This document shows positions 1-64,000 of a DNA stretch of 64,000 nt, in pieces (positions within the stretch are counted from its first letter, which is position 1; every line of letters starts with the position of its first letter). This stretch comes from a virus, in the IMG/VR virus record IMGVR_UViG_3300045988_113306. One strand, given 5' to 3'. The notes under the pieces were generated by a model. It worked only from the letters and a program-made list of their open reading frames with translations. It did not search any database and was not told where the DNA came from. The translations under genes and the position numbers were made by a program.

Positions 1-24
1 CGACAATGCTTTTTGCCCCGATGA

Positions 25-498
25 TTATTGTTCTTGAATCCTCCTCAGAGTCATCGTCCTCAATTCCGTCATCTGAGCCGTTATAGTAAAAAAAAACTGC
101 ATGTCGATTTTTCGTATCACTTCCACAAGCACCGACATCCAAGTCCCTTTGTCGCTCTCCCACTCAATCTGCTCGCACAGGGCGTAGAACTCGTTGGAAA
201 ACTCCTTGGTCGCGTAGTCCTTGTATATCTTATCCTTGTCGTTCAGGACGGCATAGGCAAGACACCGTATGACAGCGGGGAGGCTGCGTGCGAATTGGTT
301 GAACAAGTCCACCATGTTGCCTTCATGATTCTTTTGTATCTTGCACGTTTCCTCGGCAATGAGCACCTGAGTGCCCATCTTCAATGCGGTTATCTTATAG
401 ACCTTGCCGCCAATTTCAATCTGCGTCGGGGAGTCGTTCATAATCTCCGCCAATCGCGTCATCGCGTCAAGCTCGCTGATTTTTTTGTCCTCGCTCAT
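25..498 (-). CDS. tail assembly chaperone-like protein (gpG-like)
   Basis: 157-aa ORF in tail block with ATGA overlap to upstream ORF. T9 run 25 codons before the stop, with the -1 frame open to the window edge, as in G/GT chaperone pairs. Confidence 0.5.
   Translation of the reverse strand: MSEDKKISELDAMTRLAEIMNDSPTQIEIGGKVYKITALKMGTQVLIAEETCKIQKNHEGNMVDLFNQFARSLPAVIRCLAYAVLNDKDKIYKDYATKEFSNEFYALCEQIEWESDKGTWMSVLVEVIRKIDMQFFFTITAQMTELRTMTLRRIQEQ
88..96 (-). other. candidate -1 programmed frameshift site (T9 on coding strand)
   Basis: A9 on plus strand = T9 in the ORF (CAG TTT TTT TTT ACT). The -1 frame (TAC TAT AAC GGC...) has no stop down to position 1; the +1 frame stops at once. Confidence 0.4.
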
Positions 499-929
499 TT
501 CAAGTATATTTGTCCCATGATATAGGACTGGAAATTTCTATTTTCAGTCCAACTCAATTCGCCAAATCGCTCATTGCGCTGTTCTTCCGTGCCGAAAGTG
601 ACGGGAAGCTCGGCAAGGGTACCCATCCGCTCATTGATAATCACGAGAGTCCTTCCTCTGCGGTAATAATATCCCGACATACCTTGCGAAGATGTCGATG
701 TTGACCAATATACGGTGATGTCACCCAACACCGCGGCGGGATTTTCGACCACAGCCCACACCCGCGATACATCGTTGGGGTCGGCAGTCCTTTTTGAATA
801 TTGATAGACTTTAACGACAAGATTCTCTATCGCCATAACCTCGGAAGTTTCGGGAGCATCGGGTACGGGGTTGTAGGGATAGTTCACGTCGTACTCCGTG
901 GTCAGTTTCTTTACATTATAGTTTGCCAT
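495..929 (-). CDS. hypothetical tail-module protein
   Basis: 144-aa ATG ORF between the putative tube gene and the chaperone-like gene; overlaps the downstream start by 4 nt. Confidence 0.5.
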   Translation of the reverse strand: MANYNVKKLTTEYDVNYPYNPVPDAPETSEVMAIENLVVKVYQYSKRTADPNDVSRVWAVVENPAAVLGDITVYWSTSTSSQGMSGYYYRRGRTLVIINERMGTLAELPVTFGTEEQRNERFGELSWTENRNFQSYIMGQIYLK

Positions 930-953
930 AGTTTTTCGTTTTAAATAAAGAGA

Positions 954-980
954 GGGCGGCGGCTCACGCCTTTACCGCCC
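954..980 (-). terminator. intrinsic terminator/attenuator after putative tail tube gene
   Basis: Minus strand GGGCGG-N15-CCGCCC hairpin followed by TCTCTTTATTT. Confidence 0.45.
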
Positions 981-1011
981 TGCTCCGTTTCAACCGTTGT
1001 TTACTGTTAGT

Positions 1012-1551
1012 TCATGCCGCTGTCTTGGTCATGACGGCCTCGTCGAACAAGCCGATGGCGGTGCGCTTGCCGTCGGCTATCTCGTAGGACTCGGCGGTTC
1101 CCGACAACGTACCGTATGCCACGTTGGTCTTCAAGGACTCGAATACGAGCTTGGGAGCAATGGCAATGCGGGGTATGTAGAGATAGCTGGTCTTGCTTCC
1201 GTAGGTGAACTTCACCTGTAGCGAGATGTAGCGGGTGGCGAATGTTTCGGGTGCAATATAACCTGTCTTGGGCGTGGTTATCGCCTCCCAACCCATCACA
1301 TTGGTGAGGAAGTCGGTGTCAATTGAGGCGTTGTTCAAGTCTACCGCGTAGGAACCGGCGGTGTAGTTGTTCAGGATGGGCGAGTCCGAGGTTTCGCAGT
1401 CAATGGTGTTTTCCTCAGGGTCGTCCTGCGTAACGCTGAGCGAGTCGGCGATAACGTAGTCAAGGGAGTCACCCGTGGTGGGTGCGGTTTCCCCCGTCCA
1501 TACGCCTACCAAAATCTCAAGCGCCTTGGTGTAAAGGGTCTTAGTTGCCAT
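1012..1551 (-). CDS. putative major tail (tube) protein
   Basis: 179-aa ORF upstream of chaperone-like genes and followed by a hairpin. Call rests on position and size only. Confidence 0.4.
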   Translation of the reverse strand: MATKTLYTKALEILVGVWTGETAPTTGDSLDYVIADSLSVTQDDPEENTIDCETSDSPILNNYTAGSYAVDLNNASIDTDFLTNVMGWEAITTPKTGYIAPETFATRYISLQVKFTYGSKTSYLYIPRIAIAPKLVFESLKTNVAYGTLSGTAESYEIADGKRTAIGLFDEAVMTKTAA

Positions 1552-1597
1552 AAATTACTTTAATTTAAACGTTTATAATTAAGTTAAGTGCAAAAAT

Positions 1598-1990
1598 CTA
1601 TCTGATAATGAGGTTCAATGCCACAATTATGTAATGCCAATTCAAGGCACTGTCGTAATCCGACATCCTATATAATGGAGCCAACATGTAACGGTCGTCG
1701 GCGGAATTGTCTATCACTTTGTTCATGGCCTTTTCCATCTTGGAGAGCTGGGCCACGTTCTTGCGCCCATTGGCGGTGGGCTTGGCGTAGAGGAACACAT
1801 TAACCGTCCCCTTGCCGTAGGCATTCAAGTCGCTTATTGCGTTGCCGCAGTCTATCAGCACCAAGTCGTTCACATCGTCCTCGATGGTGTTCGGCAAAGT
1901 GCCCGCATAGACGCTCTTGCTCACCTTGCCCTTGACTATCTTGTCAAGGTAGGTTTCTATGCTCGATATGTTCAGGTTGTCGTTAATCAT
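1598..1990 (-). CDS. hypothetical head-tail/tail completion protein
   Basis: Start trimmed to MINDNL (ATG 1990), which forms an ATGA overlap with the upstream stop. The longer track ORF overlaps its neighbour. Confidence 0.45.
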   Translation of the reverse strand: MINDNLNISSIETYLDKIVKGKVSKSVYAGTLPNTIEDDVNDLVLIDCGNAISDLNAYGKGTVNVFLYAKPTANGRKNVAQLSKMEKAMNKVIDNSADDRYMLAPLYRMSDYDSALNWHYIIVALNLIIR

Positions 1991-2445
1991 AATGTGCTGT
2001 ATATCCTCGCCCCTTTGAATTTGTTCGCTATGCCCTGCATGTCCCCCGCGACTTGCGAGATTATGCGGTATTTCCTCTGCGCCCCGCCAAACTCCTGTAT
2101 GGTGGTGTAGAAAACGGCATTGACGCAAACGAGTATGAACCCGTTGGACTCAGGCTTGTAGTTGTCAAAGAACATCGTAACATCGTCGCGTCCAAATGTC
2201 CTGTCGTAGCCTTTTGCGGCCCATGCGTTGTGAGGCTGGTCGGCTGTGCGGTTGGGAGTGAGAAAGCCTTGTTTCTTTTTCTCTCCTTTGTAATATACGC
2301 ACCATCCGTAGGCGTCCAATTGATTCTTCTTGCGGTTCTGCGTTTCCTTTGTCTGTGCGGCATTGCGGATTACCTTTTCCCCTTGCTCGGCGAGGTAGTC
2401 GACAATTTTGTTTATTTGTCGCTGTAAGAGATTAATTGACGCCAT
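1987..2445 (-). CDS. hypothetical virion morphogenesis protein
   Basis: 152-aa ORF in a same-strand operon with overlapping ends. Confidence 0.5.
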   Translation of the reverse strand: MASINLLQRQINKIVDYLAEQGEKVIRNAAQTKETQNRKKNQLDAYGWCVYYKGEKKKQGFLTPNRTADQPHNAWAAKGYDRTFGRDDVTMFFDNYKPESNGFILVCVNAVFYTTIQEFGGAQRKYRIISQVAGDMQGIANKFKGARIYSTL

Positions 2446-2830
2446 TCTCGGTAATTACTTTAATGTCAACACTCATGCCGCCTAATTGGGAAGGTCGGAC
2501 AAATTCAACCTTACCCTCAATGGTCTGCCCGTAAAACTCGCCACGGAATACATGACCGCGTCTTACGCCACAGTCAAGGTATTTGTCAATTGTGCCGGTA
2601 GCATTTGGATTCTCTTGTAGCGGAAAATATATAGTGTATTCCGCAATGAATAAGTTTGATTGACGCAAGCCACTACGCTTCTGCACATCGACTACGGTTT
2701 CATAGACCAATACTTCTTGCTCAACTTGTTGGTCTAAATCAAGCGACTCGTCAACCTCATATTTAAAGAATGCCCCCGAAAATGGGAAGTCAGCCATATC
2801 AAGCGAGCTTATGTCAAATTCTTCTATCAT
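2432..2830 (-). CDS. hypothetical virion morphogenesis protein
   Basis: 132-aa ORF, tightly packed in the structural operon. Confidence 0.5.
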   Translation of the reverse strand: MIEEFDISSLDMADFPFSGAFFKYEVDESLDLDQQVEQEVLVYETVVDVQKRSGLRQSNLFIAEYTIYFPLQENPNATGTIDKYLDCGVRRGHVFRGEFYGQTIEGKVEFVRPSQLGGMSVDIKVITENGVN

Positions 2831-2833
2831 AGC

Positions 2834-3193
2834 CTAATCCATCCATTGACAACCACCCACATCTTTTAGATTCTCCCAAATTTCAGCGTCGGGATTTTCA
2901 TATAGCTTCATCATGAGGCTATATATGTCGTTCTTGTCCGTGATGATAGTGCCCCCGATTGTAACGCTGAAGTCACCATGACTACGAGTCTTGCTTCCCG
3001 TGTTGCTTGGTGAGGTGAACAAGACCATGAGCATGTCGGCTATGACAAGATTCCTGTCACGGCGTGATATGTCAGTCCAATCGGTTACGTTTATCAGACC
3101 ACGCTCCGTAGCAATTCGCTCCACGGCTTTGAGTGGGATAGGATAGCCGATTAACGACCCTAAGTATTCTACGACATTAAAATTACTTGTCAT
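2834..3193 (-). CDS. hypothetical virion protein
   Basis: Start trimmed to MTSNFNVV (ATG 3193). The upstream part of the track ORF overlaps 3249..3596 and looks non-coding (Ala/Thr-rich). Confidence 0.45.
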   Translation of the reverse strand: MTSNFNVVEYLGSLIGYPIPLKAVERIATERGLINVTDWTDISRRDRNLVIADMLMVLFTSPSNTGSKTRSHGDFSVTIGGTIITDKNDIYSLMMKLYENPDAEIWENLKDVGGCQWMD

Positions 3194-3248
3194 TGCAAAC
3201 GGTTGAAAGGTTATGGAGGGGAAAGGTATCTCTCCCCTCCGAATAATT

Positions 3249-3596
3249 CTACATAAATCTGCCTCGTGAATCCCTACGACGGCGGTATTCCATGTCGTCG
3301 TCCTCGTATTCGTCATACTCACGGTAGTTGGTGCTGCCACCGCTTCGGTTGCCTCCGCGTCCGCCGCCTTGGCCCCCACGGTAGAGGATGTCGCGTCCGC
3401 CCTCGCCGCCCCAATGGGTAGCTCGGCGCTCGTCCATCTGTTCCTCAAACTCCTTCATGGCCTTCTTGTAGCCATGTCGGCAACCCTCCTCATAAGCCTC
3501 CATGAGCTCAGGGTCGTGTTGATACTTCTCCTTGCCACGGTAGAATATGCCTGCTCCCATGTAGTCGGGTTCTGAAAATATACTCAATCTTCTCAT
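3249..3596 (-). CDS. RGG/Gly-Arg-rich small protein with acidic patch
   Basis: 115-aa ORF with GGEGGRD..RGGQGGGRGGNRSGG followed by EYDEYEDDD. ATGA-type overlap with the upstream gene. Confidence 0.5.
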   Translation of the reverse strand: MRRLSIFSEPDYMGAGIFYRGKEKYQHDPELMEAYEEGCRHGYKKAMKEFEEQMDERRATHWGGEGGRDILYRGGQGGGRGGNRSGGSTNYREYDEYEDDDMEYRRRRDSRGRFM

Positions 3597-4150
3597 TGTT
3601 CCTTGTTTTTAGTTTGTTTGGCGTTTCCTCCGTCGAGCTTGCTCATCAATGCCTGCATCTGTTCTATTAGCTGGCGATTCATTTCCTGCTGCTGTTGCAA
3701 ACCTTTTTCAAGATTCGCAATCTTCTCTTCGTTGCGCTTTTTCTCGGCATCCTCCGGGCTTAGAACCCCTATCCACTCGTCATACTTGGGAATCATCTCC
3801 TCATGGTACTTCGTCAGCTTCAAGTGGTTCTCGCTCTGATTCTTCAAACCCCTCAGCTCGTTCAGCATGGTTTCCTTGTCCTCGGTGACAAACACCGTCT
3901 TAGCGGGATTGTCAAACACGTTCTTGTCGGTCGGAAGCCCAGACAAAGTCTGTGTGCCCGATGGAGTTTGGACTTTCAGGTCAACAACTTGTATCGTCTG
4001 CTGCTGATTGTACGGACTGTTGTATTGGGGATTCATCGGCACGGTCGTGTAGCGCAGCTTGGGCTCGTCGCTTACAGTGCCTATCTCGAAAGTGCGGTTG
4101 GCCTTGTCAAGAATGAATATCTGTGAGTTAACTCTGACGGTTGAAAACAT
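3593..4150 (-). CDS. hypothetical coiled-coil virion/assembly protein
   Basis: 185-aa ORF; C-terminal half rich in E/K/Q heptad-like sequence. Confidence 0.5.
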   Translation of the reverse strand: MFSTVRVNSQIFILDKANRTFEIGTVSDEPKLRYTTVPMNPQYNSPYNQQQTIQVVDLKVQTPSGTQTLSGLPTDKNVFDNPAKTVFVTEDKETMLNELRGLKNQSENHLKLTKYHEEMIPKYDEWIGVLSPEDAEKKRNEEKIANLEKGLQQQQEMNRQLIEQMQALMSKLDGGNAKQTKNKEQ

Positions 4151-4173
4151 TATTGTTAAATTTTAAGTTGATG

Positions 4174-4596
4174 TTATGCCCCAGCTGCGGCGGGAGTGAT
4201 TGTTATTAAGAGCGAGTCGTTTATCGCCACTCCGTTTGCACGTGTGCAGTTGACAAAAGCTGGTTGTATATCTCTGCCCTGAACGGTCAGGGTGACTGCG
4301 GTAGGCAAAGCAGTCACATCCGAGAACGACAATACGAACTGCTCGTTGAAGAGGTAGGACTTGGCGGTGCATCCACATCCGGGAGTTACTATTGAAACAA
4401 TAGCCTTGACTGGGATGAACAATGCGGTGCCGTTGATGCGGGCAGTGCCGACCTGATAAGTCACGGTAGCTTGGGGAAGCATCTCCGCGTTTATGCAGTA
4501 GGCATTGCACAAACGTTCTTTAATTGTCGCAGTCACACGGAGTTCGTTTGCGACTGGCGCTGCGGTCAGACCCGCAGGAGCGATATTGATAGCCAT
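4174..4596 (-). CDS. hypothetical structural protein
   Basis: 140-aa ORF with Ala/Thr/Val-rich beta-like composition; first gene after the divergent gap with the HNH gene. Confidence 0.5.
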   Translation of the reverse strand: MAINIAPAGLTAAPVANELRVTATIKERLCNAYCINAEMLPQATVTYQVGTARINGTALFIPVKAIVSIVTPGCGCTAKSYLFNEQFVLSFSDVTALPTAVTLTVQGRDIQPAFVNCTRANGVAINDSLLITITPAAAGA

Positions 4597-4736
4597 AATA
4601 CTTTGAAATTAGAGCTTAAATTATTAACTTTGTAGTCGGGATAGACAGGAGTCATGACCTGTTGATAAGGAGGTTTTTCGTCAACTTTCCTCTTTCCCCT
4701 TTTATTTTTCTAAGTTGACCTAACAAAAAAATTGAT

Positions 4737-5399
4737 ATGACAAACGAAGATTTTATTAAGGAGATTTCGCTTGAAGGCGAAGAATGGCGTGACGTAGTCG
4801 GATATGAAGGTCTATATATGGTTTCGTCACATGGTCGCTGCGTTTCACTAAACCGAGTCGTAGTTACTAAAGATAAAAAAGCTTTACCTATAAAGCAACG
4901 AATCTTGTCGGCCACTTTTGACGGGCATGGATATTATATTTTCCAATTGTGGAAAAATAATACTGTCCGTAAAATCTCTGCGCACAGATTGGTAGCAATA
5001 GCTTTCATTCCTAATCCATGCAAATATCCAGAGATTGACCATATTGACAATGTCCATACAAACAACCATGTTGATAATTTACGATGGTGTACGAGTTCAA
5101 TGAACAAAATGAACCCTATAACTCGCAAAAACCACTCTATTGCTATGAAGGGACGACCCAACACTGCAATAATGAAAACTGTCGTGAGAATAAACCCTCT
5201 ATCAAAGCACGATATTAAAATATATCGTAGTGCTATTGACACTAAAGCCGACGGTTTTAACTGGCGACAAGTTGGAATTATTTGTCGGAAAGACAGAAAA
5301 GTTCATACCCATAAAGGTTATATATGGATGTTCTTATCCGATTACGAAAACCTCAATATCAACGATGTCAATGTACTCTTAGAATCGGGAGAGGAATAA
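4737..5399 (+). CDS. free-standing HNH homing endonuclease (NUMOD4-like N-terminus + HNH_3-like core)
   Basis: WRDVVGYEGLYMVSSHGRCVSL and AHRLVAIAFIPNP..IDHIDNVHTNNHVDNLRWCT motifs. Lone plus-strand gene inside the leftward virion operon. Confidence 0.85.
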   Translation: MTNEDFIKEISLEGEEWRDVVGYEGLYMVSSHGRCVSLNRVVVTKDKKALPIKQRILSATFDGHGYYIFQLWKNNTVRKISAHRLVAIAFIPNPCKYPEIDHIDNVHTNNHVDNLRWCTSSMNKMNPITRKNHSIAMKGRPNTAIMKTVVRINPLSKHDIKIYRSAIDTKADGFNWRQVGIICRKDRKVHTHKGYIWMFLSDYENLNINDVNVLLESGEE

Positions 5400-5409
5400 A
5401 TCCTCTCCC
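5387..5409. terminator. bidirectional hairpin between convergent genes
   Basis: GGGAGAGGA-ATAAA-TCCTCTCCC, perfect 9-bp stem between the HNH stop and the stop of 5427..6401. Confidence 0.55.
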
Positions 5410-5426
5410 TCTATCCGATAGCTTGT

Positions 5427-6401
5427 TTAGCAACAGCCACAGCCTTGGTTGCAGCATCCATTGTTGTTATTGCAACAACCGCCGTTGTTATATCCGTTGA
5501 AAGGATAACCGAAGTTGTTGCAGCCACAACCGTTCACGTTTGGCACCCAATAAGCGGGGATGGGCGCAGGATTGATTCGCTGTACGACGTTTGTTGCAGT
5601 CTGCTGCGCAAGGGCGGAATCACGATACTGAGCCACTTGGTCGCGGAGATTCTGGTTCTCACGCTGCATCTCGCGCATTTCCAACTGACAGAACTTGTCG
5701 TTGATAAGAGTGGTTTGGTTTCCGATGGCTTGAACGATAGCGTTTGTCTGAGCCTGACGCTCGTAAGCCTCGGCGGCAAAACCACGCTCCACAGAACTGT
5801 TGACGAAGTTGATTGAGTTCTGCAAAGTGTTGGTTTGATTGCACATTTGGAGGGCGATGTCGCCCTTGAAGTCGGCGATTTGCTGGCGGAGGTCGCAGCA
5901 GCAAGAAGCCATCTGACTTGCAAGCTGACAGTTGCCCGCCTGAATAGCGTTGATGACCTGCATACTTGTCATGCCGACCTGATTGCCGACATTGCAGATT
6001 GCGCTCTGAAGTTGGTTGAGCGAACCCTGCACGGCGTTGATGTCACAGTTCAGGTTAGAGGCAAGCTGAGAAATTGCGGTGCCGTTGCCCTGAATAGCCG
6101 ACATCAATAAATCACGGCCGGTGTCATTGGCAAGCTGTCCAGCGAGGAAGTTGCCTTCGCCTTGTCCATTACCGCCGAAACCGGCCCATCCGTTGCGGCC
6201 CCAGCCCATAAGGAAGAAAAGGAAGATGACCCATATCCATGAGCCGTTTCCATCTCCAAATCCATTACCACGATTGCTCATGAGAGCAGTCACTAAATTG
6301 GGGTCAAGTCCGCGATTCTGACAAAGGGACGCGATAAGACCCATCATGCCGCTGTTACCACAGCCGCCTTCATTGTTGTCGAAAACATACGTTTTGTCCA
6401 T
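5427..6401 (-). CDS. Cys/Gly/Asn-rich membrane-anchored protein of unknown function
   Basis: 324-aa ORF: Gly/Asn-rich N-terminus, one hydrophobic span (WIWVIFLFFLMGW), Q/N-rich middle with spaced Cys, C-terminal GCGCNN..GGCCNNNNGCCNQGCGCC. Confidence 0.7.
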   Translation of the reverse strand: MDKTYVFDNNEGGCGNSGMMGLIASLCQNRGLDPNLVTALMSNRGNGFGDGNGSWIWVIFLFFLMGWGRNGWAGFGGNGQGEGNFLAGQLANDTGRDLLMSAIQGNGTAISQLASNLNCDINAVQGSLNQLQSAICNVGNQVGMTSMQVINAIQAGNCQLASQMASCCCDLRQQIADFKGDIALQMCNQTNTLQNSINFVNSSVERGFAAEAYERQAQTNAIVQAIGNQTTLINDKFCQLEMREMQRENQNLRDQVAQYRDSALAQQTATNVVQRINPAPIPAYWVPNVNGCGCNNFGYPFNGYNNGGCCNNNNGCCNQGCGCC

Positions 6402-6458
6402 ACAATAAAATATTTAATAGTTAATAAAATGAGTTAATAAAAAATGAATATCTTGTTG

Positions 6459-6466
6459 CAAATATA
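6459..6466 (-). promoter_or_regulatory. -7 box TATATTTG (late promoter candidate)
   Basis: Plus strand CAAATATA. Lies 57 nt from the centre of palindrome 6509-6523 and 58 nt upstream of ATG 6401. Confidence 0.5.
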
Positions 6467-6508
6467 ACGTTGAGTTCATTTATGTTTGCGTCATAATCCG
6501 ACATATAG

Positions 6509-6523
6509 TTGATACAGTATCAA
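6509..6523. promoter_or_regulatory. palindromic operator/activator site TTGATACAGTATCAA
   Basis: Perfect 7-bp arms. Same site at 21192-21206; half-site at 23967-23981. Confidence 0.6.
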
Positions 6524-6529
6524 ACTTTT

Positions 6530-7921
6530 TCAGTTTCGTGTTATCTGCGCCGTCAGCCACTGTGCGATGACCCAGCTTGCCCCTTGGTCGGTGGAAGCCT
6601 CGACGACTATGCCCTTGGTCACGCCGACGGGGATGATGCCCTGTAGGTTCAGGTACACGGTGGCCGTCGCGTTTGGCCCAATGGTCACGAGGTTGGTGAG
6701 CGTAGTGACATTACCATTGGAGGTTATGCCCGCTTCCACGGTCTTGCCGTCGTAGGGGGTGTTGTAGGTAGGGTCGCCCGCTGTCTGCCTGAAATCGCCC
6801 ACGGCGTGTGCGCGTAGCATCATGCGCACGTAGGTGGCGTTGGCAAGAGTGCCTCGAGTGTGTACGGCCAAGTTGCGCGTTCCCGTATTTTTGATGGATG
6901 TCTTGATGCCGAGGTCGGCTGTGTAAGATGTCTTGACCGTCGTGAGGTCGAAGAAACTCGCCGTAGTGGCAGGAAATGTTACGGTGTATTGCAGCCCCGT
7001 GAACACGTAGGAGAAGAAGTTGGCGATTGTTATGTTGGCTTGGTGCTCGGTGTGCGTGCGGTCGTTCCACGGGGCGAGGTAGCCGAGGCCGGAGAAGTCG
7101 GCGTTTACGGCCTTGAAGTGGTCGCCCGATGCCGCCGCTCGGTGGCTCTCGCCCGTCGACGACAGCCCCATGACCCCGTAGATTGCGATTAGCTTCACCT
7201 CGCCGTTGTCGATGTCTACGGAGGGGAACTTGGCCTTGAACGCCGTCTTTAGTTCCGACATGGTAATCACGATGGACTGCCCGTCGAACTTTCCCATCGC
7301 CGACAGTTTCTTAGTGGATGCCGCCCAAAGGAACGGAGTGTCGGACGAGAAGCTGCTGCTGTCCTTATAGTAGAGCTCCACGACATAGACGAGGTTGGTT
7401 TCCGGCCAAAACTCATTGATGCCTATTTCGGTGTTTGCATCGGCTTGGATGTAGAAGCGCAGGGAGTTGGATGCAAACCCGTTAATGGTAATCTGCGACC
7501 CCTTGTTGCCGTCCATGCCCGCGAGAACGGGCTGCACGGCATTTTGGTTGTAGCCGTCGAAGTCGTCGAGGCGACCGTAGTCGGTAGTGCGCACCGTCAG
7601 ATAGGTGTAGTTTTTATATCCCGATGTCGCTCCCGCCGCCTTGACACCCATACTGGCGTTCTTCAGCATATTGGTTCCCGTCACTCGCGGGTACTCCATG
7701 CCCCAAGTGCCCTCGCCTGAATTGTGTTGAAAGGGCCGGGGCAGTGAGGCGTATGAGATGTTGCGCAGCGGCTTGGTTCTTGACCACTTGTTTATTGTCG
7801 ATGCTGATATTGCCGAATAGCTGTCGTAGTAGCCGTCGCTTTTGCGACCGACGCCGAGCGTTCCGCAGATGTCGGGTTCCACGCCTACGGGAGGCGTGAT
7901 TCTGCCGTTGGTGTTAGCCAT
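6530..7921 (-). CDS. tail fibre / receptor-binding protein paralogue 2
   Basis: Start trimmed to MANTNGRITPPVGVEPD, which aligns with MGHSNGKIFGPVSFEAD of 8153..9355. The two also share a DFDGY(D/N)(H/Q)NAV block. Confidence 0.6.
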   Translation of the reverse strand: MANTNGRITPPVGVEPDICGTLGVGRKSDGYYDSYSAISASTINKWSRTKPLRNISYASLPRPFQHNSGEGTWGMEYPRVTGTNMLKNASMGVKAAGATSGYKNYTYLTVRTTDYGRLDDFDGYNQNAVQPVLAGMDGNKGSQITINGFASNSLRFYIQADANTEIGINEFWPETNLVYVVELYYKDSSSFSSDTPFLWAASTKKLSAMGKFDGQSIVITMSELKTAFKAKFPSVDIDNGEVKLIAIYGVMGLSSTGESHRAAASGDHFKAVNADFSGLGYLAPWNDRTHTEHQANITIANFFSYVFTGLQYTVTFPATTASFFDLTTVKTSYTADLGIKTSIKNTGTRNLAVHTRGTLANATYVRMMLRAHAVGDFRQTAGDPTYNTPYDGKTVEAGITSNGNVTTLTNLVTIGPNATATVYLNLQGIIPVGVTKGIVVEASTDQGASWVIAQWLTAQITRN

Positions 7922-8075
7922 GACAACCTCCTCCCCGAATGGCCCAAGTGCCTGTGACAAGCACATTGGCGCGGTTAACGAAGTCATCGACAAACAGATT
8001 GCCGACAAAAACAGTGGCCTCAGATACATCGAAATGCTCATCTATCTCGTCCTCCTTGCAGGTAATGAGGTTGTA

Positions 8076-8084
8076 CCCCCCCCC
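8076..8084. repeat. homopolymer C9 (G9 on coding strand)
   Basis: Counted directly: ttgtaCCCCCCCCCattg. Confidence 0.95.
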
Positions 8085-8095
8085 ATTGTTAGTAA

Positions 8096-8113
8096 TTGGT
8101 TGTTAACAACCAA
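8096..8113. repeat. perfect 18-bp palindrome TTGGTTGTTAACAACCAA
   Basis: Read directly. Lies 11 nt from the G9 tract, between the two fibre paralogues. Confidence 0.9.
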
Positions 8114-8152
8114 GTTACCTTTGATTAGTATATCTATTTTTGTTTTCATACC

Positions 8153-9355
8153 TTATGATACTGTATATGTTCCCTCTCCTTGATTGTATAGCTGTGTCGG
8201 GATTGCGTTGTTGACCACCGTCCATTGATAGCGGTAGTTGCCAGCCGGGAGTGAGCCGACTATTGGCAGGGTGATGGACTGATTGAACGTGCTTGTCAAT
8301 TGCGTGAGCGGTTGTCCGTCCCACTTCCTTGTTCCCGATGCCGATGTCAAGACTGAGCCGTTGGGATTGAAAATGGTGATTGTGTATTTATAGGTCACCG
8401 ATGCGTCGGGGTCAACCCACTTCCAACTAACAGTGCCCTTGTTACCCGAAAGCATGAGAAAGTTGAGCATGATGCCCTTGGAGGCACTGCGCTTGAACGG
8501 AATCTGTTTGCCCGATGCTCCGGGACAAGCGAAGCCTTGCAAGCCAACTACGAGCGAGGTCACATCCACCCACTTGCGGAGGTCGATGCCGAGAGCCTGC
8601 GAGTTGATTTCGTTGATGAAAAAGACGGTCACAAGTCGCGTCAACTCACTTTTGAAAAAAGATTCAGGGGATTGGTCGCCCGAATGGGTGTAGTCGTTGA
8701 TTTCGGCGTACCATCCGCGCTGCCATGCACCCGACACTTGCATCTGCGCGTAGTCGTTGCCGCTAACTCTCTTCAATGCACGCGCCCAATTCTTCGTGCG
8801 CTGTATATCGCTGACGAGGATGCACGGATAGGATTGGCCAAGGGTGGCGGTAACGGAGGCATTGCCCACGGCTATGATGTCGTTGATGTCGACGCCCGTA
8901 GTGTTGGAGGTAGAGTAGTTGATGTCGACCGACAGTGCGCTTGCTCCCGTCTTGTCGTAGTAGGCGATGTCGGGCAATGTGCCTTGTGGGTTCATCACGG
9001 CGTTATGGTCGTAACCGTCGAAGTCGGTGCCTCGCAGCCAATCGATGCCGGGTCGCACCTTTTGGTATTCAAAGGTGCAGTCATGCAAGTTTTTAATATA
9101 TCCGAAAACATCGCCGACTTTTAGTCCGTAAAAAATGCCTTGATTGTTGTCGGCGGCGGTTCCGGCGAATTGCGCAGTAGTCAAAGCCTCAAAGCCGTAG
9201 CCGCGGATAGGCTTTATCTTGGAAGCAGGGTTGATGTTATCGGAAATGAAAGCATCCTGCGCGGATGTTGCGCCGTTGACGGGGATGTTCAAGACCGGGA
9301 ATATGTCCGCTTCAAAACTTACAGGGCCGAAGATTTTTCCGTTACTGTGTCCCAT
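8153..9355 (-). CDS. tail fibre / receptor-binding protein paralogue 1
   Basis: 400-aa ORF whose start overlaps the stop of the giant fibre gene (TAATG). N-terminal and central similarity to 6530..7921. Confidence 0.65.
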   Translation of the reverse strand: MGHSNGKIFGPVSFEADIFPVLNIPVNGATSAQDAFISDNINPASKIKPIRGYGFEALTTAQFAGTAADNNQGIFYGLKVGDVFGYIKNLHDCTFEYQKVRPGIDWLRGTDFDGYDHNAVMNPQGTLPDIAYYDKTGASALSVDINYSTSNTTGVDINDIIAVGNASVTATLGQSYPCILVSDIQRTKNWARALKRVSGNDYAQMQVSGAWQRGWYAEINDYTHSGDQSPESFFKSELTRLVTVFFINEINSQALGIDLRKWVDVTSLVVGLQGFACPGASGKQIPFKRSASKGIMLNFLMLSGNKGTVSWKWVDPDASVTYKYTITIFNPNGSVLTSASGTRKWDGQPLTQLTSTFNQSITLPIVGSLPAGNYRYQWTVVNNAIPTQLYNQGEGTYTVS

Positions 9356-12300
9356 TATGCAATCCTCCTTTCCATTTTATTTAACTGTTGTTTAAGCTGT
9401 TGATTCTCGTGCCTTAGTTGTCGCACCTCTTGTTTGAGTGTAGATACATCGTCCTTGACGCCGAGAAGCTCGGAGGCCATCGAGATGACACAGGCGAGGG
9501 CGACTTTCGAGTAGTCCATACCGAGGAATCCGTTGTCGCGAACATACACCGACAGTGGTAGATGCTTATGCCAATACTGTGCGATAGACCCCATGTCGAG
9601 CTTTCCGTTATCGCGCCATGCATATATAATGTTGGGTGCCTTGGCGATGGTCGTGAGCGGCACGTGGATGTCGCGGAGTATTCGTTTTTGTCGGGCGTCG
9701 GATGATGTGTTTTGGCCCCTGAACGACATGTAGCCGTCAGTCCAAATGCCAGTCTTGGCAAATACCACGCCCGATGAATTGGCATAAAACTTGGAACCAC
9801 CATCGCCGACCTGTATTGTGCCGTCGGTGCGGATGATAGCACTTCCCGCATAAACGTTCTTGTTGTTGTAGGTGCGAATCCAAACGTTGTCGCCCATGTG
9901 CCAGCCGCCACCGTAGGTTATGTTGTACCACCCCGTCGCGCCAATCGTGCCGACCCATCCGGCGACGGACAGCTTCTCGGAGGGCGAGGCAGTGCCGATT
10001 CCTACCTTTCTGTCGTTGGTAACGAACAGAGCTGTATAAGTCGGGCCTACGCCAATGCCGGTCGATAACGCTTGAACATAGGTGATGTTTCCACCTACAT
10101 TAAATTTCAGATAAGGATTGTTTGAAATGTTATGCAGCGAGTAGTAGGTTGAGGTTATCGTGCCAACGCCCGTCATATTGCCAGACACGTTGTTGCTTCC
10201 GTCGAAGCTCTGCCCCCAAAGGGTGCGAGAAGCGGAGAGAGCGTCGGCAAATTTTGCGCGGAGGGAGCCATAATTGTTCTTCGAGAGGTCCCAAGTCTGG
10301 CAGTGCGACAAGTACCAATATAGTGGATTTGCCGCGGTCGCATTTGCCCCTTTAAGCGATACGTAACCGCCTAAACTGAAAGTGCCGCTTGCACCACAAT
10401 AGACTACTCTCGCATACCATTCCCATTTACCAGTGCCTGCTGTGCTTGTTATCCATACATCGGAATAGTTGTCGCCCATGGGATTTGAGTTAGCATTGAC
10501 GTTATATCCTACAGGAATTTTGGCTCGGAATATTTGCATGAACACGGCATTGGCGCGTGATTGTATCGATTGCACAAAACCACCGAGCCAAGGTTCAGCC
10601 GCACCCGTGACTTTAATCTGTAAGATGTACCCCGAAGAGCTGGCCGACGCTTGATTGTCGGCTATGCGCGTTACTGTCACGTTGCCGTTTTGTAAGTTAT
10701 TGTAAACACCAACATTGTTGGTGCCGCTTGCAAACTCGGGATCAATGTACAGCGGGGTGCCGTGCTGCATCCCGAAAGCATTAAATGGCATGTTTCCGAC
10801 AGTCAGCGAGGAGTTGATTGCAGGGTGTTCGACCCTATAGCCACGTACGGAATCAAGATGCAGCCCATCCAACAAATCGGCATTCATGTTGGTCACCACA
10901 TTGGTGTTGGTCATCGAGCCACCGGAGCGTGCGAGGTAGTCGGAGGCTGATGCGGTGGCCATAGTGCCGAAGCGACCACGGTCGCAGTACTGGAGATTGG
11001 AGCTTGTGCCTTTATAGCAGCCATTCCAATACGCAAGAACGGCTATCGTCGGCACTGATGAGTTGCCAGTATCGTTATTAACCCAACCCAAATCACAAGG
11101 GGCGGTAGCCGTTTTCTTTGTAATGACCGAGCCGTCGGCCATTAGGAACTGCGAGGCGGTGCCGCCTGATTTGATGAAAGAACCCATTGTCAAAGACCCA
11201 TCTTGTGAAATGCGGCCTATATATCCAGTGTACGAATAATTGGTGTGGGTGTTGATGCGGAGTGAGCCGTTGGTATCGGGAGCGAAATAGATTCCATTTG
11301 GCCCCCCCTTGAACATCAACGCCTGTTCGATTTTTGTGTAGTTTGTGAATGTTTTCGCTCCCGTTATCGTCTGTGCCGTATCTGTCGTAACATACTGCGC
11401 AGCGGCCTTGCCGCCAAGCGAGTTGGCGTTGGCTACGGTGGAGTCGATGAAGGCGAGCGTGCGCCAACCGTAATCAGTGCCATTATGTTTACGGTGCGTG
11501 TATATGTTGTCGGAGTGGAAGTCGAACGCAAGCACACGGCTGTAATAAGTGTCGCCGTTGCCATGGTTGAGCTTGATTACACTGTACCAATTCTGTGTCG
11601 GAGCGTCCCATGCTTTCCAACCATTAGGTTTCTGCATGAACTGAACCGCGCCGCTGACATTGTGGCCATTGTTGTAGTTGACAAGTCTGGCGGTTACCTC
11701 TCCATTATGCACTCCGTCGAGCAAGTCCGCGTCGAGGCCGGAGTTGTGCCCGTCGTTGCCTGAGTGCCAAAGCGTATAGGTGTTGTACTTCAGCTCGTTA
11801 TTGCCGACAATTAGGTTGTACTTGCCGACGGCATCCACCGTCGGCTCTGAAGAGCCGACGGGATTGATGATTATGCGCTTGGCGGTGTTGTGATAACCTA
11901 TTTGGGCGATGATTGCATTGGCTGTATTTTTGAACCCGTAACAAACGTATTGCGAATTATCGGTGCTGTTTTTGAGGTATACATCTTTCGCAAGCATGGT
12001 CAGATGACCCGTCATTGTATCGCCCGCTTTGTTGACGAACGCCCCGTTAGCCCACGATTGTGTTGCGTAGCCGTGTGAGCTTAGATAGTTTGATAGCGAT
12101 GACTCGTCGAGGCCGCTTGTGGCGATTGTGGAATTGACCCACTTTGCACCATTCCACACCAATGCTTGCCCTGCGGCGAGTGAGCCGAGGCTTACATCCT
12201 TGAGGTCGGAGAGGTTGGCGGCTCCTGCAGAAGTACTGCCACCGCTGCCGTCATTTGCTCCACGAAATGAGAGCCAACCATCGGCATACATGTTGCCTTT

Positions 12301-15300
12301 TATCCTTAGCGCGTTATGTGTTGTGTCATAGGTCAGCTCTATCATGTGGGCTCCATCGGGACTACCCAGCCACAAAGATGTGAACGGTCGCTGTGGTGTT
12401 ACACTCTTTACATCGGCGAATACCGCAGTGTTATTAGGATTGAACTTGAACAATCCCAAAACATTTCCGACGGAGTTCTCGCCGACAAAGAACGATAACG
12501 GGTCGGCGTGCAAGTTACCCGTAGTGTCCCACCAAAGGTTGCCGTTGGCAAAGTAACCCGAACCATCCATCCTGACAAGTCCCGTAGCTATGCGGGCGGC
12601 ATCCGCTTGTGCCTGTGTCACCCCCGATTTCAAAGTCCAGCGCGGAGGCACTACCGAGTCGTTCCATTCATAGTAATCCTCCTTGTCGGTCTGAGAGCCG
12701 CCGTACCAAGTGGCTATGCTTCGCGTCCCCTTGTCTGGGACGATGATTCCGTTGATTCCGCTCCATGTAATACGCTTGCTTATGTCGTCGGGATGTTGCG
12801 GGTCGCCTACTCCGAGCGCAATCAATGATGTCAGGAAAAGTCCCCCCTCGGTTATGGACTTCTGCTGCAACGCCTCTTTGAGATAGTCAAGGTCGGCGAC
12901 GGCGTTTACGGACGCGAGCTTGGCCAAGTTTGCCAACACCGTCGACATGTTTGTTCGTGCGGCGTAATAGGCGTTCATGTTAACGGCGAAGTTGTCGGGG
13001 ACTGACACACAGCCGTCTGCATCCCTGTCGGCTGTAAGGATGTCGTTCAACATCGTATGGTACGTATTGTACGCAGTGTCGAAAGTGGTCTTTGCCTGTG
13101 CAGCTCCGTCAAGTTTGCTCACCAAGTCGCCGTAGAGCTGGTATTGTTGGTCGTATTCGCTCTTGGTGCTCTCAATGCGCACAAGCTCCAGCTTCAGCTC
13201 AGGGAACTCAGGTGGGGAGAACACGCCGTCCTGCGCCCATTTTGAAAGTCGGTCACGGGCCTCGATGGCAACGGTGTCATCCGTGTATTTGCTTGCCAGC
13301 GTCCAATCCGATATGCTGAACGCCTCGCCCTTCTCCTTTTGGGTTACGCACCTTAGTATGTCGTTGGAGTATTGGCTGCCGTATGTAGCGTTGACCCAAA
13401 GGTCGCCCTCGTCGTAGGGTGGTACGGGCTGCTTCGTGAATATGCGACGCTTGCCATCGGCGGTGTCCTGGGCTTTCTGAGCTGCAGCCAACGCCTTAGT
13501 TATGGCCTCGTCGGTTATTACCGCCCAAAAATAGGTGCCGTCGGCTTTCTGTGAGAACCTGTATGCTGAACCCGTAAGGTTGTCGTAATACAAGTCACCC
13601 AAGTGTCGTATCTTCTCGTTGTCATTGCCGTTCTCGGTGTCAATGGCCACCCATTCGGATGCTGGGGGAACGGACATGGACGGCGCTCCATCTGCAAAGA
13701 ACGTTTCAATTACACCGTCTATTTGGTCTTGTATGCCTTTTAGCGCATTGTCTATGAAGTTGCTTATGTCCTCAGAAACTCCTGAGTTCTCCTTTATGAA
13801 GTCGGTGATGAGCGTATCGCCGACCGTGGAATCCACCGTCAACCGTCCGCGTATCTCCACCCCTCTTTCCGGGGTGAACTTAACGTATGTCTTTTGGTCT
13901 TTCGGCCCTATGAACATCTCGCCGTAGCAATGGAAGTACGGGCGGGGCGGGGTCTTGGTCTTATCCACTCCGTATTCTATGACGGCCTTGTCATCCAAGC
14001 TATAGCTGTCAATGCCGTTATACAATGTTATGCACGGGGCAAAGGCATCCACCGTCGATATGACTATTGCGCTTTGTCTTGTCTTATCCTCGGGGTTTCC
14101 TAAGTGGCATAGGACGTCGCCGACTTGCGGGATGTTGCTCCCCTCGGCAAATCCCACTCCCTCCTCGACATTGGAAAGCTCAACAAAAGAGTTCTCATTG
14201 TCTACGGCTGTGACCAATCGCCAATAGTAGTTGTTGGACGCATTTTCATAAATGCCGGCCGAAACGTTGAACTCCTGCGACAACACTTGGTCGTTTACCG
14301 CAAACCGGCACTTACTGCCTTTCTCGTCATCCTTGGCCTTGAAATAGCAGCGATAGCCGATGACAGTCGTCACGTTGTCGGCTGTCTGCGTTATTTCCTC
14401 CACGAAAGAGATTGTTATTGACCCTCCGGGGGTGACTATCAGCTTGCCGCCAATGGAACTTACATTGGCGATTTCAAGTCGCTCAAAAATCGCCTTCATT
14501 CGCACTTTGAGCATATCAACCTCGGCATAGGTATATCCCGTTTCCTTGTCCAAGAAGAAAATGCCGCCGGAGGCTCCGCTCACAAAATCGCCTACCTCGA
14601 AGCCCGTATCTGACGACAGCTTATATGGAGTCCTATCGGACTTTTGCTTGTTGAGATAGCGACGTTCTGCAAGCCCAGCGCTCATCCCGCCGCCCGTGCC
14701 GCCATATCCCAATGTCGTTGCGTTCGCTACCAATGTTGCGGCCCTTTCCAAAACCTGTTCGACAAACGACTGCCCCACTGCCAATGAGTCCGTAAGTGCT
14801 ATCTTTATGTCGGGGAGCGCTTCATTGTTCTTGCACTCTATTCCGAATTCGGAAACGTATTGTTCCCATATACGACCGTTGTATTCAACCTTTATGCGTG
14901 AGTTCTCGTCCAATTCGGCCAAAAGTTCTTTATTCTCCGCAAAGAATATCCTTGACGCGGAAATGTCGAACGTGAACTTTTCCTCATTGTTGTCGGCCAT
15001 GAAGCGCAACATCTCTTCCTCACCGCGCTTCTCGGCGGCTTCGACATATCCCTGCGGTAAGTCTATGTTGATTATGTTGAAAGTGTCGCCGACGGCGGGC
15101 ATGTAGTTGTTCGTGCGGTTTGGCATTATCACGCCGAACGTGGTGGCATCCTTTTGGACGGCTATCCATATTGAGTACTTAGATGTGTCCTGCTGCCATT
15201 CCTGAATGTTGTCCTTTCGTATCTGATTGTCCTGCGTCCCTCCGAGCAATCCGCCGTTAGGCCCAACCGTCTGTACGGGATTCTGCCATACGACCACTCC

Positions 15301-17256
15301 GTCCTTTTCGACTTCCAATACCTGTATCTTGAACTTACATCCGTTGCACTTTCCCGATGTCATCTGTATGGTCATCGGGTCGGTCTGGGATGCGTGTCTG
15401 AACAAGTCGAACCCGTATGGGCCGTTGAACTTATGCAGTCTTAGATAGAAGAATGAATGTGCATAATTCTCGGCATCATTCTTCTCCTTGTCATCCTCCG
15501 CTTCCGCTTTCAATGAATCGTTGTCGTCGCTGTCGTAGCCTATACCGGCTATCTCGCCGAGCAATTCACCACGTGGATTTTCGGCTGTCACAACTCCATT
15601 GCGCACTCCCTCTATCGTCGGCTTTATGTCCTCGTTTACATATATGTATTCGTTTGGATTGCCTGCGACATAGGGATTGGAAAATACATAATATTCGTTG
15701 GTGTCCGGGTCTTTATATGTATTGTTCAGTGCGTTGTAGAATCGCTCAGCGCCCTTAGTGGCCCTATACTTGGGTGGCATGAGATTCGTTTGAAAAGGCA
15801 TCCTGCCCGTATATGACAAGCTGAAGCTCTCGCCCGACTCAAGCGTATTGAGAATGTTCATGTCGGCCAAACCCAATCCGAAAGCGCCAATGCTGTCGTA
15901 TGTCTGAGAGCCCTTGCGCCAAAACTTAGCGGTCTTTTGTCCGTTGGTCAGTCTTATGGCCGGTACCCTGAACTTAGGCAGTGAATTGTGTTTGGTGATA
16001 TTGAACTTTACGGTGACGATGACAGTGTTGTCCCTTGCCTTCAATGTACCGAAGTTGTATGTCCCGTCAGTAGAGGGAAGTATTATGCCGCCGTTCAATG
16101 TAAGTCGTTGTATGGTGACTTTTGGGTCGGAAGCCAACCAATTGCTCGTCATGTCATTGGTCGGGGCCTCGTTGACCCTCCATATCTCGCCTATGAGTTC
16201 AGTGAGTATATAATCTTCCTGTTCGGTGGTGGTGAAATTTATCACAACGTCGGCAATGCCCGAATCGGGGACGTCGTGCCATACCGAGTCGCCGGAAAAC
16301 TGAAACTTGCGCTCCAGCGTGGAAGCGAATACGACATTTTCGCCCTCGTTTATGTTGGCAAGCAGCTGCTGCTCGTTGAGTATGAGTATGTCCGACGCCT
16401 TTAGCTTCTTGTTGGAGATTGGCACCGTTATCACCGACTTGCCCCGCTCATTCTCGTTGGGGTAGTAATGAGGTATGTTCTCGGATGAGCCCTTGAATGT
16501 GATGCGATTTATAATCTTGGCGTTCGCGTTGTTCTTTTTTACCGACAGCAAGGAGTTGTCATGGCCGTATTTGAATACATGGCTGACTACGCTGTATGCC
16601 TCATTGAATACAATCTTTTTGCCTCGGAACGCAAACGGTATCTCGTATTTGTTGTAACCTTCCACCAATGCGTCCCAAAGCCATTGGTCGGAGAATGACA
16701 ACTCTTTTGAGATGCTTAGGTCGCCGTCGCCGTAGCTGCTGACGACAACGCAATATCCGTCCCCGACGGGTGTGTCGGCATCGGTCAGTGTCGTCTTTCG
16801 GTTGAGTATGCTGTCGCCTATACCGGCATATCTGAAAGCACAATTGAGTCGGTCGGCATATTCTCTCATGTCGCCGAAGAACCTGAATTCGGTCGAGTTG
16901 GTGTTCGGCTTGTCGTATGTAGACGACCACGACGGCACTACGTCATAGAAATAGACTTTGCCTAATTGCTCTCGTTCGGACTTGAACTCAAGGGAGTGCT
17001 TGTATCGTGAATCCGTGTTGTTTTTCTCCGACGACGGTGTTTGCCGTATATAATACTTCTCTCCACGCAATACGACGTATTCCTTGTCAGTCCATTCATC
17101 GTCAAGACAAGTGGGCCACATGAGAGTTGCCGTAAGTGACGGCATACCCATGCGGGGCGACTTGAAAGAATAGTCGGTAATCTCTATGTCGTGGAACGTA
17201 GGGTTGTTGTCGCCCAACCCATTGTCCGTCCTTAGCTTCAGTACTTCTCTTACCAT
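9355..17256 (-). CDS. giant tail fibre/tailspike protein with C-terminal intramolecular chaperone (peptidase S74-like) domain
   Basis: Uninterrupted 2633-aa ORF. The last 115 aa start with SDARQKRI (S74 autocleavage-type motif) and end in a coiled coil (LKQEVRQLRHENQQLKQQL). Confidence 0.85.
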   Translation of the reverse strand: MVREVLKLRTDNGLGDNNPTFHDIEITDYSFKSPRMGMPSLTATLMWPTCLDDEWTDKEYVVLRGEKYYIRQTPSSEKNNTDSRYKHSLEFKSEREQLGKVYFYDVVPSWSSTYDKPNTNSTEFRFFGDMREYADRLNCAFRYAGIGDSILNRKTTLTDADTPVGDGYCVVVSSYGDGDLSISKELSFSDQWLWDALVEGYNKYEIPFAFRGKKIVFNEAYSVVSHVFKYGHDNSLLSVKKNNANAKIINRITFKGSSENIPHYYPNENERGKSVITVPISNKKLKASDILILNEQQLLANINEGENVVFASTLERKFQFSGDSVWHDVPDSGIADVVINFTTTEQEDYILTELIGEIWRVNEAPTNDMTSNWLASDPKVTIQRLTLNGGIILPSTDGTYNFGTLKARDNTVIVTVKFNITKHNSLPKFRVPAIRLTNGQKTAKFWRKGSQTYDSIGAFGLGLADMNILNTLESGESFSLSYTGRMPFQTNLMPPKYRATKGAERFYNALNNTYKDPDTNEYYVFSNPYVAGNPNEYIYVNEDIKPTIEGVRNGVVTAENPRGELLGEIAGIGYDSDDNDSLKAEAEDDKEKNDAENYAHSFFYLRLHKFNGPYGFDLFRHASQTDPMTIQMTSGKCNGCKFKIQVLEVEKDGVVVWQNPVQTVGPNGGLLGGTQDNQIRKDNIQEWQQDTSKYSIWIAVQKDATTFGVIMPNRTNNYMPAVGDTFNIINIDLPQGYVEAAEKRGEEEMLRFMADNNEEKFTFDISASRIFFAENKELLAELDENSRIKVEYNGRIWEQYVSEFGIECKNNEALPDIKIALTDSLAVGQSFVEQVLERAATLVANATTLGYGGTGGGMSAGLAERRYLNKQKSDRTPYKLSSDTGFEVGDFVSGASGGIFFLDKETGYTYAEVDMLKVRMKAIFERLEIANVSSIGGKLIVTPGGSITISFVEEITQTADNVTTVIGYRCYFKAKDDEKGSKCRFAVNDQVLSQEFNVSAGIYENASNNYYWRLVTAVDNENSFVELSNVEEGVGFAEGSNIPQVGDVLCHLGNPEDKTRQSAIVISTVDAFAPCITLYNGIDSYSLDDKAVIEYGVDKTKTPPRPYFHCYGEMFIGPKDQKTYVKFTPERGVEIRGRLTVDSTVGDTLITDFIKENSGVSEDISNFIDNALKGIQDQIDGVIETFFADGAPSMSVPPASEWVAIDTENGNDNEKIRHLGDLYYDNLTGSAYRFSQKADGTYFWAVITDEAITKALAAAQKAQDTADGKRRIFTKQPVPPYDEGDLWVNATYGSQYSNDILRCVTQKEKGEAFSISDWTLASKYTDDTVAIEARDRLSKWAQDGVFSPPEFPELKLELVRIESTKSEYDQQYQLYGDLVSKLDGAAQAKTTFDTAYNTYHTMLNDILTADRDADGCVSVPDNFAVNMNAYYAARTNMSTVLANLAKLASVNAVADLDYLKEALQQKSITEGGLFLTSLIALGVGDPQHPDDISKRITWSGINGIIVPDKGTRSIATWYGGSQTDKEDYYEWNDSVVPPRWTLKSGVTQAQADAARIATGLVRMDGSGYFANGNLWWDTTGNLHADPLSFFVGENSVGNVLGLFKFNPNNTAVFADVKSVTPQRPFTSLWLGSPDGAHMIELTYDTTHNALRIKGNMYADGWLSFRGANDGSGGSTSAGAANLSDLKDVSLGSLAAGQALVWNGAKWVNSTIATSGLDESSLSNYLSSHGYATQSWANGAFVNKAGDTMTGHLTMLAKDVYLKNSTDNSQYVCYGFKNTANAIIAQIGYHNTAKRIIINPVGSSEPTVDAVGKYNLIVGNNELKYNTYTLWHSGNDGHNSGLDADLLDGVHNGEVTARLVNYNNGHNVSGAVQFMQKPNGWKAWDAPTQNWYSVIKLNHGNGDTYYSRVLAFDFHSDNIYTHRKHNGTDYGWRTLAFIDSTVANANSLGGKAAAQYVTTDTAQTITGAKTFTNYTKIEQALMFKGGPNGIYFAPDTNGSLRINTHTNYSYTGYIGRISQDGSLTMGSFIKSGGTASQFLMADGSVITKKTATAPCDLGWVNNDTGNSSVPTIAVLAYWNGCYKGTSSNLQYCDRGRFGTMATASASDYLARSGGSMTNTNVVTNMNADLLDGLHLDSVRGYRVEHPAINSSLTVGNMPFNAFGMQHGTPLYIDPEFASGTNNVGVYNNLQNGNVTVTRIADNQASASSSGYILQIKVTGAAEPWLGGFVQSIQSRANAVFMQIFRAKIPVGYNVNANSNPMGDNYSDVWITSTAGTGKWEWYARVVYCGASGTFSLGGYVSLKGANATAANPLYWYLSHCQTWDLSKNNYGSLRAKFADALSASRTLWGQSFDGSNNVSGNMTGVGTITSTYYSLHNISNNPYLKFNVGGNITYVQALSTGIGVGPTYTALFVTNDRKVGIGTASPSEKLSVAGWVGTIGATGWYNITYGGGWHMGDNVWIRTYNNKNVYAGSAIIRTDGTIQVGDGGSKFYANSSGVVFAKTGIWTDGYMSFRGQNTSSDARQKRILRDIHVPLTTIAKAPNIIYAWRDNGKLDMGSIAQYWHKHLPLSVYVRDNGFLGMDYSKVALACVISMASELLGVKDDVSTLKQEVRQLRHENQQLKQQLNKMERRIA

Positions 17257-17260
17257 GCTG

Positions 17261-18823
17261 TTAATCGTTAACTACAGTGGTTTCCTTTTCTGAATATTTC
17301 TTAGTTAGTTGCAATGTTTTTTCCTGCTTGTCCAACTCTTCCTGCATTTCCGCGTCTTTTTCCTTGGCCACTCGCGAAAGCTCGTCAGGGCAGCTCTCAG
17401 TGTTCTTCTCTATCAAGGTCTGCTTGGATATGGCCCCAGCTCCCGAAAGCGTCGTGAGCATTTGATTGTAAGCTTCGTTTGACTGCGGACGCCATACGAC
17501 GAAACGAGTGCGGATGTTTAGCTTTTTGAAGTCGGTGATGGCCTTTTCAAAGCCTTCCTCACCTTTTACGACCAACTCCCTTGCAAGGCCCTCCTTGAAC
17601 AATCGCATCATCTTATTGGCGAAGTTCTGCCATTCATTCACATCCTGCAACGCTGTTTCAATGTCAAGCTCCTGTGTGAGCTGAACTGCGATGCCCGAAG
17701 TGTCACCAGACAGCTTGATGTCCTTTGGCAATATGAAAGTGGTGCCTGACCCCTTTTGTATGGAGTATTCCATTTGGTCGAGCGTTTCAATCATGTTCTG
17801 AGGGGAGGGCGGTGTCAGTATCTTGGCATCCGCTTCGGGCGACATCGATGTGTCGTTCAGTACCACATTTCCGGCGACTTTTTGTCCCGTTTGGTTGAAC
17901 TTGCCCTTGACATAGAGCACGCCCCAACCATAACGGTTCTGAATGACCATGAACGTGTTGTATGTGCGCTCGTACACCTCAATCAAGTCCTGAACGTTGT
18001 CCCAAGCCACGGGGCCTCGCTTGACGGCAAGAGGGCATTCGCTGAATCCGTGGGGTACGGGTGTGTGATGCACCCAACCGTCGGATGTCATCACGCCTTT
18101 TTCGTCAGTCACCACTTCGTCGGATGATGTGATGCGATACATGTACGTGTCATCATAGCAGTCAATATATTCAACATCGTCCACCGAATAATACACACAT
18201 TCAAGTATGTGGTCGCCGTTTGCATCCTTGTGGGTTATGATGTTGAAACCGTCAGAATACTTCAATATCCGGGCCTTTATCTCGCCGTTGAAGTCATGGT
18301 AGAAGAGCATACCGACAACGCTTTCCGACTTCTGTGTCAGGACGGCTTCTGTCTTTATGCCGTCCATGTTGCGCTCATCCCATGTCTGCTTGATTTTTAT
18401 AAACTGCTTGTTCTGCGCGTCGGTCGGCTCCGTATTCAACAACACATGGCTCATTTGGTTGTTGCACAAGTGAAGCGTCTGCTTCTTGGTGATGTTCTGC
18501 TGAAACGGTATCGGCATACGTTTTGACTCTATCTGAATCCATCCTCCATTGGAGTTTTTCACCGTAATCGACGGAATGTTCTCATCATGCAGCACTGTGT
18601 GACTCCACGGGTCGTATTCCTTTAGCAACTGTCCAATGGGGACTATGCGGCGACGGACTCTCGGCAAAGTTGCACGCACCTTGGTACCGACGGACTCAAC
18701 CTCGGACGATAGCATTTGTGGCGATTTGACGTTTGTTATCACCCTATAATACGGTCGAGTCGCCAACAGCTTGTCGGGGTCGGCCAACAAGGCAGCTATC
18801 TGTTGTATTGTTGATTCATTCAT
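17261..18823 (-). CDS. putative portal protein
   Basis: 520-aa ORF one gene downstream of TerL, with an acidic C-terminal tail. Call rests on size and position. Confidence 0.6.
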   Translation of the reverse strand: MNESTIQQIAALLADPDKLLATRPYYRVITNVKSPQMLSSEVESVGTKVRATLPRVRRRIVPIGQLLKEYDPWSHTVLHDENIPSITVKNSNGGWIQIESKRMPIPFQQNITKKQTLHLCNNQMSHVLLNTEPTDAQNKQFIKIKQTWDERNMDGIKTEAVLTQKSESVVGMLFYHDFNGEIKARILKYSDGFNIITHKDANGDHILECVYYSVDDVEYIDCYDDTYMYRITSSDEVVTDEKGVMTSDGWVHHTPVPHGFSECPLAVKRGPVAWDNVQDLIEVYERTYNTFMVIQNRYGWGVLYVKGKFNQTGQKVAGNVVLNDTSMSPEADAKILTPPSPQNMIETLDQMEYSIQKGSGTTFILPKDIKLSGDTSGIAVQLTQELDIETALQDVNEWQNFANKMMRLFKEGLARELVVKGEEGFEKAITDFKKLNIRTRFVVWRPQSNEAYNQMLTTLSGAGAISKQTLIEKNTESCPDELSRVAKEKDAEMQEELDKQEKTLQLTKKYSEKETTVVND

Positions 18824-18829
18824 ATATCG

Positions 18830-19441
18830 TTATTCTTTTTCAATCAAGTTCCAATGTTCCATAGCGTATTCCTTTGTTTGCAACCAACATTCCCGGCGTG
18901 TGATTTCACAAATATGATTGCATTTAGGTTGCACGATGATATACTGCTCGGCGGACTTCTCGGACGCTCCAAATTTGTCATTGAGCTTTACGCGCAAGTC
19001 TGCCTCGGTCTTTTGCAATAATGCCAACGTCTTTAAGTCCGATGCGTTTTCGCCCGACATCGCGTCTTTTTTCAATTCCACGATTTCACGCAACTGTTGT
19101 TCAATTCCTTCTCGGTTTTCCTCAAATGTCATTGAACCGTCATCCGTTCCATTTGTTTTCTTCCCTTTGCTCTTGGCTATCAGATTCGCTATCTCGGCAG
19201 CCTCGTCCTTTTCCTTGGCTTGTAGCTTCTCACTTTGGAAGTAGCGTACCAAGTATTTTATGCGGTCAAGCTCCTTGAACGTTTCGTAATTGCCGTCATC
19301 GCCGAAAATGAGTCTGTAGGACATCGCTCCGTCGCCGAGTTTGGCAACCAATATGGAATAGCCTACATCCCTTATTCGGACTTCATGGCCGCGCTTCTTT
19401 GCATCCTCTATTACCTTGTCTATATACCTTGTTTCTGCCAT
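18830..19441 (-). CDS. hypothetical protein between terminase and portal
   Basis: Start trimmed to MAETRY (ATG 19441), 3 nt after the TerL stop. Coiled-coil middle. Confidence 0.5.
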   Translation of the reverse strand: MAETRYIDKVIEDAKKRGHEVRIRDVGYSILVAKLGDGAMSYRLIFGDDGNYETFKELDRIKYLVRYFQSEKLQAKEKDEAAEIANLIAKSKGKKTNGTDDGSMTFEENREGIEQQLREIVELKKDAMSGENASDLKTLALLQKTEADLRVKLNDKFGASEKSAEQYIIVQPKCNHICEITRRECWLQTKEYAMEHWNLIEKE

Positions 19442-19443
19442 AT

Positions 19444-21039
19444 CTAACACCAAGTTGAATCATCGTAAATGTTAACTCTTTGACCGTAGATGTCTTCTTC
19501 CTCCTCTTCGGTCATGACGCCGTATTGCAACTCGTCGCCGTATTCACAGGACAAGCAGGGGAAATACCTCATTGAACATGCGTCCGTCAAGTCCATTGAC
19601 CCGTCGTGGCCGAGGTTTGAGTTCATTTCCTTTTTAGTCCACAGTCTTTTCTTTCCGCCCGCCATCTCGTTGAAACGCACCACCGAGCACTCGTCCACAA
19701 ACTCGGCCAATACCGTTATTTGTGACTTTATGTTTTGGTGGGTGTATTGCATATTGGCGACATCCTCCGACATTGATATGCGACTTTCGTTGACCGCATT
19801 GACAAAGCGCATGTAGCACTCGTCCTTCAATAACTGAAAGTTCAGTCGATACAAACCTCTTGGCCGATATGAAGAAACGTAGGGCTGTGCATCGGGAATG
19901 TAGTCGGACATATACGTGGCTCGCTGTCCGTCGTATATGACATGACTGTCCCCTATGTCGTGTCTGCGCTGCATACGCTTGATATGCTCAACATTGCCTT
20001 TCGGCGTGGTCTTTTGTATTATGTCAATGTCTATGATGTGGAATCCGTTCCAAGCCAAGATTATCGTATTGTCCTTGCCTACATCCGCCAAGTCCGCCGT
20101 AATCCACTTGTCACCGTTCATCATTGGGTCGTTGTCGGCGATTGAACGGGCCTTGGATAAAATGATAGGGGCTTCAGTTTCCGAGTCGGGGTCGTAATCC
20201 CAACTGCCTTCGAGAAGGGCCGCACCCTCTCGACCACTAATGCTGCCGATATAATCTGGATTAGTTGCAAGAAGGGCTTTATTCTCAGAAACGCTGCCGA
20301 GAATAAATGTGAATGACTTTATAAGGTTCTCATACGATGCGTCATGCCCTAACTTGCGCAACGATTTGTCAATGCTCTTTTTGCATTTTTGGTACACTTC
20401 CAACTTGTCGTTCCCCCAAACGTAGTCATCTACGGTGTCGCCATCAAGATAAAAATAACGGACAACACCGCTTCTTTCGGGTATTACAAAACCGTCTGGG
20501 CCTATATACCACTCTAACATTTTACGAGTGAAGTGACGTTTATGAGGATTAGTAGTGGCTCGTATTTTTCCAGTCCACCCTGCTATACCACGACAACGGG
20601 ACTGAATGTAATTCCAAGTGTAAAAATCAAACCCTGTCAATTCGTCAAAGCATATACAGTCAGCTTGCAAGCCTTTGAATACTTCTCGGACTTTGTTTGG
20701 GTTTTCGTCAGCGACTTGACGGCACTCCACGGAAGCCCCACTTGCAAAGGTGATGCGAGGATTCTCCGATTTAGTAATAGAAACATTGTTGCCGTAGACT
20801 TGGCTAAACAGTTCGAGCATACCGCCACTCGTTTTCAATTCCCCAAGAGTGCGACGCAATACGACTGCACGATAATTTGGGTCAAGGGACGGTTCGGCGT
20901 GTAATGCAGCAAGACCCCAGCTTTTTCCTCCAGCTAAGGAACCTCCGTAGATGCATACGTCTACATTGGTGGAACAGAACAGTTCTTGTCCACCCGGCTG
21001 CGGTCTTATTATCTTCGGTTGTCGTATGTCATCTGCCAT
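19444..21039 (-). CDS. terL: terminase large subunit
   Basis: Start trimmed to MADDIRQP. Walker A-like GGSLAGGKS and Walker B-like CICFDELTGF; size and position upstream of portal fit. Confidence 0.85.
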   Translation of the reverse strand: MADDIRQPKIIRPQPGGQELFCSTNVDVCIYGGSLAGGKSWGLAALHAEPSLDPNYRAVVLRRTLGELKTSGGMLELFSQVYGNNVSITKSENPRITFASGASVECRQVADENPNKVREVFKGLQADCICFDELTGFDFYTWNYIQSRCRGIAGWTGKIRATTNPHKRHFTRKMLEWYIGPDGFVIPERSGVVRYFYLDGDTVDDYVWGNDKLEVYQKCKKSIDKSLRKLGHDASYENLIKSFTFILGSVSENKALLATNPDYIGSISGREGAALLEGSWDYDPDSETEAPIILSKARSIADNDPMMNGDKWITADLADVGKDNTIILAWNGFHIIDIDIIQKTTPKGNVEHIKRMQRRHDIGDSHVIYDGQRATYMSDYIPDAQPYVSSYRPRGLYRLNFQLLKDECYMRFVNAVNESRISMSEDVANMQYTHQNIKSQITVLAEFVDECSVVRFNEMAGGKKRLWTKKEMNSNLGHDGSMDLTDACSMRYFPCLSCEYGDELQYGVMTEEEEEDIYGQRVNIYDDSTWC

Positions 21040-21142
21040 TAATCGCCATCGTTTTGAACGCACCGCTTGGAAAGAAAATAGGGAAAGGGAAACGATGCAC
21101 AACCCTTTGTCAGCAGGCAGCTATCTCTGCCTATCCCCGCCG

Positions 21143-21150
21143 CAAAATTA
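21143..21150 (-). promoter_or_regulatory. -7 box TAATTTTG for the leftward TerL operon
   Basis: Plus strand CAAAATTA, exactly 56 nt from palindrome centre 21199. Confidence 0.5.
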
Positions 21151-21191
21151 CCTAATGACAATGCCTATATATAATAATAATGTGAAAAACA

Positions 21192-21206
21192 TTGATACTG
21201 TATCAA
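21192..21206. promoter_or_regulatory. palindromic site TTGATACTGTATCAA between divergent late operons
   Basis: Perfect 7-bp arms, equidistant (56 nt) from the -7 boxes at 21143 (minus) and 21255 (plus). Confidence 0.65.
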
Positions 21207-21247
21207 ATATTTCCCCGAAAATCCAAACATCGTATCATCCCGCCAAC

Positions 21248-21255
21248 TATTTTTG
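21248..21255 (+). promoter_or_regulatory. -7 box TATTTTTG for the scaffold/capsid operon
   Basis: Matches TAnnTTTG, 27 nt upstream of ATG 21282. No good -33 TTTG. Confidence 0.5.
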
Positions 21256-21281
21256 CACCAAACTCTTAAATAATTAGCAGA

Positions 21282-21938
21282 ATGAAGTTTACACAAAACG
21301 ACGCCTTTAAAAAGATTAAGGGCATCCTGACACGAGGCGGGAAAGACCTGCAAATGTCAGAAAGAAGCATCATGGAGCAGATTGACAGCCTTTCGGCCCT
21401 GATTGCAAACGACGACATGGAGTTGGACGATTTTATCGCCAAGGTCGAGAACACTTTCAAGACCATGAACGGCAACGCTAAGAAGGACTACTCCGATTTC
21501 GTCAACAAGTGGAAAGAGGAACACCCCGAAGCCGACCCTCCACAAAACGAGCCTAAGCCCAACGACCAAACAAAGGTCAACCCTGAGCTTGAAGCCCTGA
21601 AGGCGGAAATCGAGGCCCTTAAATCCAAGAACGCCGAGGCCGAGAAACTATCAAAGTTAAGTGCAAAAAAATCGGAACTCGTCAACGCTCTCGGAGCAAA
21701 GGGCGTCAAGGACAAGGAGTGGATTGAATCTTTCCTGTCGGAAGTGAACATCACGGAGGACTTGGACGTGGACGCGAAAGCAGAGGCTTACGCCAAGTTC
21801 TACAACAAGTCCAACGCTAATGTGCCGCCCACGCCTACGCCCGGCAACCCGAACTCAAACATAGACGATGAATTTGCGTCTTTGAAGAGAGCGTCTGAGC
21901 TTGCAAAGCAGCAGCGTGAGCAAATGGAGTCAATTTAG
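21282..21938 (+). CDS. putative scaffolding protein
   Basis: 218-aa acidic, Ala/Glu/Lys-rich coiled-coil ORF directly upstream of head genes. Confidence 0.55.
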   Translation: MKFTQNDAFKKIKGILTRGGKDLQMSERSIMEQIDSLSALIANDDMELDDFIAKVENTFKTMNGNAKKDYSDFVNKWKEEHPEADPPQNEPKPNDQTKVNPELEALKAEIEALKSKNAEAEKLSKLSAKKSELVNALGAKGVKDKEWIESFLSEVNITEDLDVDAKAEAYAKFYNKSNANVPPTPTPGNPNSNIDDEFASLKRASELAKQQREQMESI

Positions 21939-21957
21939 AAACTTAACACACAAAAAC

Positions 21958-22701
21958 ATGGCAAATATTACAAAAATGGCCGGTGGATATTTTGGCGGGC
22001 GTTCACTCGTTCAGCAAACCGGCACTAAAGGCGGTGCTCGTCACGTCTTTGTAAAATTCGACGACATAAAGGACGACCTTGTGTTCCCGACATTCGGTGG
22101 ACAGGTCATGAATCCGTTTCCCGGCGCTGCCAAGTTATTCGCTGGCGACCTAATGGAATTCCGAACTGAAACCGACGGACTTAAAGGCAAGGTTTGGATT
22201 CTCAAGACCTATGAGGTCGTTTCCGCTTCCGGCACAACCGTGAACATCGTTCGCGACGGTTATCATCACATCCCATTTGTAAGCGATGTTCTCACAGTGG
22301 CTCCCGAAACCATCGGCGGAACTGGCGCAGCAATGACAGTCGTAGCAGTCACCAAGACCAAGGTAGACACTCAGGATGTATGGGCGTTGACACTTTCCGC
22401 AGCTCCCACAACCGCTCCCGCAAAGGGCGACATCCTCGTTGAGTGCGACTCAACAGGCAAGATGTTGGTGAAAAACATAAACGCTTGTGCTGCATGGGAT
22501 TATGACTTTATGTGGTCGCAAGCCGCCGACCCGACCGACGAGGATGAGTTTGAGGCCGCCCGCTACTTCCTCACTCCGACTCTCCGTGGAACAATTTATG
22601 AGTCAAGAATGAGCCCCATGCCTAAATGCGTGAAGGATTTGAACATTTCCAACATCAACGGATGGTTCCGCTTCGACGCGCTTAACAAACCGAATGTTTA
22701 A
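21958..22701 (+). CDS. hypothetical head protein (decoration or second capsid component)
   Basis: Start trimmed to MANITKMAGG. 247 aa, between the scaffold and the putative major capsid gene. Confidence 0.5.
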   Translation: MANITKMAGGYFGGRSLVQQTGTKGGARHVFVKFDDIKDDLVFPTFGGQVMNPFPGAAKLFAGDLMEFRTETDGLKGKVWILKTYEVVSASGTTVNIVRDGYHHIPFVSDVLTVAPETIGGTGAAMTVVAVTKTKVDTQDVWALTLSAAPTTAPAKGDILVECDSTGKMLVKNINACAAWDYDFMWSQAADPTDEDEFEAARYFLTPTLRGTIYESRMSPMPKCVKDLNISNINGWFRFDALNKPNV

Positions 22702-22721
22702 CCATCTAATAAAGTATTGAC

Positions 22722-23906
22722 ATGAAATTTGACTTTTCAAACACCAAATACGTCCGAATGTTTGAGGACTCATTGGAGGGACGTAGAATCATATCTTACA
22801 TCCTCAATGACCCCAATCTCGTAAAGGCAAACTACACGTTCTGGCGCACATTCTTCCCTGCCGACCCCACTCCCATACCTACTGACAAGTCTGGCCGTGC
22901 CGCCGTGCGCGTTGAAGCCCGTCAACCTGAACATGCAACTATGGCCGATTGGCGAGCACCGCTTGGAAACTCTCGCCTTGCAGAAGGGGGTGCAGCTTCC
23001 GAGTATAATGCCGGAATCATTGACCTCATTGCTCCGGGATGGCAGGAACAGGCAATGGAACGCGAATATAAGGAGAAGCTATTCCAAGACCTCGGCGACG
23101 ATGCGCCTCTGCTCTTAGGCTACGCTACCGACGTTCTCCAGCCCCGTGTCGACTCAGTGAACATGGCATTGTCGAACATGGCAGCTCAGGCACTGTCAAA
23201 GTCACAGGTTGTTTACAAGGGCGGTAAAGGCATCACGGGTCCTGTGTACAAGGCACCCACTCCTGCCGAGAACTTCACTAAGATGTTCCACAATATCATA
23301 TCAGACCCCGATTGCGACATCCTTGCAGAACTCGCTGAAATCAACCAGTACTATACCGAAAGCGTATGGGGTAATGAGAATATGCCTACTGAGTACCTTG
23401 TACCCGAAGCCATCTTCCTTAACAACTTTCTCAAGAATGCCAAGGTAATAGATTGGTTGAAAGTTCAGTGGCTTCTTGATAAGGGCCAGCTTATCAATCA
23501 AACATCAAGCGTTCCGTCGAACATCGTTGATGAAGCAACTTTCCAAAAGTATGCCATCAAATACCCCGGCCTGCCTCCTATTCGCGTCATCCGCGAGAAG
23601 CAGCTTAACGACGGCGTTGTGACATCAGGTTGGTCGCCCAACATCATAACCCTCAAGGCTACTGGTTTCGCTGGTAAGACCTACCGCACCGAGATACTTG
23701 ACCGTACACTCTCGGAGAAATACGGCAACAATATCATCACCAAGGTATTCGGAACAACCCTTGACGGAATTGTCACCGTTGAGAACACCACTGGTGTTGA
23801 CGGACAATACAAGTATTGGGCCACCGATGTCAAATGCTCGGCTACTCCTATTCTTGACTTGTATCTGTACATGGCACACATTGACACATCGCAAGTTAAG
23901 GCATAA
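22722..23906 (+). CDS. putative major capsid protein
   Basis: 394-aa ORF after the scaffold, followed by a strong terminator and preceded by TTAACCATCTAATAAA. Call rests on position and size. Confidence 0.55.
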   Translation: MKFDFSNTKYVRMFEDSLEGRRIISYILNDPNLVKANYTFWRTFFPADPTPIPTDKSGRAAVRVEARQPEHATMADWRAPLGNSRLAEGGAASEYNAGIIDLIAPGWQEQAMEREYKEKLFQDLGDDAPLLLGYATDVLQPRVDSVNMALSNMAAQALSKSQVVYKGGKGITGPVYKAPTPAENFTKMFHNIISDPDCDILAELAEINQYYTESVWGNENMPTEYLVPEAIFLNNFLKNAKVIDWLKVQWLLDKGQLINQTSSVPSNIVDEATFQKYAIKYPGLPPIRVIREKQLNDGVVTSGWSPNIITLKATGFAGKTYRTEILDRTLSEKYGNNIITKVFGTTLDGIVTVENTTGVDGQYKYWATDVKCSATPILDLYLYMAHIDTSQVKA

Positions 23907-23930
23907 CGAACAAACACCTCCTTTCTTAAT

Positions 23931-23958
23931 GGGGCGGGGCTTAAATGCTTACCGCCCC
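23931..23958 (+). terminator. intrinsic terminator after capsid gene
   Basis: GGGGCGG-N14-CCGCCCC followed by ATCTTTTTA. Confidence 0.65.
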
Positions 23959-23966
23959 ATCTTTTT

Positions 23967-23981
23967 ATATTACAGTATCAA
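23967..23981. promoter_or_regulatory. half-conserved copy of the late palindrome (ATATTACAGTATCAA)
   Basis: Right arm plus flank GTATCAAACTTTT identical to 6517-6529. Centre is 57 nt from the -7 box ending at 24031. Confidence 0.45.
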
Positions 23982-23999
23982 ACTTTTAGCCGATAATAT

Positions 24000-24031
24000 T
24001 TTGAACAACCTGAGCCCAAGCGTTACATTTG
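24000..24031 (+). promoter_or_regulatory. Bacteroidota-type promoter TTTG-N20-TACATTTG
   Basis: TTTG 24000-24003 and TACATTTG 24024-24031, 24 nt before ATG 24056. Confidence 0.6.
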
Positions 24032-24055
24032 TGATAACATATAATTGCAATTGAT

Positions 24056-24487
24056 ATGAAAGAAAAAACAAGTTTAGACCTGTTCGACCTCTCGGAATAT
24101 CCGAGGGACTTCAAACAGTACTTAAAAAACTACGGATTCCACTTCACGAAAAAGTGCGTGGATTACGCCGTAAAGGGATTGAAAAAGGAAAATCCCGCCA
24201 CTAAGAAATTGGAGGTCATCGAACCTTGGGACAAAGATAAAGTCGACGACTTGCTCAAACGCTTCAACATAGTATTGGAGGACAACGAGCTTCACGACTA
24301 TGTTTGGGTATGCAACATGCTCCGTTCAGACATGTTCAAGTCAAGCATTCCCGACGAGCAACACCTTGCGATGGGAGTAAAAGACATGGTTGATGACAAA
24401 GACCAAAAGGACGGATTCATATTCAACAGATGGGTTAACGACAGATTGTTCAACGGATGCCCGATTGATTGGGCGGAATTGCTGTAG
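24056..24487 (+). CDS. hypothetical protein (first gene of putative lysis-like cassette)
   Basis: 143-aa ORF behind its own promoter. Confidence 0.5.
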   Translation: MKEKTSLDLFDLSEYPRDFKQYLKNYGFHFTKKCVDYAVKGLKKENPATKKLEVIEPWDKDKVDDLLKRFNIVLEDNELHDYVWVCNMLRSDMFKSSIPDEQHLAMGVKDMVDDKDQKDGFIFNRWVNDRLFNGCPIDWAELL

Positions 24488-24489
24488 TC

Positions 24490-24711
24490 ATGGATAAAAA
24501 GAATTTGTTCGACCATTGGCTAAGGATAATCGCCATCGCCGTAATAATCGTCGGCTTGGTACTGATAATAGAAGGCTTCCTGATTGACCCGCAGGGACAA
24601 ATCCACCACTCGGTTCTGATATACTTCGGCGAGTGTCTGATATTCGTCGGATGCGTGCCGATAGTTGAAATATACACGAGAGAAAAAGAGAAAAAGAAAA
24701 AAGGCAAATAA
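24490..24711 (+). CDS. small two-TM membrane protein (holin-like)
   Basis: Start trimmed to MDKKNL. Two hydrophobic spans and a Lys-rich C-terminus (EKEKKKKGK). Confidence 0.45.
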   Translation: MDKKNLFDHWLRIIAIAVIIVGLVLIIEGFLIDPQGQIHHSVLIYFGECLIFVGCVPIVEIYTREKEKKKKGK

Positions 24712-25146
24712 ATGGAAAGCATATACGAATGGCTTCTCAACAACGCACTTCCTGAGTTTTGGTCATTCATAAAGCCAATGCTGCCGTGGATGCTTATTTC
24801 TATGGTGGCTCCATTGGTACGCTACAGGCTTGACAAGCAACTTTGGCTGTACAACAAAAAACATCATGACACTCACGACAAGCCAGCATTCAATAAGTAT
24901 CGCAGCACTATCATGAACTGCATATCCATAGTGTCGCTTGCGGGAGTGTGCGAGATGACGTTTGCGCCTGTGCTCGGCATCACTATCGTGTCGAGCGTGT
25001 TGATGGTGGTGATAGCCACCGTCCAGCTTGTCAAGTGCATAAACTCGTACCTGAAGATTGAGGAGGTGGGCTTCCGCATTGACTTGTTCAAGGTGTTCAA
25101 AAAAAGCTCGTTCGGAGAGGTTGTTGAAAAAGACGAAAAGCAATGA
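24712..25146 (+). CDS. membrane protein
   Basis: 144-aa ORF starting at the previous stop, with several hydrophobic segments. Confidence 0.5.
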   Translation: MESIYEWLLNNALPEFWSFIKPMLPWMLISMVAPLVRYRLDKQLWLYNKKHHDTHDKPAFNKYRSTIMNCISIVSLAGVCEMTFAPVLGITIVSSVLMVVIATVQLVKCINSYLKIEEVGFRIDLFKVFKKSSFGEVVEKDEKQ

Positions 25147-25577
25147 TACGACAAGACGTTCATTTTAACATGATGGATTGGGATGTGACATTGTTCTACA
25201 ATGCCAAGCCTTATGACGCATCCGAGATTATGCGTTGCTTGTGGAACAACGGCATCTGTCCTGAGAAATATTGGGAGGCCCAAACGCTCTTGCGTAGCGG
25301 GCGACGAAACGAGGGACTGACATACACAAACCCACGATACCACAGTAGCGTCGTGGTGATTGGCCATGTTTCCGACATTTGGGAATGGATAGACACCGTT
25401 GAACACGAGGGCCGACATTTGGTGCAGGGTATCTGCAACCATTATGGCATAGACCCGGACAGTGAGGAAGCCGCATATATGGAGGGCCACTTGTTCAAGC
25501 AGATTGTAAAAGAGTTTGCCTATGAGTTCGGCGGACTTTTCATGCGAGCATGGAACTTACTAAAAACAATAAGATAG
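25143..25577 (+). CDS. HExxH-motif protein (possible zinc metallopeptidase)
   Basis: 144-aa ORF with ATGA overlap; contains VEHEGRHL (HExxH). Confidence 0.45.
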   Translation: MIRQDVHFNMMDWDVTLFYNAKPYDASEIMRCLWNNGICPEKYWEAQTLLRSGRRNEGLTYTNPRYHSSVVVIGHVSDIWEWIDTVEHEGRHLVQGICNHYGIDPDSEEAAYMEGHLFKQIVKEFAYEFGGLFMRAWNLLKTIR

Positions 25578-25612
25578 GCAAGGCGCTTTGCCCTGTAAAA
25601 CTCAAGTGATAA

Positions 25613-25644
25613 AAAAGGGAGTGTCCTCACGGATGCTCCCTTTT
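25613..25644. terminator. bidirectional intrinsic terminator between convergent modules
   Basis: AAAAGGGAG-N14-CTCCCTTTT with A/T runs on both sides. Confidence 0.6.
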
Positions 25645-25670
25645 CATCATCTAAAAGATTGTTTACAAAA

Positions 25671-26267
25671 TTACGAGTTATCTATGTCTGGTATAGGCGT
25701 ATTGACAATTTCGTCAACGGCCTTGGCGCTGTCTATAAATTCGTTGTTTGCCTTGATGTCCTCTTCGGTTTCAGGTTTCAAATCCTGCGACGCAATTCCA
25801 ATAGCGTATTCACTAAAAGACTCAATCATCTTGGCCGTTACTTCGTAAAGCATACGTTGGTCTAATGAGCATAGGATGGGGGTTTGTAATGAATACAATG
25901 TAGCATCACGCAAAGCGCCCTCCATGTCGTCAAGCTCCTTGTCATCGGACGGATTCTCAAGGTATTCAAAGATATGCTCACAAAGCTCATAAAGCGAACG
26001 CATACGCATTTCCACAATTGTGTACATGCCTCCCTTTGCCTCGAATATAAACTTTCCCGTCCGGGTCTTTGACAGCTTGGTCGTTTCAAAGTCGTATGAC
26101 TTCTCAATGTCGGCCAATGGGATAATAACCTCGGTGGGCTCAATGTCGGCCTGTTTCTGCAAGCTGACAAGCTCGTCAATCAACGAGTTGGCGAAGTGCG
26201 CGTCCTTTGAGTTGGCGACTATCTTACTTTTTACTTCTTTTAGTTTTTGGTGTAGCTGTTTTTCCAT
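25671..26267 (-). CDS. hypothetical protein
   Basis: Track ORF trimmed to MEKQLHQ; still overlaps the upstream gene by 44 nt, so the start is uncertain. Confidence 0.45.
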   Translation of the reverse strand: MEKQLHQKLKEVKSKIVANSKDAHFANSLIDELVSLQKQADIEPTEVIIPLADIEKSYDFETTKLSKTRTGKFIFEAKGGMYTIVEMRMRSLYELCEHIFEYLENPSDDKELDDMEGALRDATLYSLQTPILCSLDQRMLYEVTAKMIESFSEYAIGIASQDLKPETEEDIKANNEFIDSAKAVDEIVNTPIPDIDNS

Positions 26268-26781
26268 ACTTCTTACGTTTTGAAATCTTTTCCATAAGTT
26301 CGGGGTCGGCCATTTCAATGCGTTTTCGGGCGTCCTCGTTGATGTCCGACACCATCTTGGCTTGGCGCATCGCGACTTCCTCGATATACTCGTTTATTTG
26401 CTTTCTGTCGGCCTCAATCTGCTCAGGCGACTTATCGTCTGTCGAGAGGAGCTTTTTGATGTCAGCCTCGTTGTAGCCCATTTTTCGGAGGTATTTCAAC
26501 CTTTGCTCATCATTGGCAAATCTCGGCACTATGTTCGCTGCGGTTGCCTCGTATGGATGGATTGAAAGCATCTCGCATATTATGGCTACCGGGCCGAAGT
26601 CGCGCACGATTCTTGGATTGTCCTTGCCGTCGTTAACCACAAGGCAGTAACCTATCTGCCCGTTGCTTTTACGGACACGGGCAATGGCCTTTATCCATTT
26701 CTTCTTATATTTGCCGTCGATGGCAGGGGGTAAGTCGGGCCACCCGATTTCTTTCAATGCTTCAAGGAGTCCGTTGTTCAT
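26224..26781 (-). CDS. hypothetical protein, basic C-terminus
   Basis: 185-aa ORF in an operon with ATGA-type overlap. Confidence 0.55.
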   Translation of the reverse strand: MNNGLLEALKEIGWPDLPPAIDGKYKKKWIKAIARVRKSNGQIGYCLVVNDGKDNPRIVRDFGPVAIICEMLSIHPYEATAANIVPRFANDEQRLKYLRKMGYNEADIKKLLSTDDKSPEQIEADRKQINEYIEEVAMRQAKMVSDINEDARKRIEMADPELMEKISKRKKYGKTATPKTKRSKK

Positions 26782-27356
26782 TCCGTTTCGTTCAGCTTGT
26801 CAATTAACTGTTGGCGTTCCTCGCCTTGCACTTTGTATTTCACACAATAACACGGACGCACATATTGTCCGTTGGATAGGCAAAGATACATTTCTCCGTC
26901 GCTGTCATGTGACATCGCTTCAATGACCTCGGTTTGACTTTCTCCGGGTTCGGGGATATACTTTACCCAATCGCCGACATGGAAATCATGAACTATGATT
27001 TTGTTGCCATCGACATGCCATCCGTGTACAAACAGGGATGTTAGTTCTTTTGCAGTTTCGTCATCCATTAGCTTTATGGCATCGGTTATACGGGGATGAT
27101 TTATATTATCATCCAGCTTTTGAATCTTTTTTGATACATGAAACGTCAACGGGTCTAACCATTCTTCAAAATCCTCAAACGAAAGACCCTCGGTCATCCT
27201 CACTCCGTCACGGTTGTAGACGTGGCTGGCAAACTTTATATGCTTCTTGCTGATATATTTTATATGCTGCACCAACCACTCCATGATTGACTTTCTCGCG
27301 TGGTGGGTGTAGACGGTCTTTGACAAATGGTCTAAGATTTCTTCTTTGGTTTTCAT
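26778..27356 (-). CDS. hypothetical protein
   Basis: 192-aa ORF in the leftward operon. Confidence 0.55.
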   Translation of the reverse strand: MKTKEEILDHLSKTVYTHHARKSIMEWLVQHIKYISKKHIKFASHVYNRDGVRMTEGLSFEDFEEWLDPLTFHVSKKIQKLDDNINHPRITDAIKLMDDETAKELTSLFVHGWHVDGNKIIVHDFHVGDWVKYIPEPGESQTEVIEAMSHDSDGEMYLCLSNGQYVRPCYCVKYKVQGEERQQLIDKLNETE

Positions 27357-27367
27357 TATGTTTGATT

Positions 27368-27853
27368 TTAAATTTGCGACGTTGGATAAAACTTGCCCCC
27401 GAAATTCCTGAACTTGTATTTCACCACACGGTACTGCTGTTTACCGTGCAGTATCTCATCCGAAACCTCCGGGGCGTCTATAAGGCACAACTGCCAATAG
27501 CGGTCGGGACGGAAAGTGTCGTGGTATTCTATCTTTTGTGCGGTAACGTAGTCAAAGAACGCCTGTTCATCCTCCAATACGGCGTATTCCGCATTGGACT
27601 TCCACACAAGCGTCAAAGTAATGTCGGATGTGTCGTATGCTATGTCGTCAACTGAGGGAACCCACAAGTTGCTACCGCTTTTCTCGGCAAACTTCTCCTC
27701 GTACACATTCATTGCCTTGGTTGGCTTGTTCCCCGAAAAGGACTTGTAATAGCAATTGAAATGCTCCTCCAAGTCTATGACAGGGAATGTGGTTGAGCCT
27801 TGGGGGTACTTATGTATGTAGAAGCGGTATTTGGTGTGGTGTTTATAGCTCAT
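27368..27853 (-). CDS. hypothetical protein
   Basis: 161-aa ORF in the leftward operon. Confidence 0.55.
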   Translation of the reverse strand: MSYKHHTKYRFYIHKYPQGSTTFPVIDLEEHFNCYYKSFSGNKPTKAMNVYEEKFAEKSGSNLWVPSVDDIAYDTSDITLTLVWKSNAEYAVLEDEQAFFDYVTAQKIEYHDTFRPDRYWQLCLIDAPEVSDEILHGKQQYRVVKYKFRNFGGKFYPTSQI

Positions 27854-28340
27854 CTCTTATGATTTTCACGTTTGACTTGTCATAGTCGTAAATATCGGCA
27901 TCTTCGCCGTATATGTAGACATTCGCCTTGCCGTCGCCCTTGATGTAGCATTTGCAGTTAACCAAGTGCATCTCGCATATACGATTCTTGGGAATGTATA
28001 TAGTGCCGATAAAATCTATCGCTATCAATGCCGTCGTAGTGGCCCGTATCGCGGCAATGTCGTCCCCTTTGCCGTCCAAACAATACATCGCCGATGTGTA
28101 GCCGTCCATGTCGCGGACATACTTGCCGTTATTGAATGGAGCATACTCACGGCAGATATACTCGGCTGTAAGCCCCCATCCCTTGGCAATTGAACGGGCA
28201 ACCCAAGGCATCCCGTTTGCGTCAAGACAGATGTCCATGAACGCCTTTTTAGACTTCGCCTTATCCACCTTGTCGGTGTATTCTTGGCAAAGCCCTAAGC
28301 GTTTCGCTTTGGCGATGAATTCTTCAAATGTCTTGTCCAT
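27843..28340 (-). CDS. hypothetical protein
   Basis: 165-aa ORF directly behind a TATCTTTG promoter. Confidence 0.55.
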   Translation of the reverse strand: MDKTFEEFIAKAKRLGLCQEYTDKVDKAKSKKAFMDICLDANGMPWVARSIAKGWGLTAEYICREYAPFNNGKYVRDMDGYTSAMYCLDGKGDDIAAIRATTTALIAIDFIGTIYIPKNRICEMHLVNCKCYIKGDGKANVYIYGEDADIYDYDKSNVKIIRDEL

Positions 28341-28344
28341 AGCG

Positions 28345-28375
28345 CAAAGATAATGATTTATTGCGGATTATCAAA
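28345..28375 (-). promoter_or_regulatory. promoter TTTG-N19-TATCTTTG
   Basis: Plus strand CAAAGATA 28345-28352 and CAAA 28372-28375. The -7 box ends 4 nt before ATG 28340. Confidence 0.6.
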
Positions 28376-28402
28376 AAATAAGCGTATATATTTGCCGTCA
28401 AT

Positions 28403-28852
28403 TCAACACTCTGCAAGTCGTTGCGCATTATCATCCCCGTATGCGATTAATACGCTCCCGCAGCCCGAAGTCCCGCCCTGACGCCCGCTTATGTCACAGA
28501 ATTTTATTCTGCCACGCATTACTAACATGGCAGTTGCACTCGGAAATATAATGTCATGCCATAATGCCGTGTCCATGCGGTTGAACACTAACGCTATCCC
28601 GTTTTTATGCACCGCCATCCGTTTCATGAATTGTCCGATTAGCGGATTCTTATACGGGGGATTCAACCATACTCTGCCATACCAAGGTTGCACCAATCCG
28701 TCAACATCTTTTGTGTAGCACGTGTCAGCAGTATAGAATTCCTCACATGGAGCACACGGGTCTAAGTCAAAATGGCCTAATTTAGCAATCAGCGTTTTAG
28801 GCGTGTACCATTCGTCAGTTCGGGAGATAGAACGTTCAAAGGATGTATTCAT
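28403..28852 (-). CDS. phage Dam-type DNA N6-adenine methyltransferase
   Basis: DEWYTP, FDLDPCA and NPPY motifs in a 149-aa protein. Confidence 0.85.
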   Translation of the reverse strand: MNTSFERSISRTDEWYTPKTLIAKLGHFDLDPCAPCEEFYTADTCYTKDVDGLVQPWYGRVWLNPPYKNPLIGQFMKRMAVHKNGIALVFNRMDTALWHDIIFPSATAMLVMRGRIKFCDISGRQGGTSGCGSVLIAYGDDNAQRLAEC

Positions 28853-28863
28853 ATCGGTAGTGG

Positions 28864-30951
28864 TTAAAAAGGCACGATTTCGTCGGGGTCGGCTGGCGAG
28901 AACGGGTCGGTGGATAATTCGTAATTAGGCAAATCTACGAATGATTGTTGCTCCGCGTTCTCCTGCCAATTATAGTTAATGACTTCGTAAGGGTCGGATT
29001 TCAAACGGTTGGATTCTATCTCAAACCACAGCTTTATAATCTTCCCCATAGCTGAACCTTTGTCACGCCACTTGGCAATCTCAATTATATTGGTACAACC
29101 ACTTGAAGATATGTCGTTTATTTTGTCCTTTGACAAAGCTCCCTGCGCTTGCATTTCAAAAGTGTCAGGATATATCCTATGAACAATAAGAACGTTTTGA
29201 GCATAGTTAGCGATATTGCCACTGCCCGAAATACTATCGCAGTCTAACCATTGACGCTGTTTGTTGGGGTGCGCGACCAAATGAATGTGGCAATTCAATT
29301 CCCTCGCAAGGTTTGTCAATTTGTTTAGCAACTTCTTTTGATTCGACCATTCATCCCTTTCTCCCAAGTCGTCAAGTTCAATAGTCATGAGGTTGTCAAG
29401 CGCAAGTATTTGAAATGGCCATTCCTTATATAGCTGCCGTATCTTATCTTCAAGGTTAAGAATGTCGCCTTGATATACATTGTTGTATATCCGTAAATAT
29501 TGGTCTATCCACGGTTCAATCTTTTCAACGATAGGTGCGGGAGTAAAATAGAAATCGTTAAATCGTGACTTCTGATTAAACTGCTTTCCACTTAACTGAA
29601 GCATCATCCATTGCTTGGTTTCTCCCTCTGACAGCTCACGACTTATCAAAGCGCAACGTGCGCCACGGTTAGCCGCACCTAACAAGACTTGATTAAGAAC
29701 CGTAGACTTTGCGCATCCACGCCTACCAGACCACACGGTAATTTGGCCCAACTTCTGCCCTATAACAATGTCATCCAACGTTTTTATCCCAAATGGGATA
29801 TAATCATCCACAGACAATTCAACTTTCTTTATTTCAGACATCCTTTTCCACGGCTCGCCTTTTTCCGCAGTTACAGGTTCGGGCTCAAATGGTGGTCGTA
29901 CACGGTAGTAATTCTGCCTATGCACATACTCAGCATAAGTCGCTTTATCGTATGCAGAAGGGTCAAAATGAAGTCTAAAATCACGAAAAGTCAGATGCTT
30001 GTGCGATTGGTGCAGGCACACGAACTGATAGCCGCCGTTGCGGAAAGCGAACACGCAGCTATCGGGAGCTTTATGAGATGATTCAAAGGGACATTCCGCC
30101 AGCACGTATTTAGTGTAGTCGTTCGTCACGGTCTTTTTGGCGACCTTGATGTCGTATTTCTCCAAAAAAGCCTCCAAATCGAAACTATCGGAGCCCCGGT
30201 AATGGTTCTGCTTCGACGGCGTTTCGGGGGTGGGGATTAAGGATGCTATTTTTTGGATGTACACGATGTCCGTCGGCTTGACTTCCTCAGGTGCCCGGAC
30301 AATGTACGCCATTCTGTGGGGACGTTCTTTTGTATTCGCCCCTTTTCTATTGACAGAATAGTAAAGACGGCACAACCTCGCAGGGTTCCCTACGACGCCA
30401 TCTATATGAACTCTTTCATCAGAGAATAGCATACCAAGAGCATCCAAAAAATCTTTTACGAGCTTACGGTTAACTTCGCTATTCTCCAGCTTGACACGGT
30501 ACATGACATGGATGCCAGAGCCGGAGCAGCACACCACAGGCTGCTCGAAGTTGGCGTCGCGCAAGTAGGCGTAGACCTCATTGGCTTTCTTTTTGGCGTA
30601 TGAAAGTTCTTCATCAGTGCTTGCTGTACCCGAAGTACGCTCAACATCAATATCGACCATTATCCAATCGTACCCGACAATATCCTTATCGGCTGTCGTT
30701 TCACGTGGTTTTACGACAAACTTGTTGCTTTGCTGACGGCTAAAACAAGCGTCGTTTATACGGTTAAGGACAAAGTATTGATTGCAATGCTCATACGGCT
30801 TCAACGCTTCAATGATTGCGTCAACATCCTTAAAGTAGCCAGAGTATGTCTTGCTTGTGGCGGGGTCTATAAGCCTTATCTCCACAAGATGCTGATTGTC
30901 CTTGAAAATGTCATACCACCTTCTTAGACCTGATATTTGGTCGGAGGTCAT
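28864..30951 (-). CDS. bifunctional primase-polymerase / helicase
   Basis: N-terminal DIDVE and SGSGIHVMY (prim-pol-like). C-terminal Walker A GRRGCAKST and Walker B ILALDNL. Confidence 0.85.
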   Translation of the reverse strand: MTSDQISGLRRWYDIFKDNQHLVEIRLIDPATSKTYSGYFKDVDAIIEALKPYEHCNQYFVLNRINDACFSRQQSNKFVVKPRETTADKDIVGYDWIMVDIDVERTSGTASTDEELSYAKKKANEVYAYLRDANFEQPVVCCSGSGIHVMYRVKLENSEVNRKLVKDFLDALGMLFSDERVHIDGVVGNPARLCRLYYSVNRKGANTKERPHRMAYIVRAPEEVKPTDIVYIQKIASLIPTPETPSKQNHYRGSDSFDLEAFLEKYDIKVAKKTVTNDYTKYVLAECPFESSHKAPDSCVFAFRNGGYQFVCLHQSHKHLTFRDFRLHFDPSAYDKATYAEYVHRQNYYRVRPPFEPEPVTAEKGEPWKRMSEIKKVELSVDDYIPFGIKTLDDIVIGQKLGQITVWSGRRGCAKSTVLNQVLLGAANRGARCALISRELSEGETKQWMMLQLSGKQFNQKSRFNDFYFTPAPIVEKIEPWIDQYLRIYNNVYQGDILNLEDKIRQLYKEWPFQILALDNLMTIELDDLGERDEWSNQKKLLNKLTNLARELNCHIHLVAHPNKQRQWLDCDSISGSGNIANYAQNVLIVHRIYPDTFEMQAQGALSKDKINDISSSGCTNIIEIAKWRDKGSAMGKIIKLWFEIESNRLKSDPYEVINYNWQENAEQQSFVDLPNYELSTDPFSPADPDEIVPF

Positions 30952-31136
30952 GGCTTAACCTCCTTATATCTGATAATGATAGTTTCGGTCATTATATAGC
31001 ACTGTGTTATATCGCACTGTGTTATGAAAAAGAGATTGGGAACGATGCACAGTGCCGACATCTACGAAACGGGAGCGACCCATCCGCTCCCAAATCTCTA
31101 CGCAAAACTAAACAATCTTTTTCACTTATGCAATAC

Positions 31137-31832
31137 CTACTGCCAATAATCCTCGTTACCATCGTCTTTTTTCACCAACACATCCTCTCCGCTCATAATC
31201 TTATCATAAAGATACTTCTCGTTATCCCGGTTATGGTATGCGCCCTCGTAAACCTTTGTCGCGTTGGCCGCCGACTTTATCAGCCAATCGAATGTGCATC
31301 GCCAATCGGTGTTTGCGTTCCCGCAAAGAAAACTGCTTGACCCTACCAATTTGAAAATCTTATATAGGTCGCCTATGGTCAGCTCACCTTGATTCATGCA
31401 AGACTTGAGCTTACGTTTGCGCTGTGGAGTCCATCGCGTAATTGGCGGCAATGTGGGACAACTCTCGGCCCATTTCTTAGATACATCGTCGTAGTCAATG
31501 GAACTTAAAGTTTCAGGTTTCTCGCCCTCGATTACTTTCGGTTGGTTGGTCGGCCGATACTCGGACTTGTACACAAGCGGGAGTATAAGTTTCTGTCCCT
31601 CGTCTATGTTGACTTGGACGGCACCTTTGTCAAACAATGACCTTAGCGTAGCATCGCACTCTTTCTTTGTTATCTCCAATGCGGTAGCCAATGCGCCAGA
31701 GCGGACGTTCACGCCCAATTCAGAGCGTGGGTAGCTGTCAATCTCTATAAGCACTACTTTTTCCAACCATGTCAGGTCTTGGTTTTCCCACAAGGACATG
31801 GGGATTGCAATGTATCGGTTTTCTCGTTTCAT
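31137..31832 (-). CDS. hypothetical DNA-binding / replication-associated protein
   Basis: 231-aa ORF next to the primase-helicase; N-terminal region looks winged-helix-like (weak). Confidence 0.5.
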   Translation of the reverse strand: MKRENRYIAIPMSLWENQDLTWLEKVVLIEIDSYPRSELGVNVRSGALATALEITKKECDATLRSLFDKGAVQVNIDEGQKLILPLVYKSEYRPTNQPKVIEGEKPETLSSIDYDDVSKKWAESCPTLPPITRWTPQRKRKLKSCMNQGELTIGDLYKIFKLVGSSSFLCGNANTDWRCTFDWLIKSAANATKVYEGAYHNRDNEKYLYDKIMSGEDVLVKKDDGNEDYWQ

Positions 31833-32086
31833 AGTTCGTCCTCCATTTTCTTTAACTCAGCCTCAAGAGCGTCAATAATGATTTGTAACATGAACGGCTG
31901 CATGGTAAACGTTGTTCGTGTTCGTTTCCCATTACGTGCGTACAATGACAATTGATATGGATATTTCACACATTCGTATGGAGCCCCGTTGTCATCGTAA
32001 ACTTCTTTTAACGACTTGTGGGCTTCTACCAAATCGTCATACTTGCGCAACTTGTCGCGACTTTTCAATAAATTTTTCAGTTTCAT
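31829..32086 (-). CDS. hypothetical protein
   Basis: 85-aa ORF with overlapping ends. Confidence 0.5.
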   Translation of the reverse strand: MKLKNLLKSRDKLRKYDDLVEAHKSLKEVYDDNGAPYECVKYPYQLSLYARNGKRTRTTFTMQPFMLQIIIDALEAELKKMEDEL

Positions 32087-32598
32087 ATCTTTTCTTTTAA
32101 TCGTTTTATCGTTTCATTTTTATCCCACAGCATGGCAAACATGAATCCTATTACACTCGGATATACGCTGAAGCTAAAATTGATGTGCTTGAAGATGTTG
32201 TTTATGACGCAGCATGCAACCATGGTCAGCGTCAGCCACCCAATCATCTTCAGAAAACTCCCGTACCGCTCCCAAAACGTTGACTTTAACTTGACGGGAG
32301 GGAACAATATTTTGTAGTAGTCGCTTTTTTCGTTCCATATCGAGTACTCCACTACTCCGAGCTCAGGCGTTGACGTCGTGTAGTCGCCGGGTGTCACATA
32401 TCCGTCCTCGTCTAACGTTTGTTTGACGAAATGTTTATATATGTATGTATCACGAGAGCGCGGTGTGATATACAAAGGTTTATTATAAGTAAGATGGGTC
32501 TGAACGAGGTCAACCCACAAATAATCCGTTAAACACATTTTTTCTTCGTCCTCGTGTGAGTGCGTATTGTTTATGCAAACTATTTTTAATTGTTTCAT
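32083..32598 (-). CDS. hypothetical protein with C-terminal TM segments
   Basis: 171-aa ORF with a hydrophobic C-terminal third. Confidence 0.5.
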   Translation of the reverse strand: MKQLKIVCINNTHSHEDEEKMCLTDYLWVDLVQTHLTYNKPLYITPRSRDTYIYKHFVKQTLDEDGYVTPGDYTTSTPELGVVEYSIWNEKSDYYKILFPPVKLKSTFWERYGSFLKMIGWLTLTMVACCVINNIFKHINFSFSVYPSVIGFMFAMLWDKNETIKRLKEKI

Positions 32599-32620
32599 GT
32601 TGTTTTATTAACGTTAATAA

Positions 32621-33040
32621 CTACTCCTCATCAAGTTTCTGTATCTCGTCATAGAGGGCGTTAACGATGATTTCCTTGATGTAGTCGGGAAGCTCATTTA
32701 CACTATATAAATAAGAACCATTGCCTCCGGCCTTGACAATTACATTTTTGTCAAAGTAATCTTTCCACTCCTGTAGCTCGTCATATTTTGCCAACTTCTC
32801 ACGGTTGGCGAGTAAATCTTTAATTTTCATATTCATTTTTTTTGGGGTTTTATAGTCATCCGGCCAATAATCCTCGTCAATCACCTCCACAATGGAGTTC
32901 TCAAACACTTGGAATCCCACGGGCTTGCGTTGGGGCTCTTTGGTGAAGTCGTGACGATGATAGACGGTTATTCTGCAGAACTTGACCGTTTTCTCCCAAT
33001 GCTCGCCGTTGTCGGTTATGGAAATTTGAATTATCGGCAT
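32621..33040 (-). CDS. hypothetical protein
   Basis: 139-aa ORF. Confidence 0.5.
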   Translation of the reverse strand: MPIIQISITDNGEHWEKTVKFCRITVYHRHDFTKEPQRKPVGFQVFENSIVEVIDEDYWPDDYKTPKKMNMKIKDLLANREKLAKYDELQEWKDYFDKNVIVKAGGNGSYLYSVNELPDYIKEIIVNALYDEIQKLDEE

Positions 33041-33243
33041 GGCTTTCCTATGTCATTGCGGTTTATTATATACTCTACCCAACCAATCGGGACTGTTATG
33101 TAGTTTTGCGACTTATATGTCACGACCTTTAACCACCACCCGAAAAACCAAAACTTGTGTAATACCCAAGCATCAGCATAATATCCATCTAACTTGTGAT
33201 GAATGGATATTCTATCGCCCGGTCTTATTGTCAGCTTTCCCAT
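33031..33243 (-). CDS. hypothetical protein
   Basis: 70-aa ORF with overlapping ends. Confidence 0.45.
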   Translation of the reverse strand: MGKLTIRPGDRISIHHKLDGYYADAWVLHKFWFFGWWLKVVTYKSQNYITVPIGWVEYIINRNDIGKPCR

Positions 33244-33244
33244 A

Positions 33245-33868
33245 TCACTTCTTTTTCAGCCCCTCCACAACCGCTTTAGCAACCTTGACGGCATACTCGG
33301 CTATTCTTTCCGGGTCAACTCCATAACTCTTTTCCAAACTCTTGACTGCTATCTCTTTTGCGAGGTCGGCGGTGTATTGCTCCCATTTATCGCAATTTCC
33401 GATATTTTGCGACAAATTGCGCAAATGTTTTTCTTCGCTTAAAATCTGCAAGGTTTCTGCGGATTCGGGAGCAGCAAGGCTGTTTTTGTCCTCGGTCGAC
33501 TCGGTATAGGGTTGTAACTCATCTTCTGATACATCATAGCAAACATCGCCAATCATATAGGTGTACTTACCCCACACCTTCTGATAATATCCGTCTTGTG
33601 TAATAACGTGTACTCCACCCTGAAACCAAACCTTGTCTCCTTTGTGATACTTTGGCTTCGGCTCTTTCGCCCCGTCCTCGACCTTGATTAGGTATTTGGT
33701 GGGGATAGAAAGGAAGTGGTTGCCATAGGCCCGTATTATGGCACGACTGTCAGTTACATTGACCACGGTGTTCTCAACCTCTGTAAATATATGGTCTGAG
33801 CCGCTTACATAATCTTTCGGTATATTCTCTCTGACGCGCACCTTGTCGCCTACTTTGATTTGTTCCAT
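33245..33868 (-). CDS. hypothetical protein
   Basis: 207-aa ORF. Confidence 0.5.
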   Translation of the reverse strand: MEQIKVGDKVRVRENIPKDYVSGSDHIFTEVENTVVNVTDSRAIIRAYGNHFLSIPTKYLIKVEDGAKEPKPKYHKGDKVWFQGGVHVITQDGYYQKVWGKYTYMIGDVCYDVSEDELQPYTESTEDKNSLAAPESAETLQILSEEKHLRNLSQNIGNCDKWEQYTADLAKEIAVKSLEKSYGVDPERIAEYAVKVAKAVVEGLKKK

Positions 33869-33880
33869 GTTATTTTTTAA

Positions 33881-34039
33881 TTAGTTAATTCTCACCTTAT
33901 CTCCGCAAATAGGACAGATGATAAAACGATGAACACTCAAAAATCCAAGCTCTATCTCCACGTCGTATTTGCTGAATCGCAGGAGCGCCAAACAGCATTG
34001 ACAGCGCACTTCCTTTGGGGATTCAACAACCTCTATCAT
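33881..34039 (-). CDS. small zinc-ribbon protein
   Basis: CQCC..(N28)..CPIC. Start trimmed to MIEVV, giving an ATGA overlap. Confidence 0.4.
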   Translation of the reverse strand: MIEVVESPKEVRCQCCLALLRFSKYDVEIELGFLSVHRFIICPICGDKVRIN

Positions 34040-34239
34040 ATCTTCTCGTATTTCAGCCCGAAAGCCCACCTAAGCATGATGCGCTTGAATTGGGATATGG
34101 GTTTGTAAACGGGTATTCTGCTCATTGTCGGCTCATGGATAAGCTGACCTATCTGGTCGGGGAGCTTGCAGTTGTAGACAGCCGCTTTCCAACCGACTAT
34201 ATCTCGTTCTTTTTCTTTGATTTTATTTTGTCCTATCAT
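34036..34239 (-). CDS. hypothetical protein
   Basis: 67-aa ORF that fills the gap after the HNH gene. Confidence 0.4.
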   Translation of the reverse strand: MIGQNKIKEKERDIVGWKAAVYNCKLPDQIGQLIHEPTMSRIPVYKPISQFKRIMLRWAFGLKYEKI

Positions 34240-34243
34240 ATTG

Positions 34244-34588
34244 TCATTGTTTTTCGTTGTTCATTCTCTCAAAGTGAAATACTATCGGCTTGCTGACACG
34301 CTCAATAAGACCATACGCGAGCGACATACGCCCTTGAAAAGTCTTGCAGAGCGAATCGCATTGGTCTTGGATTTCGCGTCTGAAATGCTCTACGGAGAGC
34401 GTTCCTTTGCGGAAGTTGCAGGCTCGGCAAGCGGGCATGAGGTTGTCAATGTCATCAGACCCGCCTTTATGCTTCGGATGCACATGGTCTACCTGCATAT
34501 CCTTGCAGTCTATCTCTTTGCCGCAGTAGGCGCAATGGCCGCCGCATTTGTCATAGACAATCTGTCGTATTTTCTTCGGTATGCTCAT
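34244..34588 (-). CDS. HNH endonuclease
   Basis: CGGHCAYCG..VDHVHPKHKGGSDDIDNLMPACRACNFRKG. Confidence 0.85.
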   Translation of the reverse strand: MSIPKKIRQIVYDKCGGHCAYCGKEIDCKDMQVDHVHPKHKGGSDDIDNLMPACRACNFRKGTLSVEHFRREIQDQCDSLCKTFQGRMSLAYGLIERVSKPIVFHFERMNNEKQ

Positions 34589-34986
34589 TCTTTTTCGTTG
34601 TCAAGGAGTTGGAGGGCGTCGGAAATGCCATCCGATAACGCTTGTTCATAGATTAGATAACCTCTATATCCCTCAGCTATACAGCAGCCGACAATAGGTA
34701 ATACCTTGTAATACCAATCGCCGTCAAGGTCAAAATCCACAAGTATATGCAGCTTCTTTTTCTCCCTCAGCCACTTCTGGGCTTGCCATAAGGTCGGAGC
34801 GGATGCAGTGCTATATTTGCTATTTTGATGTCGTATACAAGAATATACATCCGTAAGCTTAAACTTATCCCCTATAATGCTTTTTCGGGCATAGTAGCGG
34901 TCGCACGGCTCATCGAAGCCGCACGCTTTGAGAGCCTTTGAAAGCTCGTAGGAGCAATAATCAGTTGTTTCCATTAAGTTCCGCAA
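34585..34986 (-). CDS. hypothetical protein
   Basis: 133-aa ORF. Confidence 0.5.
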   Translation of the reverse strand: MRNLMETTDYCSYELSKALKACGFDEPCDRYYARKSIIGDKFKLTDVYSCIRHQNSKYSTASAPTLWQAQKWLREKKKLHILVDFDLDGDWYYKVLPIVGCCIAEGYRGYLIYEQALSDGISDALQLLDNEKE

Positions 34987-35434
34987 TCTTATCTGTCGCT
35001 TCTTTCAAATTTTCCATATTAAACGCCATAAGCAAGGCATCAGCAGCCTTTATCGCGTCTTCCGCTATTTGAGGATAATATTTCTTGCGACTTACTACAT
35101 CATCAAATACGTTAGGGTTACTTAGTAATCCTTGCATCGCCATAGCCGCTATCTTCCTCCGCTCGGCCTCGGTGTTAATTTCCAATATTTTATCAAACTG
35201 TTTATCGCAATTTGCGGTTTCTTGCGATAAGTTGCGATGTTCGTTATTTTTAACTCCCCATTCCTTTATGGGACTTAAATCCCAATAGAGGTTAAGGGGT
35301 TCTTTTTCGTGTTCAGCACCCTTGCTGTCGATGTAGGAAACAAAGTCCAATACATCACTACGGGTTGTTGAACCTCCGTAGGAGATAACCTCAACGATTT
35401 CTCCCGTCTTTCTGATTCTGTATTTATTATTCAT
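34961..35434 (-). CDS. hypothetical protein
   Basis: 157-aa ORF. Confidence 0.5.
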   Translation of the reverse strand: MNNKYRIRKTGEIVEVISYGGSTTRSDVLDFVSYIDSKGAEHEKEPLNLYWDLSPIKEWGVKNNEHRNLSQETANCDKQFDKILEINTEAERRKIAAMAMQGLLSNPNVFDDVVSRKKYYPQIAEDAIKAADALLMAFNMENLKEATDKIAELNGNN

Positions 35435-35467
35435 CTTTATTTTACGCGCATAACGCGCTGTGTTATT

Positions 35468-35650
35468 TTACTTTATCGCCCAAAGTTTAAATAAGCAGGT
35501 TTTATCATGCTTATTTCGACTTCTCGGTTTAGTACCATTCAACATAGTGTCCTTGAGATTCAAGGTATTTGCCAAGTCGTTCGGCACTGCTCCATTTGCT
35601 ATATTTCTCAATAGTTCTCCATCCATACCATACTTTCTTTTGTACGGCAT
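35468..35650 (-). CDS. hypothetical small basic protein
   Basis: 60-aa ORF, the only one filling a 254-nt gap. Confidence 0.3.
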   Translation of the reverse strand: MPYKRKYGMDGELLRNIANGAVPNDLANTLNLKDTMLNGTKPRSRNKHDKTCLFKLWAIK

Positions 35651-35688
35651 AGCAAGAATCTCCTAAAAGATTCTCCATTTCTCCTACT

Positions 35689-36033
35689 CTATATCTTTCC
35701 ATCTTTCTCGGTTTTAGGGTTAACTATTTCCAATATCTGCTCCAACTGAGTGTCTGTCAGGTTGTCGAAGTTGATTTTGCGGCATCCAGCAAGCATCATA
35801 TTCCTTGCTATCTCCTTGCTGACATTCTCAATATCTTCTTCGGTCGCGGGGCGGGCTGATGTTATATTCCATGCGTCAATCGGATACTTATAACCGGTGC
35901 TTTTACGATATTTTGAGCCGCCTGCGATTATATTCGCTTTCAGCACCTTCTCTACGGTGACTATCCTCTTGGCCCACATACTCGTAACAAGCAGTTTATC
36001 GCCTACTTTGACGTTATCCAATATCCCGTTCAT
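35689..36033 (-). CDS. hypothetical protein
   Basis: 114-aa ORF. Confidence 0.5.
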   Translation of the reverse strand: MNGILDNVKVGDKLLVTSMWAKRIVTVEKVLKANIIAGGSKYRKSTGYKYPIDAWNITSARPATEEDIENVSKEIARNMMLAGCRKINFDNLTDTQLEQILEIVNPKTEKDGKI

Positions 36034-36512
36034 TTCTCACCTCCTTTCTCAATCCCGTTCAGCTTGTAGCCGTAATTTATGAGCCATATAATCATCTGTA
36101 CAGCGCACTCGATAAGGTCGGGCGCATACATAGGCACATCGTCTACCCTGCTTTTCTCGTTGTGCTTCTTTGGCTTGTAGTACAAGCACCACTGATTGCC
36201 GATTACGGATTCATCGGAGTCCTCGTAATAGATGCTTATACGGTATGGATAACCGTCAATCTTTATCTCTTTCGGCATGAGTCCAAGCAAACAGCCGAGG
36301 CTCCATGCAGGAGTAATATGTATGCGGCTATCGCCAAATCCATATCCTATGAGGGTATTATATTGCTCTTTGTGAGTGTTGCAAATAGGTTTGTCGGTGT
36401 TGTTTACACAATCATCAATATGTTGGTAACACATATCCGCACTCTCAGCCGGAACGCCACATTTAAGCAGTCGTGTCGATTGTTCTCGGGTAGTTGCTGT
36501 GTTCGTTTTCAT
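36030..36512 (-). CDS. hypothetical protein
   Basis: Start trimmed to MKTNTATT, giving an ATGA overlap with the lipoprotein stop. Confidence 0.5.
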   Translation of the reverse strand: MKTNTATTREQSTRLLKCGVPAESADMCYQHIDDCVNNTDKPICNTHKEQYNTLIGYGFGDSRIHITPAWSLGCLLGLMPKEIKIDGYPYRISIYYEDSDESVIGNQWCLYYKPKKHNEKSRVDDVPMYAPDLIECAVQMIIWLINYGYKLNGIEKGGEK

Positions 36513-36742
36513 CGCTCTAAATCTGTTTTGTGGCACGGGCAGTCCGGGTCGTGGGTGATGCCGCCAATCGCCCATTTCCCATTTCCGCTATCATATTTCA
36601 GATAGCGATGCCCTTTATAATTAAACTCAGTTATATCTGATGCCATACCATCATCAATCTGTTCTTGTGTCTTTTGTTCCTCGCACCCCGTCAGCGCAAC
36701 GGCGCACAGGGCGAGAAAAGCTAATGTAAGTTTCGTTTTCAT
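36509..36742 (-). CDS. small lipoprotein
   Basis: MKTKLTLAFLALCAVALTGCEEQ: signal peptide plus lipobox LTGC. Confidence 0.65.
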   Translation of the reverse strand: MKTKLTLAFLALCAVALTGCEEQKTQEQIDDGMASDITEFNYKGHRYLKYDSGNGKWAIGGITHDPDCPCHKTDLER

Positions 36743-37527
36743 AAGTCAAATTTCATTTGCGCCGTGGACGCTTTTACACGTTCAACGGCAATGTTATAGT
36801 ATTCTTCCGTAAGTTCAATCCCCACACCTTTTCGATTGGCATTTGCACAAGCCACCATCGTAGAGCCGCTTCCCATCGTAGCATCGAGCACACAGTCACC
36901 CTCGTTGGTGTAGGTCTTGATTAGATATTCGAGCAACGACACGGGGTTTTGGGTTTGATGTAAGTATTTGCCATGTTCCTTGGCGAAGCTCAGGATTGAG
37001 TTTGGGTATTTCTCGTTGGTTATAACTGGTTCTGTCTGCTTGAAACTGCCATAACAACCGTTTTTTCCAAAGACCGTTCCGTTACCAACTTTGCCTCTGC
37101 TATGGACTTTATTCCCAATTGACATTTGAGGATTGTATATCGGTTGAGTCCGATAGAACACAATAATGTCCTCATGTATTCTCAAGGGCTTGCGGTTCGC
37201 ATCCAAGAATCCCGTCGGCCGGTTTATTTTGTCCCACACCAAAGAGTAGCGGTACAAGTCAGGTCTGCTCATCATAAGCTTGGCAGAGAACAAACCCTGA
37301 CCGAAAAGCACGATGGCGGCATTTTGTTTACTCACACGGAGCAGTTCGGGCCATAATGCGTCAAGGGCTATCTCGTTGTCCCATTGCGCGTGCTTGTTGC
37401 CTTTGTTCAGACAACCATACGGCAAATCCGTAAGTATCATATCCACGCTTCCGTCTGCAAGCGTTGGCAGCACTTTGAGGCAGTCGCCGTGGATAAGTCT
37501 AATATCTGATAGGGCACAATCTGTCAT
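36739..37527 (-). CDS. beta-class DNA methyltransferase (N6A or N4C)
   Basis: Motif IV-like TDLPYG near the N-terminus and motif I-like DATMGSGST near the C-terminus. Confidence 0.85.
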   Translation of the reverse strand: MTDCALSDIRLIHGDCLKVLPTLADGSVDMILTDLPYGCLNKGNKHAQWDNEIALDALWPELLRVSKQNAAIVLFGQGLFSAKLMMSRPDLYRYSLVWDKINRPTGFLDANRKPLRIHEDIIVFYRTQPIYNPQMSIGNKVHSRGKVGNGTVFGKNGCYGSFKQTEPVITNEKYPNSILSFAKEHGKYLHQTQNPVSLLEYLIKTYTNEGDCVLDATMGSGSTMVACANANRKGVGIELTEEYYNIAVERVKASTAQMKFDL

Positions 37528-37667
37528 TTGTCAATTATGGTATTAAGTTCGTCCTGAGCTTTCTTAAACTCCTCGTCCGATAGCTGGCGGTCGCCATCCG
37601 GGAAGTATTTATCCCAAACGGCCTTAACTTCCGCCACCTTATCTTTCTTTGCTCCTATAAGGCGCAT
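37524..37667 (-). CDS. hypothetical small protein
   Basis: 47-aa ORF below the track cutoff. Starts 4 nt after the PAPS-reductase stop; its TGA overlaps the methylase ATG. Confidence 0.4.
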   Translation of the reverse strand: MRLIGAKKDKVAEVKAVWDKYFPDGDRQLSDEEFKKAQDELNTIIDK

Positions 37668-37671
37668 CAGC

Positions 37672-38658
37672 TTACGTCGTTGTTGTCTGTTCATTGAAAT
37701 CGAATAAGTTTTTTGGCTTCTCGTCGGGTAAATATCTGCCTACAGTAGCAAACATCTTGCGTAATGCCTCCCGATAAGTGACGCCGTTGTTAGTATAATT
37801 CATTACCATATTATAGTACTTCGGCTCAAGCTGATAAAGCAAATTAAAACGGTCATCGTCTTTGAACACACTTCCGTATGAACAAGCGACACAACCAGTC
37901 CTTTTCGCCCCTTTGTAGTATATGTCTGGAATTTCAACATTGAATCTTTTAATATAATTCCAAATGTCTTGTTCTGTCCATATTGAGAGTGGCATAGATA
38001 CATTCTCCCTCCTCCCCCCATTTTCAGCGAACACATTGCATCCGCCATTACGGATATATTGTGTTTCACGTAATAAGCTTTCACTTGCCATAGTGCCTAA
38101 TATCATGCTTCGTCCCGTTTCCTTGCAAAATTTGGCTACAGGGCGTTTCTTCATGTAGTCACAGCAACAGTTGTCAATGTTGTAAGGCTCATCTATCAAA
38201 TACATCCAACGTTTGTTTAGCTTGAACATTGATTTGGGATTTTCAATACCCAACGCCTTTCTTGCCTTTACAGAGTTAGGGTTGACTTTCACGGCGTGGA
38301 CATTTTCACTGACTTCTTTTGAAACCATAGGGAACGCCAATGAGTAAATTTGGCGTGCATTCATTTTTGGGCGCAACAAAACAACGTTGCCGCCATCTCG
38401 CTTGTATTTGTTCACAAATTGGATGATTGAGGGCCATTCCATAGTTGTATTGCAAAAAACAGCGAGAATATCAGGGAACAATCGCTTGCAGAGATGGAGA
38501 AGGACAGTTGAATCCTTACCGCCACTCCAAGAAACAGCGACCTTATCAACGCCACCGAGTTTGCTTACAAATGATTCTATGGTAGCGATTGAGTGGTCTA
38601 TCTTTTGTTCCAACGACCATCCTTGGCGTTCTCTAAGTTCCTCTCTTGTCATCATCAT
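37672..38658 (-). CDS. PAPS reductase / PP-loop ATP pyrophosphatase family protein
   Basis: VAVSWSGGKDSTVLLHL PP-loop and a C-terminal Cys cluster (GCVACSYG). Confidence 0.85.
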   Translation of the reverse strand: MMMTREELRERQGWSLEQKIDHSIATIESFVSKLGGVDKVAVSWSGGKDSTVLLHLCKRLFPDILAVFCNTTMEWPSIIQFVNKYKRDGGNVVLLRPKMNARQIYSLAFPMVSKEVSENVHAVKVNPNSVKARKALGIENPKSMFKLNKRWMYLIDEPYNIDNCCCDYMKKRPVAKFCKETGRSMILGTMASESLLRETQYIRNGGCNVFAENGGRRENVSMPLSIWTEQDIWNYIKRFNVEIPDIYYKGAKRTGCVACSYGSVFKDDDRFNLLYQLEPKYYNMVMNYTNNGVTYREALRKMFATVGRYLPDEKPKNLFDFNEQTTTT

Positions 38659-38662
38659 ACGT

Positions 38663-39755
38663 TTACAATGCCATCGGCATACAAAGAATAACTCTGTCGG
38701 GATTGATAGAATCCTTAATCACGATGGGACGCGAAGCGTCGGTCAATTCCACCGTGACTTCTTCGGAACTGCAAGCGCCAACGCAATCCAAAAAGAATTT
38801 TGAATTAACGCCGAACACAATCTCGGCATTTGATGTGCATGAAAGCGTTTCTACGGACTTTTGCAACTTATCCATGTTGTCGGCCTGAACATCCATTGCG
38901 AGAGCGTTTACCTTGATTTTCACCAATTGGCTGTTAGGAGCGAAAAGGGCAGCACGCTGCATTGATTCAACGAGGTCGGACTTGTCACACACAATGTCAA
39001 TTGAATGGGATTGCGGTATAGCTCTTTGGTACTGCGGGTAAACGCCCATAGTTTGCAATGTAAATATCGTTGTGGCGCCTATTCTGTATGACACATTACG
39101 TTCCGACACTTTTACGATTACGGATTCCTGTCCCTTGCACGCCTTTACGAGCGATGAAAACACCGCTGGCTCAATGTACCATTCCACATCGGGATTGTCG
39201 ACATCTACGGATTTGGAGTCAATAAACATCTTTCGCGTATCAGTTGCGCACACAGTGAACACGCCACCCCTTCATTATCGCACGAATGGGTTTTATTTGC
39301 GGTCGCAAAACATCGTCACCGACGAAATTCTTTGCGGCTACGATAAACTCTGCTAATACAGAAGCCGGGATGCTTACATCGGTTGTTTCATCGTCCTGCT
39401 TCGGTTCCACGAACTCGTCGTTCGGCAATGTCATAAAAGAAGCAGTGCCTCTTCCATGCTTTACAGTAAGCTGTCCATCGCTTATCGTCAAAGTCAAGGT
39501 TTCTCCCTTAGTCTTAACTACGAAAGCGGTAAGAATCGCACAATCCACAAGGAACTCTCCGTCTTGGTCTATGCTTTCGGCCTCGACGTATTTCCTGATT
39601 GATGTTTCAGTATCAGTGGGCTGCATCCTGATTTTGTTGCCCTTTGTGACAAACTTGATGTTGTTGAGTATGGACAACGGAGTTTTCTTTGAGGCCAACG
39701 GAGCCAATTCCATCAACGCCTCACTTAACACTGAACGTGATATTGTTATCTGCAT
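38663..39755 (-). pseudogene. dnaN: DNA polymerase III beta sliding clamp, split by a frameshift near 39262-39270
   Basis: Two abutting ORFs (39240..39755 and 38663..39262). Joined, they read ..LRPQIKPIRAIMKG / VFTVCATDTRKMF.., a clamp-like pattern. The break is at AAGGGGTGG. Confidence 0.7.
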
Positions 39756-39860
39756 AAAATAAAAATTCCTTGCTTTCGTCGGGCGTCTTGCACTCACCCA
39801 ACTACTTACAAGGATTATACGTTTTTCCATCCACAGGTGCAAGCTGTGACTTTGTATCGG

Positions 39861-39892
39861 CAAAGATAATACAAGTTTATGACTTTTCCAAG
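39861..39892 (-). promoter_or_regulatory. promoter CTTG-N20-TATCTTTG
   Basis: Plus strand CAAAGATA 39861-39868 and CAAG 39889-39892, upstream of the clamp gene. Confidence 0.5.
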
Positions 39893-39947
39893 AGAATTCT
39901 ATAAATTTCTTCCAAAAGTTGCCGATTGCTCAAATTCGGAATGTCAT

Positions 39948-40124
39948 CTATCTTCTTTTGACGTATCTCTTGCTTTTGTTTTCTGAGCTCTTGTGTTCAA
40001 GTCTTATTGATTCGTTGTTCAAAAATTCGTTGTTCAAAAAAGCGAATCGGTGCGCTTGTGTTGGGTCTTCATTGAACCGGCCGTCAATCATACCGCCGTA
40101 TGGATTTAAACAATTGTATGACAT
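39948..40124 (-). CDS. hypothetical small protein
   Basis: Start trimmed to MSYNCL, 1 nt after the upstream stop. Confidence 0.35.
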   Translation of the reverse strand: MSYNCLNPYGGMIDGRFNEDPTQAHRFAFLNNEFLNNESIRLEHKSSENKSKRYVKRR

Positions 40125-40125
40125 A

Positions 40126-40674
40126 TCACTCAACGTTTTCAAAATCATTATCCTTAATAGCCATGACGGTCATGACGCAGTAGCAGGCAAGGTCTTTCAA
40201 CGTGTCATAAACACTCTCGTCGGGGACTTCATTCTTTGCCCCAAGCAAAAGGTTCTCCAAACGGTTGAACTTGTCCGATATTCTTGTCAAAGCGGATATG
40301 AGCCCGTATTTGCGAACCGAAATGCTAAAACTGTCGCCGTATGTCGCGTTCTTGGCTTCATAGGTGCCAACCATCTCGTTGACGATAGCTTGGAATCGCA
40401 CAACATTGGGATTCACCGGGTTCTTTGGAACAGGGGCGGCGAGCTTGCTCAACCATTCAGGGCGAAAGTCCGCAGACAACCCATAACCCCCAAGTGCCAC
40501 TCTGACGCATCCGTTGGCTGGGTTGGGATTTTCCACCACTGTGCCCTTATAACCCATGTATTCACATCTATGAATATCCGTGTCGATGACTTGTACCCTG
40601 TCGCCGACTTTAAGCTCTGACTTTGGTGGCTCAACGGTGTATGCCACTCCATAAGGGGCTTGTTCCTCGCTCAT
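40126..40674 (-). CDS. hypothetical protein (C-terminal helical domain, possibly nucleotide-modification associated)
   Basis: 182-aa ORF. C-terminal ..YGDSF..RISDKFNRL.. loosely recalls DUF1599/MazG-like helical domains (weak). Confidence 0.5.
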   Translation of the reverse strand: MSEEQAPYGVAYTVEPPKSELKVGDRVQVIDTDIHRCEYMGYKGTVVENPNPANGCVRVALGGYGLSADFRPEWLSKLAAPVPKNPVNPNVVRFQAIVNEMVGTYEAKNATYGDSFSISVRKYGLISALTRISDKFNRLENLLLGAKNEVPDESVYDTLKDLACYCVMTVMAIKDNDFENVE

Positions 40675-40850
40675 GGCTGCCCGAAGTTTTTGAGTATGTA
40701 TTGTGGGTCAAACTCGTCAATCCTACCGTCGGAAAGACGCAACAGCACGTTGCCATTGTCAAGAAACGCCTTGACTTGTGCATGTTCCTTTACCGATGAA
40801 CCGCTCTGTAGCAGAACGCGGTCGCAAAATTTTAAATCTGAAATGTTCAT
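40671..40850 (-). CDS. hypothetical small protein
   Basis: 59-aa ATG ORF, just below the track cutoff. Its TGA overlaps the downstream ATG. Confidence 0.45.
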   Translation of the reverse strand: MNISDLKFCDRVLLQSGSSVKEHAQVKAFLDNGNVLLRLSDGRIDEFDPQYILKNFGQP

Positions 40851-40861
40851 GTACCTAAATT

Positions 40862-41104
40862 TTAATTTCCATAGCCCTCAAACTCCAATGCAGCTTTACG
40901 GGCCTCGTTTAATTTATCGACTATTACGGACACTGAAGCATCCTTGGCTACCTCGGCGAAAGCATATCCTTGATGCGTCAAAAATACCGTCCCGTTTCGC
41001 TCAACCACCTTGAAATCCGACTTGATGTTGTTCATTTCGGTCTTTCGGGCCTCATTCTTGTGGTCATTCCACCATTGTACCAGCTTGCTCATTCTCTTGT
41101 TCAT
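40862..41104 (-). CDS. hypothetical protein
   Basis: Track ORF trimmed to an internal Met (MNKRMSKL) to reduce overlap; start uncertain. Confidence 0.4.
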   Translation of the reverse strand: MNKRMSKLVQWWNDHKNEARKTEMNNIKSDFKVVERNGTVFLTHQGYAFAEVAKDASVSVIVDKLNEARKAALEFEGYGN

Positions 41105-41264
41105 TTTCCTGTTCGTAAATTTCCTCGTATTCCACATCTTGAGCATCTGCCATGTCGCGGAGATGACGTTGTGGACTGTAATAGCTATCAATATAGCCAA
41201 ATCCCGTGTTTGCCACGGGGATTCCGTTTATATAAATCACGCTCATAATATCATATAGGTTCAT
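41064..41264 (-). CDS. hypothetical acidic small protein
   Basis: 66-aa ORF with an EQENEQENEQ tail; overlaps both neighbours. Confidence 0.35.
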   Translation of the reverse strand: MNLYDIMSVIYINGIPVANTGFGYIDSYYSPQRHLRDMADAQDVEYEEIYEQENEQENEQAGTMVE

Positions 41265-41583
41265 TTAACTGTTCGCACAATTCTTCCGCACACAACTCTG
41301 AATACTTCCAATCGGCATCCGAGAAATTTCGGATTATTACGTAATGGTCGGGATAGTGACGGAACTTCTTGATTACTAAACATATTCCTAATGGATTTAA
41401 TTTCTCCACCTCAAAATAACAGTCGTTCGGCGACACTGTTCGCCCTAACTCCTCACAGATGTGAAATTCATCTTCCATTGATTGAATTTCGTTGGTATAA
41501 TGAACATACTGCCACACGCACAATACTGCCAATGCGACTATCGGTATGCTCATAAGCACAATTACGTTTATATAGTCCTCCAT
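41251..41583 (-). CDS. hypothetical protein with N-terminal TM
   Basis: 110-aa ORF starting 2 nt after the dcm stop. Confidence 0.5.
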   Translation of the reverse strand: MEDYINVIVLMSIPIVALAVLCVWQYVHYTNEIQSMEDEFHICEELGRTVSPNDCYFEVEKLNPLGICLVIKKFRHYPDHYVIIRNFSDADWKYSELCAEELCEQLNEPI

Positions 41584-41584
41584 G

Positions 41585-43051
41585 TCAAAAAAATGTTAGT
41601 TGTTGTTCTTGATTTTCTTTATCAATGAATAATTTGTAAAAGATATGATATAATACATCGACCACGATAGAATTGCCTGCCAATGCGTAAATCGCCGTGT
41701 TTGATATTCCACAGGTACAAATTGCCTTAATGTCATCCTCTGAAACGGCCATTAAGCGCAAACACTCCGATGGCATGAGCTTGCGTATGCGCCACAACCA
41801 TCCGTCCTTGACGTAATACGCCCTGCCGCTTTCGGAGTCAACCAATACTTGGTCGTTCGCCATTTCATGCTCATCACATAAAATGGAGGAGGGTAAAAAT
41901 GTATTATCTACCAGCTCTTTCACATAATTGTTACGTTCAAACGCCGACGCCTTCACGCACGGTGCAATCTCCGATTCGCCGCCCTCAAAATAGCCATGAG
42001 GAAGCGACAGGATGACGGGCTCGAGAACTTTCGGCATCCTATTGCCGCCTGCACATGTGTCAAGGTTTGGAGAAATGCCGTTGATGTCGTATATTCGCCC
42101 AGACTGCGGATTGCCAGAGCCGGGATAGAGTTGCATTATCTCCCACAAGCATGGTTGTCCCGCTTTTGCATCATGCGCAGTCAACGTGGGCGCCACATCA
42201 AAATTAATGCTCCTATATCCCCTGAATTCCATTTTACGGCATAGGGGATGCAAACTTATGCCAATGATTGGCATCTGAACATACGGGTCTGTTTCACGTT
42301 GCCCGTATCGAGCCAAGATGGTACTCGCGATGCCGTCTTGTTTGCAGAATTGAGTCTTAAACCCACATCCCTCGGATTGTTTCTTGTCGCAATGTTCAAT
42401 AACTCGCGACAATTGCTTAGCTGTTAAATAATAACTTTCAGGCACGGTTGGTTCAAGATAATCTTTCAACCGTTTCTCCAATTTGAACGGTTTGGGGAAA
42501 TAATACTGGTAGGTGCAGTCAAGTATTGACACCATGAATAAACGTTCACGGTGCTGAGCTACGCCATAGTCACGGGCATCAAGAACTGAACAAAAATTTG
42601 TATATCCGTAGCTTTCCAGCTCGTGCTGCCATTTATTAAAAATTTTGACATGCTTGCGGTTCTTGACGGCCGCGACATTCTCAAATAGGATATATTTGGG
42701 CCTCTTGGCGAGAATCGCCTTACGACACTCCCACAACAATGACGAGCGAGTATTGCTGCCCTCCAAACCGCCTTTGCCTCTGCCAGCGACGGAAAAATCT
42801 TGGCAAGGCGACGACATCGTGAATATGTCAAAATCAGGCACAGCCACCCAATCTATGTGACGTATGTCGCCGAAGCACGGTACGGCTCCATGTACGGATT
42901 CATACGCCTTGATGGCCGTTGATTCTATTTCCGATGTGCCGACATAATCAAACTCAACCTTATTTGGGTAATTGGCAAACAAGCGTTTCAAAGCCATTGC
43001 TTGCGCACCAATCCCGCTAAAAGCCTCAAACACTCTTAGTTTCATCCCCAT
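41585..43051 (-). CDS. dcm: DNA (cytosine-5)-methyltransferase
   Basis: FSGIGAQ (motif I), PCQDFS (IV), ENV (VI), QHRERLF (VIII), AGNSIVV (X). Confidence 0.9.
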   Translation of the reverse strand: MGMKLRVFEAFSGIGAQAMALKRLFANYPNKVEFDYVGTSEIESTAIKAYESVHGAVPCFGDIRHIDWVAVPDFDIFTMSSPCQDFSVAGRGKGGLEGSNTRSSLLWECRKAILAKRPKYILFENVAAVKNRKHVKIFNKWQHELESYGYTNFCSVLDARDYGVAQHRERLFMVSILDCTYQYYFPKPFKLEKRLKDYLEPTVPESYYLTAKQLSRVIEHCDKKQSEGCGFKTQFCKQDGIASTILARYGQRETDPYVQMPIIGISLHPLCRKMEFRGYRSINFDVAPTLTAHDAKAGQPCLWEIMQLYPGSGNPQSGRIYDINGISPNLDTCAGGNRMPKVLEPVILSLPHGYFEGGESEIAPCVKASAFERNNYVKELVDNTFLPSSILCDEHEMANDQVLVDSESGRAYYVKDGWLWRIRKLMPSECLRLMAVSEDDIKAICTCGISNTAIYALAGNSIVVDVLYHIFYKLFIDKENQEQQLTFF

Positions 43052-43136
43052 AAATACAAATCGGTTAGAATGGCAACGAGAAACATCATCGAGCGATTAC
43101 GGTCGCCGAAAAGAAGCCAAAGGATGTAATCTTTAT

Positions 43137-43595
43137 TCATAGCTCACATGGATAATAAGTGAAACAATTCTGAAAACGCTCATGCACGAGGTCTATCACA
43201 TTTTCCTCCCAGCACGGCACAAAATTCACGATGGCAAAGCTGTCATGCTCTATGATGTAGTTGTTTAGGAACTCGGACGCCGAGCATTTGTAAGTGGTGC
43301 AATTGGGAGCGCAAAACATCTCGTCTGCAAGGATGTCTATTGCATGATAGGACTTAAAATCGACAAAGAAAAAAGACTGCGCGTTGTAGCCGCAACCGAA
43401 ATCATAAATAATAGTGTCCTTGGGAAGCATCTTTGAGAGATGCCAATAGTATTGTACAAAGCCCATGAAACCGCAGTTAATACTGGCTGAGGCATCGCCG
43501 GAGAAAACTTTGTCTATCTGCTCTTTAGGTATTATACCACATAGATAATGTGACAGCTCCTCATTGGTTGGGTTCAGGGGGTCGGAGAACTCCAT
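43137..43595 (-). CDS. hypothetical protein (weak SAM-MTase-like DFGCG motif)
   Basis: Start trimmed to MEFSDP. IIYDFGCGYNAQ resembles class I methyltransferase motif I (weak). Confidence 0.45.
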   Translation of the reverse strand: MEFSDPLNPTNEELSHYLCGIIPKEQIDKVFSGDASASINCGFMGFVQYYWHLSKMLPKDTIIYDFGCGYNAQSFFFVDFKSYHAIDILADEMFCAPNCTTYKCSASEFLNNYIIEHDSFAIVNFVPCWEENVIDLVHERFQNCFTYYPCEL

Positions 43596-43686
43596 AGCAA
43601 ACAAAATCCCCGAATGGGGCCGTTACACACCCAAACGAGGCTTTAGAAGGTTAAACTTGCGGTAACGGACGCAAATATAGTCTTAG

Positions 43687-43759
43687 TGGCGGGAGCAGGA
43701 ATCGAACCTGCGACCTCTGAGTTATGAGCACAGCGAGCTTCCGACTGCTCCATCCCGCG
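43687..43759 (-). tRNA. tRNA with CAU anticodon, initiator-like 5' end
   Basis: Reverse complement CGCGGGATGGAGCAGTCGGAAGCTCGCTGTGCTCATAACTCAGAGGTCGCAGGTTCGATTCCTGCTCCCGCCA folds as a cloverleaf. CTCATAA loop, GTTCGATTCC T-arm, C1:C72 mismatch, no encoded CCA. Confidence 0.85.
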
Positions 43760-43775
43760 ATGTTGTTTTGTACGG

Positions 43776-43806
43776 CAAAGTTAACAACTTTTTTCGTAAC
43801 GACAAA
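43776..43806 (-). promoter_or_regulatory. promoter TTTG-N19-TAACTTTG for the tRNA
   Basis: -7 box ends 16 nt upstream of tRNA position 1. Confidence 0.55.
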
Positions 43807-43838
43807 AAAATCCACGCTATTTTCAACAAACGGCGTGG
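43804..43838 (-). terminator. intrinsic terminator
   Basis: Minus strand CCACGC-N15-GCGTGG followed by ATTTTTTT. Confidence 0.55.
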
Positions 43839-43880
43839 AAAAATTACTTAAATAACCTAAAATTAATACCTATGGAAACA
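43804..43880 (-). ncRNA. candidate ~75-nt small RNA (promoter-to-terminator unit)
   Basis: Bounded by the TATCTTTG promoter at 43886-43918 and the terminator at 43804-43838. No ORF. Confidence 0.3.
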
Positions 43881-43885
43881 AAAAG

Positions 43886-43918
43886 CAAAGATATGAAAAA
43901 CGGACGACTTTCACAAGC
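43886..43918 (-). promoter_or_regulatory. promoter CTTG-N21-TATCTTTG
   Basis: Plus strand CAAAGATA 43886-43893 and CAAG 43915-43918. Confidence 0.45.
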
Positions 43919-44046
43919 CATCCGCATAATTAATCACTTAAATCCAATATTATGATGAAAGAATTGCTATTTAGCTTTGACATACTCCCACGGCTAAAGC
44001 GCGTGGGATTCTTGTGTGCAAACGCAGGATGCCGTATCAGATACGG
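43895..44046 (-). ncRNA. candidate TnpB omega-RNA / IS right-end region
   Basis: Region spanning the tnpB 3' end and downstream. Hairpins CCGTATC-T-GATACGG (44030-44046) and CCCACG-N9-CGTGGG (43991-44011). Boundaries are guesses. Confidence 0.3.
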
Positions 44047-45124
44047 TCTTACTCCCGCTCCACAATTCGGAGATGCCCCTCCGAAGTATATTCTCAGCCG
44101 CATTGAGGTCGCGGTCGTTTACCTTGCCGCATTCGGGACATACCCATTCGCGGTCGCTAAGTTTCAATCCTTTGTTCACATATCCACACTCGCAAGTTTT
44201 TGAGGACGGATAGAATCTATCTATCTTATGAACCGTCACGCCATACTTTCGTGCAATGTGTTCAAGTCTGCCGACAAATTCAGCATGAGCCAAATCCGAC
44301 ATCTTGCGTCCCCACATTCTCGTCATGCCGAGCAACGATAAATCTTCAATGAAGATATAATCATATTTGCGGCACAACTCATGTGCGAGCTTCCACTGAA
44401 AAAACTCGCGTTTGTGAGTGATGTTCTCGAACTCGCGGCACACATCCTTGCGTCTGCGCTGTCGGTTATTCGAGCCTTTCTTGCATTTGGATAGTGAGCT
44501 GGATTTGCGCCTAACGTTGTCAAGGTCGGATTTTAAGAACTGTGGATTCCTTACGGTCGTACCGTCCGATAAGGTCATATAGGTCTTTAAGCCGAAGTCA
44601 ATGCCTACGGATGCACCATTGTGTGTCTTTCCGTATGCTTTCGGGTCTGCGTCCGTTGTGATTATCAGATAGTATTCACCGAGTCGTGAACGCTTGATTG
44701 CGATTCGTTTAACCCTGCCCTCATAAGGCCGCGAATAAGAGAATTTGAAACGCTTCTTGATTGTATTCACCGTCAATGCGTTCCCGTTCAAAGAGAATCC
44801 TCCCTGCTTATAGACAATAGAACAGAAGTCAATCGCTTTTCTGAATTTAGGAGGCCGTTTTGCCAGCTTCTTAAAGAAACGTTGATATGATGTATCAAGG
44901 CGTTCAAGAATCTCTTGTGTCGTCTGTGAATGTAGCAGAGTGCGTTTTATTCTCTTTGCATAATGCTTCTGCATCGCATTCTTTGAGATAAACTTACCAA
45001 ACAGCGAATAATACCTCTTCTGCAATGCAAGGGAGTGATTCCATACAAAGGAAGCCTCTCGCAGCATAGCCGAGAGATGCTTATTCCGCTTGGAATTATA
45101 GAGCTTATATTTGTACGAAATCAT
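43994..45124 (-). CDS. tnpB: TnpB (IS200/IS605-family OrfB, RuvC-like RNA-guided nuclease)
   Basis: Start trimmed to MISYKYKLY. RuvC residues in VGIDFG, IFIEDL and DRDLNAAENI; zinc finger CECG..CPECG. No TnpA nearby. Confidence 0.9.
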   Translation of the reverse strand: MISYKYKLYNSKRNKHLSAMLREASFVWNHSLALQKRYYSLFGKFISKNAMQKHYAKRIKRTLLHSQTTQEILERLDTSYQRFFKKLAKRPPKFRKAIDFCSIVYKQGGFSLNGNALTVNTIKKRFKFSYSRPYEGRVKRIAIKRSRLGEYYLIITTDADPKAYGKTHNGASVGIDFGLKTYMTLSDGTTVRNPQFLKSDLDNVRRKSSSLSKCKKGSNNRQRRRKDVCREFENITHKREFFQWKLAHELCRKYDYIFIEDLSLLGMTRMWGRKMSDLAHAEFVGRLEHIARKYGVTVHKIDRFYPSSKTCECGYVNKGLKLSDREWVCPECGKVNDRDLNAAENILRRGISELWSGSKTVSDTASCVCTQESHAL

Positions 45125-45127
45125 ATA

Positions 45128-45159
45128 CAAAGATAGTGATTAATTAACAGATATGCAAA
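45128..45159 (-). promoter_or_regulatory. promoter TTTG-N20-TATCTTTG directly upstream of tnpB
   Basis: Plus strand CAAAGATA 45128-45135 and CAAA 45156-45159. The -7 box ends 3 nt before ATG 45124. Confidence 0.6.
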
Positions 45160-45208
45160 TTATTAACCAACCCAAAACGGACTGTCGATATGAAATATGC
45201 CATATACT

Positions 45209-45844
45209 TTACCATTCGTAGCCGTCGTATTCGGACGGCTTTTGTTGTTGTTCTGTTGTTTGTTCTTTATTTTCCTTGGGAGTGAACCATCCCTCTTCGT
45301 CGCGGATTTCCTTGGCCAAGCCTATCTGATGCTCGCCGTAGTTAGTCCGCACGATGACTTCATGGCTGTTGCCGAAAGGATCCAAGAACTCTGTCTTGCG
45401 GAAGCTGAACTCAACGTATTTACGGCCCGTCATCCTATCGGTCTTGACGTCCTCCGGCTGTATGCTGTCAAGAAACAGCTTACCGTCACAAAAAATCTGT
45501 GTCATATTGTTTGTGTAATCTGCTTTTGGCGCTTCGACCATCACGAACGCATGTCCGAGCTTGTTTGACAAGTCAAAGTAACCGAGCGACTTCGCCCTGT
45601 CCACATTTTTGTTGTTTCGGTAAACCAAGCCGAATTTATGCGTGCGCAATTGAGGGTTCGGAGGTATCTCATTCATTCGGAAGCGGATAAACCAAGAGCC
45701 ATTTGCGGTATGTCCAATCTGCGCGTCGTCGCATGGGATTACAAGGCACGTTTTCTCCACGCCGTTAACCATTTCTTGCTTCTCCATGCAAAACGGCAGC
45801 TTGGATATGAAAAACGTACACATGTAATCAGCCATACAAATCAA
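45209..45844 (-). CDS. hypothetical protein, possible ssDNA-binding protein (paralogue of 48415..48771)
   Basis: 211-aa ORF with ATGA overlap to the ATPase. Block KTCLVIPCDDAQI.. resembles KRAVIIPIDTADI.. of 48415..48771. Acidic/aromatic tail EYDGYEW. Confidence 0.45.
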   Translation of the reverse strand: MICMADYMCTFFISKLPFCMEKQEMVNGVEKTCLVIPCDDAQIGHTANGSWFIRFRMNEIPPNPQLRTHKFGLVYRNNKNVDRAKSLGYFDLSNKLGHAFVMVEAPKADYTNNMTQIFCDGKLFLDSIQPEDVKTDRMTGRKYVEFSFRKTEFLDPFGNSHEVIVRTNYGEHQIGLAKEIRDEEGWFTPKENKEQTTEQQQKPSEYDGYEW

Positions 45845-47793
45845 AGGATTGTCAGTTCGGGATAATGCTTGTCTGCCGACAAGGTGACTACCTGTCGTCC
45901 GTGGGTATCAGGAATCTCCGATGTGAAATGCTCAAAGTCATCAATGAACACCGGCACATTCACACCGTATCGCTTGCACAATGCGTTGCTGATGTCAATT
46001 CCTATTATAGTCTTGTTGGCATGGTTGGTGCTGCCTCGGTCTACGCTGTTTATCGTCAGGGTACAAGTGTCCACCAACGCACCAGACTTGGCGATTTCGA
46101 CCATCTCGACATGGGAATGTTCAAGGTACTCATTCGCACGGTTGCGGACGGTATCGGCCCATTCACGCTCGCGCTCAATAAGGTTGTTCAAAATGCCCTC
46201 CCATTTGGCCAACTCAACGCCTGTGTTGCGTTTGTTGTCCTCATAACTCTTGATGTCGCGCATACATTTGTCATGTGTGTCACGACGCACCACAATCTTG
46301 GTCAACGCCTCGATGTCCTGAACCAACTGTCGGCTTTCATCTTGCAACTTTGCGGAATTCACGGTGGGTACTTCGGTCAACGAAGCCTCCTTGTCCTCAA
46401 CCAACTTGAGTATGGACTTCGCTTCCTCTGTATTTTCAAAAGAAACGAAGTCCGCTCTTAATTTATTGATTTGCTCCGTGATTGCGGCCGTATCAATATA
46501 TGCGGGTATCGCGTTGTTTATCGCATGCTTCTCGGACTCCAACTTTGCGAGTCGGGACTTTTGTATTTCAAGGCGCTCCACGGTCTTTTTACCACGTTCC
46601 ACTATCGGAGCCCGCTGCTTGTCTATGTCCTCGTAGAACTTAGTGCGTAATTGGGCTATTTGGTCGGCGGGTAGTTCCTGTCCGCAGTTGGGGCAAACGG
46701 TGTCTGAGAACTCTCGGCTTTTCATCTCCATGTTTTGCTCACGCAGCTTGGTGACTTCTTGCTCCAAATACTCAATGTCCTCTCGGCACATCTTGATTTC
46801 CGCCTTGCGGTTCGCCACAGTCTGTTCATTGCTCTTGATTATGCGCTCGATTTCTGCATTGTTGTCCTCGGCCTTAGACAATTGGTACTCCAACAGCATA
46901 ACTGCATTGCGGAGTTTAGCATTGTAAGCGTCCTCCGCATCGTTATATTGGTTTTTTAACGCACGAATCTCGGCAAGCTCGTTGTTGCGCTTCTCCACAT
47001 AAGGTTTGTTGGCCTCCTCCAAGCCGAGGATTTCCTTGTTGATTTCCTCAATGCGGGCCTTCTTTTCGGCAATTTGGCGTTCTGCGTCATCAACTGGGCC
47101 TAAATCGGGCAGTTGGCGGTTGGTAGCCTTGATGTCCGCCTCTATTTCCGCAATCTGCTGCTTGAGCGGAGCAATCTGTTGACGCATATATTCCTTGGCC
47201 TTCTCACTGTCCTTATACTTCTCCAAGTATTGCAGGGCCGATGTATAGTCACCCTTAAACTCGCTTTCGTCTATGCTGCCGACGATTTCGGCAAAGTGCT
47301 TGCGCAAGTCACGCCAATCAAGCATCTGATAATAACGAATGTCAATGGCAAGTTTCAGCTTCTCCACATCCATGCCGAACACCTCGACGACCTTGTCGCG
47401 ATAAGTGGCGGCCGACACCTCCAAGTCGTCAACATAGAACTTATACTCGTCGGACTTGTCCTTGACATATTCCGAGCTACCGCGAGGACGAACCCACTTC
47501 GGCTTTGCCTGACGCTTGAACAGGTATTCAACACCGTCGCAGTCAACAGCCACCTCGGAAACCGCCCAATTGGCGTTCTCAGGAGAGAATGGGAGCGTGG
47601 AATCGAACAAGTCATAGTTCGTGCGATTCAGCTCGTCGACGCCTGTAAGGCACCATTTCACGGCCACGAACAAAGTGGTCTTTCCCGTTCCGTTGTAACC
47701 GGCCACATCCGTGCGAGCATCCTTGAAGTCAACCCGGAACGTATGACCACGGAAGTTTGTCAACTGGGCCGTCTTAATCTTTATCTCCCTCAT
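45841..47793 (-). CDS. Rad50/SbcC-like SMC-family ATPase with zinc hook
   Basis: Walker A GYNGTGKTT, long coiled coil with central CPNCGQ hook-like CxxC, Walker B VPVFIDDFE. Confidence 0.8.
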   Translation of the reverse strand: MREIKIKTAQLTNFRGHTFRVDFKDARTDVAGYNGTGKTTLFVAVKWCLTGVDELNRTNYDLFDSTLPFSPENANWAVSEVAVDCDGVEYLFKRQAKPKWVRPRGSSEYVKDKSDEYKFYVDDLEVSAATYRDKVVEVFGMDVEKLKLAIDIRYYQMLDWRDLRKHFAEIVGSIDESEFKGDYTSALQYLEKYKDSEKAKEYMRQQIAPLKQQIAEIEADIKATNRQLPDLGPVDDAERQIAEKKARIEEINKEILGLEEANKPYVEKRNNELAEIRALKNQYNDAEDAYNAKLRNAVMLLEYQLSKAEDNNAEIERIIKSNEQTVANRKAEIKMCREDIEYLEQEVTKLREQNMEMKSREFSDTVCPNCGQELPADQIAQLRTKFYEDIDKQRAPIVERGKKTVERLEIQKSRLAKLESEKHAINNAIPAYIDTAAITEQINKLRADFVSFENTEEAKSILKLVEDKEASLTEVPTVNSAKLQDESRQLVQDIEALTKIVVRRDTHDKCMRDIKSYEDNKRNTGVELAKWEGILNNLIEREREWADTVRNRANEYLEHSHVEMVEIAKSGALVDTCTLTINSVDRGSTNHANKTIIGIDISNALCKRYGVNVPVFIDDFEHFTSEIPDTHGRQVVTLSADKHYPELTIL

Positions 47794-47963
47794 TTCTTTG
47801 CAGCTTCGATAGATACTTTGCGATACTCCTTCAGCATCTTTTAAAGTTCAAGGGATGCCTTGCGGGCACGAGCGCCAGCGGCCTTGTTTCCGTTTACGTT
47901 AGCCTGCATTTCTTTTGAAAACACAATCATTAATGATTGGATGTCATTGTAAATCTTTTCCAT
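47790..47963 (-). pseudogene. histone H1/Hc1-like small DNA-binding protein with in-frame TAA
   Basis: MEKIYNDIQSLMIVFSKEMQANVNGNKAAGARARKASLEL*KMLKEYRKVSIEAAKK. The TAA at 47841-47843 is in frame with both halves. The final TGA overlaps the ATPase ATG. Confidence 0.5.
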
Positions 47964-47990
47964 TTCGTAGTGGTTTATAAGTTAATAATG

Positions 47991-48413
47991 TTAGTTTCCT
48001 GTTGAGCCATATCCGCCAGCGCCGCGTTCGGTTTCGGACAATTCATCCGATTCTACCAACGTGATTTGAGGGTATGGCATAATAATGAGTTGACCTATGC
48101 GGTCGCCGATATTGTAGATATTATGCTTACTTGATGTCGGATAAAATTTAAATGACACCTCGCCGCGATAGCCACTATCGATAACGCCGACGCAGTTTGA
48201 CAACGCTAAATCCTTTTTCGATATGGAGCTACGAGGGAATATCAAACCGACATATCCTTTCGGTATCTCAAATGCCAATCCAGTGCCATATACGAAATAT
48301 CCACGGTTGTCTATGTTCATGGATGTCGCCGTGAGGTCGAGGCCCGCATCGCCGTCCTTGGCATAGGAAGGGATTACAGCGTATGGATGCAGTTTCTTGA
48401 CTTTTACATCCAT
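47991..48413 (-). CDS. dut: dUTP pyrophosphatase
   Basis: DAGLDL, PRSS, GVIDSGYRGE, RIGQL and RGAGGYGSTG motifs. Confidence 0.9.
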   Translation of the reverse strand: MDVKVKKLHPYAVIPSYAKDGDAGLDLTATSMNIDNRGYFVYGTGLAFEIPKGYVGLIFPRSSISKKDLALSNCVGVIDSGYRGEVSFKFYPTSSKHNIYNIGDRIGQLIIMPYPQITLVESDELSETERGAGGYGSTGN

Positions 48414-48414
48414 A

Positions 48415-48771
48415 TCACCATCCTCCGTATTGGTCTTGCTGTGATGGGGCGGAATGCTGTCCGCCGTCGGCGTTGTAAGCCTGCTTCTCCTTTGCGTTGC
48501 CGATGAACGGCTTAGCCTTGATAGCGTCTACGCCAAGGCGGTCGATGGTTTCCTTGTTGTATTTCAGCTTCAGCGAATGTGAGTCGCCGTATTGACTGTT
48601 ACGGCTTTCGTACATGTTTACGCCAAGGTATGCGGCGGTTCCGCTTTCGTTGACGAAAATGTCGGCTGTGTCTATCGGTATGATTACCGCACGCTTGCCC
48701 GTGTTCGGGTTGGTTTGGAGCGTTGCCCCGTCAATCTTCAGGAGATTGATGTTAAGTGAATAATTAGCCAT
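48415..48771 (-). CDS. hypothetical protein, possible ssDNA-binding protein
   Basis: 118-aa ORF, paralogous block to 45209..45844, tail QQDQYGGW. Confidence 0.45.
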   Translation of the reverse strand: MANYSLNINLLKIDGATLQTNPNTGKRAVIIPIDTADIFVNESGTAAYLGVNMYESRNSQYGDSHSLKLKYNKETIDRLGVDAIKAKPFIGNAKEKQAYNADGGQHSAPSQQDQYGGW

Positions 48772-48810
48772 ACTTGTTGTAGTGGTTTATATGTTGTTAA
48801 TAATACACTG

Positions 48811-48844
48811 CAAAGATACTAAATATATTTGGAATAATTGCAAA
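48811..48844 (-). promoter_or_regulatory. promoter TTTG-N22-TATCTTTG
   Basis: Plus strand CAAAGATA 48811-48818 and CAAA 48841-48844. Confidence 0.5.
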
Positions 48845-48859
48845 TGTTTATAGGAATTT

Positions 48860-49126
48860 TTACAAAACTTCGCCGTCCTTGATTATCAGTCCTTTTATCT
48901 CGTCTATGCGGATGTATTGCGTTTCCGTCGATATTGTTTCAAGTGGCTCAAGGTAATTGATGTTGCACAATACGCCACCATCGGCGTAATTAGCCTGAAA
49001 AACACGGCCATCCGCGACAACACCGCAAAAATAGACGTAACTGCGCTTGTTGTCGTAAGGGCTCCTGATTAGCAACGGCTTCCCGTTGTCGTCGTCAGTC
49101 AACAGATTTATGTTCTTCCAGTTCAT
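48860..49126 (-). CDS. hypothetical protein
   Basis: Start trimmed to MNWKNINL. The upstream part of the track ORF overlaps the better small TM ORF. Confidence 0.45.
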   Translation of the reverse strand: MNWKNINLLTDDDNGKPLLIRSPYDNKRSYVYFCGVVADGRVFQANYADGGVLCNINYLEPLETISTETQYIRIDEIKGLIIKDGEVL

Positions 49127-49293
49127 TTCTTCTCTATTTTGAATCCGTATAAGACACAGAACAATGCAACGGCAAAGCCCCATACAAAAGGAATCCACAA
49201 CGGGGATGTGACCCATATCCACGGCCAATAAATCACCTTGGCCAACTTCAGGATTAAGAACACAATGAATACCACTATCGTTATCTTGTTCAT
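49123..49293 (-). CDS. small two-TM membrane protein
   Basis: 56-aa ORF MNKITIVVFIVFLILKLAKVIYWPWIWVTSPLWIPFVWGFAVALFCVLYGFKIEKK, with ATGA overlaps at both ends. Confidence 0.45.
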   Translation of the reverse strand: MNKITIVVFIVFLILKLAKVIYWPWIWVTSPLWIPFVWGFAVALFCVLYGFKIEKK

Positions 49294-49499
49294 CTTCTAA
49301 TGTTGTTTGTTTGTTGTTGGTTGTCAAACATTCGCTCGACCAATGCGTTCGCGACGACATTCATGACAAAGTCCCTGTCGTTCTCATTGGCCTTGTATTT
49401 GGGGTCGTCCACCTTGCGCACATACGAAAGTATCTCGCTCAGCATCTCGTCGTTGCGACGGGCCAAGGACAAAAGCTCCGAATACTGCTCGTCCGTCAT
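49290..49499 (-). CDS. hypothetical protein
   Basis: 69-aa ORF. Confidence 0.5.
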   Translation of the reverse strand: MTDEQYSELLSLARRNDEMLSEILSYVRKVDDPKYKANENDRDFVMNVVANALVERMFDNQQQTNNIRR

Positions 49500-49502
49500 G
49501 GC

Positions 49503-49760
49503 TCAGTCGTCATAAAAGTTGCACATCCCGATGCACTGTCCCGAAAAACCGTCGAAGTCGGCCAACACGTAACGCGAATAGCCTCCCCATTCGGCAGGAA
49601 GCCGGTCGTCCTTGTCCGAGGCGAGGGATATGCGCACATTGTGTACATAAGGCATCTCGACCGCCAATATGCGTCGCAAGTCGTGAATCCCCGAAACCTC
49701 TATCGTCGTTTCAAGGCTCTCGGCCAACGAACCCCGATGAAACCTGAACAGCTTGCTCAT
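49503..49760 (-). CDS. hypothetical protein
   Basis: Start trimmed to MSKLFRFH, giving an ATGA overlap. Confidence 0.5.
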   Translation of the reverse strand: MSKLFRFHRGSLAESLETTIEVSGIHDLRRILAVEMPYVHNVRISLASDKDDRLPAEWGGYSRYVLADFDGFSGQCIGMCNFYDD

Positions 49761-50029
49761 GACTTCGGGTTCTCCTGTTCGGTGGAATTCTCGTCCTCCA
49801 CGACAGGAGGACACTCACAATGAAGCTCATTGAACTCGGTTTCAAGCTCAACGCGCAAACCGTTAAGGTAAATCAAGAAAGATTCCGGGTCGCTTCTCAC
49901 GAGCTCGGACACTCTATACCTGAAAGTCTGGGATTGGGTATCTCCAACTGTGATGCTCCTGATGAGCTCGTTGACCCCTTCGAGCTTGGAATAAATCTCG
50001 GTCGCTTTTTTGAATGTTTCTATGTCCAT
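49757..50029 (-). CDS. hypothetical protein
   Basis: 90-aa ORF. Confidence 0.5.
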   Translation of the reverse strand: MDIETFKKATEIYSKLEGVNELIRSITVGDTQSQTFRYRVSELVRSDPESFLIYLNGLRVELETEFNELHCECPPVVEDENSTEQENPKS

Positions 50030-50035
50030 AGTCGG

Positions 50036-50515
50036 CTAAAGTTTCAGTTTGTCGTTGAGATGTGAGTCCGCAGCAGAATTGCAGACGTCTATGAAATCGG
50101 CATTGTCGCACATCATGTCGGTGAGCACGTTCTGATTGGGAATGATGACGAACGACGCTATTTTCTGCGACAGCCGACGAAGCTCCTCCACATCCGACCG
50201 AAGCGAGAAGTCGTTCAGGTCAAGCTGGGAGAGCAGCGCCTTGGCTTCCTCCGAGCATTCATTCGCGAAGTCGGCGGCCAACGATATTTTCAGCAGCGCC
50301 TTGTAGACTGAGTTCTTGACGTCCTGCCCCTTGTCGTCGAGGACGTCCGCGAGCTTCATAGGCTGGTAACGCCTCGCCTCAATCAACTCCCGCTCCTTTT
50401 CCTGTATCTTTCCGTTGTTGGCCGACAGCCAAAACAAATCGTTGCGGCGCATGGCCGCCTGACGGTACGAATAGAGCTTTTCAAGCTCCCGTTCAAGTCT
50501 TTCAACCCTTGTCAT
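50036..50515 (-). CDS. hypothetical coiled-coil protein
   Basis: Start trimmed to MTRVERLEREL, downstream of the promoter at 50620. Confidence 0.5.
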   Translation of the reverse strand: MTRVERLERELEKLYSYRQAAMRRNDLFWLSANNGKIQEKERELIEARRYQPMKLADVLDDKGQDVKNSVYKALLKISLAADFANECSEEAKALLSQLDLNDFSLRSDVEELRRLSQKIASFVIIPNQNVLTDMMCDNADFIDVCNSAADSHLNDKLKL

Positions 50516-50619
50516 TTCCTGTAAAAACAGCGAACCGCATGATGCACCACTACTATACACCACACGGAACGCATAATGAGTTCTTAATTCATGGAGGTAG
50601 TGGACTCCACTTTCAAGCA

Positions 50620-50651
50620 CAAAGATAAGTATTTATTCCTAATAATGCAAA
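50620..50651 (-). promoter_or_regulatory. promoter TTTG-N20-TATCTTTG
   Basis: Plus strand CAAAGATA 50620-50627 and CAAA 50648-50651. Confidence 0.6.
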
Positions 50652-50671
50652 TCAAACAAAGGCTTCATGCT

Positions 50672-51114
50672 TCACTTTGGAAGTGTCATCTTCGCAACAA
50701 ATCCATAGCAACTTGACAACCAATGACTCTCATTGTCAAACTCTCCGCCAGTAGTAGGCACTTCCTCCTCATTATTGACAAGAATTACATTATTCAAATA
50801 ATAATATTTGGTGAAATTGAATATCATATATCCGACAAGGCCATCATTATCGCCAAATTCCATGTAATCAAAGAGAACGGGTTCTTGATTATAGTTACGA
50901 CCTCTGCTCCACATTTGTGAAGATTCAACAATACTTGGCGCAACAATGAATAGTTCAAATTCTTCCGACGGCTCGTCACGCACTTTTCTCAAATAAAGAC
51001 TTCTGCTGTTAAGCGGTATTTTATCAACTACGTCACCCCCCCCTCGGAAGAGCCACCGGCCTGTAAATCAGCAACATGCTCGGTGACTAACTTGTCTAAT
51101 TTATACTTGTTCAT
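50672..51114 (-). pseudogene. hypothetical protein gene interrupted at a G8 tract
   Basis: ATG 51114 ORF (MNKYKLDKLVTEHVADLQAGGSSEGGVT*) stops just after the tract. With G9 it fuses to track ORF 50672..50992, which otherwise has only a TTG start. Confidence 0.5.
51036..51043. repeat. homopolymer C8 (G8 on coding strand)
   Basis: Counted directly: cgtcaCCCCCCCCtcgg. Confidence 0.95.
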
Positions 51115-51169
51115 ATCAACATGTTTTGTCGCAAATTTACGACATTCGCACGACTAAAACAACAGTGTA

Positions 51170-51901
51170 TCAATCTTTTGCACTGAGAACACCGCAAAGC
51201 CCGTTCGACAGGACGTTTATGAAGTAATTGGCTCCGTCCATCGTGATGCGAACCCTCGGCCTTATCAACTTGCGCTGACCTCCCCGCTTGGTGCGGTCTA
51301 TCACGCTCATCAAGCCCAAGCTGATGGCCAATTCCGTCGGGTAGTCCGCACAACCCGGAACATACTGAAGAAAACCATGCTCATGTAGATACGCCACGAA
51401 CAAACGACGCTGCATGGGCTTGCCGTTCCACTTTATGAGCCGCCCGACCTCCGAGAACGAATAATCCTTGTCCTGAATCCTCATGGCCGTGGTCACTATC
51501 GCGTCATTCTTGACGACATCCTCCGTGGGAGTCGGCGGCACACAATTATGAATAGTCGTGCGACCCGTCGTCAGCAGCTCCTCAATTCGACGATTACACC
51601 ACAAACCGAACAAAGGCGCAAGCCATCGCGCAAACTCCATAGCCACATCCTTGTGCATCCATGTGCCCTGCGTGGTCTGAATTGAGCCTCCGCCTTTTCG
51701 CGTTATCACAAGCTCCGAAACGCAGATTTTCGTTTCGGCAGAAACAGCCTCAATGTAATCTTTCGCTGCTTGCGTCTTGAGCCAATCATTCGGGCTCTTG
51801 TTAAAACCTCGCGCCATTTGAGTGGCACAAACATACACATTCTTGCCCCGTGAGAACGTAATCTTGCTACCGTTGTAGCTAAAGTCCTGATAATTAATCA
51901 T
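51170..51901 (-). CDS. KilA-N / KilAC-domain antirepressor-like protein
   Basis: Start trimmed to MINYQDF. GTWMHKDVAMEFARWL (KilA-N-like) plus a C-terminal KilAC/ANT-like region. Confidence 0.75.
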   Translation of the reverse strand: MINYQDFSYNGSKITFSRGKNVYVCATQMARGFNKSPNDWLKTQAAKDYIEAVSAETKICVSELVITRKGGGSIQTTQGTWMHKDVAMEFARWLAPLFGLWCNRRIEELLTTGRTTIHNCVPPTPTEDVVKNDAIVTTAMRIQDKDYSFSEVGRLIKWNGKPMQRRLFVAYLHEHGFLQYVPGCADYPTELAISLGLMSVIDRTKRGGQRKLIRPRVRITMDGANYFINVLSNGLCGVLSAKD

Positions 51902-52444
51902 AAGACAAATAAAATAAAGTTCCCCTCCCGAGGCTACCACACACTCGAAAGGGGAAAACTTCAATATCTTACACCGAACGCCAGAGGTGGTAGGTGGCAT
52001 CCACGACGCAAAGTTATAACATCTTTCCCGATATTCCAAACGATTTCAACAAAAATATGCCAAAAAACATGAGATAAGACAGCAGAATCTCACACTCCCG
52101 ACCTTATTTCCAAGGTTTCCCCGCCATTATATAACGTATATTAGTACCCCATCCTAACATAGAAACACTATACTATGTATATACTATATATAAAGAAAAG
52201 AATAACTAAAGTTATTCTCAAAGAAGTGAAACTCCCCTCACAGCACGGCAATTGTTTGGAGTTGTCGACGCCTGAAAGGCACAAGACGAATCCAAGCCTT
52301 TGCCAGTGCGACCCCAACGCCACACATAAAAAACGTGCATCATATTCTCATACAATGCACGCCATCCAAAAAGTTAACTTACCAATGCAATTTGAAACAA
52401 AAAACCAATCATTGCTCGAACACAAAGGTAACACTTCCTGAACG

Positions 52445-52470
52445 AAAATAAAAAAAATAAAAATAAAAAA
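52445..52470. repeat. A-tract (AAAATAAAAAAAATAAAAATAAAAAA)
   Basis: Read directly; possible DNA-unwinding or bending element. Confidence 0.8.
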
Positions 52471-52509
52471 TTTCGAGATGAGGTTGGGTGCAGCCAAAAT
52501 GGCTATACA

Positions 52510-52517
52510 GGGGGGGG
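52510..52517. repeat. homopolymer G8
   Basis: Counted directly: tacaGGGGGGGGcgg. Confidence 0.95.
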
Positions 52518-52726
52518 CGGTATGTAGCATATATAGACAACAAAATCATAATGCCGTCTATTTGGCTCAGAAATGGCTCTATTTTCGATTTAAATATGTT
52601 AGACGATAATTTATATATCTGAAATATTTTAGGCTGCCACAACGCAAATAAACGACCAATTGTCAAGCGTTGCACTTGAATAGTGTTATATAGCAATGTA
52701 ACACCACTATTGTTGGTATCATAATA

Positions 52727-52743
52727 AGTGTATATTTTACACT
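52727..52743. promoter_or_regulatory. inverted repeat AGTGTA-N5-TACACT (module copy 1)
   Basis: Read directly; related to 52982-53006. Confidence 0.5.
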
Positions 52744-52764
52744 CAATCCTGCGATGCAGCAAAC

Positions 52765-52780
52765 AACTATAAATTTAGTT
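52765..52780. promoter_or_regulatory. inverted repeat AACTA-TAAATT-TAGTT (module copy 1)
   Basis: Read directly; related to 52813-52828 and 53040-53057. Confidence 0.5.
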
Positions 52781-52812
52781 TGCGCTCGTACTCAAATCAC
52801 CCACACAACTAT

Positions 52813-52828
52813 AACTATAATTATAGTT
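52813..52828. promoter_or_regulatory. perfect 16-bp palindrome AACTATAATTATAGTT
   Basis: Read directly. Confidence 0.55.
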
Positions 52829-52981
52829 TATCCACACAAAAACAAAGGGGCAATTAAGCACCCTTAACGTTATGCATGTGGCATATGCAAATATTATTCT
52901 TATTTTTATAATCTATTAACAATTATTTACATTTTCCTTATATATAGTACCGCGTGCGAGTGTATCTATTACGGTTTCTGG

Positions 52982-53006
52982 AATAAGTGTATTTTTTACA
53001 CTTATT
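52982..53006. promoter_or_regulatory. inverted repeat AATAAGTGTA-TTTTT-TACACTTATT (module copy 2)
   Basis: Perfect 10-bp arms. Confidence 0.55.
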
Positions 53007-53039
53007 ATGTGCGCTGCATCAATTTTGCCGGCTAATCCT

Positions 53040-53057
53040 CAACTATAATTTTAGTTG
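53040..53057. promoter_or_regulatory. inverted repeat CAACTA-TAATTT-TAGTTG (module copy 2)
   Basis: Perfect 6-bp arms. Confidence 0.5.
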
Positions 53058-53175
53058 TGTGAACTATGAATTGCCGTTTGAATGTTGGATATTGAGGTGT
53101 ATTTGTAAATGAATGTAAACTAAATTATGCTATTTGTTAAATAATATATAATATATGAAAAATTACGGCATAACA

Positions 53176-53207
53176 TTTGGTATTTGCAACCAAATGTTAT
53201 AACTTTG
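53176..53207 (+). promoter_or_regulatory. promoter TTTG-N20-TAACTTTG (candidate rightward early promoter)
   Basis: TTTG 53176-53179 and TAACTTTG 53200-53207, pointing into the small-gene array. Confidence 0.5.
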
Positions 53208-53692
53208 CTCCCGCAATCGAACATTGACACAATGAAATGGTGAAGTTAACACTAACGCAATTGATTTTGTGTGAATTATTACTTTTGAGTGAGCGTGTTA
53301 ATGTAGCTATTTTGCGCTTTACCATTCAGATAAATTCCTGAGTTTCAGGAGGATTAAAAACGAGTTGAACCGTTAACAGGTGAACTATGTCCCAACTGAA
53401 ACATGAATTAATTGCCAATGGCGGGGCAAAAACCGCGTTGACAGCCAAAACCAATCTATTTTGTGAGTATTGAACTTATGTCGTAATTAAGGGATAAAGG
53501 GGCAAAATACATACGTTAATACAATTCCAAGCGAATAGGGCACGGGTTATTCCCATTACGTGTTAGAGCCAGGAAGCCGTGACGTTGGAATATAACGGGC
53601 AGGTTGCGTTCATCGGAAAGACATCGGGGAGATATGGAAACATTGAGCGGGTCGAGCCGCCTCCCCGAACCAACCAATTAAACTTACAATAT

Positions 53693-53812
53693 ATGAAAGA
53701 GAAACTAATCATAGGCGCGAAGTGCGTCGCCGTCATCGTGGCGTGTGTGTCAGCGGTAGTGTTGTTAATCGGATTCATGCGTGTGTGTGAGTCGATTGGA
53801 TTTACAATGTGA
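53693..53812 (+). CDS. 39-aa single-TM peptide
   Basis: ATG 10 nt after the box at 53672; hydrophobic core. Confidence 0.4.
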   Translation: MKEKLIIGAKCVAVIVACVSAVVLLIGFMRVCESIGFTM

Positions 53813-53957
53813 TGAGCGAGGCAATTGTGTGCATCGGCGGAGATTCCCCGATGTCGACTGTGACGAGATGATATGGGAGATGTTTCCCAAGTATTAAACT
53901 TTAAATAGGCGGTATTGAACCGCTCTCAATGTTTAACCAATAAAAAACTTACGTAAA

Positions 53958-54146
53958 ATGAGGTACAGAATGTCATTGAACTATGGCCGCCTGACGGCGA
54001 CAATTCGCGAGTATGAGGACGGCAAGGTGGTGAGCAAATGGAGAACCGCAAGGCTGTGTAAAAAGGAATTCGAGTCGCTTGAATATTTCACCGAGAGCGA
54101 CATCAAGAGTTACTTGAACCGCGAAGAGCTTCAGCGAATAAAGTGA
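53958..54146 (+). CDS. hypothetical small protein
   Basis: 62-aa ORF behind a hairpin and box variant. Carries the 35-bp repeat shared with 54815-54849. Confidence 0.5.
   Translation: MRYRMSLNYGRLTATIREYEDGKVVSKWRTARLCKKEFESLEYFTESDIKSYLNREELQRIK
53980..54014 (+). repeat. 35-bp exact direct repeat, copy 1
   Basis: ACTATGGCCGCCTGACGGCGACAATTCGCGAGTAT, identical to 54815-54849. Confidence 0.95.
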
Positions 54147-54204
54147 GCCGAGGAGGTTGGGCGACCGACCTCCTGCATTGTTCAACCAATTAAAACTTAG
54201 AATT

Positions 54205-54582
54205 ATGGAAAGATACGATTATTTAGAAGTAGTGACGAACGATGTTAAGGGTTACATTGAAAGTGAAATCACAATGTCGGACTATTCCGACCGCGACGAA
54301 CTTGAAGAGTACCTGAACGAAGTTCTGTGGACTAACGACGGAGTGACCGGCAACGGCTCGGGGTCTTACACGTTCAATAAGTGGGAAGCCGAGGAGAATC
54401 TGTGCCACAATCTCGACCTGTTGGGCGAGGCTCTGAACGAATTTGGATGCGAGGCGAGCTATCTCGTTGAGAAAGGCGCCGAATCATGCGACGTGGCGAT
54501 ACGTTGCTATCTCCTCAATCAAGCCATCTCCGCAGCTCTTGACGAGTTGTGGGAGGATGAGGATGAGGATGACGACGATTGA
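54205..54582 (+). CDS. acidic protein with poly-Asp/Glu tail
   Basis: Start trimmed to MERYDY (box at 54184). 125 aa, ends WEDEDEDDDD. Confidence 0.6.
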   Translation: MERYDYLEVVTNDVKGYIESEITMSDYSDRDELEEYLNEVLWTNDGVTGNGSGSYTFNKWEAEENLCHNLDLLGEALNEFGCEASYLVEKGAESCDVAIRCYLLNQAISAALDELWEDEDEDDDD

Positions 54583-54646
54583 ATTGTGGAGGCTTGTGTT
54601 ACGGCATTGGCCTCCAACCCTGTTTAATCCATTTAAAAACAAGATT

Positions 54647-54829
54647 ATGAGAATTTATGAATTAGCCCCAATCTCAGGCCAAGGCCAAAAGAGCTTCTAC
54701 GGCAAGGCAATCGTCACCATTGACGACAACGGAGTTGAAACGCTTTTAAGCTACTGCACCAAGATTTGCGAGAGGCATCCCGACGGCAGCATAAAGAAGC
54801 TGTGGGACGGATGGACTATGGCCGCCTGA
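54647..54829 (+). CDS. hypothetical small protein (possibly continues in another frame to 54885)
   Basis: Start trimmed to MRIYELAP. The frame stops at DGWTMAA*, while the adjacent frame reads DYGRLTATIREYCGLNKKQWEAL*. Confidence 0.45.
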   Translation: MRIYELAPISGQGQKSFYGKAIVTIDDNGVETLLSYCTKICERHPDGSIKKLWDGWTMAA

Positions 54830-54849
54830 CGGCGACAATTCGCGAGTAT
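54815..54849 (+). repeat. 35-bp exact direct repeat, copy 2
   Basis: Identical to 53980-54014. Confidence 0.95.
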
Positions 54850-54947
54850 TGCGGTCTTAACAAGAAACAGTGGGAAGCGTTATGAATCATGGGAGGGCGA
54901 ATGAATCGCCCTCTGCCAACCAATTAACAATTAAAACTTAAAGAATC

Positions 54948-55085
54948 ATGAAACTAAAAGACCTACATTGCGACAAGCTCACTGCAACGGTACAAGACTA
55001 TTTCGACTGTTTCCTTGAAAATCGCGGTGACGGCATAATATATGACGAGGATGATGAAAAGTGTTACCGCTACGAGTATCTTTAA
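54948..55085 (+). CDS. hypothetical 45-aa protein
   Basis: ATG after hairpin 54893-54913 and the box at 54918. Stop lies just before the next hairpin. Confidence 0.45.
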   Translation: MKLKDLHCDKLTATVQDYFDCFLENRGDGIIYDEDDEKCYRYEYL

Positions 55086-55137
55086 CCCATGGGCGGCCGA
55101 GGGCCGCTTTCAATCACCAATTTAAAATTAACGAATT

Positions 55138-55374
55138 ATGAAACGTAGAGAATTTTCAAACGAGGCCAAGAAGGCCGTAGCTATCCAAATCATCACATTG
55201 TTGGAGAACAGCATCCTTGAAGAAAACGGGCCGCAGTCCTTCAGTGTATGGTGCGAGAACGGTGCGGTGTTCGACGATGAGGATTGCGCGGAAGAATGCA
55301 AGGAGCTGATGGAGCTGATGGAGAGCCGAGTAGAGGCGGTGGTGTTCAGTCCGATGGCGATTGATTTCGAGTAG
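55138..55374 (+). CDS. hypothetical acidic protein
   Basis: 78-aa ORF behind a hairpin and box. Confidence 0.55.
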   Translation: MKRREFSNEAKKAVAIQIITLLENSILEENGPQSFSVWCENGAVFDDEDCAEECKELMELMESRVEAVVFSPMAIDFE

Positions 55375-55430
55375 CACCGTGGGGCGACAAGCCCCATGAC
55401 AATTATTAACCCAATTAAAATTTAACAGAT

Positions 55431-55598
55431 ATGAATGTTTACAAGTTCAGATTGATTGAAACGTATTCAAAAGTAGTCAGCATCGAGGCCGATTCAAGGG
55501 AAGAGGCATTTGATATGCTTGACCAAAAGGTTTCCGAGGGCGATATTGACGCGATGGACAACTACGACGACTACGAGCGAGAAATCTACGACGCCTAA
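55431..55598 (+). CDS. small acidic protein, DpnD/PcfM-like pattern
   Basis: 55 aa: MNVYKFRLIETYSKVVSIEADSREEAFDML..DYEREIYDA. Size and pattern recall DpnD/PcfM-like proteins (from memory). Confidence 0.4.
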   Translation: MNVYKFRLIETYSKVVSIEADSREEAFDMLDQKVSEGDIDAMDNYDDYEREIYDA

Positions 55599-55651
55599 CG
55601 GCGAGGTGGGGCGCAAGTCCCGCTGCTTCTAACCAATTAAATTTAGGTAGT

Positions 55652-55978
55652 ATGAATAACAAAGAAAAAACAGTAAAGTTGATTAACGCAATCTTGAACA
55701 AACTCTATAACGATTTCAACATTAAAGTCATTGATGTGAACGGGAATTGCGTAAAAGCGATAATCAAGCATGAGATGGACGAATTAGAACGTAAGCTGTC
55801 GATTGCCATGATATTTGAAGTGTGTGACGAAATAGAGAATGTGCCGTTTTATGGCAAGATTCTTATACCAAATACAATCAGAGTTGTAGACTTAAACACC
55901 GTTTACACGTTCCGTGATGAGTGCAAGTTCACAGATGAAGATTTAGGGTCAATACTTAACAACCCTATTTTCAATTGA
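55652..55978 (+). CDS. hypothetical protein
   Basis: 108-aa ORF, 10 nt after the exact box. Confidence 0.55.
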   Translation: MNNKEKTVKLINAILNKLYNDFNIKVIDVNGNCVKAIIKHEMDELERKLSIAMIFEVCDEIENVPFYGKILIPNTIRVVDLNTVYTFRDECKFTDEDLGSILNNPIFN

Positions 55979-56028
55979 TTTATAGAGGTCGCAAGACCTC
56001 TCGCTATTCACCAACAATTAAACTTATT

Positions 56029-56304
56029 ATGAAAAGACTATTTATCGTGACTGCTCCGATAGATTTCGGACGGAATGAGCTGGAAGAGGCGTTGTGGATT
56101 GAGGATATTGACACCGAAAAGATAACCGAGATAATGGACGGCAATCCCGACTTTCAATTGTGGGACTTGGTAGACTTCGTGGAGTTCTGCAACAACCAAG
56201 AGTTCGATGTCGAAGGCTGCTGGATGCAGTCGGTTGAGGTTGAAGTCCCCGACGACTACAGTCCTAACAAGTCGACATGGTACATGAAGCTGATTCGGTT
56301 CTAA
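56029..56304 (+). CDS. hypothetical acidic protein
   Basis: Start trimmed to MKRLFIV, behind hairpin AGAGGTC-GCAA-GACCTCT. Confidence 0.55.
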   Translation: MKRLFIVTAPIDFGRNELEEALWIEDIDTEKITEIMDGNPDFQLWDLVDFVEFCNNQEFDVEGCWMQSVEVEVPDDYSPNKSTWYMKLIRF

Positions 56305-56386
56305 ACAACGAGGACAAAAATTGTAAGGGTAATATGTAGGGCCATTGTAGGCCCTACTACAATCACCAACTTAAAACTTAAAAACT

Positions 56387-56632
56387 ATGAAAGTATATGT
56401 TTACACTGAGTCGTGGTACACGCCCGACGAGTATGTGGGCATCGCCGATGTTCAGGTATTCAAATACAAGGCCGACGCATTGTCGTATCTCGCAATGAAG
56501 CGTGACGACTTTCTTAATTACCCGGATGATGAATGGGTGTGTGATTGGGGCGATAAAGACGGCTCGACATTCGCACATCTGTCAGCGGGCAATGACGATG
56601 TAGTGATGAGCGTGACCGAGCGTGACATTTAA
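56387..56632 (+). CDS. hypothetical protein
   Basis: 81-aa ORF behind an 8-bp hairpin and box. Confidence 0.55.
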   Translation: MKVYVYTESWYTPDEYVGIADVQVFKYKADALSYLAMKRDDFLNYPDDEWVCDWGDKDGSTFAHLSAGNDDVVMSVTERDI

Positions 56633-56658
56633 TGATTAACCATTTAAATTTTATCATT

Positions 56659-56733
56659 ATGTTTTTCGTATGTGTATTAATTTGGGCCGTAGTCACGGTG
56701 TTTAAAGGACTTACTGATGGCAGGGCCGACTAA
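56659..56733 (+). CDS. 24-aa hydrophobic peptide
   Basis: MFFVCVLIWAVVTVFKGLTDGRAD, between a box and a hairpin. Very short. Confidence 0.3.
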   Translation: MFFVCVLIWAVVTVFKGLTDGRAD

Positions 56734-56786
56734 GAAACGGAGGTCGCAAGACCTCTGACATCACCAATAACTAAAACTTTAAGATT

Positions 56787-57062
56787 ATGACACAGAAAGA
56801 ATTTGAACAAACGAAAGAATGGGTCGAAAATAACACTGGATTAGAGTTTATAGACGACCAAGCATTGTATGACAAGGATGGAGCCTATTTTGAAAAGGCG
56901 ATAGACTCCGACAAACGAGTCAAGCTTTGCATAGACAATGACCGTTCCGCCGAGTTGTGGATGCTCTTCAACGATGATTCATGCGTTGAAATATTCACAT
57001 CAAGTTCACAGAACAATTGGCGATGTTTGAGAGTGTTCGCACACATCGTGACTTACAACTAA
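56787..57062 (+). CDS. hypothetical protein
   Basis: 91-aa ORF behind a hairpin and box. Confidence 0.55.
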   Translation: MTQKEFEQTKEWVENNTGLEFIDDQALYDKDGAYFEKAIDSDKRVKLCIDNDRSAELWMLFNDDSCVEIFTSSSQNNWRCLRVFAHIVTYN

Positions 57063-57200
57063 GACGGAGGCTTCGGCCTCTGACAGACCGTCGTTGTGAA
57101 ACGGCCTTAATTGTAAGTTTAAGTGTTTAATGGGCGGCCATTTAGTTGGCCGCTTTCAATGCGGGATGTTCCGCAGACAACCAATTTTAACTTAATCATC

Positions 57201-57392
57201 ATGAAAGAAACAGAAAACGGCTTTGAGGAAAAAGTAGGAGGCTTCGTGCGCATACTGCTTATTTTCATCGGTGTGATGATTCTCTTGTCAATGTGCGAGC
57301 GGTCATCATGTAGCGGAGGCGATTACGATGACCGATGGGACAGGTTGCAACACGAGGTGGACACAGACCCATACTACCAACAATGGAAGTGA
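57201..57392 (+). CDS. small single-TM protein
   Basis: Start trimmed to MKETENG; TM segment GGFVRILLIFIGVMILLSM. Confidence 0.5.
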   Translation: MKETENGFEEKVGGFVRILLIFIGVMILLSMCERSSCSGGDYDDRWDRLQHEVDTDPYYQQWK

Positions 57393-57455
57393 CCTAAACC
57401 CGAAGGGAGATTAAGTTCTCCCTTTGCAAATCATTAACCAATTAAAGAAACTATT

Positions 57456-58115
57456 ATGAGAATTTCAAACGAAACAATCCGACATTTTGAGTCATTGGGT
57501 ATCGAAGTCAAGAACCATCCCGGAACAGAGAGCGATTGGCGTGAAAAGGTGTGGAATGACGAATATAAGTGGTCTTACAACTACGGCAAGGACGCAACTC
57601 TCGGCTACGACGAAAACGGCAAATCAATCCATCCGACGCACGAGCAACTACACAAACGTGCGACCGAATGGGCCGACAGATACACTCCGAGAAAGATGAA
57701 CAATTGGTACGACGCCAATATGCTCTACGTGGAGTATGACGACGGTGAGAATCACCGCGTCATCTGCCAAAAAGTCAGTGTCAAGTCAAAGGAAATCACG
57801 GTCGAATACATCGACAAGCTGATTGCAAAGGACAAGAAAGCGTACAGTGGCACATTCGGCAAGTTCACGGATGCCATGAACAAAGTGCTTGAAACATTGG
57901 GGTACACCGGCCGGTTCTGGGTATATCCCACGACATACGGCATCGGGGTATGGGTATTCTACAACTTCAACGCTGAAAAGAACATCAAGGATGTGGAGTC
58001 CATACTGAAGGCCAATAACGTTCAATACTACAACGAGTATAGTGACGCGCATTACGTATATCGATTCAAGGTGTCAAAAAAGCAGGCTAACATGAAGCTC
58101 ATTGCAGCTTGCTGA
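57456..58115 (+). CDS. hypothetical protein
   Basis: 219-aa ORF, the largest in the array, 9 nt after the exact box. Confidence 0.6.
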   Translation: MRISNETIRHFESLGIEVKNHPGTESDWREKVWNDEYKWSYNYGKDATLGYDENGKSIHPTHEQLHKRATEWADRYTPRKMNNWYDANMLYVEYDDGENHRVICQKVSVKSKEITVEYIDKLIAKDKKAYSGTFGKFTDAMNKVLETLGYTGRFWVYPTTYGIGVWVFYNFNAEKNIKDVESILKANNVQYYNEYSDAHYVYRFKVSKKQANMKLIAAC

Positions 58116-58166
58116 CTTATGGGAGGGGTTGGCCCTCTATCTATCAACCAATTAAATTTTAAAGAT

Positions 58167-58532
58167 ATGAAAACAAGAACGATGAATGACGGCTATGTAT
58201 GGCTGGTGGTCGAGAAACCCTTGGCATTGCAGATGTTCAAATGCAACGAGGATGTCTACAAGCTGTACGACGACGGCAGCGAGAGCCTTTGCGAGGACGA
58301 GAACGAGATTAAGTTGTCCGACGCCGAGTTCGGCATAGGATTGGGATTCGTGGACGACATGAACCCGACCTGCCCGACTTGCGGTGCGCAGCTTACAAGG
58401 ATGACGGCAAATGGTGGGACACTGGGCTATGCTCTTCCGGCCGTGACGGATGGACACCCGGAGAGCTTGAAACTTATTATGAGCGAGAGTGTGAGTAAAC
58501 CGCTTTCTAACCGCGTTTCTCGGCTCGGATGA
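58167..58532 (+). CDS. hypothetical protein
   Basis: Start trimmed to MKTRTMNDG; contains CPTCG. Confidence 0.55.
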   Translation: MKTRTMNDGYVWLVVEKPLALQMFKCNEDVYKLYDDGSESLCEDENEIKLSDAEFGIGLGFVDDMNPTCPTCGAQLTRMTANGGTLGYALPAVTDGHPESLKLIMSESVSKPLSNRVSRLG

Positions 58533-58587
58533 TAAAGTGTCCATTCGGGCGGAGAAGTCGCGGGAGAAGGCAAATAAATAGACGATT

Positions 58588-58773
58588 ATGAATAAGGATA
58601 TGGAACAACTAGGCGCAAATCAAGCCGATTCTGTTGCAAAGAAAATTACGAAATTAACCAAGTCATTAAAGAACTCAACTGAGCTTGGATATGAAACAAA
58701 AGAAATCAAACAGGAGATTCTCGAAAGATGTGCAGAACTGAGCAATCTCATGATTTGTATGATATTTCACTGA
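58588..58773 (+). CDS. hypothetical protein
   Basis: 61-aa ORF without a box or hairpin upstream. Confidence 0.45.
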   Translation: MNKDMEQLGANQADSVAKKITKLTKSLKNSTELGYETKEIKQEILERCAELSNLMICMIFH

Positions 58774-58868
58774 TTTACGGCGGGGTCATTCCCGCTCTCT
58801 AACCAATTAAAACAAACTATGACAAAGAAAGATTTGCTAAAATTGCTCCCCAACTGCAAGATGGTGGG

Positions 58869-59060
58869 GTGGACGAGCCAAGCGTGGAGATAAACGGCAA
58901 GCGATACCTGTTGTGGGGATTCATGCGTGATGACAGACAGATATGGGTAGATATGGAAAGCGATGACGGCTTCGGCCGGTGGCTGACACCGATAAACGAC
59001 TTTCCGAGAGGTGTTGTAAAGTACATCTACCAATGCGCTGAACGAAAGCTGGTCAAGTGA
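58869..59060 (+). CDS. hypothetical protein (start unresolved)
   Basis: Track ORF starts at GTG. The box-associated ATG at 58819 is in another frame, so either a frameshift or the GTG start applies. Confidence 0.4.
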   Translation: MDEPSVEINGKRYLLWGFMRDDRQIWVDMESDDGFGRWLTPINDFPRGVVKYIYQCAERKLVK

Positions 59061-59108
59061 ACATAGAGGGGAGCAATCCCCTCTACTAACCAATAAAAAA
59101 CAACAACG

Positions 59109-59423
59109 ATGAAAAAGAATGAAATCAATTTGAAAAAGGAAGGCTTCAATTTAAATGCAAATGTCTATCCAGCAGGCTACCATTATAAGGAGATTATGAG
59201 GCTCGGACGAGTGTTCCCCACCACCAAGGCGCAGGCTGCATATTTCATACAACTGGGCAGATACCCCGACGCATACAACATGGATGATGTGGAGCTTGTG
59301 GAAAGGGAACTCAACCCTTACGGCTTCGATGGAGAGTATGAATACACCAAAAGCAAAACAATGGTTCGTCTTGTCAATCTTGACGACATGTGCAAGGCGT
59401 TGAAACTGAAATACGGCCTTTAA
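59109..59423 (+). CDS. hypothetical protein
   Basis: 104-aa ORF behind hairpin AGAGGGGA-GCAA-TCCCCTCT. Confidence 0.55.
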   Translation: MKKNEINLKKEGFNLNANVYPAGYHYKEIMRLGRVFPTTKAQAAYFIQLGRYPDAYNMDDVELVERELNPYGFDGEYEYTKSKTMVRLVNLDDMCKALKLKYGL

Positions 59424-59475
59424 TCCAAGTGGGCTTGAAACAAGGCCCGCTCCTAAACACCCAAACAACAGCAAC

Positions 59476-59763
59476 ATGATTAAGAACGAAGTTTTAAACT
59501 ACATCCCAACAGCCACGCTGAGGGAAGTGTGCGACTTGTGGCACAAAGTAAACGACATAGTTAACGGCTCCGAGGACTGCTACAAGCAGTTCGACGTGAC
59601 AAACGATGATGGTTGGTACGTTGATAGGGACATTGACACGGATTCGTGCCGTATCAGAATAACGACGGACATCGAAGTAAACAGAACATATCTATGGGAA
59701 TCCATATCCCTTTTCTATGAAGGCGATTGGATAGCAGACACCGACATCCACGAGCTTGAATAG
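59476..59763 (+). CDS. hypothetical protein
   Basis: 95-aa ORF. Confidence 0.55.
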   Translation: MIKNEVLNYIPTATLREVCDLWHKVNDIVNGSEDCYKQFDVTNDDGWYVDRDIDTDSCRIRITTDIEVNRTYLWESISLFYEGDWIADTDIHELE

Positions 59764-59821
59764 TTCATAGAATAATTGGAGGCTGAAAAAGCCTCTGCCT
59801 AATAACCAAAAAAGAAAAAGC

Positions 59822-60124
59822 ATGATATACAAATCGTACAAATTCAAAGACAGAAACGGGCAAGAGTTTAAGGTTCGTTTTTATTTCACCGGCATCTACA
59901 CCTTCGTTGACTGCAACGGGGAACACGAAATAGGCATGTGGTGGAAGGAGCCACTGATGGTCGGCAAGCACAATGACAAACCATCGAAAGACAGGAACAA
60001 TGTCAGGTATCACGCTCGTCCGTTCAGTCAGGAATATGCCTACCGCTACGCCGACTTCTCGCTCGGAGAGGTGGCGAGGAGGATAGCGATAGCCGAGATT
60101 ATGAGAGTCAATGCCACGCTATGA
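59822..60124 (+). CDS. hypothetical protein
   Basis: 100-aa ORF behind a hairpin. Confidence 0.55.
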   Translation: MIYKSYKFKDRNGQEFKVRFYFTGIYTFVDCNGEHEIGMWWKEPLMVGKHNDKPSKDRNNVRYHARPFSQEYAYRYADFSLGEVARRIAIAEIMRVNATL

Positions 60125-60154
60125 CCGATTGTTAACTTTTAAAACTCCAACAGT

Positions 60155-60343
60155 ATGAAAGAATCAATCAAAGTAAAAGAGCTAAATTCAATGCTCAACA
60201 AAGTTGAAGCCATGTCCAAGCAAGTGACGCGGATAAAACAACGTAACGACTTGTCCTCTGATGACAAATATATGGCCTTAAAAGTAGGGCAAGAACTACA
60301 TACTCTCAATCAATATATTAAGATATGGTTATTTCAAATATAA
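60155..60343 (+). CDS. hypothetical protein
   Basis: 62-aa ORF. Confidence 0.5.
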   Translation: MKESIKVKELNSMLNKVEAMSKQVTRIKQRNDLSSDDKYMALKVGQELHTLNQYIKIWLFQI

Positions 60344-60357
60344 AAACGACGCAAAAA

Positions 60358-60389
60358 CTTGTGCAATCAAAAAATTGTCGCTACCTTTG
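60358..60389 (+). promoter_or_regulatory. promoter CTTG-N20-TACCTTTG
   Basis: CTTG 60358-60361 and TACCTTTG 60382-60389. Confidence 0.5.
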
Positions 60390-60394
60390 TGTCA

Positions 60395-60473
60395 GCAAGC
60401 ATAGCATAACGATAACACTGCATTTTTGAATTATTCATCAAAACACCTCGTTTGAGAAAATAAGGTGTTTTTT
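60395..60473 (+). ncRNA. candidate ~80-nt small RNA or attenuated leader
   Basis: Between the promoter at 60358-60389 and the terminator at 60442-60473. No ORF. Confidence 0.3.
60442..60473 (+). terminator. intrinsic terminator
   Basis: AACACCT-N14-AGGTGTT followed by TTTTATTT. Confidence 0.55.
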
Positions 60474-60485
60474 ATTTGAAAATAT

Positions 60486-60516
60486 TTTGCGGTTTCAAAA
60501 AAATGATTTACATTTG
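60486..60516 (+). promoter_or_regulatory. promoter TTTG-N19-TACATTTG
   Basis: TTTG 60486-60489 and TACATTTG 60509-60516: a consensus-quality Bacteroidota promoter. Confidence 0.65.
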
Positions 60517-60521
60517 CAATG

Positions 60522-60667
60522 CAAACAACCAATAGGGCACGGTTGAACATAGCATAGTCGAAAACATACGATAGTCCGTTTCGCCTACTTGATTGTAGGA
60601 GATTCCGATAAAGCGATACCAGCTCGTGCCCTACATTGGAGTTGGTATTGCTTTTTTTATTTCTTGC
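60522..60667 (+). promoter_or_regulatory. structured 5' leader with mutually exclusive stems (terminator/antiterminator-like)
   Basis: TAGGGCACG (60533-41) can pair with CGTGCCCTA (60625-33). Alternatively GCGATACC (60613-20) pairs with GGTATTGC (60644-51), followed by T7 (60652-58). Confidence 0.4.
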
Positions 60668-61513
60668 ATGGCGACGAAACTCAACATACCAATATCGGAA
60701 CTCTCAACCCGAAAGGATAAAGACCAAAAATCGGATTGGGAGCTGTTGTGTTTCAATGTCGGTGTGAAAATACTCAGCGGGGCTGGGAAATTCAGGGCCA
60801 CCGCACAAGACATCCAAAAGGCTTTTCATTGCAACTACTACAAGGCGAAGCGATTGGCCGAGGATGCGAAATCCAACAAAAAACTATTCAGATACGACGA
60901 GAAACGTAATGTGCTTACCGCAAAGCGATTTGAGCACAGGACTGAATGCAATCGCCGTAACGAAGAAATAGAAGCAACCTATTGCGTGAAGATAAAAGTC
61001 AAGAGGGATTTGCCAGTGTTTTCACTGCAAGCGATTTCTGACTTGTTACGCCAACGGTTAATGCAAAATGCGTTCAATGCCACCTATCGGACGAATAAGT
61101 TTCCTTTGCGGGCATCTGTTGAAAAAGATTCCTATTGTTCACGAAAGACAGAGCTGACATTGAACAAACTTGCTAACATCGTGGGGCGCAGCCGTCGTCA
61201 AACAATACGGATGATGAAGCGAATGGAGAATGACAATGTTATCAAGGTGGAACGACACCCTATGAAACTTGTCCTCGCTTGCGTTAATGACGAAACCGTC
61301 AAGGAAATCAAACGGGTTAAGCACATAAGGCCGTTTTTCATCAACGGGATGGGTTACAGTCGTAGCGCAAACGTTTACTTCCTGAATGATGCTGAGATTG
61401 AGCAATCGTTCTGTCACATCATTTACTCCCACACCAAGAGAGTCAAGTCAAAACAATCATCGTCAAAGGAACAAGGATTCTATGATAGAGAGATTAATCA
61501 GATGTTTAATTGA
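60668..61513 (+). CDS. hypothetical DNA-binding protein (winged-helix-like segment)
   Basis: Start trimmed to MATKLNIP (ATG 60668). LNKLANIVGRSRRQTIRMMKRMENDNVIKV looks HTH-like. Confidence 0.55.
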   Translation: MATKLNIPISELSTRKDKDQKSDWELLCFNVGVKILSGAGKFRATAQDIQKAFHCNYYKAKRLAEDAKSNKKLFRYDEKRNVLTAKRFEHRTECNRRNEEIEATYCVKIKVKRDLPVFSLQAISDLLRQRLMQNAFNATYRTNKFPLRASVEKDSYCSRKTELTLNKLANIVGRSRRQTIRMMKRMENDNVIKVERHPMKLVLACVNDETVKEIKRVKHIRPFFINGMGYSRSANVYFLNDAEIEQSFCHIIYSHTKRVKSKQSSSKEQGFYDREINQMFN

Positions 61514-61615
61514 TGTTTTTGTTTTGTCACCAATGTATGATAATACATTATTTAGGGGCATCTGCCTTGATGTGGCCTTTAAGAAAGAAAATTAACAAGT
61601 TAATTTCCAAAAGAA

Positions 61616-62032
61616 ATGAAACCGAATCGAAAACGCAAGACAAGCAGGATTGACCGAGATTCAATCTATGAGGAGTTTTGTCAAGAAATGGACTTATTCT
61701 CGGACACCCAACCTTATCCCGACTGGGTGTTTGACTATCGGGATGAACATTTGAGCAAAATGTCAAGTAAACTTATAAAAATCTGTCGAAAGTTCAAGTC
61801 GTCAGGCATTGAATTCAGGATATTCCAGCCTATGCGAATATTTGATAAGTGGAAGTTTGCCGACATTTACGTTCCCAGCAAGAACACGGTCATAATAGTC
61901 ACCACTTATCCACATCCCGTTGGATGGCTTACTGAAAGGGCAAGATTCTTTAAAGACCGATGCAATGTATATGAGCTTGACGGTGATGAAACGACAGATT
62001 ATTTATCAGAGTTGATTGATAAGCTAAAATAG
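61616..62032 (+). CDS. hypothetical protein (weak endonuclease-fold resemblance)
   Basis: 138-aa ORF. FADIYVPSKNTVIIV loosely resembles PD-(D/E)xK/DUF559-type cores. Confidence 0.45.
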   Translation: MKPNRKRKTSRIDRDSIYEEFCQEMDLFSDTQPYPDWVFDYRDEHLSKMSSKLIKICRKFKSSGIEFRIFQPMRIFDKWKFADIYVPSKNTVIIVTTYPHPVGWLTERARFFKDRCNVYELDGDETTDYLSELIDKLK

Positions 62033-62077
62033 AGATAAGGAGGTAATTCCTCCCACCAACCAAAATCCCCCTTTGAT

Positions 62078-62260
62078 ATGAAAAAGAAAATCAATTCAAA
62101 ACACATCTTTGACAATCTGAATGATGCGTTCAAGTTCACCAATACCATTGAATCAGCAGGATTCAAGTGCGATGAATACACAGATGACGGCGGAGTTGTG
62201 TTCGTCAACGCCGACGGCTACACATTGTATGTCGCCGTTCAACAGAAAATACGTTATTAA
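62078..62260 (+). CDS. hypothetical protein
   Basis: 60-aa ORF behind hairpin GGAGG-TAATT-CCTCC. Confidence 0.5.
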   Translation: MKKKINSKHIFDNLNDAFKFTNTIESAGFKCDEYTDDGGVVFVNADGYTLYVAVQQKIRY

Positions 62261-62286
62261 CTACCACACAAAATCACTACATTATT

Positions 62287-62535
62287 ATGAAAGAAATTGA
62301 AGAGTATTGGAAGCTCAAAGAGCAGATACACCAAAAGAAAGTAGCCGCCATGTATCAAATCCAAAGGAAGATGAATCTTTACGGATTTGATACACTACCT
62401 TATGAGATAAATACGGCGATTTACCCCGAATTAAATAGAGAGAAAATGGTGATTACGGTATTTTTTTCCAAAGATGAAAAGAAGCTTGATAAATTGGCCG
62501 AAAAAATATTCAAGAGTTTGACGGACAAACAATAA
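62287..62535 (+). CDS. hypothetical protein
   Basis: 82-aa ORF. Confidence 0.5.
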   Translation: MKEIEEYWKLKEQIHQKKVAAMYQIQRKMNLYGFDTLPYEINTAIYPELNREKMVITVFFSKDEKKLDKLAEKIFKSLTDKQ

Positions 62536-62549
62536 TAAACCACTACAAC

Positions 62550-62825
62550 ATGGGCAAGGAAGTAACCCCCGACGATTCAAGCGACCTCAAAAGCAGCATG
62601 GATGTATTGAAGCAGCTGGAAGCCAAACGCAACACAAAGATAAGGCAAGCCGTCAGCGCATTGGCAAAGGCCATATACGGAGTCCACTTGGACGGCATGG
62701 ATGTTTCCATCAAACACAATCGCAAAGGATTCACGGTGGAGATAGCGACCGACCTTGACAGCGGCATAGAACGCCTCAGGGAAAATTTGAAAGTATTGAT
62801 GTTTAACTATTTTGACAATAAATAA
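62550..62825 (+). CDS. hypothetical protein
   Basis: 91-aa ORF preceded by AAACCACTAC. Confidence 0.5.
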   Translation: MGKEVTPDDSSDLKSSMDVLKQLEAKRNTKIRQAVSALAKAIYGVHLDGMDVSIKHNRKGFTVEIATDLDSGIERLRENLKVLMFNYFDNK

Positions 62826-62829
62826 AACA

Positions 62830-63621
62830 ATGGCAACGTATGCGTATCTAAGGTATTCAACAAATTTGCAAGACGAGGCACAACAGTTGAATACGATAAC
62901 AAACTACCTCAAGCAAAAAGGCATGACACTCGATAGAACTTATATGGATGAGGGCATATCGGGCGGTATAAGCTATACAAAACGTAATCTCTATGACTTA
63001 TGCAAGGCTATCAAGCAAGGCGATACCGTGGTCGTGAGCGAAGTTAGCCGATTGACACGTTCAGGAATATCGGAGCTTTCGGAAATCATAGAGAAGCATT
63101 TCAAGACCAATAAACTTAGGCTTATTATATGTAATGTGGGCCTTGACATTGACTGCTCTGACATAAATCCCATGACGGAGCTACAGCTTGCAATGCTTGC
63201 CACTTTTGCCAAAATAGAGCGTAATTTGATTAAAGAGCGCACCAAATCTGCTCTTGATGTGCGTAAGCAAAAACTCGCCAACGGTGAAACTCTAATCAGC
63301 AAGGCTGGAAGAGCATACACCAAGTTAGGCCGACAGGACGACAATGCAGGCACCGCGTGGGACAAGGCATTGAACAACTCCATCGAAACCAATAAGAAAA
63401 AAGCGCAGGACAACGAGAACAACATACGCTTCGCCCGATGGCTCGGCGTGTGGGAATCCAAGAACGGCGTCGTTGACCGACATACCGACCTCGCCCCAAT
63501 TCTCGCCGAGGTCAGCGCTTTGGGCCTAAAGACATCATCCGGCATGGAGTTCAAAAAAGAATCCCTAAGACAGATGATATATCGAACCCACGAAAGAAAA
63601 TTGCAAACAATCAACGCATAA
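62830..63621 (+). CDS. small serine recombinase (resolvase/invertase family)
   Basis: Start trimmed to MATYAYLRYSTNLQDE (catalytic Ser context). DEGISGG, VSRLTRS and ERNLIKERTKSAL motifs. Confidence 0.9.
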   Translation: MATYAYLRYSTNLQDEAQQLNTITNYLKQKGMTLDRTYMDEGISGGISYTKRNLYDLCKAIKQGDTVVVSEVSRLTRSGISELSEIIEKHFKTNKLRLIICNVGLDIDCSDINPMTELQLAMLATFAKIERNLIKERTKSALDVRKQKLANGETLISKAGRAYTKLGRQDDNAGTAWDKALNNSIETNKKKAQDNENNIRFARWLGVWESKNGVVDRHTDLAPILAEVSALGLKTSSGMEFKKESLRQMIYRTHERKLQTINA

Positions 63622-63689
63622 TGCTTGCATATATGAATACTATTCGCTAACTTTGCAACATAATCATTAACCATTAATAACCACTACAA

Positions 63690-63869
63690 ATGGAAACAAC
63701 AACCACTACTACCAAGGTCTGCTCCAAGTGCGGACAGGAACTTCCCTTAACCAGCTTCTACACCAAAAAAGGAACTAAGGACGGCTTGCAATATTGGTGC
63801 AAGGAATGTCAGGGTAAGATGTCTAAGAAGTATTACAAGGCCAAAACTATCACCCCCCCCCCATTCTGA
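63690..63869 (+). CDS. zinc-finger protein truncated at a C10 tract
   Basis: METTTTTTKVCSKCGQ..WCKECQG..TITPPPF*. With C9 the frame HSELSNPELASLQPREIIAQIKTLIKELRARGYTYEEGKL.. stays open to the window end. Confidence 0.5.
   Translation: METTTTTTKVCSKCGQELPLTSFYTKKGTKDGLQYWCKECQGKMSKKYYKAKTITPPPF
63853..63862. repeat. homopolymer C10
   Basis: Counted directly: atcaCCCCCCCCCCattc. Confidence 0.95.
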
Positions 63870-64000
63870 GTTGTCGAATCCCGAACTCGCAAGCCTACAG
63901 CCACGTGAAATCATTGCACAAATTAAGACTTTAATAAAGGAGCTTCGCGCCCGTGGATATACCTACGAGGAAGGCAAGCTGTCATATACTCAAACAATCA

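Follow-up and report, generated by a model that had tools for sequence, protein, structure and literature searches.

The late promoters of phages P2, 186 and P4 are activated by Ogr, B or Delta, with a dyad located at about -55 upstream of weak promoters. In phages phi29 (p4) and Mu (Mor and C), a phage dimer positioned upstream of a late promoter activates the host polymerase; phi29 p4 also represses a divergent early promoter. Repressor and operator specificities in lambdoid immunity systems differ between close relatives. Among host regulators, FNR recognizes the consensus TTGAT-N4-ATCAA; proteins of the CRP/FNR family combine a nucleotide-binding beta-roll, a dimerisation helix and a C-terminal helix-turn-helix. 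Class I activation depends on contact of the activator with the C-terminal domain of the polymerase alpha subunit. In E. coli, the class I CRP dimer is located near -61 (PMC3105977), and a pair of divergent promoters can share a single CRP dimer (El-Robh and Busby, 2002, as summarized in PMC3105977); the same source lists 11 natural cases of a single CRP site at divergent promoters. The -7 element of Flavobacterium johnsoniae has the form T-12 A-11 .. T-8 T-7 T-6 G-5, and 4–5 nt separate it from the transcription start (PMC6847099). In full-text literature searches, neither late promoters nor activator sites were found described for Bacteroidota phages.

The DNA analyzed here is a 64,000-nt stretch (the window) of the ~82.8-kb genome of an uncultured gut phage of Bacteroidales; independently assembled versions (82,769 and 82,842 nt) match the window at 100% identity wherever they overlap it. 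A nucleotide search among cultured phages returned no match to the window, and the nearest cultured large terminases (TerL), from Bacteroides phages, are 27% identical. A perfect palindrome is located between two divergent late operons, arranged as follows.

19444..21039, minus strand: TerL (phrog_979, E 5.6e-56; homologues and synteny), first gene of the leftward late operon
Downstream of TerL, minus strand: a 207-aa gene, the portal gene 17261..18823 (SPP1_portal in relatives) and a 2633-aa ORF 9355..17256
21040..21138, minus strand: predicted TerL leader of 99 nt, with a hairpin at 21115–21132 (AGGCAGCTATCTCTGCCT)
21143–21150, minus strand: -7 box TAATTTTG (plus-strand letters CAAAATTA) of the TerL operon promoter; G at 21143, predicted start ~21138, no -33 TTTG
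21192–21206: putative main operator TTGATACTGTATCAA, TTGATAC-T-GTATCAA, perfect 7-bp arms; the central T is the centre, 21199
21248–21255, plus strand: -7 box TATTTTTG of the scaffold/capsid operon promoter; G at 21255, no -33 TTTG, predicted start ~21260, 22 nt 5' of ATG 21282
21282..23906, plus strand: rightward late operon of a 218-aa gene in the scaffold position, a 266-aa gene and the major capsid protein gene 22722..23906 (phrog_29; synteny in relatives)

A TerL start at TTG 21102 was rejected in favor of ATG 21039 because 531–533-aa homologues align over 100% of the ATG version; the TerL leader is therefore ~99 nt long. This inserted leader is found in the window and in relative L001, and in most relatives it is absent, with the TerL -7 box only a few nt from the ATG and a leaderless or near-leaderless mRNA predicted (e.g., L003, L004 and L200). 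Many TerL homologues contain inteins (PF05204/PF14528, ~880 aa). The 2633-aa ORF directly after the portal gene has equivalents of 1863–2721 aa in relatives, none of which has a recorded Pfam family.

Direct reading of the sequence places the palindrome centre exactly 56 nt from the G of each divergent box. An earlier note on this DNA, made from the letters alone, had reported the 15-mer as lying exactly midway between the two boxes, and each of its coordinates was found to be right. Both boxes conform to the Bacteroidota primary-sigma -7 element TAnnTTTG, as do the boxes TATATTTG and TACATTTG discussed below. Since the G of the element corresponds to -5 (PMC6847099), the 56-nt distance puts the palindrome centre at -61 of both promoters. 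The same note had proposed a dimer site near -60 of each; the centre coincides with the classical class I position, where a dyad is expected near -61.5 or whole helical turns farther upstream, on predicted starts that follow the F. johnsoniae numbering throughout (PMC6847099). The palindrome is upstream of both predicted starts, it has neither the G+C-rich stem nor the T run of a terminator, and Rfam contains no match to it.

The -7 word is itself enriched in this DNA. TAnnTTTG occurs 66 times in the window as compared with 45 ± 7 in shuffled sequences, none of which reached 66, an excess that fits a Bacteroidota host; a scan for sigma-70-type promoter words gave chance levels. The -33 TTTG of this promoter class is expected about 19–21 nt upstream of the -7 element and was scored here as TTTG located 18–22 nt upstream of the TA of the -7 box. 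By this measure, 13 of the 66 window boxes have one, including the boxes at 60509, 53200, 52016 and 48818 in the replication and early part. Neither divergent promoter does, as the earlier note had also seen, and TTTG is likewise missing from 101 of 108 promoters with conserved geometry (present in 7). The -33 element is weak in Bacteroidota generally (PMC6847099), and its absence is therefore mild evidence for activator dependence. We take activation to be more probable than repression.

The palindrome is not unique in the genome. Two further sites within the window are each associated with a promoter at nearly the same distance:

6509–6523, minus strand: exact second copy of TTGATACTGTATCAA, centre 6516, 7 nt past the stop of gene 6530..8041
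6459–6466, minus strand: -7 box TATATTTG, promoter of 5427..6401; G at 6459, 57 nt from the second-copy centre, no -33 TTTG
23931..23966, plus strand: terminator-like GC hairpin GGGGCGG...CCGCCCC with T run, directly 3' of the capsid gene; equivalents in relatives
23967–23981, plus strand: half-site third copy ATATTACAGTATCAA, ATATTAC-A-GTATCAA, centre 23974, after the capsid terminator-like hairpin
24000..24031, plus strand: promoter of the DUF7841 gene 24056..24487, with -33 TTTG at 24000–24003 and -7 box TACATTTG at 24024–24031; G 57 nt from the third-copy centre

The second and third copies are thus centred at -62 of the predicted starts, so that the distances to the G are 56–57 nt and the centres -61 or -62 at all four promoters, and only the box at 24024 has a -33 TTTG. 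The product of 5427..6401 resembles spike and fibre proteins of crAss-like and Bacteroides phages, and all targets of the site in the window are virion genes. Immediately 3' of the spike-like gene is an insertion of opposite orientation, a homing-endonuclease-like gene (NUMOD4/HNH_3, 4737–5399, plus strand). Outside the window, a copy with two mismatches, GTGTTACAGTATCAA, directly follows a TAATTTTG box and overlaps the predicted start of a three-gene cassette; it is retained in the L004 genome as GTGATATAGTATCAA. This conserved cassette (L266 18506–19806, same genome, ~7.6–8.9 kb before window position 1) encodes proteins of 113 aa, 198 aa and 94 aa, the last a DnaA-domain-IV-like protein. 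It is the last unit of the early block and converges on a 2093-aa tape-measure-like gene. The palindrome is hence one site of a predicted small late regulon; of the single bidirectional late-gene switch that the earlier note envisaged, the bidirectional layout stands and the singleness does not.

The size of the palindrome is not in itself rare, as 27 palindromes with arms of at least 7 bp and a spacer of 0–3 nt occur in the window. The evidential weight is in the geometry and the recurrence. Sequences within two mismatches of TTGATACTGTATCAA are expected 0.24 times in the window and were observed twice, both exact. When all 66 -7 boxes were searched for symmetric sequences (at least 7 of 8 pairs) centred 54.5–58.5 nt upstream, only the boxes at 21143, 21255 and 6459 and one low-complexity AT stretch were returned.

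Conservation was examined in 166 loci from public assemblies, JGI metagenomes and IMG/VR. TerL homologues number in the thousands; a scan of IMG/VR with the single TerL protein gave no match and an alignment query was needed. The divergent TerL/scaffold layout is general in relatives whose TerL is 44–87% identical. Exact boxes are present on both strands in 32 unique intergenic regions, of which 27 have a G-to-G spacing of 111–114 nt. Of 73 unique regions, 48 have their best dyad, taken over the entire region, centred 55–57.5 nt from a box, where about 3–4 would be expected by chance (an estimate from the number of possible centres rather than a computed control); the best dyad is elsewhere in the other 25. 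The conservation of site and spacing that the earlier note had wanted checked thus extends, as regards the spacing and the central dyad, across dozens of diverged relatives, but the sequence of the palindrome differs between lineages.

More than 30 different sites are present in the family, among them TGTGATATAGTATCACA, TTATCACCAGTGATAA, TTAGTACACCGGTGTACTAA, GGTCACATGACC and AACCACTTTATTGGTCACATGACCAATAAAGTGGTT. L004, with a TerL 73% identical to that of the window, has the same 15-mer; L003 and L283 have TTGATACTGTAATAA; and L001, whose TerL is 87% identical, has TTGTCAGCGTGACGA at the equivalent position. In a large subset, the outer ATTKG/CMAAT is constant and the inner 8–9 bp are variable and mostly symmetric. 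Some relatives have 14-bp TTG-N8-CAA sites, and in L065 the palindrome arms reach up to 17 bp.

Main and post-capsid sites could be compared in four relatives for which the post-capsid region was at hand (L089, L001, L003 and L004). The main and secondary sites are AACCGATACGGTT and AACCGTATCGGTT in L089 (56 nt from a box), TCGTCACGCTGACAA and GCGTCACGGTGTTAC in L001, and TTATTACAGTATCAA and TTATTACAGTGTCAA in L003; in each of these the post-capsid site resembles the main site of its own genome and not that of the window. The L004 post-capsid site is as in the window. Secondary sites keep one half-site and not the symmetry, which points to sequence-specific recognition by a protein and speaks against a role of DNA structure alone (a cruciform). 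In the TTATCACCAGTGATAA lineage, no degenerate secondary site was found within ~6 kb, and an exact search of IMG/VR returned one exact copy per related contig; a regulon is therefore not demonstrable in every lineage. Likewise, 17 kb of L288 contain no further copy.

These genomes are mosaics to an extreme degree, gene by gene, as judged from comparison of L001, L003–L007 and L283 with window positions 17261–25577. Relative to the window, L004 is 91% identical in the portal and 94% in the DUF7841 protein but only 32% in the capsid protein, and L001 is 87% identical in TerL and 50% in the scaffold protein. The TerL/scaffold intergenic region itself appears to be one mosaic breakpoint. None of the genes next to TerL tracks the site type, and the structural region is strongly mosaic. 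One relative, L054, is located on a 355-kb contig (UOJP01000023.1, 354,908 nt) which may reflect prophage integration or faulty assembly; the only recombinase of the window genome is a small one of the resolvase type (62812..63621).

A cultured distant relative, Bacteroides phage C3_41T2LP (OR296439.1, L290 3357–3480; host B. uniformis), has the same divergent TerL/scaffold layout. From G to G, 123 nt separate its -7 boxes, and 11-bp inverted repeats, TTATCGAAAAA and TTTTTCGATAA, are located 30 nt apart and symmetrically about the midpoint of the boxes, with a third partial copy (TTCGATA) nearer the TerL box. This architecture is related rather than identical and is testable at the bench.

From the geometry, its conservation and the co-variation of sites, which are read directly, we consider that the palindrome is probably the operator of a dimeric DNA-binding protein that activates both late promoters from a class I-like position; the binding, the activation and the start positions are the inferred part. 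The binder would be a sequence-specific dimer, most likely phage-encoded and lineage-specific, located at about -61 of both promoters and on the same helical face relative to each. It would recruit or stabilize host RNA polymerase containing the Bacteroidota primary sigma at divergent late promoters that have a good -7 box and no -33 element, the leftward one driving TerL, portal and other virion genes and the rightward one the scaffold and capsid genes. At least two other late promoters, those of the tail-spike-like gene 5427..6401 and the DUF7841 operon, would be served by this protein at an equal distance. A late activator encoded by the phage is consistent with the spacing held to ±1 bp, the absent -33 element, the reappearance of the site at further promoters of virion genes and the private specificities. 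Binding to the copy that overlaps the start of the early/middle three-gene cassette would be repressive and suggests that the same protein may shut off this earlier cassette, making it a dual-function late switch. Points against this reading are the degenerate third copy, whose promoter has a -33 element, the copy in a repressor-like position, the 25 of 73 regions with their best dyad elsewhere, and the TTATCACCAGTGATAA lineage and L288, in which no further site was found over the ~6 kb and 17 kb searched.

It is unlikely that the site is instead the operator of an early or lysogeny-type phage repressor, possibly looping between copies, that keeps both late promoters off until it is removed. 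The related copy GTGTTACAGTATCAA, which overlaps the -7 box and start of the cassette promoter and persists in L004, would suit such a protein, and genes for KilA-N/ANT antirepressor-like proteins and for a small serine recombinase are present in the genome. Immunity specificities of temperate phages differ by lineage, as these operators do, and this was counted in favor of a repressor. However, a dimer bound at -61 leaves RNA polymerase free access, the -33 element is missing from the target promoters, and the spacing between site and -7 box varies by no more than ±1 bp at four promoters here and across dozens of relatives, which suits contact with polymerase on a particular face of the helix.

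Activation by a host regulator of the CRP/FNR family, which would tie late expression to host physiology and make the palindrome types a reflection of host regulators or taxa, is less probable still. Many sites have the FNR-like form TTG-N8/9-CAA, the L033 site TTGATATGTATCAA is an exact match to the FNR consensus, and the position is that of class I. No conserved phage regulator was found among the ORFs scanned, and relatives are binned with genomes of different Bacteroidales, Muribaculaceae and Prevotella. On the other hand, more than 30 inner sequences exist in one phage family and neighbors with 87% identical TerL differ in their site, which is more diversity than a few global regulators of the host would give. 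Moreover, the main and secondary sites co-vary within genomes, as for a private regulator.

A role as a packaging (pac or terminase recognition), replication or recombination site, or as a cruciform independent of sequence, is very improbable. The palindrome does adjoin the terminase gene, the very long arms in some relatives (17 bp in L065) could extrude, and a resolvase-type recombinase is encoded; but copies are found 56–57 nt from the -7 boxes of other late genes (three by our count), secondary sites retain a half-site and not the symmetry, a G+C-rich stem, a T run and an Rfam match are all lacking, and replication-type repeats are located elsewhere, at 52.7–53.3 kb. Resolvase-driven inversion between the two copies was discarded, as it leaves the promoter spacing and the family-wide conservation unexplained. 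Coincidence, an unremarkable AT-rich palindrome between two promoter-like words, is hardly credible even with 27 perfect palindromes of this size and 66 TAnnTTTG words in the window, given two exact copies against 0.24 expected, equal spacing at four promoters and relatives that keep the geometry though their site sequences have diverged, comparative data that already refute chance.

Candidates for the proposed activator were sought in ~70 ORFs of the 82.8-kb genome by Pfam and PHROGs scans, which found few DNA-binding domains. Two had been named in the earlier note. One, 31137..31832, was rejected, as it is a DnaD/O-like replication initiator. The other, 60668..61513 (plus strand, 281 aa), does contain the helix-turn-helix (HTH) expected of it, of the CRP/FNR type and at residues 161–196; it is the only scanned protein with a CRP-type HTH, although the Pfam HTH_Crp_2 match (E 1.2e-3) is below cut-off. 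Comparison of the profile of its family with PDB sequences returned CprK (1.4e-4), CRP (1.8e-4) and also Vfr, PrfA and NtcA, in each case over the HTH only. The structural model (pLDDT 89) has a long helix followed by a winged HTH and no beta-roll, and a Foldseek search found no whole-fold match in the PDB. The homologues comprise one close relative and 102 diverged cluster representatives of ~280 aa, with a variable recognition helix. In L288, L130 and L132, a member shares its contig with a TerL of this family.

A link between 60668..61513 and the site is called into question by two relatives. Around TerL, L130 and L132 show 95.6% identity and their palindrome arms are the same, but they encode very different members of the family, with different helices and at different genome positions. 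With the comparative evidence in conflict, it is possible but doubtful that 60668..61513 is the binder. The gene has its own complete -33/-7 promoter, with the -7 box at 60509–60516. A 13-bp palindrome, TTTGCAATGCAAA (60512–60524), overlaps this box and the predicted start of the gene and may be an operator for another regulator or for autoregulation. Alignments A6 and A7 had diverged too far to be of use in searching for loci, and scans with P0231 and the L292 protein gave nothing new.

Two small DnaA-domain-IV-like proteins encoded outside the window (p94 and p99) were also considered. A copy of the site is present at the promoter of their operon, and the promoter of a DnaA-domain-IV-like gene in L204 is flanked by half-sites of the L204 lineage. 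However, the recognition helix of p94 is invariant across homologues of 50–91% identity. As for p99 (99 aa, L268 18375–18674), the L004 genome shares the palindrome but encodes a version that is only 45% identical and has another helix. Neither protein is therefore likely to determine the variable specificity.

Several other features of the genome were recorded. The sliding clamp (DNA polymerase III beta) is split into overlapping minus-strand ORFs for its N-domain (39240..39863) and C-domain (38663..39262), which could reflect a frameshift, a truly split clamp or a sequencing artefact. A TnpB/IS605 OrfB-like gene with a Cas12f1-like TNB domain (43994..45130, minus strand) adjoins the only tRNA of the window (43687–43759), and a second HNH gene is located at 34244..34588. 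DNA-modification genes are numerous, with Dam-like, N6/N4 and C5 methylases and two PAPS-reductase-like genes (window 28403–28852, 36739–38658 and 41585–43051; L268 16943–17947). An ORF-free stretch of low GC content (52700–53320; GC 0.377 over 52001–54000) separates divergent blocks and contains 16-bp palindromes, AACTATAAnTTATAGTT, at 52765, 52813 and 53041 and a 30-nt inverted pair with AATAAGTGTAtaTTTTACACT at 52720/52980. It is probably an early control region or origin, with a site family different from the late operator.

The analysis provides a precise cis-element, a 15-mer with ±1 bp spacing and four target promoters, whose position is conserved and whose sequence is diversified across a large family of gut and rumen phages. 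The rule of a dyad at -61 of a -7 box without -33 element would help to annotate late regulons in metagenomic phage genomes. A more specific proposal is that phages of this abundant, uncultured 60–85 kb Bacteroidales gut family control their late genes by private, fast-diversifying activator-operator pairs that act on the unusual Bacteroidota polymerase from a fixed class I-like position, with activators of an undescribed ~280-aa family that combines a CRP/FNR-type HTH and a novel N-terminal part; this we regard as tentative and, as with 60668..61513 itself, questionable. If true, Bacteroidota phages would have their first defined promoter architecture of the activator-dependent kind, and the pairs would make up a naturally occurring collection of orthogonal regulator and operator parts. 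Once binders are found, the natural operator variants could serve as orthogonal switches for engineering Bacteroides.

In its geometry, the locus resembles E. coli CRP/FNR class I activation, with a dyad-symmetric site near -61 and one site equidistant from back-to-back promoters. Many of the sites are also of the TTG-N8/9-CAA form, and one candidate binder has a CRP-type HTH. It differs in that the polymerase here uses a Bacteroidota sigma at -7/-33 promoters, and in that site specificity is hypervariable between related phages. The window site, TTGAT-N5-ATCAA, is 15 bp long, in contrast to the 14-bp FNR box with its 4-nt core spacer, and unlike CRP, none of the phage proteins scanned has a cyclic-nucleotide-binding domain. 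The promoters themselves are like those described for the Bacteroidota primary sigma (PMC6847099) in their exact -7 matches, fitting leader lengths and word enrichment, and unlike them in that the -33 element is missing at three of the four promoters here and at 101 of 108 in relatives.

As in P2, 186 and P4, several late promoters share an element, and the divergent terminase/portal and scaffold/capsid operons, activator-dependent in those phages, are here inferred to be so. However, P2 has a separate TGT-N12-ACA element for each promoter and a small zinc-finger activator, whereas here one site of unrelated motif serves both promoters; P2-type sites are conserved and those described here diversify. 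No Ogr/Delta-like domain was found in the ORFs scanned with Pfam or PHROGs. The copy in the repressor position hints at dual use like that of phi29 p4. In phi29, the divergent promoters are regulated in opposite senses, whereas both promoters here apparently drive late structural operons and the geometry is symmetric. As in lambdoid immunity, operators change between mosaic relatives, with all copies of one genome changing together, but lambdoid operators overlap early promoters in a compact module and the sites here are at -61 of dispersed late promoters. Taken together, CRP, P2 Ogr, Mu C and phi29 p4 already exemplify the principle; what is new is the phylum-specific promoter type, the single site shared by the terminase and capsid operons, and the family-wide conservation of position with diversified specificity.

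What the first reader, a model, noticed from the sequence alone, without database searches (positions are those of the whole stretch)
43840..45165. Intact solo TnpB wired to the phage's own promoter class, next to a phage tRNA
The 376-aa TnpB keeps all RuvC catalytic residues (IDFG, IEDL, DRDLNAAENI) and the CxxC..CxxC zinc finger. No Y1 TnpA is present anywhere in the window. Its ATG lies 3 nt after a TTTG-N20-TATCTTTG promoter. That -7 octamer is identical to five others driving the leftward phage genes, which suggests integration into the phage programme rather than a passive IS. The 3' end and downstream region carry hairpins (44030-44046, 43991-44011) in the position where omega-RNAs of IS200/IS605 TnpB are encoded. 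A phage-retained RNA-guided nuclease could serve homing, inter-phage competition or host targeting.
Basis: partly seen in the sequence, partly recalled or inferred. Interest (0 to 1): 0.7.

Follow-up and report, generated by a model that had tools for sequence, protein, structure and literature searches.

The report
Stranded TnpB nuclease in a phage
An ~83-kb gut Bacteroidales phage carries the remnant of an IS608-like insertion sequence that has lost its left end and replaced a phage gene, but keeps an intact RNA-guided nuclease (TnpB) and a guide RNA that matches the uninterrupted version of that gene in sister phages.

Summary
An intact 376-aa TnpB (window 43994-45124, minus strand) keeps the RuvC D-E-D residues. 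No TnpA is in the window. A Bacteroidota-type promoter (TTTG-N20-TATCTTTG) ends 3 nt before the ATG.

Eighty-seven related copies show a 117-nt omega-RNA scaffold (44093-43977), with 17 of 25 base pairs covarying. It ends sharply at ...GTATGTCAA.

Three sister-phage lineages, with neighbouring ATPases 94, 88 and 68% identical, lack tnpB and carry a DUF4494 gene in its place. The element-derived DNA is 43977-45175. In the two closest lineages the empty site reads CATTAC|AGCTAAATAGCAATTC. That is the IS608-type TTAC target, followed by the exact sequence that serves as the guide here.

The left-end hairpin present in many relatives is missing. A deletion at a CCGTT microhomology appears to have removed it along with 382 bp of DUF4494. 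The promoter lies inside the IS-derived DNA and travels with other copies, so it is not evidence of wiring into the phage programme. The closest TnpB relatives (93% aa) sit in complete IS605-type elements with TnpA.

Best reading: an immobilised IS605-family remnant whose only remaining selfish route is RNA-guided cleavage of, and homing into, sister phages. It is a new member of a known kind, of moderate interest.

The parts
43977..45175 (-). DNA derived from an IS605-family (IS608-like) element, 1199 bp. It replaces 382 bp of the phage DUF4494 gene.
   Evidence: Backbone homology to sister phage L084 (95%) runs over window 47891..45176 and resumes at 43976..43593. L087 and L089 give the same left breakpoint and L087 the same right one; in L089 the right flank is too diverged to place.
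43994..45124 (-). tnpB coding sequence, 376 aa. RuvC D-E-D residues intact; zinc finger CxC...CxxC.
   Evidence: dN/dS is 0.085-0.087 against its 93%-identical relatives.
45128..45159 (-). IS-borne Bacteroidota-type promoter: -33 TTTG (45159-45156), 20-nt spacer, -7 TATCTTTG (45135-45128). The ATG follows 3 nt later, so the mRNA is probably leaderless (inference).
   Evidence: The segment is shared with L034 (89% over ~60 nt), L026/L068 and the L102 mini element.
43977..44093 (-). Omega-RNA scaffold, 117 nt, overlapping the last 98 nt of the coding sequence plus its stop codon, and the right end. Helices: 44085-44078/44073-44066; 44065-44061/44016-44012; 44058-44054/44028-44024; inner hairpin 44046-44032; terminal hairpin 44008-44004/43990-43986. 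It ends ...AGTATGTCAA, with TCAA 10 nt after the hairpin foot.
   Evidence: All relatives lose homology exactly at 43977. RNAalifold finds 25 pairs, 17 with compensatory changes. 97.5% of cells are paired against 37-48% when the partners are slid, and 0 of 500 shuffles reach the observed values. The covariance model scores 126.6 bits. The single-sequence fold has z = -2.98.
43961..43976 (-). Predicted 16-nt guide, AGCUAAAUAGCAAUUC. It is the phage DNA flanking the right end: the last 10 nt of the former DUF4494 ORF plus 6 nt.
   Evidence: Sister phages have TTAC followed by the same sequence: L084/L085 match 19 of 19, and L087/L088 have one mismatch at position 16. No other site in the window has 3 or fewer mismatches.
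45176..45203 (-). First 28 nt of the DUF4494 gene (ATGGCATATTTCATATCGACAGTCCGTT), fused to the interior of the IS left end at a CCGTT microhomology. It now opens a 19-codon remnant ORF.
43900..43925 (-). Terminator-like hairpin followed by a T-tract, 51 nt downstream of the scaffold end. It is the backbone terminator of the former DUF4494 gene and the likely 3' end of the tnpB/omega-RNA primary transcript (inference).
   Evidence: The hairpin sequence also follows DUF4494 in L148 and lies within the 95.9%-identical backbone block shared with L084.

Best explanation
This is the stranded remnant of an IS608-like member of the IS200/IS605 family.

Proposed history:
1. The element inserted 3' of a TTAC at the end of a phage DUF4494 gene.
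2. A later deletion between two CCGTT pentamers removed the left-end hairpin, which TnpA needs, together with 382 bp of DUF4494.
3. What remains is a self-contained cassette: the IS's own Bacteroidota promoter, an intact tnpB, a 117-nt omega-RNA scaffold and the right-end junction.

Proposed mechanism (inferred):
1. The promoter gives a near-leaderless tnpB mRNA.
2. The omega-RNA is processed from the 3' part of that mRNA. Its guide is the first ~16 nt of phage DNA after ...GTCAA.
3. The TnpB-omega-RNA complex cannot cut its own genome, because TCAA rather than TTAC precedes the match there.
4. It can cut the DUF4494-bearing allele of sister phages at TTAC + AGCTAAATAGCAATTC during co-infection.
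5. The break either disables the competitor or is repaired from the tnpB-bearing genome. Repair would copy the cassette and the DUF4494 deletion into the sister phage.

In effect it would act as a free-standing RNA-guided homing endonuclease gene, with no transposition.

Shown here: the anatomy, both junctions, the empty alleles, the covarying RNA, the missing left end and the absence of TnpA. Inferred: expression, RNA processing, nuclease activity and homing.
For: - TnpB identity and intact catalytic residues.
- The right-end boundary is identical in all 60-plus related copies. The family has TTAC immediately 5' of the left end wherever the same element sits in different contexts: L036/L043/L052, L020/L023/L027 and L002/L003.
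- The geometry matches IS608: TTAC 19 nt 5' of the left hairpin, and TCAA 10 nt 3' of the right hairpin (PMC3201880).
- The two closest sister lineages show CATTAC|AGCTAAATAGCAATTC at the orthologous site, with an intact DUF4494 gene.
- The left-end hairpin (…CCCAC…GTGGGATGAAAG-CCCGTTTT) is present in L034, L026, the L008 group, L075, L040 and L102, but absent from the window. The pattern search finds fewer near-matches than chance.
- No TnpA in the window.
- Omega-RNA covariation.
- dN/dS of about 0.09.
- All 5-6 public contigs of this phage carry the identical cassette.
- TnpA-independent, TnpB-dependent spread between plasmid copies is reported, and homing into co-infecting phages has been proposed as theoretical (PMC13565253; PMC10055086).
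Against: - No expression or cleavage data exist.
- HpyTnpB of IS608, the classic TTAC element, was inactive in the Meers et al. assays (PMC10055086), so activity cannot be assumed.
- Any IS605 right-end flank matches its own empty site by construction, so the guide-target match is expected and is not itself evidence of selection.
- The low dN/dS mostly reflects evolution while the gene sat in mobile copies. The branch after immobilisation cannot be isolated.
- The cassette is seen in one near-clonal phage lineage only. No second lineage carries the same junctions, which spread by homing would predict.
- Homing would require resection across 382 bp of non-homologous DUF4494 sequence.
Confidence: 0.6

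Rival explanations
1. Inert wreck. The element was immobilised recently by a chance deletion, confers nothing, and is intact only because too little time has passed for decay. The guide-target match is merely the footprint of the original insertion.
For: - It is found in a single near-identical phage lineage.
- The same IS family is active and inserts at many sites in phage and Bacteroidales contigs.
- Decayed derivatives, namely orphan scaffolds and mini elements, are common.
- HpyTnpB was inactive in vitro.
Against: - Every functional part is intact: promoter, ORF, catalytic residues, all scaffold helices and the TCAA end.
- The window scaffold is the top hit of the covariance model. It was one of the model's 26 training sequences, so this is weak evidence.
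- The deletion spared the promoter.
- A phage pays for 1.2 kb of useless DNA under a packaging constraint (inference).
Confidence: 0.3
2. The TnpB has been domesticated into the phage's own regulatory programme for a phage function, such as targeting the host or regulating genes.
For: - The promoter octamer is identical to those upstream of several leftward phage genes.
- Another phage gene has its ATG 4 nt after the same box.
Against: - The promoter is IS-borne and shared with copies elsewhere.
- The guide matches only the local flank. Within the window no other site has 3 or fewer mismatches.
- The metagenome scan gave only chance hits.
- RuvC is intact, so this is not a TldR-type nuclease-dead regulator.
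- Close relatives do without the gene.
Confidence: 0.05
3. It is still a mobile, non-autonomous IS that can be moved in trans by a TnpA from the host or a co-resident element.
For: TnpA-bearing relatives exist whose TnpB is 93% identical. The right end is intact.
Against: - The left-end hairpin and the TTAC left cleavage site are deleted. The left junction lies inside the DUF4494 start.
- IS608-type TnpA needs the left hairpin and the cleavage site (PMC3201880).
Confidence: 0.03

Closest known systems
IS608 / IS605 of Helicobacter pylori (IS200/IS605 family, IS605 group)
   Same: - TTAC target immediately 5' of the left end.
- Right end finishing in TCAA, 10 nt after the subterminal hairpin.
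- In complete relatives, 19 nt between TTAC and the left hairpin.
- A Y1 TnpA plus TnpB in complete relatives, arranged divergently as in IS605.
- TnpB about 39% identical to those annotated in Helicobacter phage records.
   Different: The window copy has no TnpA, no left hairpin and no left cleavage site. It sits in a Bacteroidales phage and carries a Bacteroidota TTTG/TAnnTTTG promoter.
ISDra2 TnpB-omega-RNA (reRNA) and the Geobacillus ISGst TnpB homing system (Karvelis 2021; Meers 2023, PMC10055086)
   Same: - The protein fold family matches (E = 2e-35 to 8exa/8h1j).
- The D-E-D residues are conserved.
- The omega-RNA is encoded across the 3' end of tnpB and the right end.
- The guide is the flank of the right end, and the TAM is the TnpA target.
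   Different: The TAM is TTAC, not TTGAT or TTTAT. In those systems the nuclease restores an excised transposon on a sister chromosome.
Free-standing homing endonuclease genes of T-even phages (SegF, SegB, Mob; intronless homing / marker exclusion)
   Same: The gene is present or absent between closely related phages, sits between conserved genes, and targets the allele that lacks it. The predicted outcome is co-conversion or exclusion of the competitor's locus (PMC13565253).
   Different: Recognition would be by a 16-nt RNA guide plus a 4-nt TAM, not by protein-DNA contacts. Self and non-self are told apart by TTAC versus TCAA at the junction.
TldR (nuclease-dead TnpB-derived transcription factors; Wiegand 2024, 10.1101/2023.11.30.569447)
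   Same: A TnpB relative that has lost its transposon context but kept an omega-RNA.
   Different: TldRs have an inactivated RuvC domain and guides that match promoters elsewhere. Here RuvC is intact and the guide matches only the original insertion site.

Membership tests
TnpB (RNA-guided nuclease of IS200/IS605) | OrfB_IS605 RuvC domain with D-E-D residues, plus a zinc-ribbon TNB domain | tested here: met
   Pfam and NCBIfam matches. The alignment to ISDra2 TnpB puts GIDFG, IEDL and DRDLNAAENI opposite the equivalent ISDra2 stretches (residue numbers D191/E278/D361 from own knowledge). CxC...CxxC zinc finger.
TnpB (RNA-guided nuclease of IS200/IS605) | A structured omega-RNA encoded across the 3' end of the ORF and ending at the transposon right end, followed by a variable guide | tested here: met
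   Sharp loss of homology at 43977 in all relatives. 17 of 25 pairs covary; 97.5% paired against 37-48% in slid controls. The covariance model scores 126.6 bits.
TnpB (RNA-guided nuclease of IS200/IS605) | RNA-guided, TAM-dependent dsDNA cleavage | not testable with these tools
   This needs biochemistry or an interference assay.
Intact IS200/IS605-family insertion sequence (IS608-like) | Right end with a subterminal hairpin and a cleavage tetranucleotide (TCAA) about 10 nt 3' of its foot | tested here: met
   CCCACGCGCTTTAGCCGTGGG followed by AGTATGTCAA. IS608 geometry from PMC3201880.
Intact IS200/IS605-family insertion sequence (IS608-like) | Insertion 3' of the family's target tetranucleotide (TTAC) | tested here: met
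   The empty alleles in L084, L085, L087 and L088 read ...CATTAC|AGCTAAATAG. The family-wide left-end flanks end in TTAC.
Intact IS200/IS605-family insertion sequence (IS608-like) | Left end with a subterminal hairpin and an adjacent TTAC cleavage site | tested here: not met
   The hairpin is present in L034, L026, the L008 group, L075, L040 and L102, but the window has the DUF4494 start fused at CCGTT instead. No left-end motif occurs anywhere in the window.
Intact IS200/IS605-family insertion sequence (IS608-like) | A Y1 (HUH) TnpA transposase in the element | tested here: not met
   tblastn of the family's TnpAs against the window gives nothing better than E = 1.3. TnpA (Pfam Y1_Tnp, 1e-36 to 1e-40) is found by tblastn in 34 of the 80 loci then held, beside tnpB in nearly all of them, including L002-L004.
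TldR / nuclease-dead exapted TnpB | Loss of RuvC catalytic residues | tested here: not met
   All three catalytic residues are retained.
Type V CRISPR-Cas (Cas12) | An adjacent CRISPR array | tested here: not met
   There is no repeat array in 41000-48000. The NCBIfam Cas12 model match is far below its cut-off, 57 bits against 350.
Free-standing phage homing endonuclease gene (functional class) | Presence/absence polymorphism among close relatives, with the recognition site intact only in the allele that lacks the gene | tested here: met
   L084/L085 (95% nt) and L087/L088 (87% nt) lack tnpB and carry TTAC plus the target. The window has TCAA plus the target.
Free-standing phage homing endonuclease gene (functional class) | Biased inheritance or gene conversion in mixed infection | not testable with these tools
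   This needs cultured phage and host, or deep population data.

The most novel reading that the evidence does not exclude
A TnpB that has lost both its transposase and its left end persists in a lytic-type Bacteroidales phage purely as a free-standing RNA-guided homing endonuclease. It would cut the DUF4494-bearing allele of co-infecting sister phages at TTAC + guide match. It would then either exclude them or convert them, driving both itself and a gene deletion through the phage population. The orphan omega-RNA scaffolds seen in related phages, for example directly behind tRNA-Met in L148, could be extra guides used in trans by such nucleases.
Probability: 0.35. Interest if true: 0.7.

Novelty: new member of a known kind. 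Interest (0 to 1): 0.45.

Why it matters
TnpB is the ancestor of Cas12, and its natural role has so far been shown only as restoring an excised transposon within bacteria or plasmids. A 2026 review (PMC13565253) lists homing into co-infecting phages as a theoretical possibility.

This locus offers a natural test case. One phage genome has a TnpB-omega-RNA cassette that cannot transpose. Sister genomes 87-95% identical in DNA across the locus still carry the exact TAM plus target. If the cassette is active, it would show that a transposon nuclease can live on as an RNA-guided homing gene or competition weapon in phages. That would be a plausible intermediate between a transposon accessory gene and a domesticated defence or offence system.

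If it is inactive, it is an ordinary decaying IS copy.

Tried and rejected
- **GenBank phages.** megablast of the locus and of 24 kb around it found no relative of the phage. The only matches were a 125-nt hit to orphan omega-RNA copies in MT835674 and a short hit in Dulem virus 40, outside the locus.
- **IMG/VR.** Scans with the two neighbouring phage proteins found no relative. This phage lineage is absent from IMG/VR. Relatives were reached only through the protein search with the ATPase.
- **Exact look-ups.** Looking up the flanking proteins returned only the same phage, always with tnpB.
- **Target scans.** The guide/target pattern AGCTAAATAGCAATTNTTT gave 0 hits in IMG/VR. It gave 39 hits in JGI metagenomes, all chance matches in unrelated environmental contigs.
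- **Rfam.** No omega-RNA family matched at gathering or permissive thresholds. Sub-threshold hits were noise.
- **Internal promoter.** No TAnnTTTG box lies on the minus strand inside tnpB that could drive the omega-RNA separately. I therefore favour processing from the tnpB mRNA.
- **A diverged left hairpin.** The hairpin in the upstream gene's 3' end (45240-45220) was considered as a diverged left-end hairpin and rejected. It is coding backbone, conserved in relatives that lack the element, and wrongly spaced.
- **Same event in the L145 lineage.** The tnpB at the same neighbourhood in L145 was considered as the same event and rejected. It is only 32% identical, has its own intact left end and has different junctions.
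- **Paper not held.** The Barabas 2008 paper is not in the library. The IS608 geometry was taken from PMC3201880 instead.
Full report
**1. What is there**

The minus strand of window 43994-45124 encodes a 376-aa protein. It matches Pfam OrfB_IS605 and Cas12f1-like_TNB, and NCBIfam 'guided_TnpB' at 242 bits against a cut-off of 100.

Against solved structures it aligns over its whole length with ISDra2 TnpB (8exa/8h1j, E = 2e-35). GIDFG, IEDL and DRDLNAAENI sit opposite the ISDra2 stretches GVDVG, GTEHL and DRDENAALNI, which to my knowledge hold its D-E-D catalytic residues (D191, E278, D361).

The window belongs to a tailed phage. It encodes a large terminase, a primase-helicase, a PAPS reductase, a dUTPase, clamp-like proteins and an SMC-like ATPase. 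An exact protein look-up places it on an 82,769-bp ENA contig (ERZ1742687 NODE_85). All 5-6 public contigs with identical flanking proteins also carry the identical tnpB.

**2. The promoter**

TATCTTTG occurs 10 times in the window, all on the minus strand, against 2.56 expected. About five other copies lie upstream of leftward ORFs, and one has its ATG 4 nt downstream.

To my knowledge this is the general Bacteroidota TTTG/TAnnTTTG consensus. The important point is that the promoter lies in DNA that came with the element (sections 4 and 5). The same ~60-nt upstream segment accompanies copies in other sequence contexts: L034 (89%), L026/L068, and a mini element in L102. So it does not show wiring into the phage programme.

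**3. The omega-RNA**

An IMG/VR scan returned 79 loci encoding relatives (four at 93% aa identity, most others at 50-69%). A genome scan returned 14 more, all but one in Bacteroidales metagenome-assembled genomes; the exceptions are labelled Thermoclostridium and Chitinophagales.

In every relative, nucleotide homology to the window stops at the same base, 43977, after ...CCAAGAATC-hairpin-AGTATGTCAA. What follows is unrelated from locus to locus.

I aligned 26 non-redundant copies of the last ~120 nt (alignment A2).
- RNAalifold predicts 25 pairs, and 17 of them show compensatory double changes.
- 97.5% of cells are paired, against 37-48% when partners are slid by 1-3 columns. No shuffle out of 500 reaches the observed values.
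- The window sequence alone folds into the same helices, with z = -2.98.
- A covariance model built from A2 finds exactly one copy in the window, 43977-44093, at 126.6 bits.
- Rfam has no matching family.

The region 43840-43976 is not part of it, apart from the guide.

**4. The family and its target**

tblastn finds a Y1/HUH TnpA (Pfam Y1_Tnp, 1e-36 to 1e-40) in 34 of the 80 loci held at that point. In nearly all it lies just upstream of tnpB, usually on the opposite strand. These include L002-L004, whose TnpB is 93% identical to the window's.

Copies of one element in different contexts fix the left boundary. L036/L043/L052, L020/L023/L027 and L002/L003 all read ...TTAC| immediately before the shared left end. 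In the L020 group, 19 nt separate TTAC from the left hairpin. The right end finishes in TCAA, 10 nt after the hairpin foot.

This is the IS608 geometry: TTAC target, 19 nt on the left, TCAA 10 nt on the right (PMC3201880). The window has no TnpA (best tblastn E = 1.3).

**5. Empty sites in sister phages**

Homologues of the neighbouring 650-aa ATPase led to contigs of sister phages, with ATPase identities of 94%, 88%, 68% and 66%. All have the gene order dUTPase - Hc1 - ATPase - ~192-aa gene - DUF4494 (139-141 aa). All but the 68% lineage (L089) then have tRNA-Met. None has tnpB.

blastn gives clean breakpoints:
- Window 47891..45176 equals L084 5903..8615 (95%).
- Window 43976..43593 equals L084 8998..9386 (96%).

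So window 43977-45175 (1199 bp) replaces 382 bp of DUF4494.

At the right junction the relatives read ...GACTACATTAC|AGCTAAATAGCAATTC..., and the window reads ...GGGAGTATGTCAA|AGCTAAATAGCAATTC.... The element therefore entered 3' of a TTAC, 10 nt before the DUF4494 stop codon. The predicted guide (43976-43961) is identical to the empty allele over 19 of 19 nt in L084/L085. It has one mismatch, at position 16, in L087/L088. L089, the more distant lineage, has lost the site.

**6. The left end is gone**

Many relatives have a left hairpin just upstream of the promoter segment...GGGCGGGAATACCCAC...GTGGGATGAAAG-CCCGTTTT.... These include L034, L026, the L008 group, L075, L040, L058 and L102.

In the window the first 28 nt of DUF4494 (ATGGCATATTTCATATCGACAGTCCGTT, 45203-45176) run straight into ...TTGGGTTGGTTAATAATTTGC.... 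The sequence CCGTT is common to both partners. The simplest history is insertion at the TTAC site, followed by a microhomology-mediated deletion. That deletion would have removed ~50 nt of the left end (cleavage site and hairpin) plus DUF4494 nt 29-410.

No left-end motif exists elsewhere in the window. Without the hairpin, the TTAC cleavage site and a TnpA, the segment cannot transpose (IS608 requirements).

**7. How it most likely works**

The following steps are inferred:
- Transcription starts at the IS-borne promoter and gives a leaderless or near-leaderless tnpB mRNA.
- No internal TAnnTTTG box precedes the scaffold, so the omega-RNA is probably cut out of the mRNA 3' region. TnpB processing its own mRNA has been reported for ISDra2 (my own knowledge).
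- The primary transcript can end at the backbone terminator, 43925-43900.
- The complex would need a 5'-TTAC TAM. The phage's own junction has TCAA, so it is immune. Sister phages that still carry DUF4494 present TTAC plus a perfect 16-19-nt match.
- Cleavage during co-infection would either damage the competitor or be repaired from the tnpB-bearing genome. Repair would copy the cassette and delete DUF4494.

A 2026 review calls this 'transposon non-restorative homing' and treats it as theoretical for phages (PMC13565253). Experimental support so far comes from plasmids (Meers et al., PMC10055086).

Evidence consistent with function: every part is intact, and dN/dS is 0.085-0.087 against the 93% relatives.

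Caveats:
- The guide-target match is automatic for any IS605 insertion.
- The dN/dS mostly predates immobilisation.
- HpyTnpB of IS608 was inactive in one study.
- The cassette is seen in one phage lineage only.

**8. Verdict**

The promoter argument fails.

It is not a passive mobile IS either. It is a stranded TnpB-omega-RNA cassette whose only conceivable selfish route is RNA-guided homing or competition between phages.

It is a new member of a known kind, the IS200/IS605 TnpB family in its IS608-like TTAC subgroup. It fails the membership test for an intact IS because the left end and TnpA are absent. Interest is moderate, because natural 'occupied' and 'empty' phage alleles make the homing idea directly testable.

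Noticed in passing
L148 7219-7416 (sister phage, ATPase 66% identical): An orphan omega-RNA scaffold (covariance model 124 bits, 7294-7416) with no tnpB sits directly behind tRNA-Met, after ...AAGATTAC, and ends GTATGTCAA|AAATAGCGTCCG. The window has the empty version of that site, just 3' of its tRNA-Met (about 43685-43665, minus strand). It could be a guide expressed from the tRNA transcript and used in trans by a TnpB.
   Followed up: partly
L001 (MT835674.1) 1036-1152 and 2182-2298; L102 15-131 and 977-1153: These are tnpB-less copies of the last ~117-130 nt (the scaffold), 91-97% identical to the window's. One L001 copy lies at the same site, with the same guide, as the full tnpB in L005. 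L102 977-1153 is a true mini element: the left hairpin and promoter fused directly to the scaffold and right end.
   Followed up: partly
L145 6880-8260 (also L146, L147); phage lineage with ATPase 60% identical, 12 contigs, one labelled pig gut: A different IS605-family tnpB (400 aa, 32% identical to the window's), with what looks like an intact left hairpin, occupies the same gene neighbourhood instead of DUF4494. This is an independent insertion, so the region is a recurrent landing site.
   Followed up: partly
window 43893-43800 (minus strand): A second TATCTTTG -7 box overlaps the T-tract of the terminator at 43925-43900. About 60 nt further on comes another hairpin plus a run of seven T (CCACGCCGTTTGTTGAAAATAGCGTGGATTTTTTT). 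This is a candidate small transcript between the tnpB/DUF4494 slot and tRNA-Met. A similar arrangement is visible in L148, and the region lies within the conserved backbone block shared with L084. Rfam gives only sub-threshold hits (FopS 21.6 bits against a gathering score of 56).
   Followed up: partly
window 28352-28338 (minus strand): A phage gene (165 aa, ATG at 28340) has its start codon 4 nt after a TTTG-N19-TATCTTTG promoter. The near-leaderless arrangement seen at tnpB is therefore also used by genuine phage genes.
   Followed up: no
L020 3527-3937 (and the L022-L029, L053, L066, L072, L078 group): The TnpA of this subgroup reads MPDHVRIF where relatives have MPDHVHLF. Its HUH motif is H-V-R, so the transposase may be impaired, yet the element is present in many contigs.
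   Followed up: no
window 41585-43051 and 43137-43595 (minus strand) compared with L084, L087, L089: The region downstream of the tRNA is mosaic among sister phages. The 152-aa gene and the DNA methylase are present, absent or replaced: L084 has a 599-aa methylase, L087 has none, and L089 has the 152-aa gene. This suggests frequent module exchange around this locus.
   Followed up: no

Follow-up and report, generated by a model that had tools for sequence, protein, structure and literature searches.

Why are the small rightward genes of this Bacteroides-type phage punctuated by hairpins and a conserved box, and at which step of gene expression would such punctuation act? Within the window, by which we mean the whole 64,000-nt stretch of viral DNA that was analysed, the array at 53.7–60.3 kb reads as a single polycistronic operon, some 7 kb long, with about 22 small ORFan genes, and it is framed by the following elements.

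53176–53207, + strand: Bacteroidetes-type promoter TTTG-N20-TAACTTTG, which drives the array; sole full plus-strand match before 60486
53169–53201: 13-bp inverted repeat overlapping the promoter at 53176–53207
53212–53623, + strand: long 5' leader with no convincing ORF; its GGTGAACTATG block is kept in relatives
60440–60477 (approximately), + strand: canonical intrinsic terminator at the array end, a stem followed by six U (z = -2.8)

A probable operon with repeated units

Matches to TTTG-N15-23-TAnnTTTG numbered 16 in the window, against 2.95 expected, and those on the plus strand were confined to 53176 and 60486. No TAHHTTTG was found on the plus strand from 53288 to 60381, leaving the array with no internal -7 element. 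The arrays of related phages have one full promoter match each, with isolated internal -7-like matches ranging from none (L235) to two (L237). The units of the array, and one outlying unit, are as follows.

53624–53695, +, unit 1: branched stem 53624–53668, box 53672–53682, ATG 53693; 88% identical to L235 5633–5693
53908–53960, +, unit 2: hairpin 53908–53924, box 53935–53945, ATG 53958
54151–54207, +, unit 3: 10-bp hairpin 54151–54174 (GCGA loop; z = -4.0), box 54184–54194, ATG 54205
54587–54649, +, unit 4: hairpin 54587–54616, box variant 54627–54637, ATG 54647
54892–54950, +, unit 5: hairpin 54892–54914, box 54918–54928, partial duplicate 54925–54935, ATG 54948
55091–55140, +, unit 6: hairpin 55091–55109, box variant 55115–55125, ATG 55138
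55378–55433, +, unit 7: hairpin 55378–55398, box 55409–55419, ATG 55431
55605–55654, +, unit 8: hairpin 55605–55624 (GCAA loop, G-U pairs), box 55631–55641, ATG 55652
55984–56031, +, unit 9: hairpin 55984–56001 (GCAA loop), box variant 56012–56022, ATG 56029
56336–56389, +, unit 10: hairpin 56336–56357, box variant 56364–56374, ATG 56387
56638–56661, +, unit 11: box 56638–56648 without hairpin (26-nt spacer), ATG 56659
56738–56789, +, unit 12: hairpin 56738–56757 (GCAA loop; z = -3.8), box variant 56762–56772, ATG 56787
57065–57203, +, unit 13: hairpins 57065–57082 (UUCG loop), 57132–57155 and 57160–57175, box variant 57179–57189, ATG 57201
57401–57458, +, unit 14: hairpin 57401–57426, box 57436–57446, ATG 57456
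58122–58169, +, unit 15: hairpin 58122–58138, box 58146–58156, ATG 58167
58779–58821, +, unit 17: hairpin 58779–58796, box 58801–58811, ATG 58819
59064–59111, +, unit 18: hairpin 59064–59085 (GCAA loop; z = -5.4), box 59088–59098, ATG 59109
59428–59478, +, unit 19: hairpin 59428–59451, degenerate G-poor leader, ATG 59476
59777–59824, +, unit 20: hairpin 59777–59797, degenerate box 59804–59814, ATG 59822
62039–62080, +, outlying unit of the next operon: hairpin AGGAGG/CCTCC ending 21 nt from the ATG at 62078, box-like ACCAACCAAAA

The first-pass annotation had placed six exact copies of the 11-mer AACCAATTAAA on the plus strand, and our count recovered all six where it had put them; shuffles predict 0.04 copies, and none of 100 reached six. 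The mismatch variants that it listed were also present, with trivial register shifts (55408 versus 55409, 56009 versus 56012). With up to two mismatches there are 22 plus-strand matches, 17 of which precede ATGs of the small-gene array (53.7–59.1 kb). The excess of exact copies may partly reflect intragenomic homogenisation of paralogous units (repeat families D1–D3) rather than selection. The box ends 6–19 nt upstream of the ATG (7–19 nt had been estimated), most commonly 10 nt, and its first base falls between -17 and -30, most often at -21; the standard deviation of the box position is 4.4 nt. Taken as a whole, the leader is nearly invariant over some 25 nt, T-AACCAATTAAAA-CTTAGAATT-ATG, and is used 17 times in one operon. 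Composite units of hairpin plus leader were found 11 times on the plus strand, all at 54.2–59.8 kb, and never on the minus strand, the background rate being 0.15–0.17 per 10 kb. Weaker box-like leaders, which had been suspected elsewhere, precede a candidate head-protein gene (22722) and a gene at 63690. A box had also been reported before a minus-strand ATG at 8086; this ATG opens just a 14-codon uORF, whose TAG abuts the ATG (8041) of a 503-aa ORF.

Hairpins between the genes

RNAfold gave a stable GC-rich hairpin in 17 of the 20 spacers of at least 26 nt, in agreement with the at least 14 GC-rich stems noted beforehand; three cistrons had none. The leaders, from box to ATG, were unpaired in the minimum free energy folds. 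In four related phages, a hairpin score of at least 17 was reached at 64 of 83 gene starts, compared with 4.3 ± 2.1 in dinucleotide shuffles. Half of the tetraloops (17/34) were GNRA or UNCG, against about 5% expected, while the reverse-complement classes accounted for just one of the 34, and the loops called initially were correct (GCGA at 54161; GCAA at 55613, 55991, 56746 and 59073; TTCG at 57072). Folding energies were similar on both strands. G-U pairs made up 13% of stem pairs and, together with the tetraloop classes and the unpaired leaders, they identify the hairpins as sense-strand RNA structures. The loop of unit 20 is read as GAAAA by the stem search, and is a GAAA tetraloop if a U-A pair closes.

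The hairpins start 0–7 nt past the preceding stop codon, their distance to the ATG has a sharp minimum of 21 nt and is mostly 21–33 nt, and an unstructured AAUU stretch lies 2–12 nt downstream. As the first reading had held, the stems lack a U-tract (mean of 1.6 T within 8 nt 3' of the stem) and are not canonical terminators: no post-stop inter-gene hairpin passed a terminator scan, whose three plus-strand matches in the array fell at 53772 and 55842 (both intragenic) and at 57090 (in the long spacer 57063–57200).

It had been proposed that the box is a site for an unknown polymerase. In such a scheme a phage polymerase or sigma factor would use the box as its promoter, and the hairpins would be U-less terminators, overridden by antitermination that is loaded in the 470-nt leader. 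This would suit the conserved upstream element that each gene has of its own, the long and partly conserved 5' leader before the array, and the terminator-like GC content and loops of the stems. The proposal is contradicted, however, by other phages and host genes, in which the box lies in 5' UTRs at a variable distance (4–27 nt) downstream of TAnnTTTG, the -7 element of sigma-ABfr promoters. Moreover, the phage's own terminator at 60440 has the U-tract that the hairpins lack, and the search revealed neither a phage RNA polymerase nor a sigma factor; the matches of the 2633-aa ORF are to families of giant tail proteins, with none in the PDB. The box was rejected as a promoter in view of the one array promoter (53176–53207), the lack of an internal -7 element and the anchoring of the box to the ATG, and we consider the scheme as a whole highly improbable.

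Alternatively, an RNase E/G- or Y-type endoribonuclease of the host could cut the A/U-rich single-stranded box beside each hairpin, so that the long early transcript would yield monocistronic mRNAs, each with a protective 3' hairpin, or with a 5' hairpin if the cut precedes it. Sense-strand hairpins with very stable tetraloops and no U-tract, situated just behind stop codons and followed by the unstructured AAUU stretch, are consistent with processing of this kind. However, the box is fixed relative to the ATG, as for a ribosome site, unit 1 has a hairpin yet no upstream gene to protect, and in phages B124-14 and BD26P2 the leader sits directly behind promoters with no hairpin at all. We judge processing somewhat unlikely; it is compatible with a role in translation rather than exclusive of it. 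Because other Bacteroides phages have the leader without the hairpin, the leader does not need the hairpin in order to work.

Probable translation initiation at the leaders

Relatives were found with the 219-aa gene behind unit 14 (ATG 57456) as the query, its protein having 273 homologues, and an ATG-anchored profile was built from the 83 gene starts of four related phages. The frequency of A was.81/.86/.71 at -13/-12/-11 and.81 at -3 (purine.97), T reached.81 at -1, and G stayed at 0–10% over -23 to -6; ATG triplets were depleted 5-fold in the leaders. C in the AACC part of the box had frequencies of.42/.37 at -18/-17, and this part has no known recognition partner that would explain its conservation. 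The box is thus start-associated and, as first described, neither TAnnTTTG nor a Shine-Dalgarno (SD) sequence, and a search of the leader for rRNA complementarity found none that was significant.

In F. johnsoniae, A at -3, -6, -12 and -13 and low structure favour initiation (PMC6847099). An A/T enrichment is centred at -12/-13, with S1 suggested as the partner (PMC3155529). A hairpin inserted at -21 was harmless in Prevotella (1.34x), whereas constructs with a hairpin start at -14 to -18 gave reduced protein (PMC3155529), and the modal 5' UTR of B. thetaiotaomicron is 23 nt (PMC7366714). The most conserved box positions coincide with the initiation determinants described for Bacteroidetes (A-rich -11 to -14, A at -3, no structure), and the 21-nt minimum between hairpin and ATG agrees with the Prevotella hairpin experiment.

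From these sequence patterns, we consider it probable that a cassette of hairpin plus SD-less translation initiation precedes each cistron of one polycistronic operon. Host RNA polymerase would transcribe the whole array. The first part of the cassette would be the sense-strand hairpin, beginning 0–7 nt past the stop and ending no closer than 21 nt to the ATG that follows, and the second an unstructured, nearly G-free leader of 21–33 nt, whose core, the AACCAAUUAAA box, would be a highly conserved form of the Bacteroidota SD-less ribosome-binding region. Its AAA at -13 to -11, with A at -3 and U at -1, would supply the initiation-promoting positions of the phylum, and initiation would probably depend on the ribosomal protein bS1 and on the mRNA exit channel, not on rRNA pairing. 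By holding the GC-rich flank in a local fold just beyond the ribosome footprint, the hairpin may act as an insulator, and the landing pad would therefore stay single-stranded whatever the upstream gene; it is probably also a stabiliser, forming a barrier to 3'-to-5' decay of the upstream segment.

Isolated Bacteroides and Phocaeicola phages share this leader of about 25 nt, as do gut microviruses and Flavobacteriia-type viral contigs, and it is also present upstream of some chromosomal Bacteroidota genes. Among the 80 phage records matched by a real 33-mer leader query, 55 were Bacteroides or Phocaeicola, whereas shuffled 33-mers matched 25 and 13 records, none from these genera; the leader is therefore sequence-specific and conserved beyond composition. 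Upstream of host genes the box was found in 3 of 316 cases versus none in controls, a rate like that at non-Bacteroidota loci, and because there is no general enrichment it is not "the" host ribosome-binding site. Of the earlier suggestion of a phage-specific translation enhancer, the enhancer is the best-fitting role, but "phage-specific" does not stand, given the leader in other phages and hosts.

Such conservation, and the 17 copies in one operon as against a few weak versions elsewhere in the phage, might also point to a trans-acting regulator, a T4 RegA-like phage translational repressor or a host protein that binds single-stranded RNA, such as RbpB, that binds the box and switches the early class together. 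RbpB does bind AU-rich sequence near Bacteroides ribosome-binding sites (PMC11697453). However, the phage yielded no candidate RNA-binding protein, and the array proteins are without Pfam or PHROG matches; the positions of highest information are general initiation determinants, and the leader's presence in unrelated phages, microviruses and host genes suggests a common host partner. We regard such a regulator as improbable.

Mosaicism and known systems

Gene content and order are mosaic among the four relatives, while the punctuation is conserved: nucleotide homology covers ORFs alone and ends at their borders, and of the 22 array proteins just 5 are matched by homologues in three relatives. 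The genome has duplicated hairpins and units; a 17-nt core of the unit 12 hairpin is identical to that of unit 9 (55985 and 56740), a 38-nt direct repeat at 53977 and 54812 is 97% identical, and the triple-hairpin spacer 57063–57200 resembles a deletion scar. All of this would favour recombination joints as the primary selected function, the units being kept for shuffling ORFan cassettes, either as mobile regulatory cassettes like those of T4 or as attC-like sites. Yet an integron integrase is absent, the short, perfect stems have RNA-type loops and no conserved R'/R'' cores or extrahelical bases, shared identity extends over just 11–25 nt, and translation, not recombination, accounts for the ATG-anchored geometry and the depletion of G. 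Recombination as the primary function is accordingly unlikely; as a by-product, the joints first proposed are supported, since punctuation that is alike between unrelated genes would offer short homology for cassette swaps under the favoured initiation cassette. Overall, the interpretation of the first-pass annotation is partly supported.

U-less GC hairpins inside operons (REP-type) are barriers to 3' exonucleases, and unstructured G-poor leaders (S1-dependent; TMV omega, T7 gene 10 epsilon) enhance SD-independent initiation. Here, unlike in either, both elements are fused into a unit of constant geometry that recurs ahead of each cistron, and the rRNA pairing claimed for T7 gene 10 epsilon has no significant counterpart.

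The finding is mostly covered by known biology, the box being an unusually conserved Bacteroidota SD-less start signal. It shares with the published region (Accetto & Avgustin 2011, PMC3155529; Baez et al. 2019, PMC6847099) the lack of an SD, A-richness from -11 to -14 together with A at -3 and -6, reduced G+C and no structure over the last ~20 nt, AUG depletion and tolerance of a hairpin from -21 outward. It differs in that the published signal is a weak compositional logo rather than a near-fixed sequence, in its 17-fold reuse in one operon and its sharing by diverse Bacteroidales phages, and in the AACC extension at -21 to -18, which lies outside the published determinants.

The whole resembles both the promoter-early stem-loops (PeSLs) of T4-like phages and the start-associated sequences (SAS) of Cluster K mycobacteriophages, and the likeness to the latter and to cassette boundaries noted initially was apt. 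Like PeSLs (Arbiol 2010, PMC2839356; Comeau 2014, PMC4122927), a stem-loop and a conserved expression signal occupy almost all spacers of a hyperplastic region of ORFans, where relatives differ by associated insertions, deletions and swapped genes. The PeSL signal, however, is a sigma-70 promoter, whereas ours is a probable translation leader with no promoter elements inside the array. The SAS/ESAS (Pope 2011, PMC3203893) is likewise an asymmetric repeat of 11–13 nt, lying in one orientation just ahead of the ATG where non-structural genes have long spacers, with an upstream inverted repeat in about half and a suspected role in translation. It has an SD core 3–7 nt from the start and is essentially missing from host genomes, whereas the present box has no SD, starts at -21 and occurs in hosts as well; and where the ESAS arms are conserved in sequence with no support for RNA pairing, the stems here vary in sequence and keep their pairing and RNA tetraloops.

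Layout of the array and its operon

The conserved 11-mer AACCAATTAAA, referred to here as the box, occurs in six exact copies in the window, all on the plus strand and at the coordinates reported by the first-pass annotation, compared with 0.04 expected from shuffles, an enrichment over shuffled controls. Allowing up to two mismatches recovered all of the variants listed in that annotation, and 17 box copies lie directly 5' of the ATGs of small plus-strand ORFs between 53.69 and 59.11 kb. These ORFs belong to an array of ~22 small genes whose repeated unit is a hairpin, a G-poor, A-rich leader containing the box, and an ATG. RNAfold confirmed the GC-rich hairpins described upstream of the boxes: of the 20 spacers that are 26 nt or longer, 17 form a stable one, with the sequence from box to ATG unpaired, and the loop sequences quoted for them were all correct. 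Conservation in related phages was also borne out: a 219-aa array protein has 273 homologues, and three contigs encoding relatives at 54–73% identity (L235, L236 and L237) keep the layout seen in the window. The hairpin-box layout is a real and statistically overwhelming feature.

The composite unit is also specific. We applied a strict detector requiring a hairpin end 21–35 nt before an ATG, a leader with at most two G, at least two A at positions -13 to -11, a purine at -3 and an ORF of at least 30 aa. In the window this detector scored 11 units, each of them plus-strand and located at 54.2–59.8 kb; the three relatives had 18, 11 and 16. The background in genome loci was 0.15–0.17 per 10 kb, and LoVEphage, whose terminase is 27% identical, had essentially no composite units.

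The window derives from a tailed phage, with genes for the large terminase, a primase/helicase, methyltransferases, an SbcC-like protein and a candidate major head protein. Its host is a member of the Bacteroidota, because sigma-ABfr promoters (TTTG-N15-23-TAnnTTTG) are in excess, with 16 full matches versus 2.95 expected, and because the closest terminases, which share just 27% identity, come from the Bacteroides phages C3_41T2LP and LoVEphage. Sigma-70-type matches were at chance (28 versus 25.4). Full promoter matches on the plus strand were restricted to 53176-53207 and 60486-60516, and no plus-strand -7 element (TAHHTTTG) was found in a search of 53288-60381. Given the one promoter ahead of the array, the lack of an internal -7 element and the terminator listed below, the ~22 small genes are therefore most simply read as one ~7-kb operon behind a 470-nt leader, with the hairpin-box units as internal punctuation of a single transcript.

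Features bearing on the operon
51170-52000, minus strand: divergent regulator or antirepressor-like gene
52723-52743 and 52982-53002: two copies of the palindrome AAGTGTA-N6-TACACTT, operator-like, upstream of the array
52760, 52802 and 53036: three copies of CAACTATAA-N-TTTAGTTG, an operator-like repeat
53169-53201: 13-bp inverted repeat across the array promoter
~60440-60477, plus strand: canonical terminator with a run of six U, in contrast to the U-less array hairpins
60533-60541 with 60625-60633: long-range stem of the next operon (TAGGGCACG with CGTGCCCTA), enclosing ~85 nt
9355-17256, minus strand: giant 2633-aa ORF

A role for the box as a promoter or phage polymerase site was considered and rejected. 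The operon has no internal -7 elements, the window yielded neither a phage RNA polymerase nor a sigma factor, and the giant 2633-aa ORF is tail-like, matching only large phage tail-protein PHROGs and having no sequence relative in the PDB. Comparison of the array proteins with Pfam and PHROG returned nothing except one sub-threshold Pfam match, to DUF5509. With Rfam 15 at the gathering threshold, the sole match in the window was a tRNA-Met (43686-43759), leaving the units and the array 5' leader without a family.

The 470-nt array leader (53212-53623) contains no convincing ORF. A block at ~53353-53392 (...GTTGAACCGTTAACAGGTGAACTATGTCC) is conserved in the leaders of the three relatives, in which GGTGAACTATG repeats also occur, and may act as a regulatory RNA or bind a protein, for example in antitermination. 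The leader of the next operon (60521-60667) has a T-run after its stem, just ahead of the ATG at 60668, and the relatives have a hairpin and T-run ahead of the position homologous to this start; this structured leader may be an attenuator. Its AATAGGGCACGG string is also present in the array leader, at 53534-53545.

The box and leader as a probable translation start signal

Scanning the 16-mer AACCAATTAAAACTTA against IMG/VR and one genome per prokaryotic species yielded many intergenic sites with an ATG 3–10 nt further downstream. On viral contigs (29–47% G+C), the box was preceded by a tetraloop hairpin or, 6–27 nt upstream, by TAnnTTTG. Start-proximal matches in the genome scan were almost all in chromosomal Bacteroidota genes, including an ATP-synthase c-subunit-like gene in Bacteroides, OmpA-like paralogues and an ExbD-like gene, with the box 4–17 nt downstream of a -7 element. 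Since the box sits 4–27 nt past -7 elements, it lies inside the 5' UTR, at a variable distance from the transcription start.

An ATG-anchored alignment of all 83 gene starts from the four phages (the window and its three relatives) showed A at frequencies of.81,.86 and.71 at -13, -12 and -11, A at.61 at -6, A at.81 and purine at.97 at -3, and T at.81 at -1. G accounted for 0–10% across -23 to -6, and there was no Shine-Dalgarno (SD) sequence. Overall leader composition was A.48, C.21, G.06 and T.25, ATG triplets were depleted five-fold, and the leaders were unpaired in the minimum free energy folds of RNAfold. In Flavobacterium johnsoniae, initiation is determined by A at -3, -6, -12 and -13 together with low structure (PMC6847099), and Bacteroidetes show A/T enrichment centred on -12/-13, for which bS1 has been proposed as the partner (PMC3155529). 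The array shares with this SD-less initiation region a sigma-ABfr host, the lack of an SD, a G-poor upstream sequence of reduced G+C, A-richness from -11 to -14, A at -3 and -6, and an unstructured stretch from about -20 to the start, with structure only from about -21 outward.

The leader was also sought outside the four phages, by searching 50,697 phage genomes with a 33-nt consensus and, as a control, with two composition-matched shuffles. The consensus matched 80 records, including 31 Bacteroides and 24 Phocaeicola phages, with Flavobacterium and Riemerella phages and gut microviruses among the remainder; the shuffled leaders matched 25 and 13 records, none of them from Bacteroides or Phocaeicola phages. 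The leader is sequence-specific, beyond mere A-richness. The motif takes the form TAAC(C/A)AATTAAAA-TTAGAATT-ATG in B124-14, BD26P2 and a chicken microvirus, where it usually lies 20–25 nt past a -7 element. Chicken microvirus mg7_7 (L361) has the leader TTTAACAACTAAAACTTACAATTATG at 400-425, ahead of an unannotated ORF, and the records H25, H29, H31 and H52 are gut- or animal-associated Microviridae with the same leader. There are hints here that the Microviridae bearing the leader infect Bacteroidota, and the leader could act as a host-prediction signal for ssDNA phages.

Because the box occurs in 5' UTRs, is anchored to the ATG and belongs to a sequence-specific leader, we interpret it as a translation initiation region. 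Known biology accounts for the box, the core of this feature: it is probably the Bacteroidota SD-less initiation region, in an unusually fixed form that is common to many Bacteroidales phages. The use of the box as a general host ribosome-binding site was rejected: a PWM scan found it in ~1% of 316 Bacteroidota upstream regions, a rate no different from that in non-Bacteroidota loci, and its occurrence in hosts is sporadic. Pairing with 16S rRNA, in the manner of an epsilon-like enhancer, was likewise rejected, as the best Watson-Crick run against 29 Bacteroidales 16S sequences was 7 nt, which 17–36% of shuffled motifs equalled and which is therefore at chance level. A more far-reaching proposal, which we regard as rather doubtful, is that AACCAAUUAAAA-CUUAGAAUU-AUG is a Bacteroidota-wide, sequence-specific translational enhancer, acting beyond an unstructured A-rich stretch and recognised through some part of the 30S platform peculiar to Bacteroidota, for instance bS1 or the bS21/bS18/bS6 pocket. 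Several unrelated phage lineages, ssDNA microviruses among them, would have arrived independently at this 'super-RBS', and a hairpin at -21 or beyond would be its obligatory 5' boundary in polycistronic RNAs.

Only weak positional preferences have so far been described for the way in which Bacteroidota ribosomes find start codons without an SD, and phages usually bear the strongest forms of host expression signals. A near-invariant leader of ~25 nt, common to many Bacteroides and Phocaeicola phages, provides a defined target for mutagenesis, imaging and binding studies with ribosomes or bS1.

The box-like leader reported before the minus-strand ATG at 8086 is present, but, in the one correction of fact to the first-pass annotation, this ATG opens a 14-codon uORF and not a structural gene. 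The uORF's TAG directly abuts the ATG (8041) of a 503-aa ORF, and AGGAGG lies within the uORF; the arrangement looks like translational coupling or re-initiation, and a nine-G run at the uORF could be prone to slippage. Several minus-strand genes have a strong SD-like AGGAGG 6–10 nt upstream. The SD is thought not to be read in Bacteroidota, so that AGGAGG is unexpected in such a phage, and its presence points to start signals of two kinds within a single genome.

Minus-strand start signals
8042-8101: box-like leader AACCAATTACT and 14-codon uORF, ATG-GGGGGGGG
28864-30951: primase/helicase, AGGAGG-led (region 30952-30970)
8153-9355: AGGAGG-led ORF (region 9356-9375)
35689-36033: AGGAGG-led ORF (region 36034-36050)
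6530-8041: AGGAGG-led ORF (region 8045-8060)

Hairpins as sense-strand RNA structures

A hairpin score of at least 17 was reached at 64 of the 83 starts, versus 4.3 +/- 2.1 in shuffles. Tetraloops from the four phages (n=34) comprised 12 GNRA and five UNCG loops, or 50% versus ~5% expected, while the reverse-complement loop classes accounted for one of the 34, and G-U made up 13% of stem pairs. Because of these loop classes and G-U pairs, the hairpins are read as sense-strand RNA structures; folding energy showed no strand asymmetry. Stem sequences are wholly different among units and at orthologous positions in the relatives, with pairing retained.

Intrinsic (Rho-independent) termination was rejected as a function. 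As the first-pass annotation stated, the hairpins lack a U-tract: the 8 nt past the stem contain a mean of 1.6 T, and none of the inter-gene hairpins following stop codons passed a stem-plus-U-tract scan. The true terminator at the end of the array differs from them in this respect. The 5' edge of the hairpin lies 0–7 nt past the stop codon, and the first unit has a conserved stem with no gene ahead of it, which favours association of the hairpin with the downstream start.

The distance from the 3' base of the hairpin to the next ATG was 21–33 nt in ~66 of 73 cases, with a sharp minimum at 21. In Prevotella bryantii, expression was not lowered by a -9 kcal/mol hairpin placed at -21 (1.34-fold), and protein yield fell in constructs with hairpins starting between -14 and -18 (PMC3155529); the modal 5' UTR of Bacteroides thetaiotaomicron is 23 nt (PMC7366714). 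The 21-nt minimum fits these data, and the hairpin thus marks the upstream edge of a ribosome landing pad. This minimum represents a footprint-like constraint with 83 natural examples, in agreement with the single published Prevotella experiment. The hairpin would likely insulate the G-free leader from the GC-rich coding sequence upstream, and would likely shield the upstream segment from 3' exonucleases; it may be an additional determinant of RNase processing. For multi-gene constructs in gut Bacteroidales, the hairpin-leader module supplies an insulated expression part that is ready for use.

Mosaic gene content and known systems

Homologues in the three relatives exist for only five of the 22 array proteins, in differing order, and nucleotide similarity to the relatives is confined to ORFs (for example 54191-54583, 56028-56304 and 57453-58093). 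The units in the window are mutually 61–86% identical, and two hairpins have an identical 17-nt core. Gene content between the units is thus mosaic. Within the array, a 38-nt direct repeat connects the 5' part of one small gene with another gene's 3' end and downstream sequence, and resembles the trace left by a recent recombination or duplication. The unusually long spacer 57063-57200, with three hairpins and a decayed leader-like stretch to an ATG (~57100-57132), looks like the scar of a deleted cassette. The box-led ORF 58819-58893 stops at 24 codons and a 63-aa ORF (58869-59060) continues in another frame, a break that could reflect a frameshift, a sequencing error or a decaying gene.

Repeat and mobile-element genes
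53977-54014 and 54812-54849: direct repeat, 38 nt, 97% identical, 835 nt apart
4737-5399, plus strand: HNH endonuclease, a mobile-element gene within the phage
43994-45124, minus strand: IS-type transposase, adjoining the tRNA-Met
62830-63621, plus strand: serine resolvase, a mobile-element gene within the phage and the only recombinase near the array

Blastn of the array against INPHARED gave no match, and a pattern search of IMG/VR for the 219-aa protein was likewise negative. Searching the literature by sequence string returned primers and coding sequences only, and keyword searches found no description of the leader or the layout. In the literature searched, the extended consensus leader appears to be undescribed, as does its combination with a tetraloop hairpin, located at -21 or farther out, into the repeated punctuation of a single-promoter ORFan cassette array.

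Among known systems, integron attC sites are 57–141 nt long, with RYYYAAC and GTTRRRY cores and extrahelical bases, and lie beside an IntI tyrosine recombinase. An attC array was rejected for the window: the stems are perfect and of 6–14 bp, with sense-strand RNA tetraloops, and RYYYAAC could be fitted by eye in only two units. The start-associated sequences of Cluster K mycobacteriophages (SAS/ESAS) resemble the array units in placement. However, the SAS consensus GGGATAGGAGCCC contains an SD core 3–7 nt from the start and is absent from the host (PMC3203893), whereas the box has another sequence without an SD, starts at -21 and is present in Bacteroidota chromosomes; the ESAS inverted repeats do not behave as RNA stems, unlike the array hairpins. 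The promoter-early stem-loops (PeSLs) of T4-like phages are alike in their location among hyperplastic ORFans and in gene swaps (PMC2839356; PMC4122927), but their conserved signal is a promoter, and the array units have no host promoter consensus beside the stem-loop. The array would extend the PeSL idea to another phylum and another signal, in which a conserved punctuation may also serve as recombination joints in ORFan arrays.
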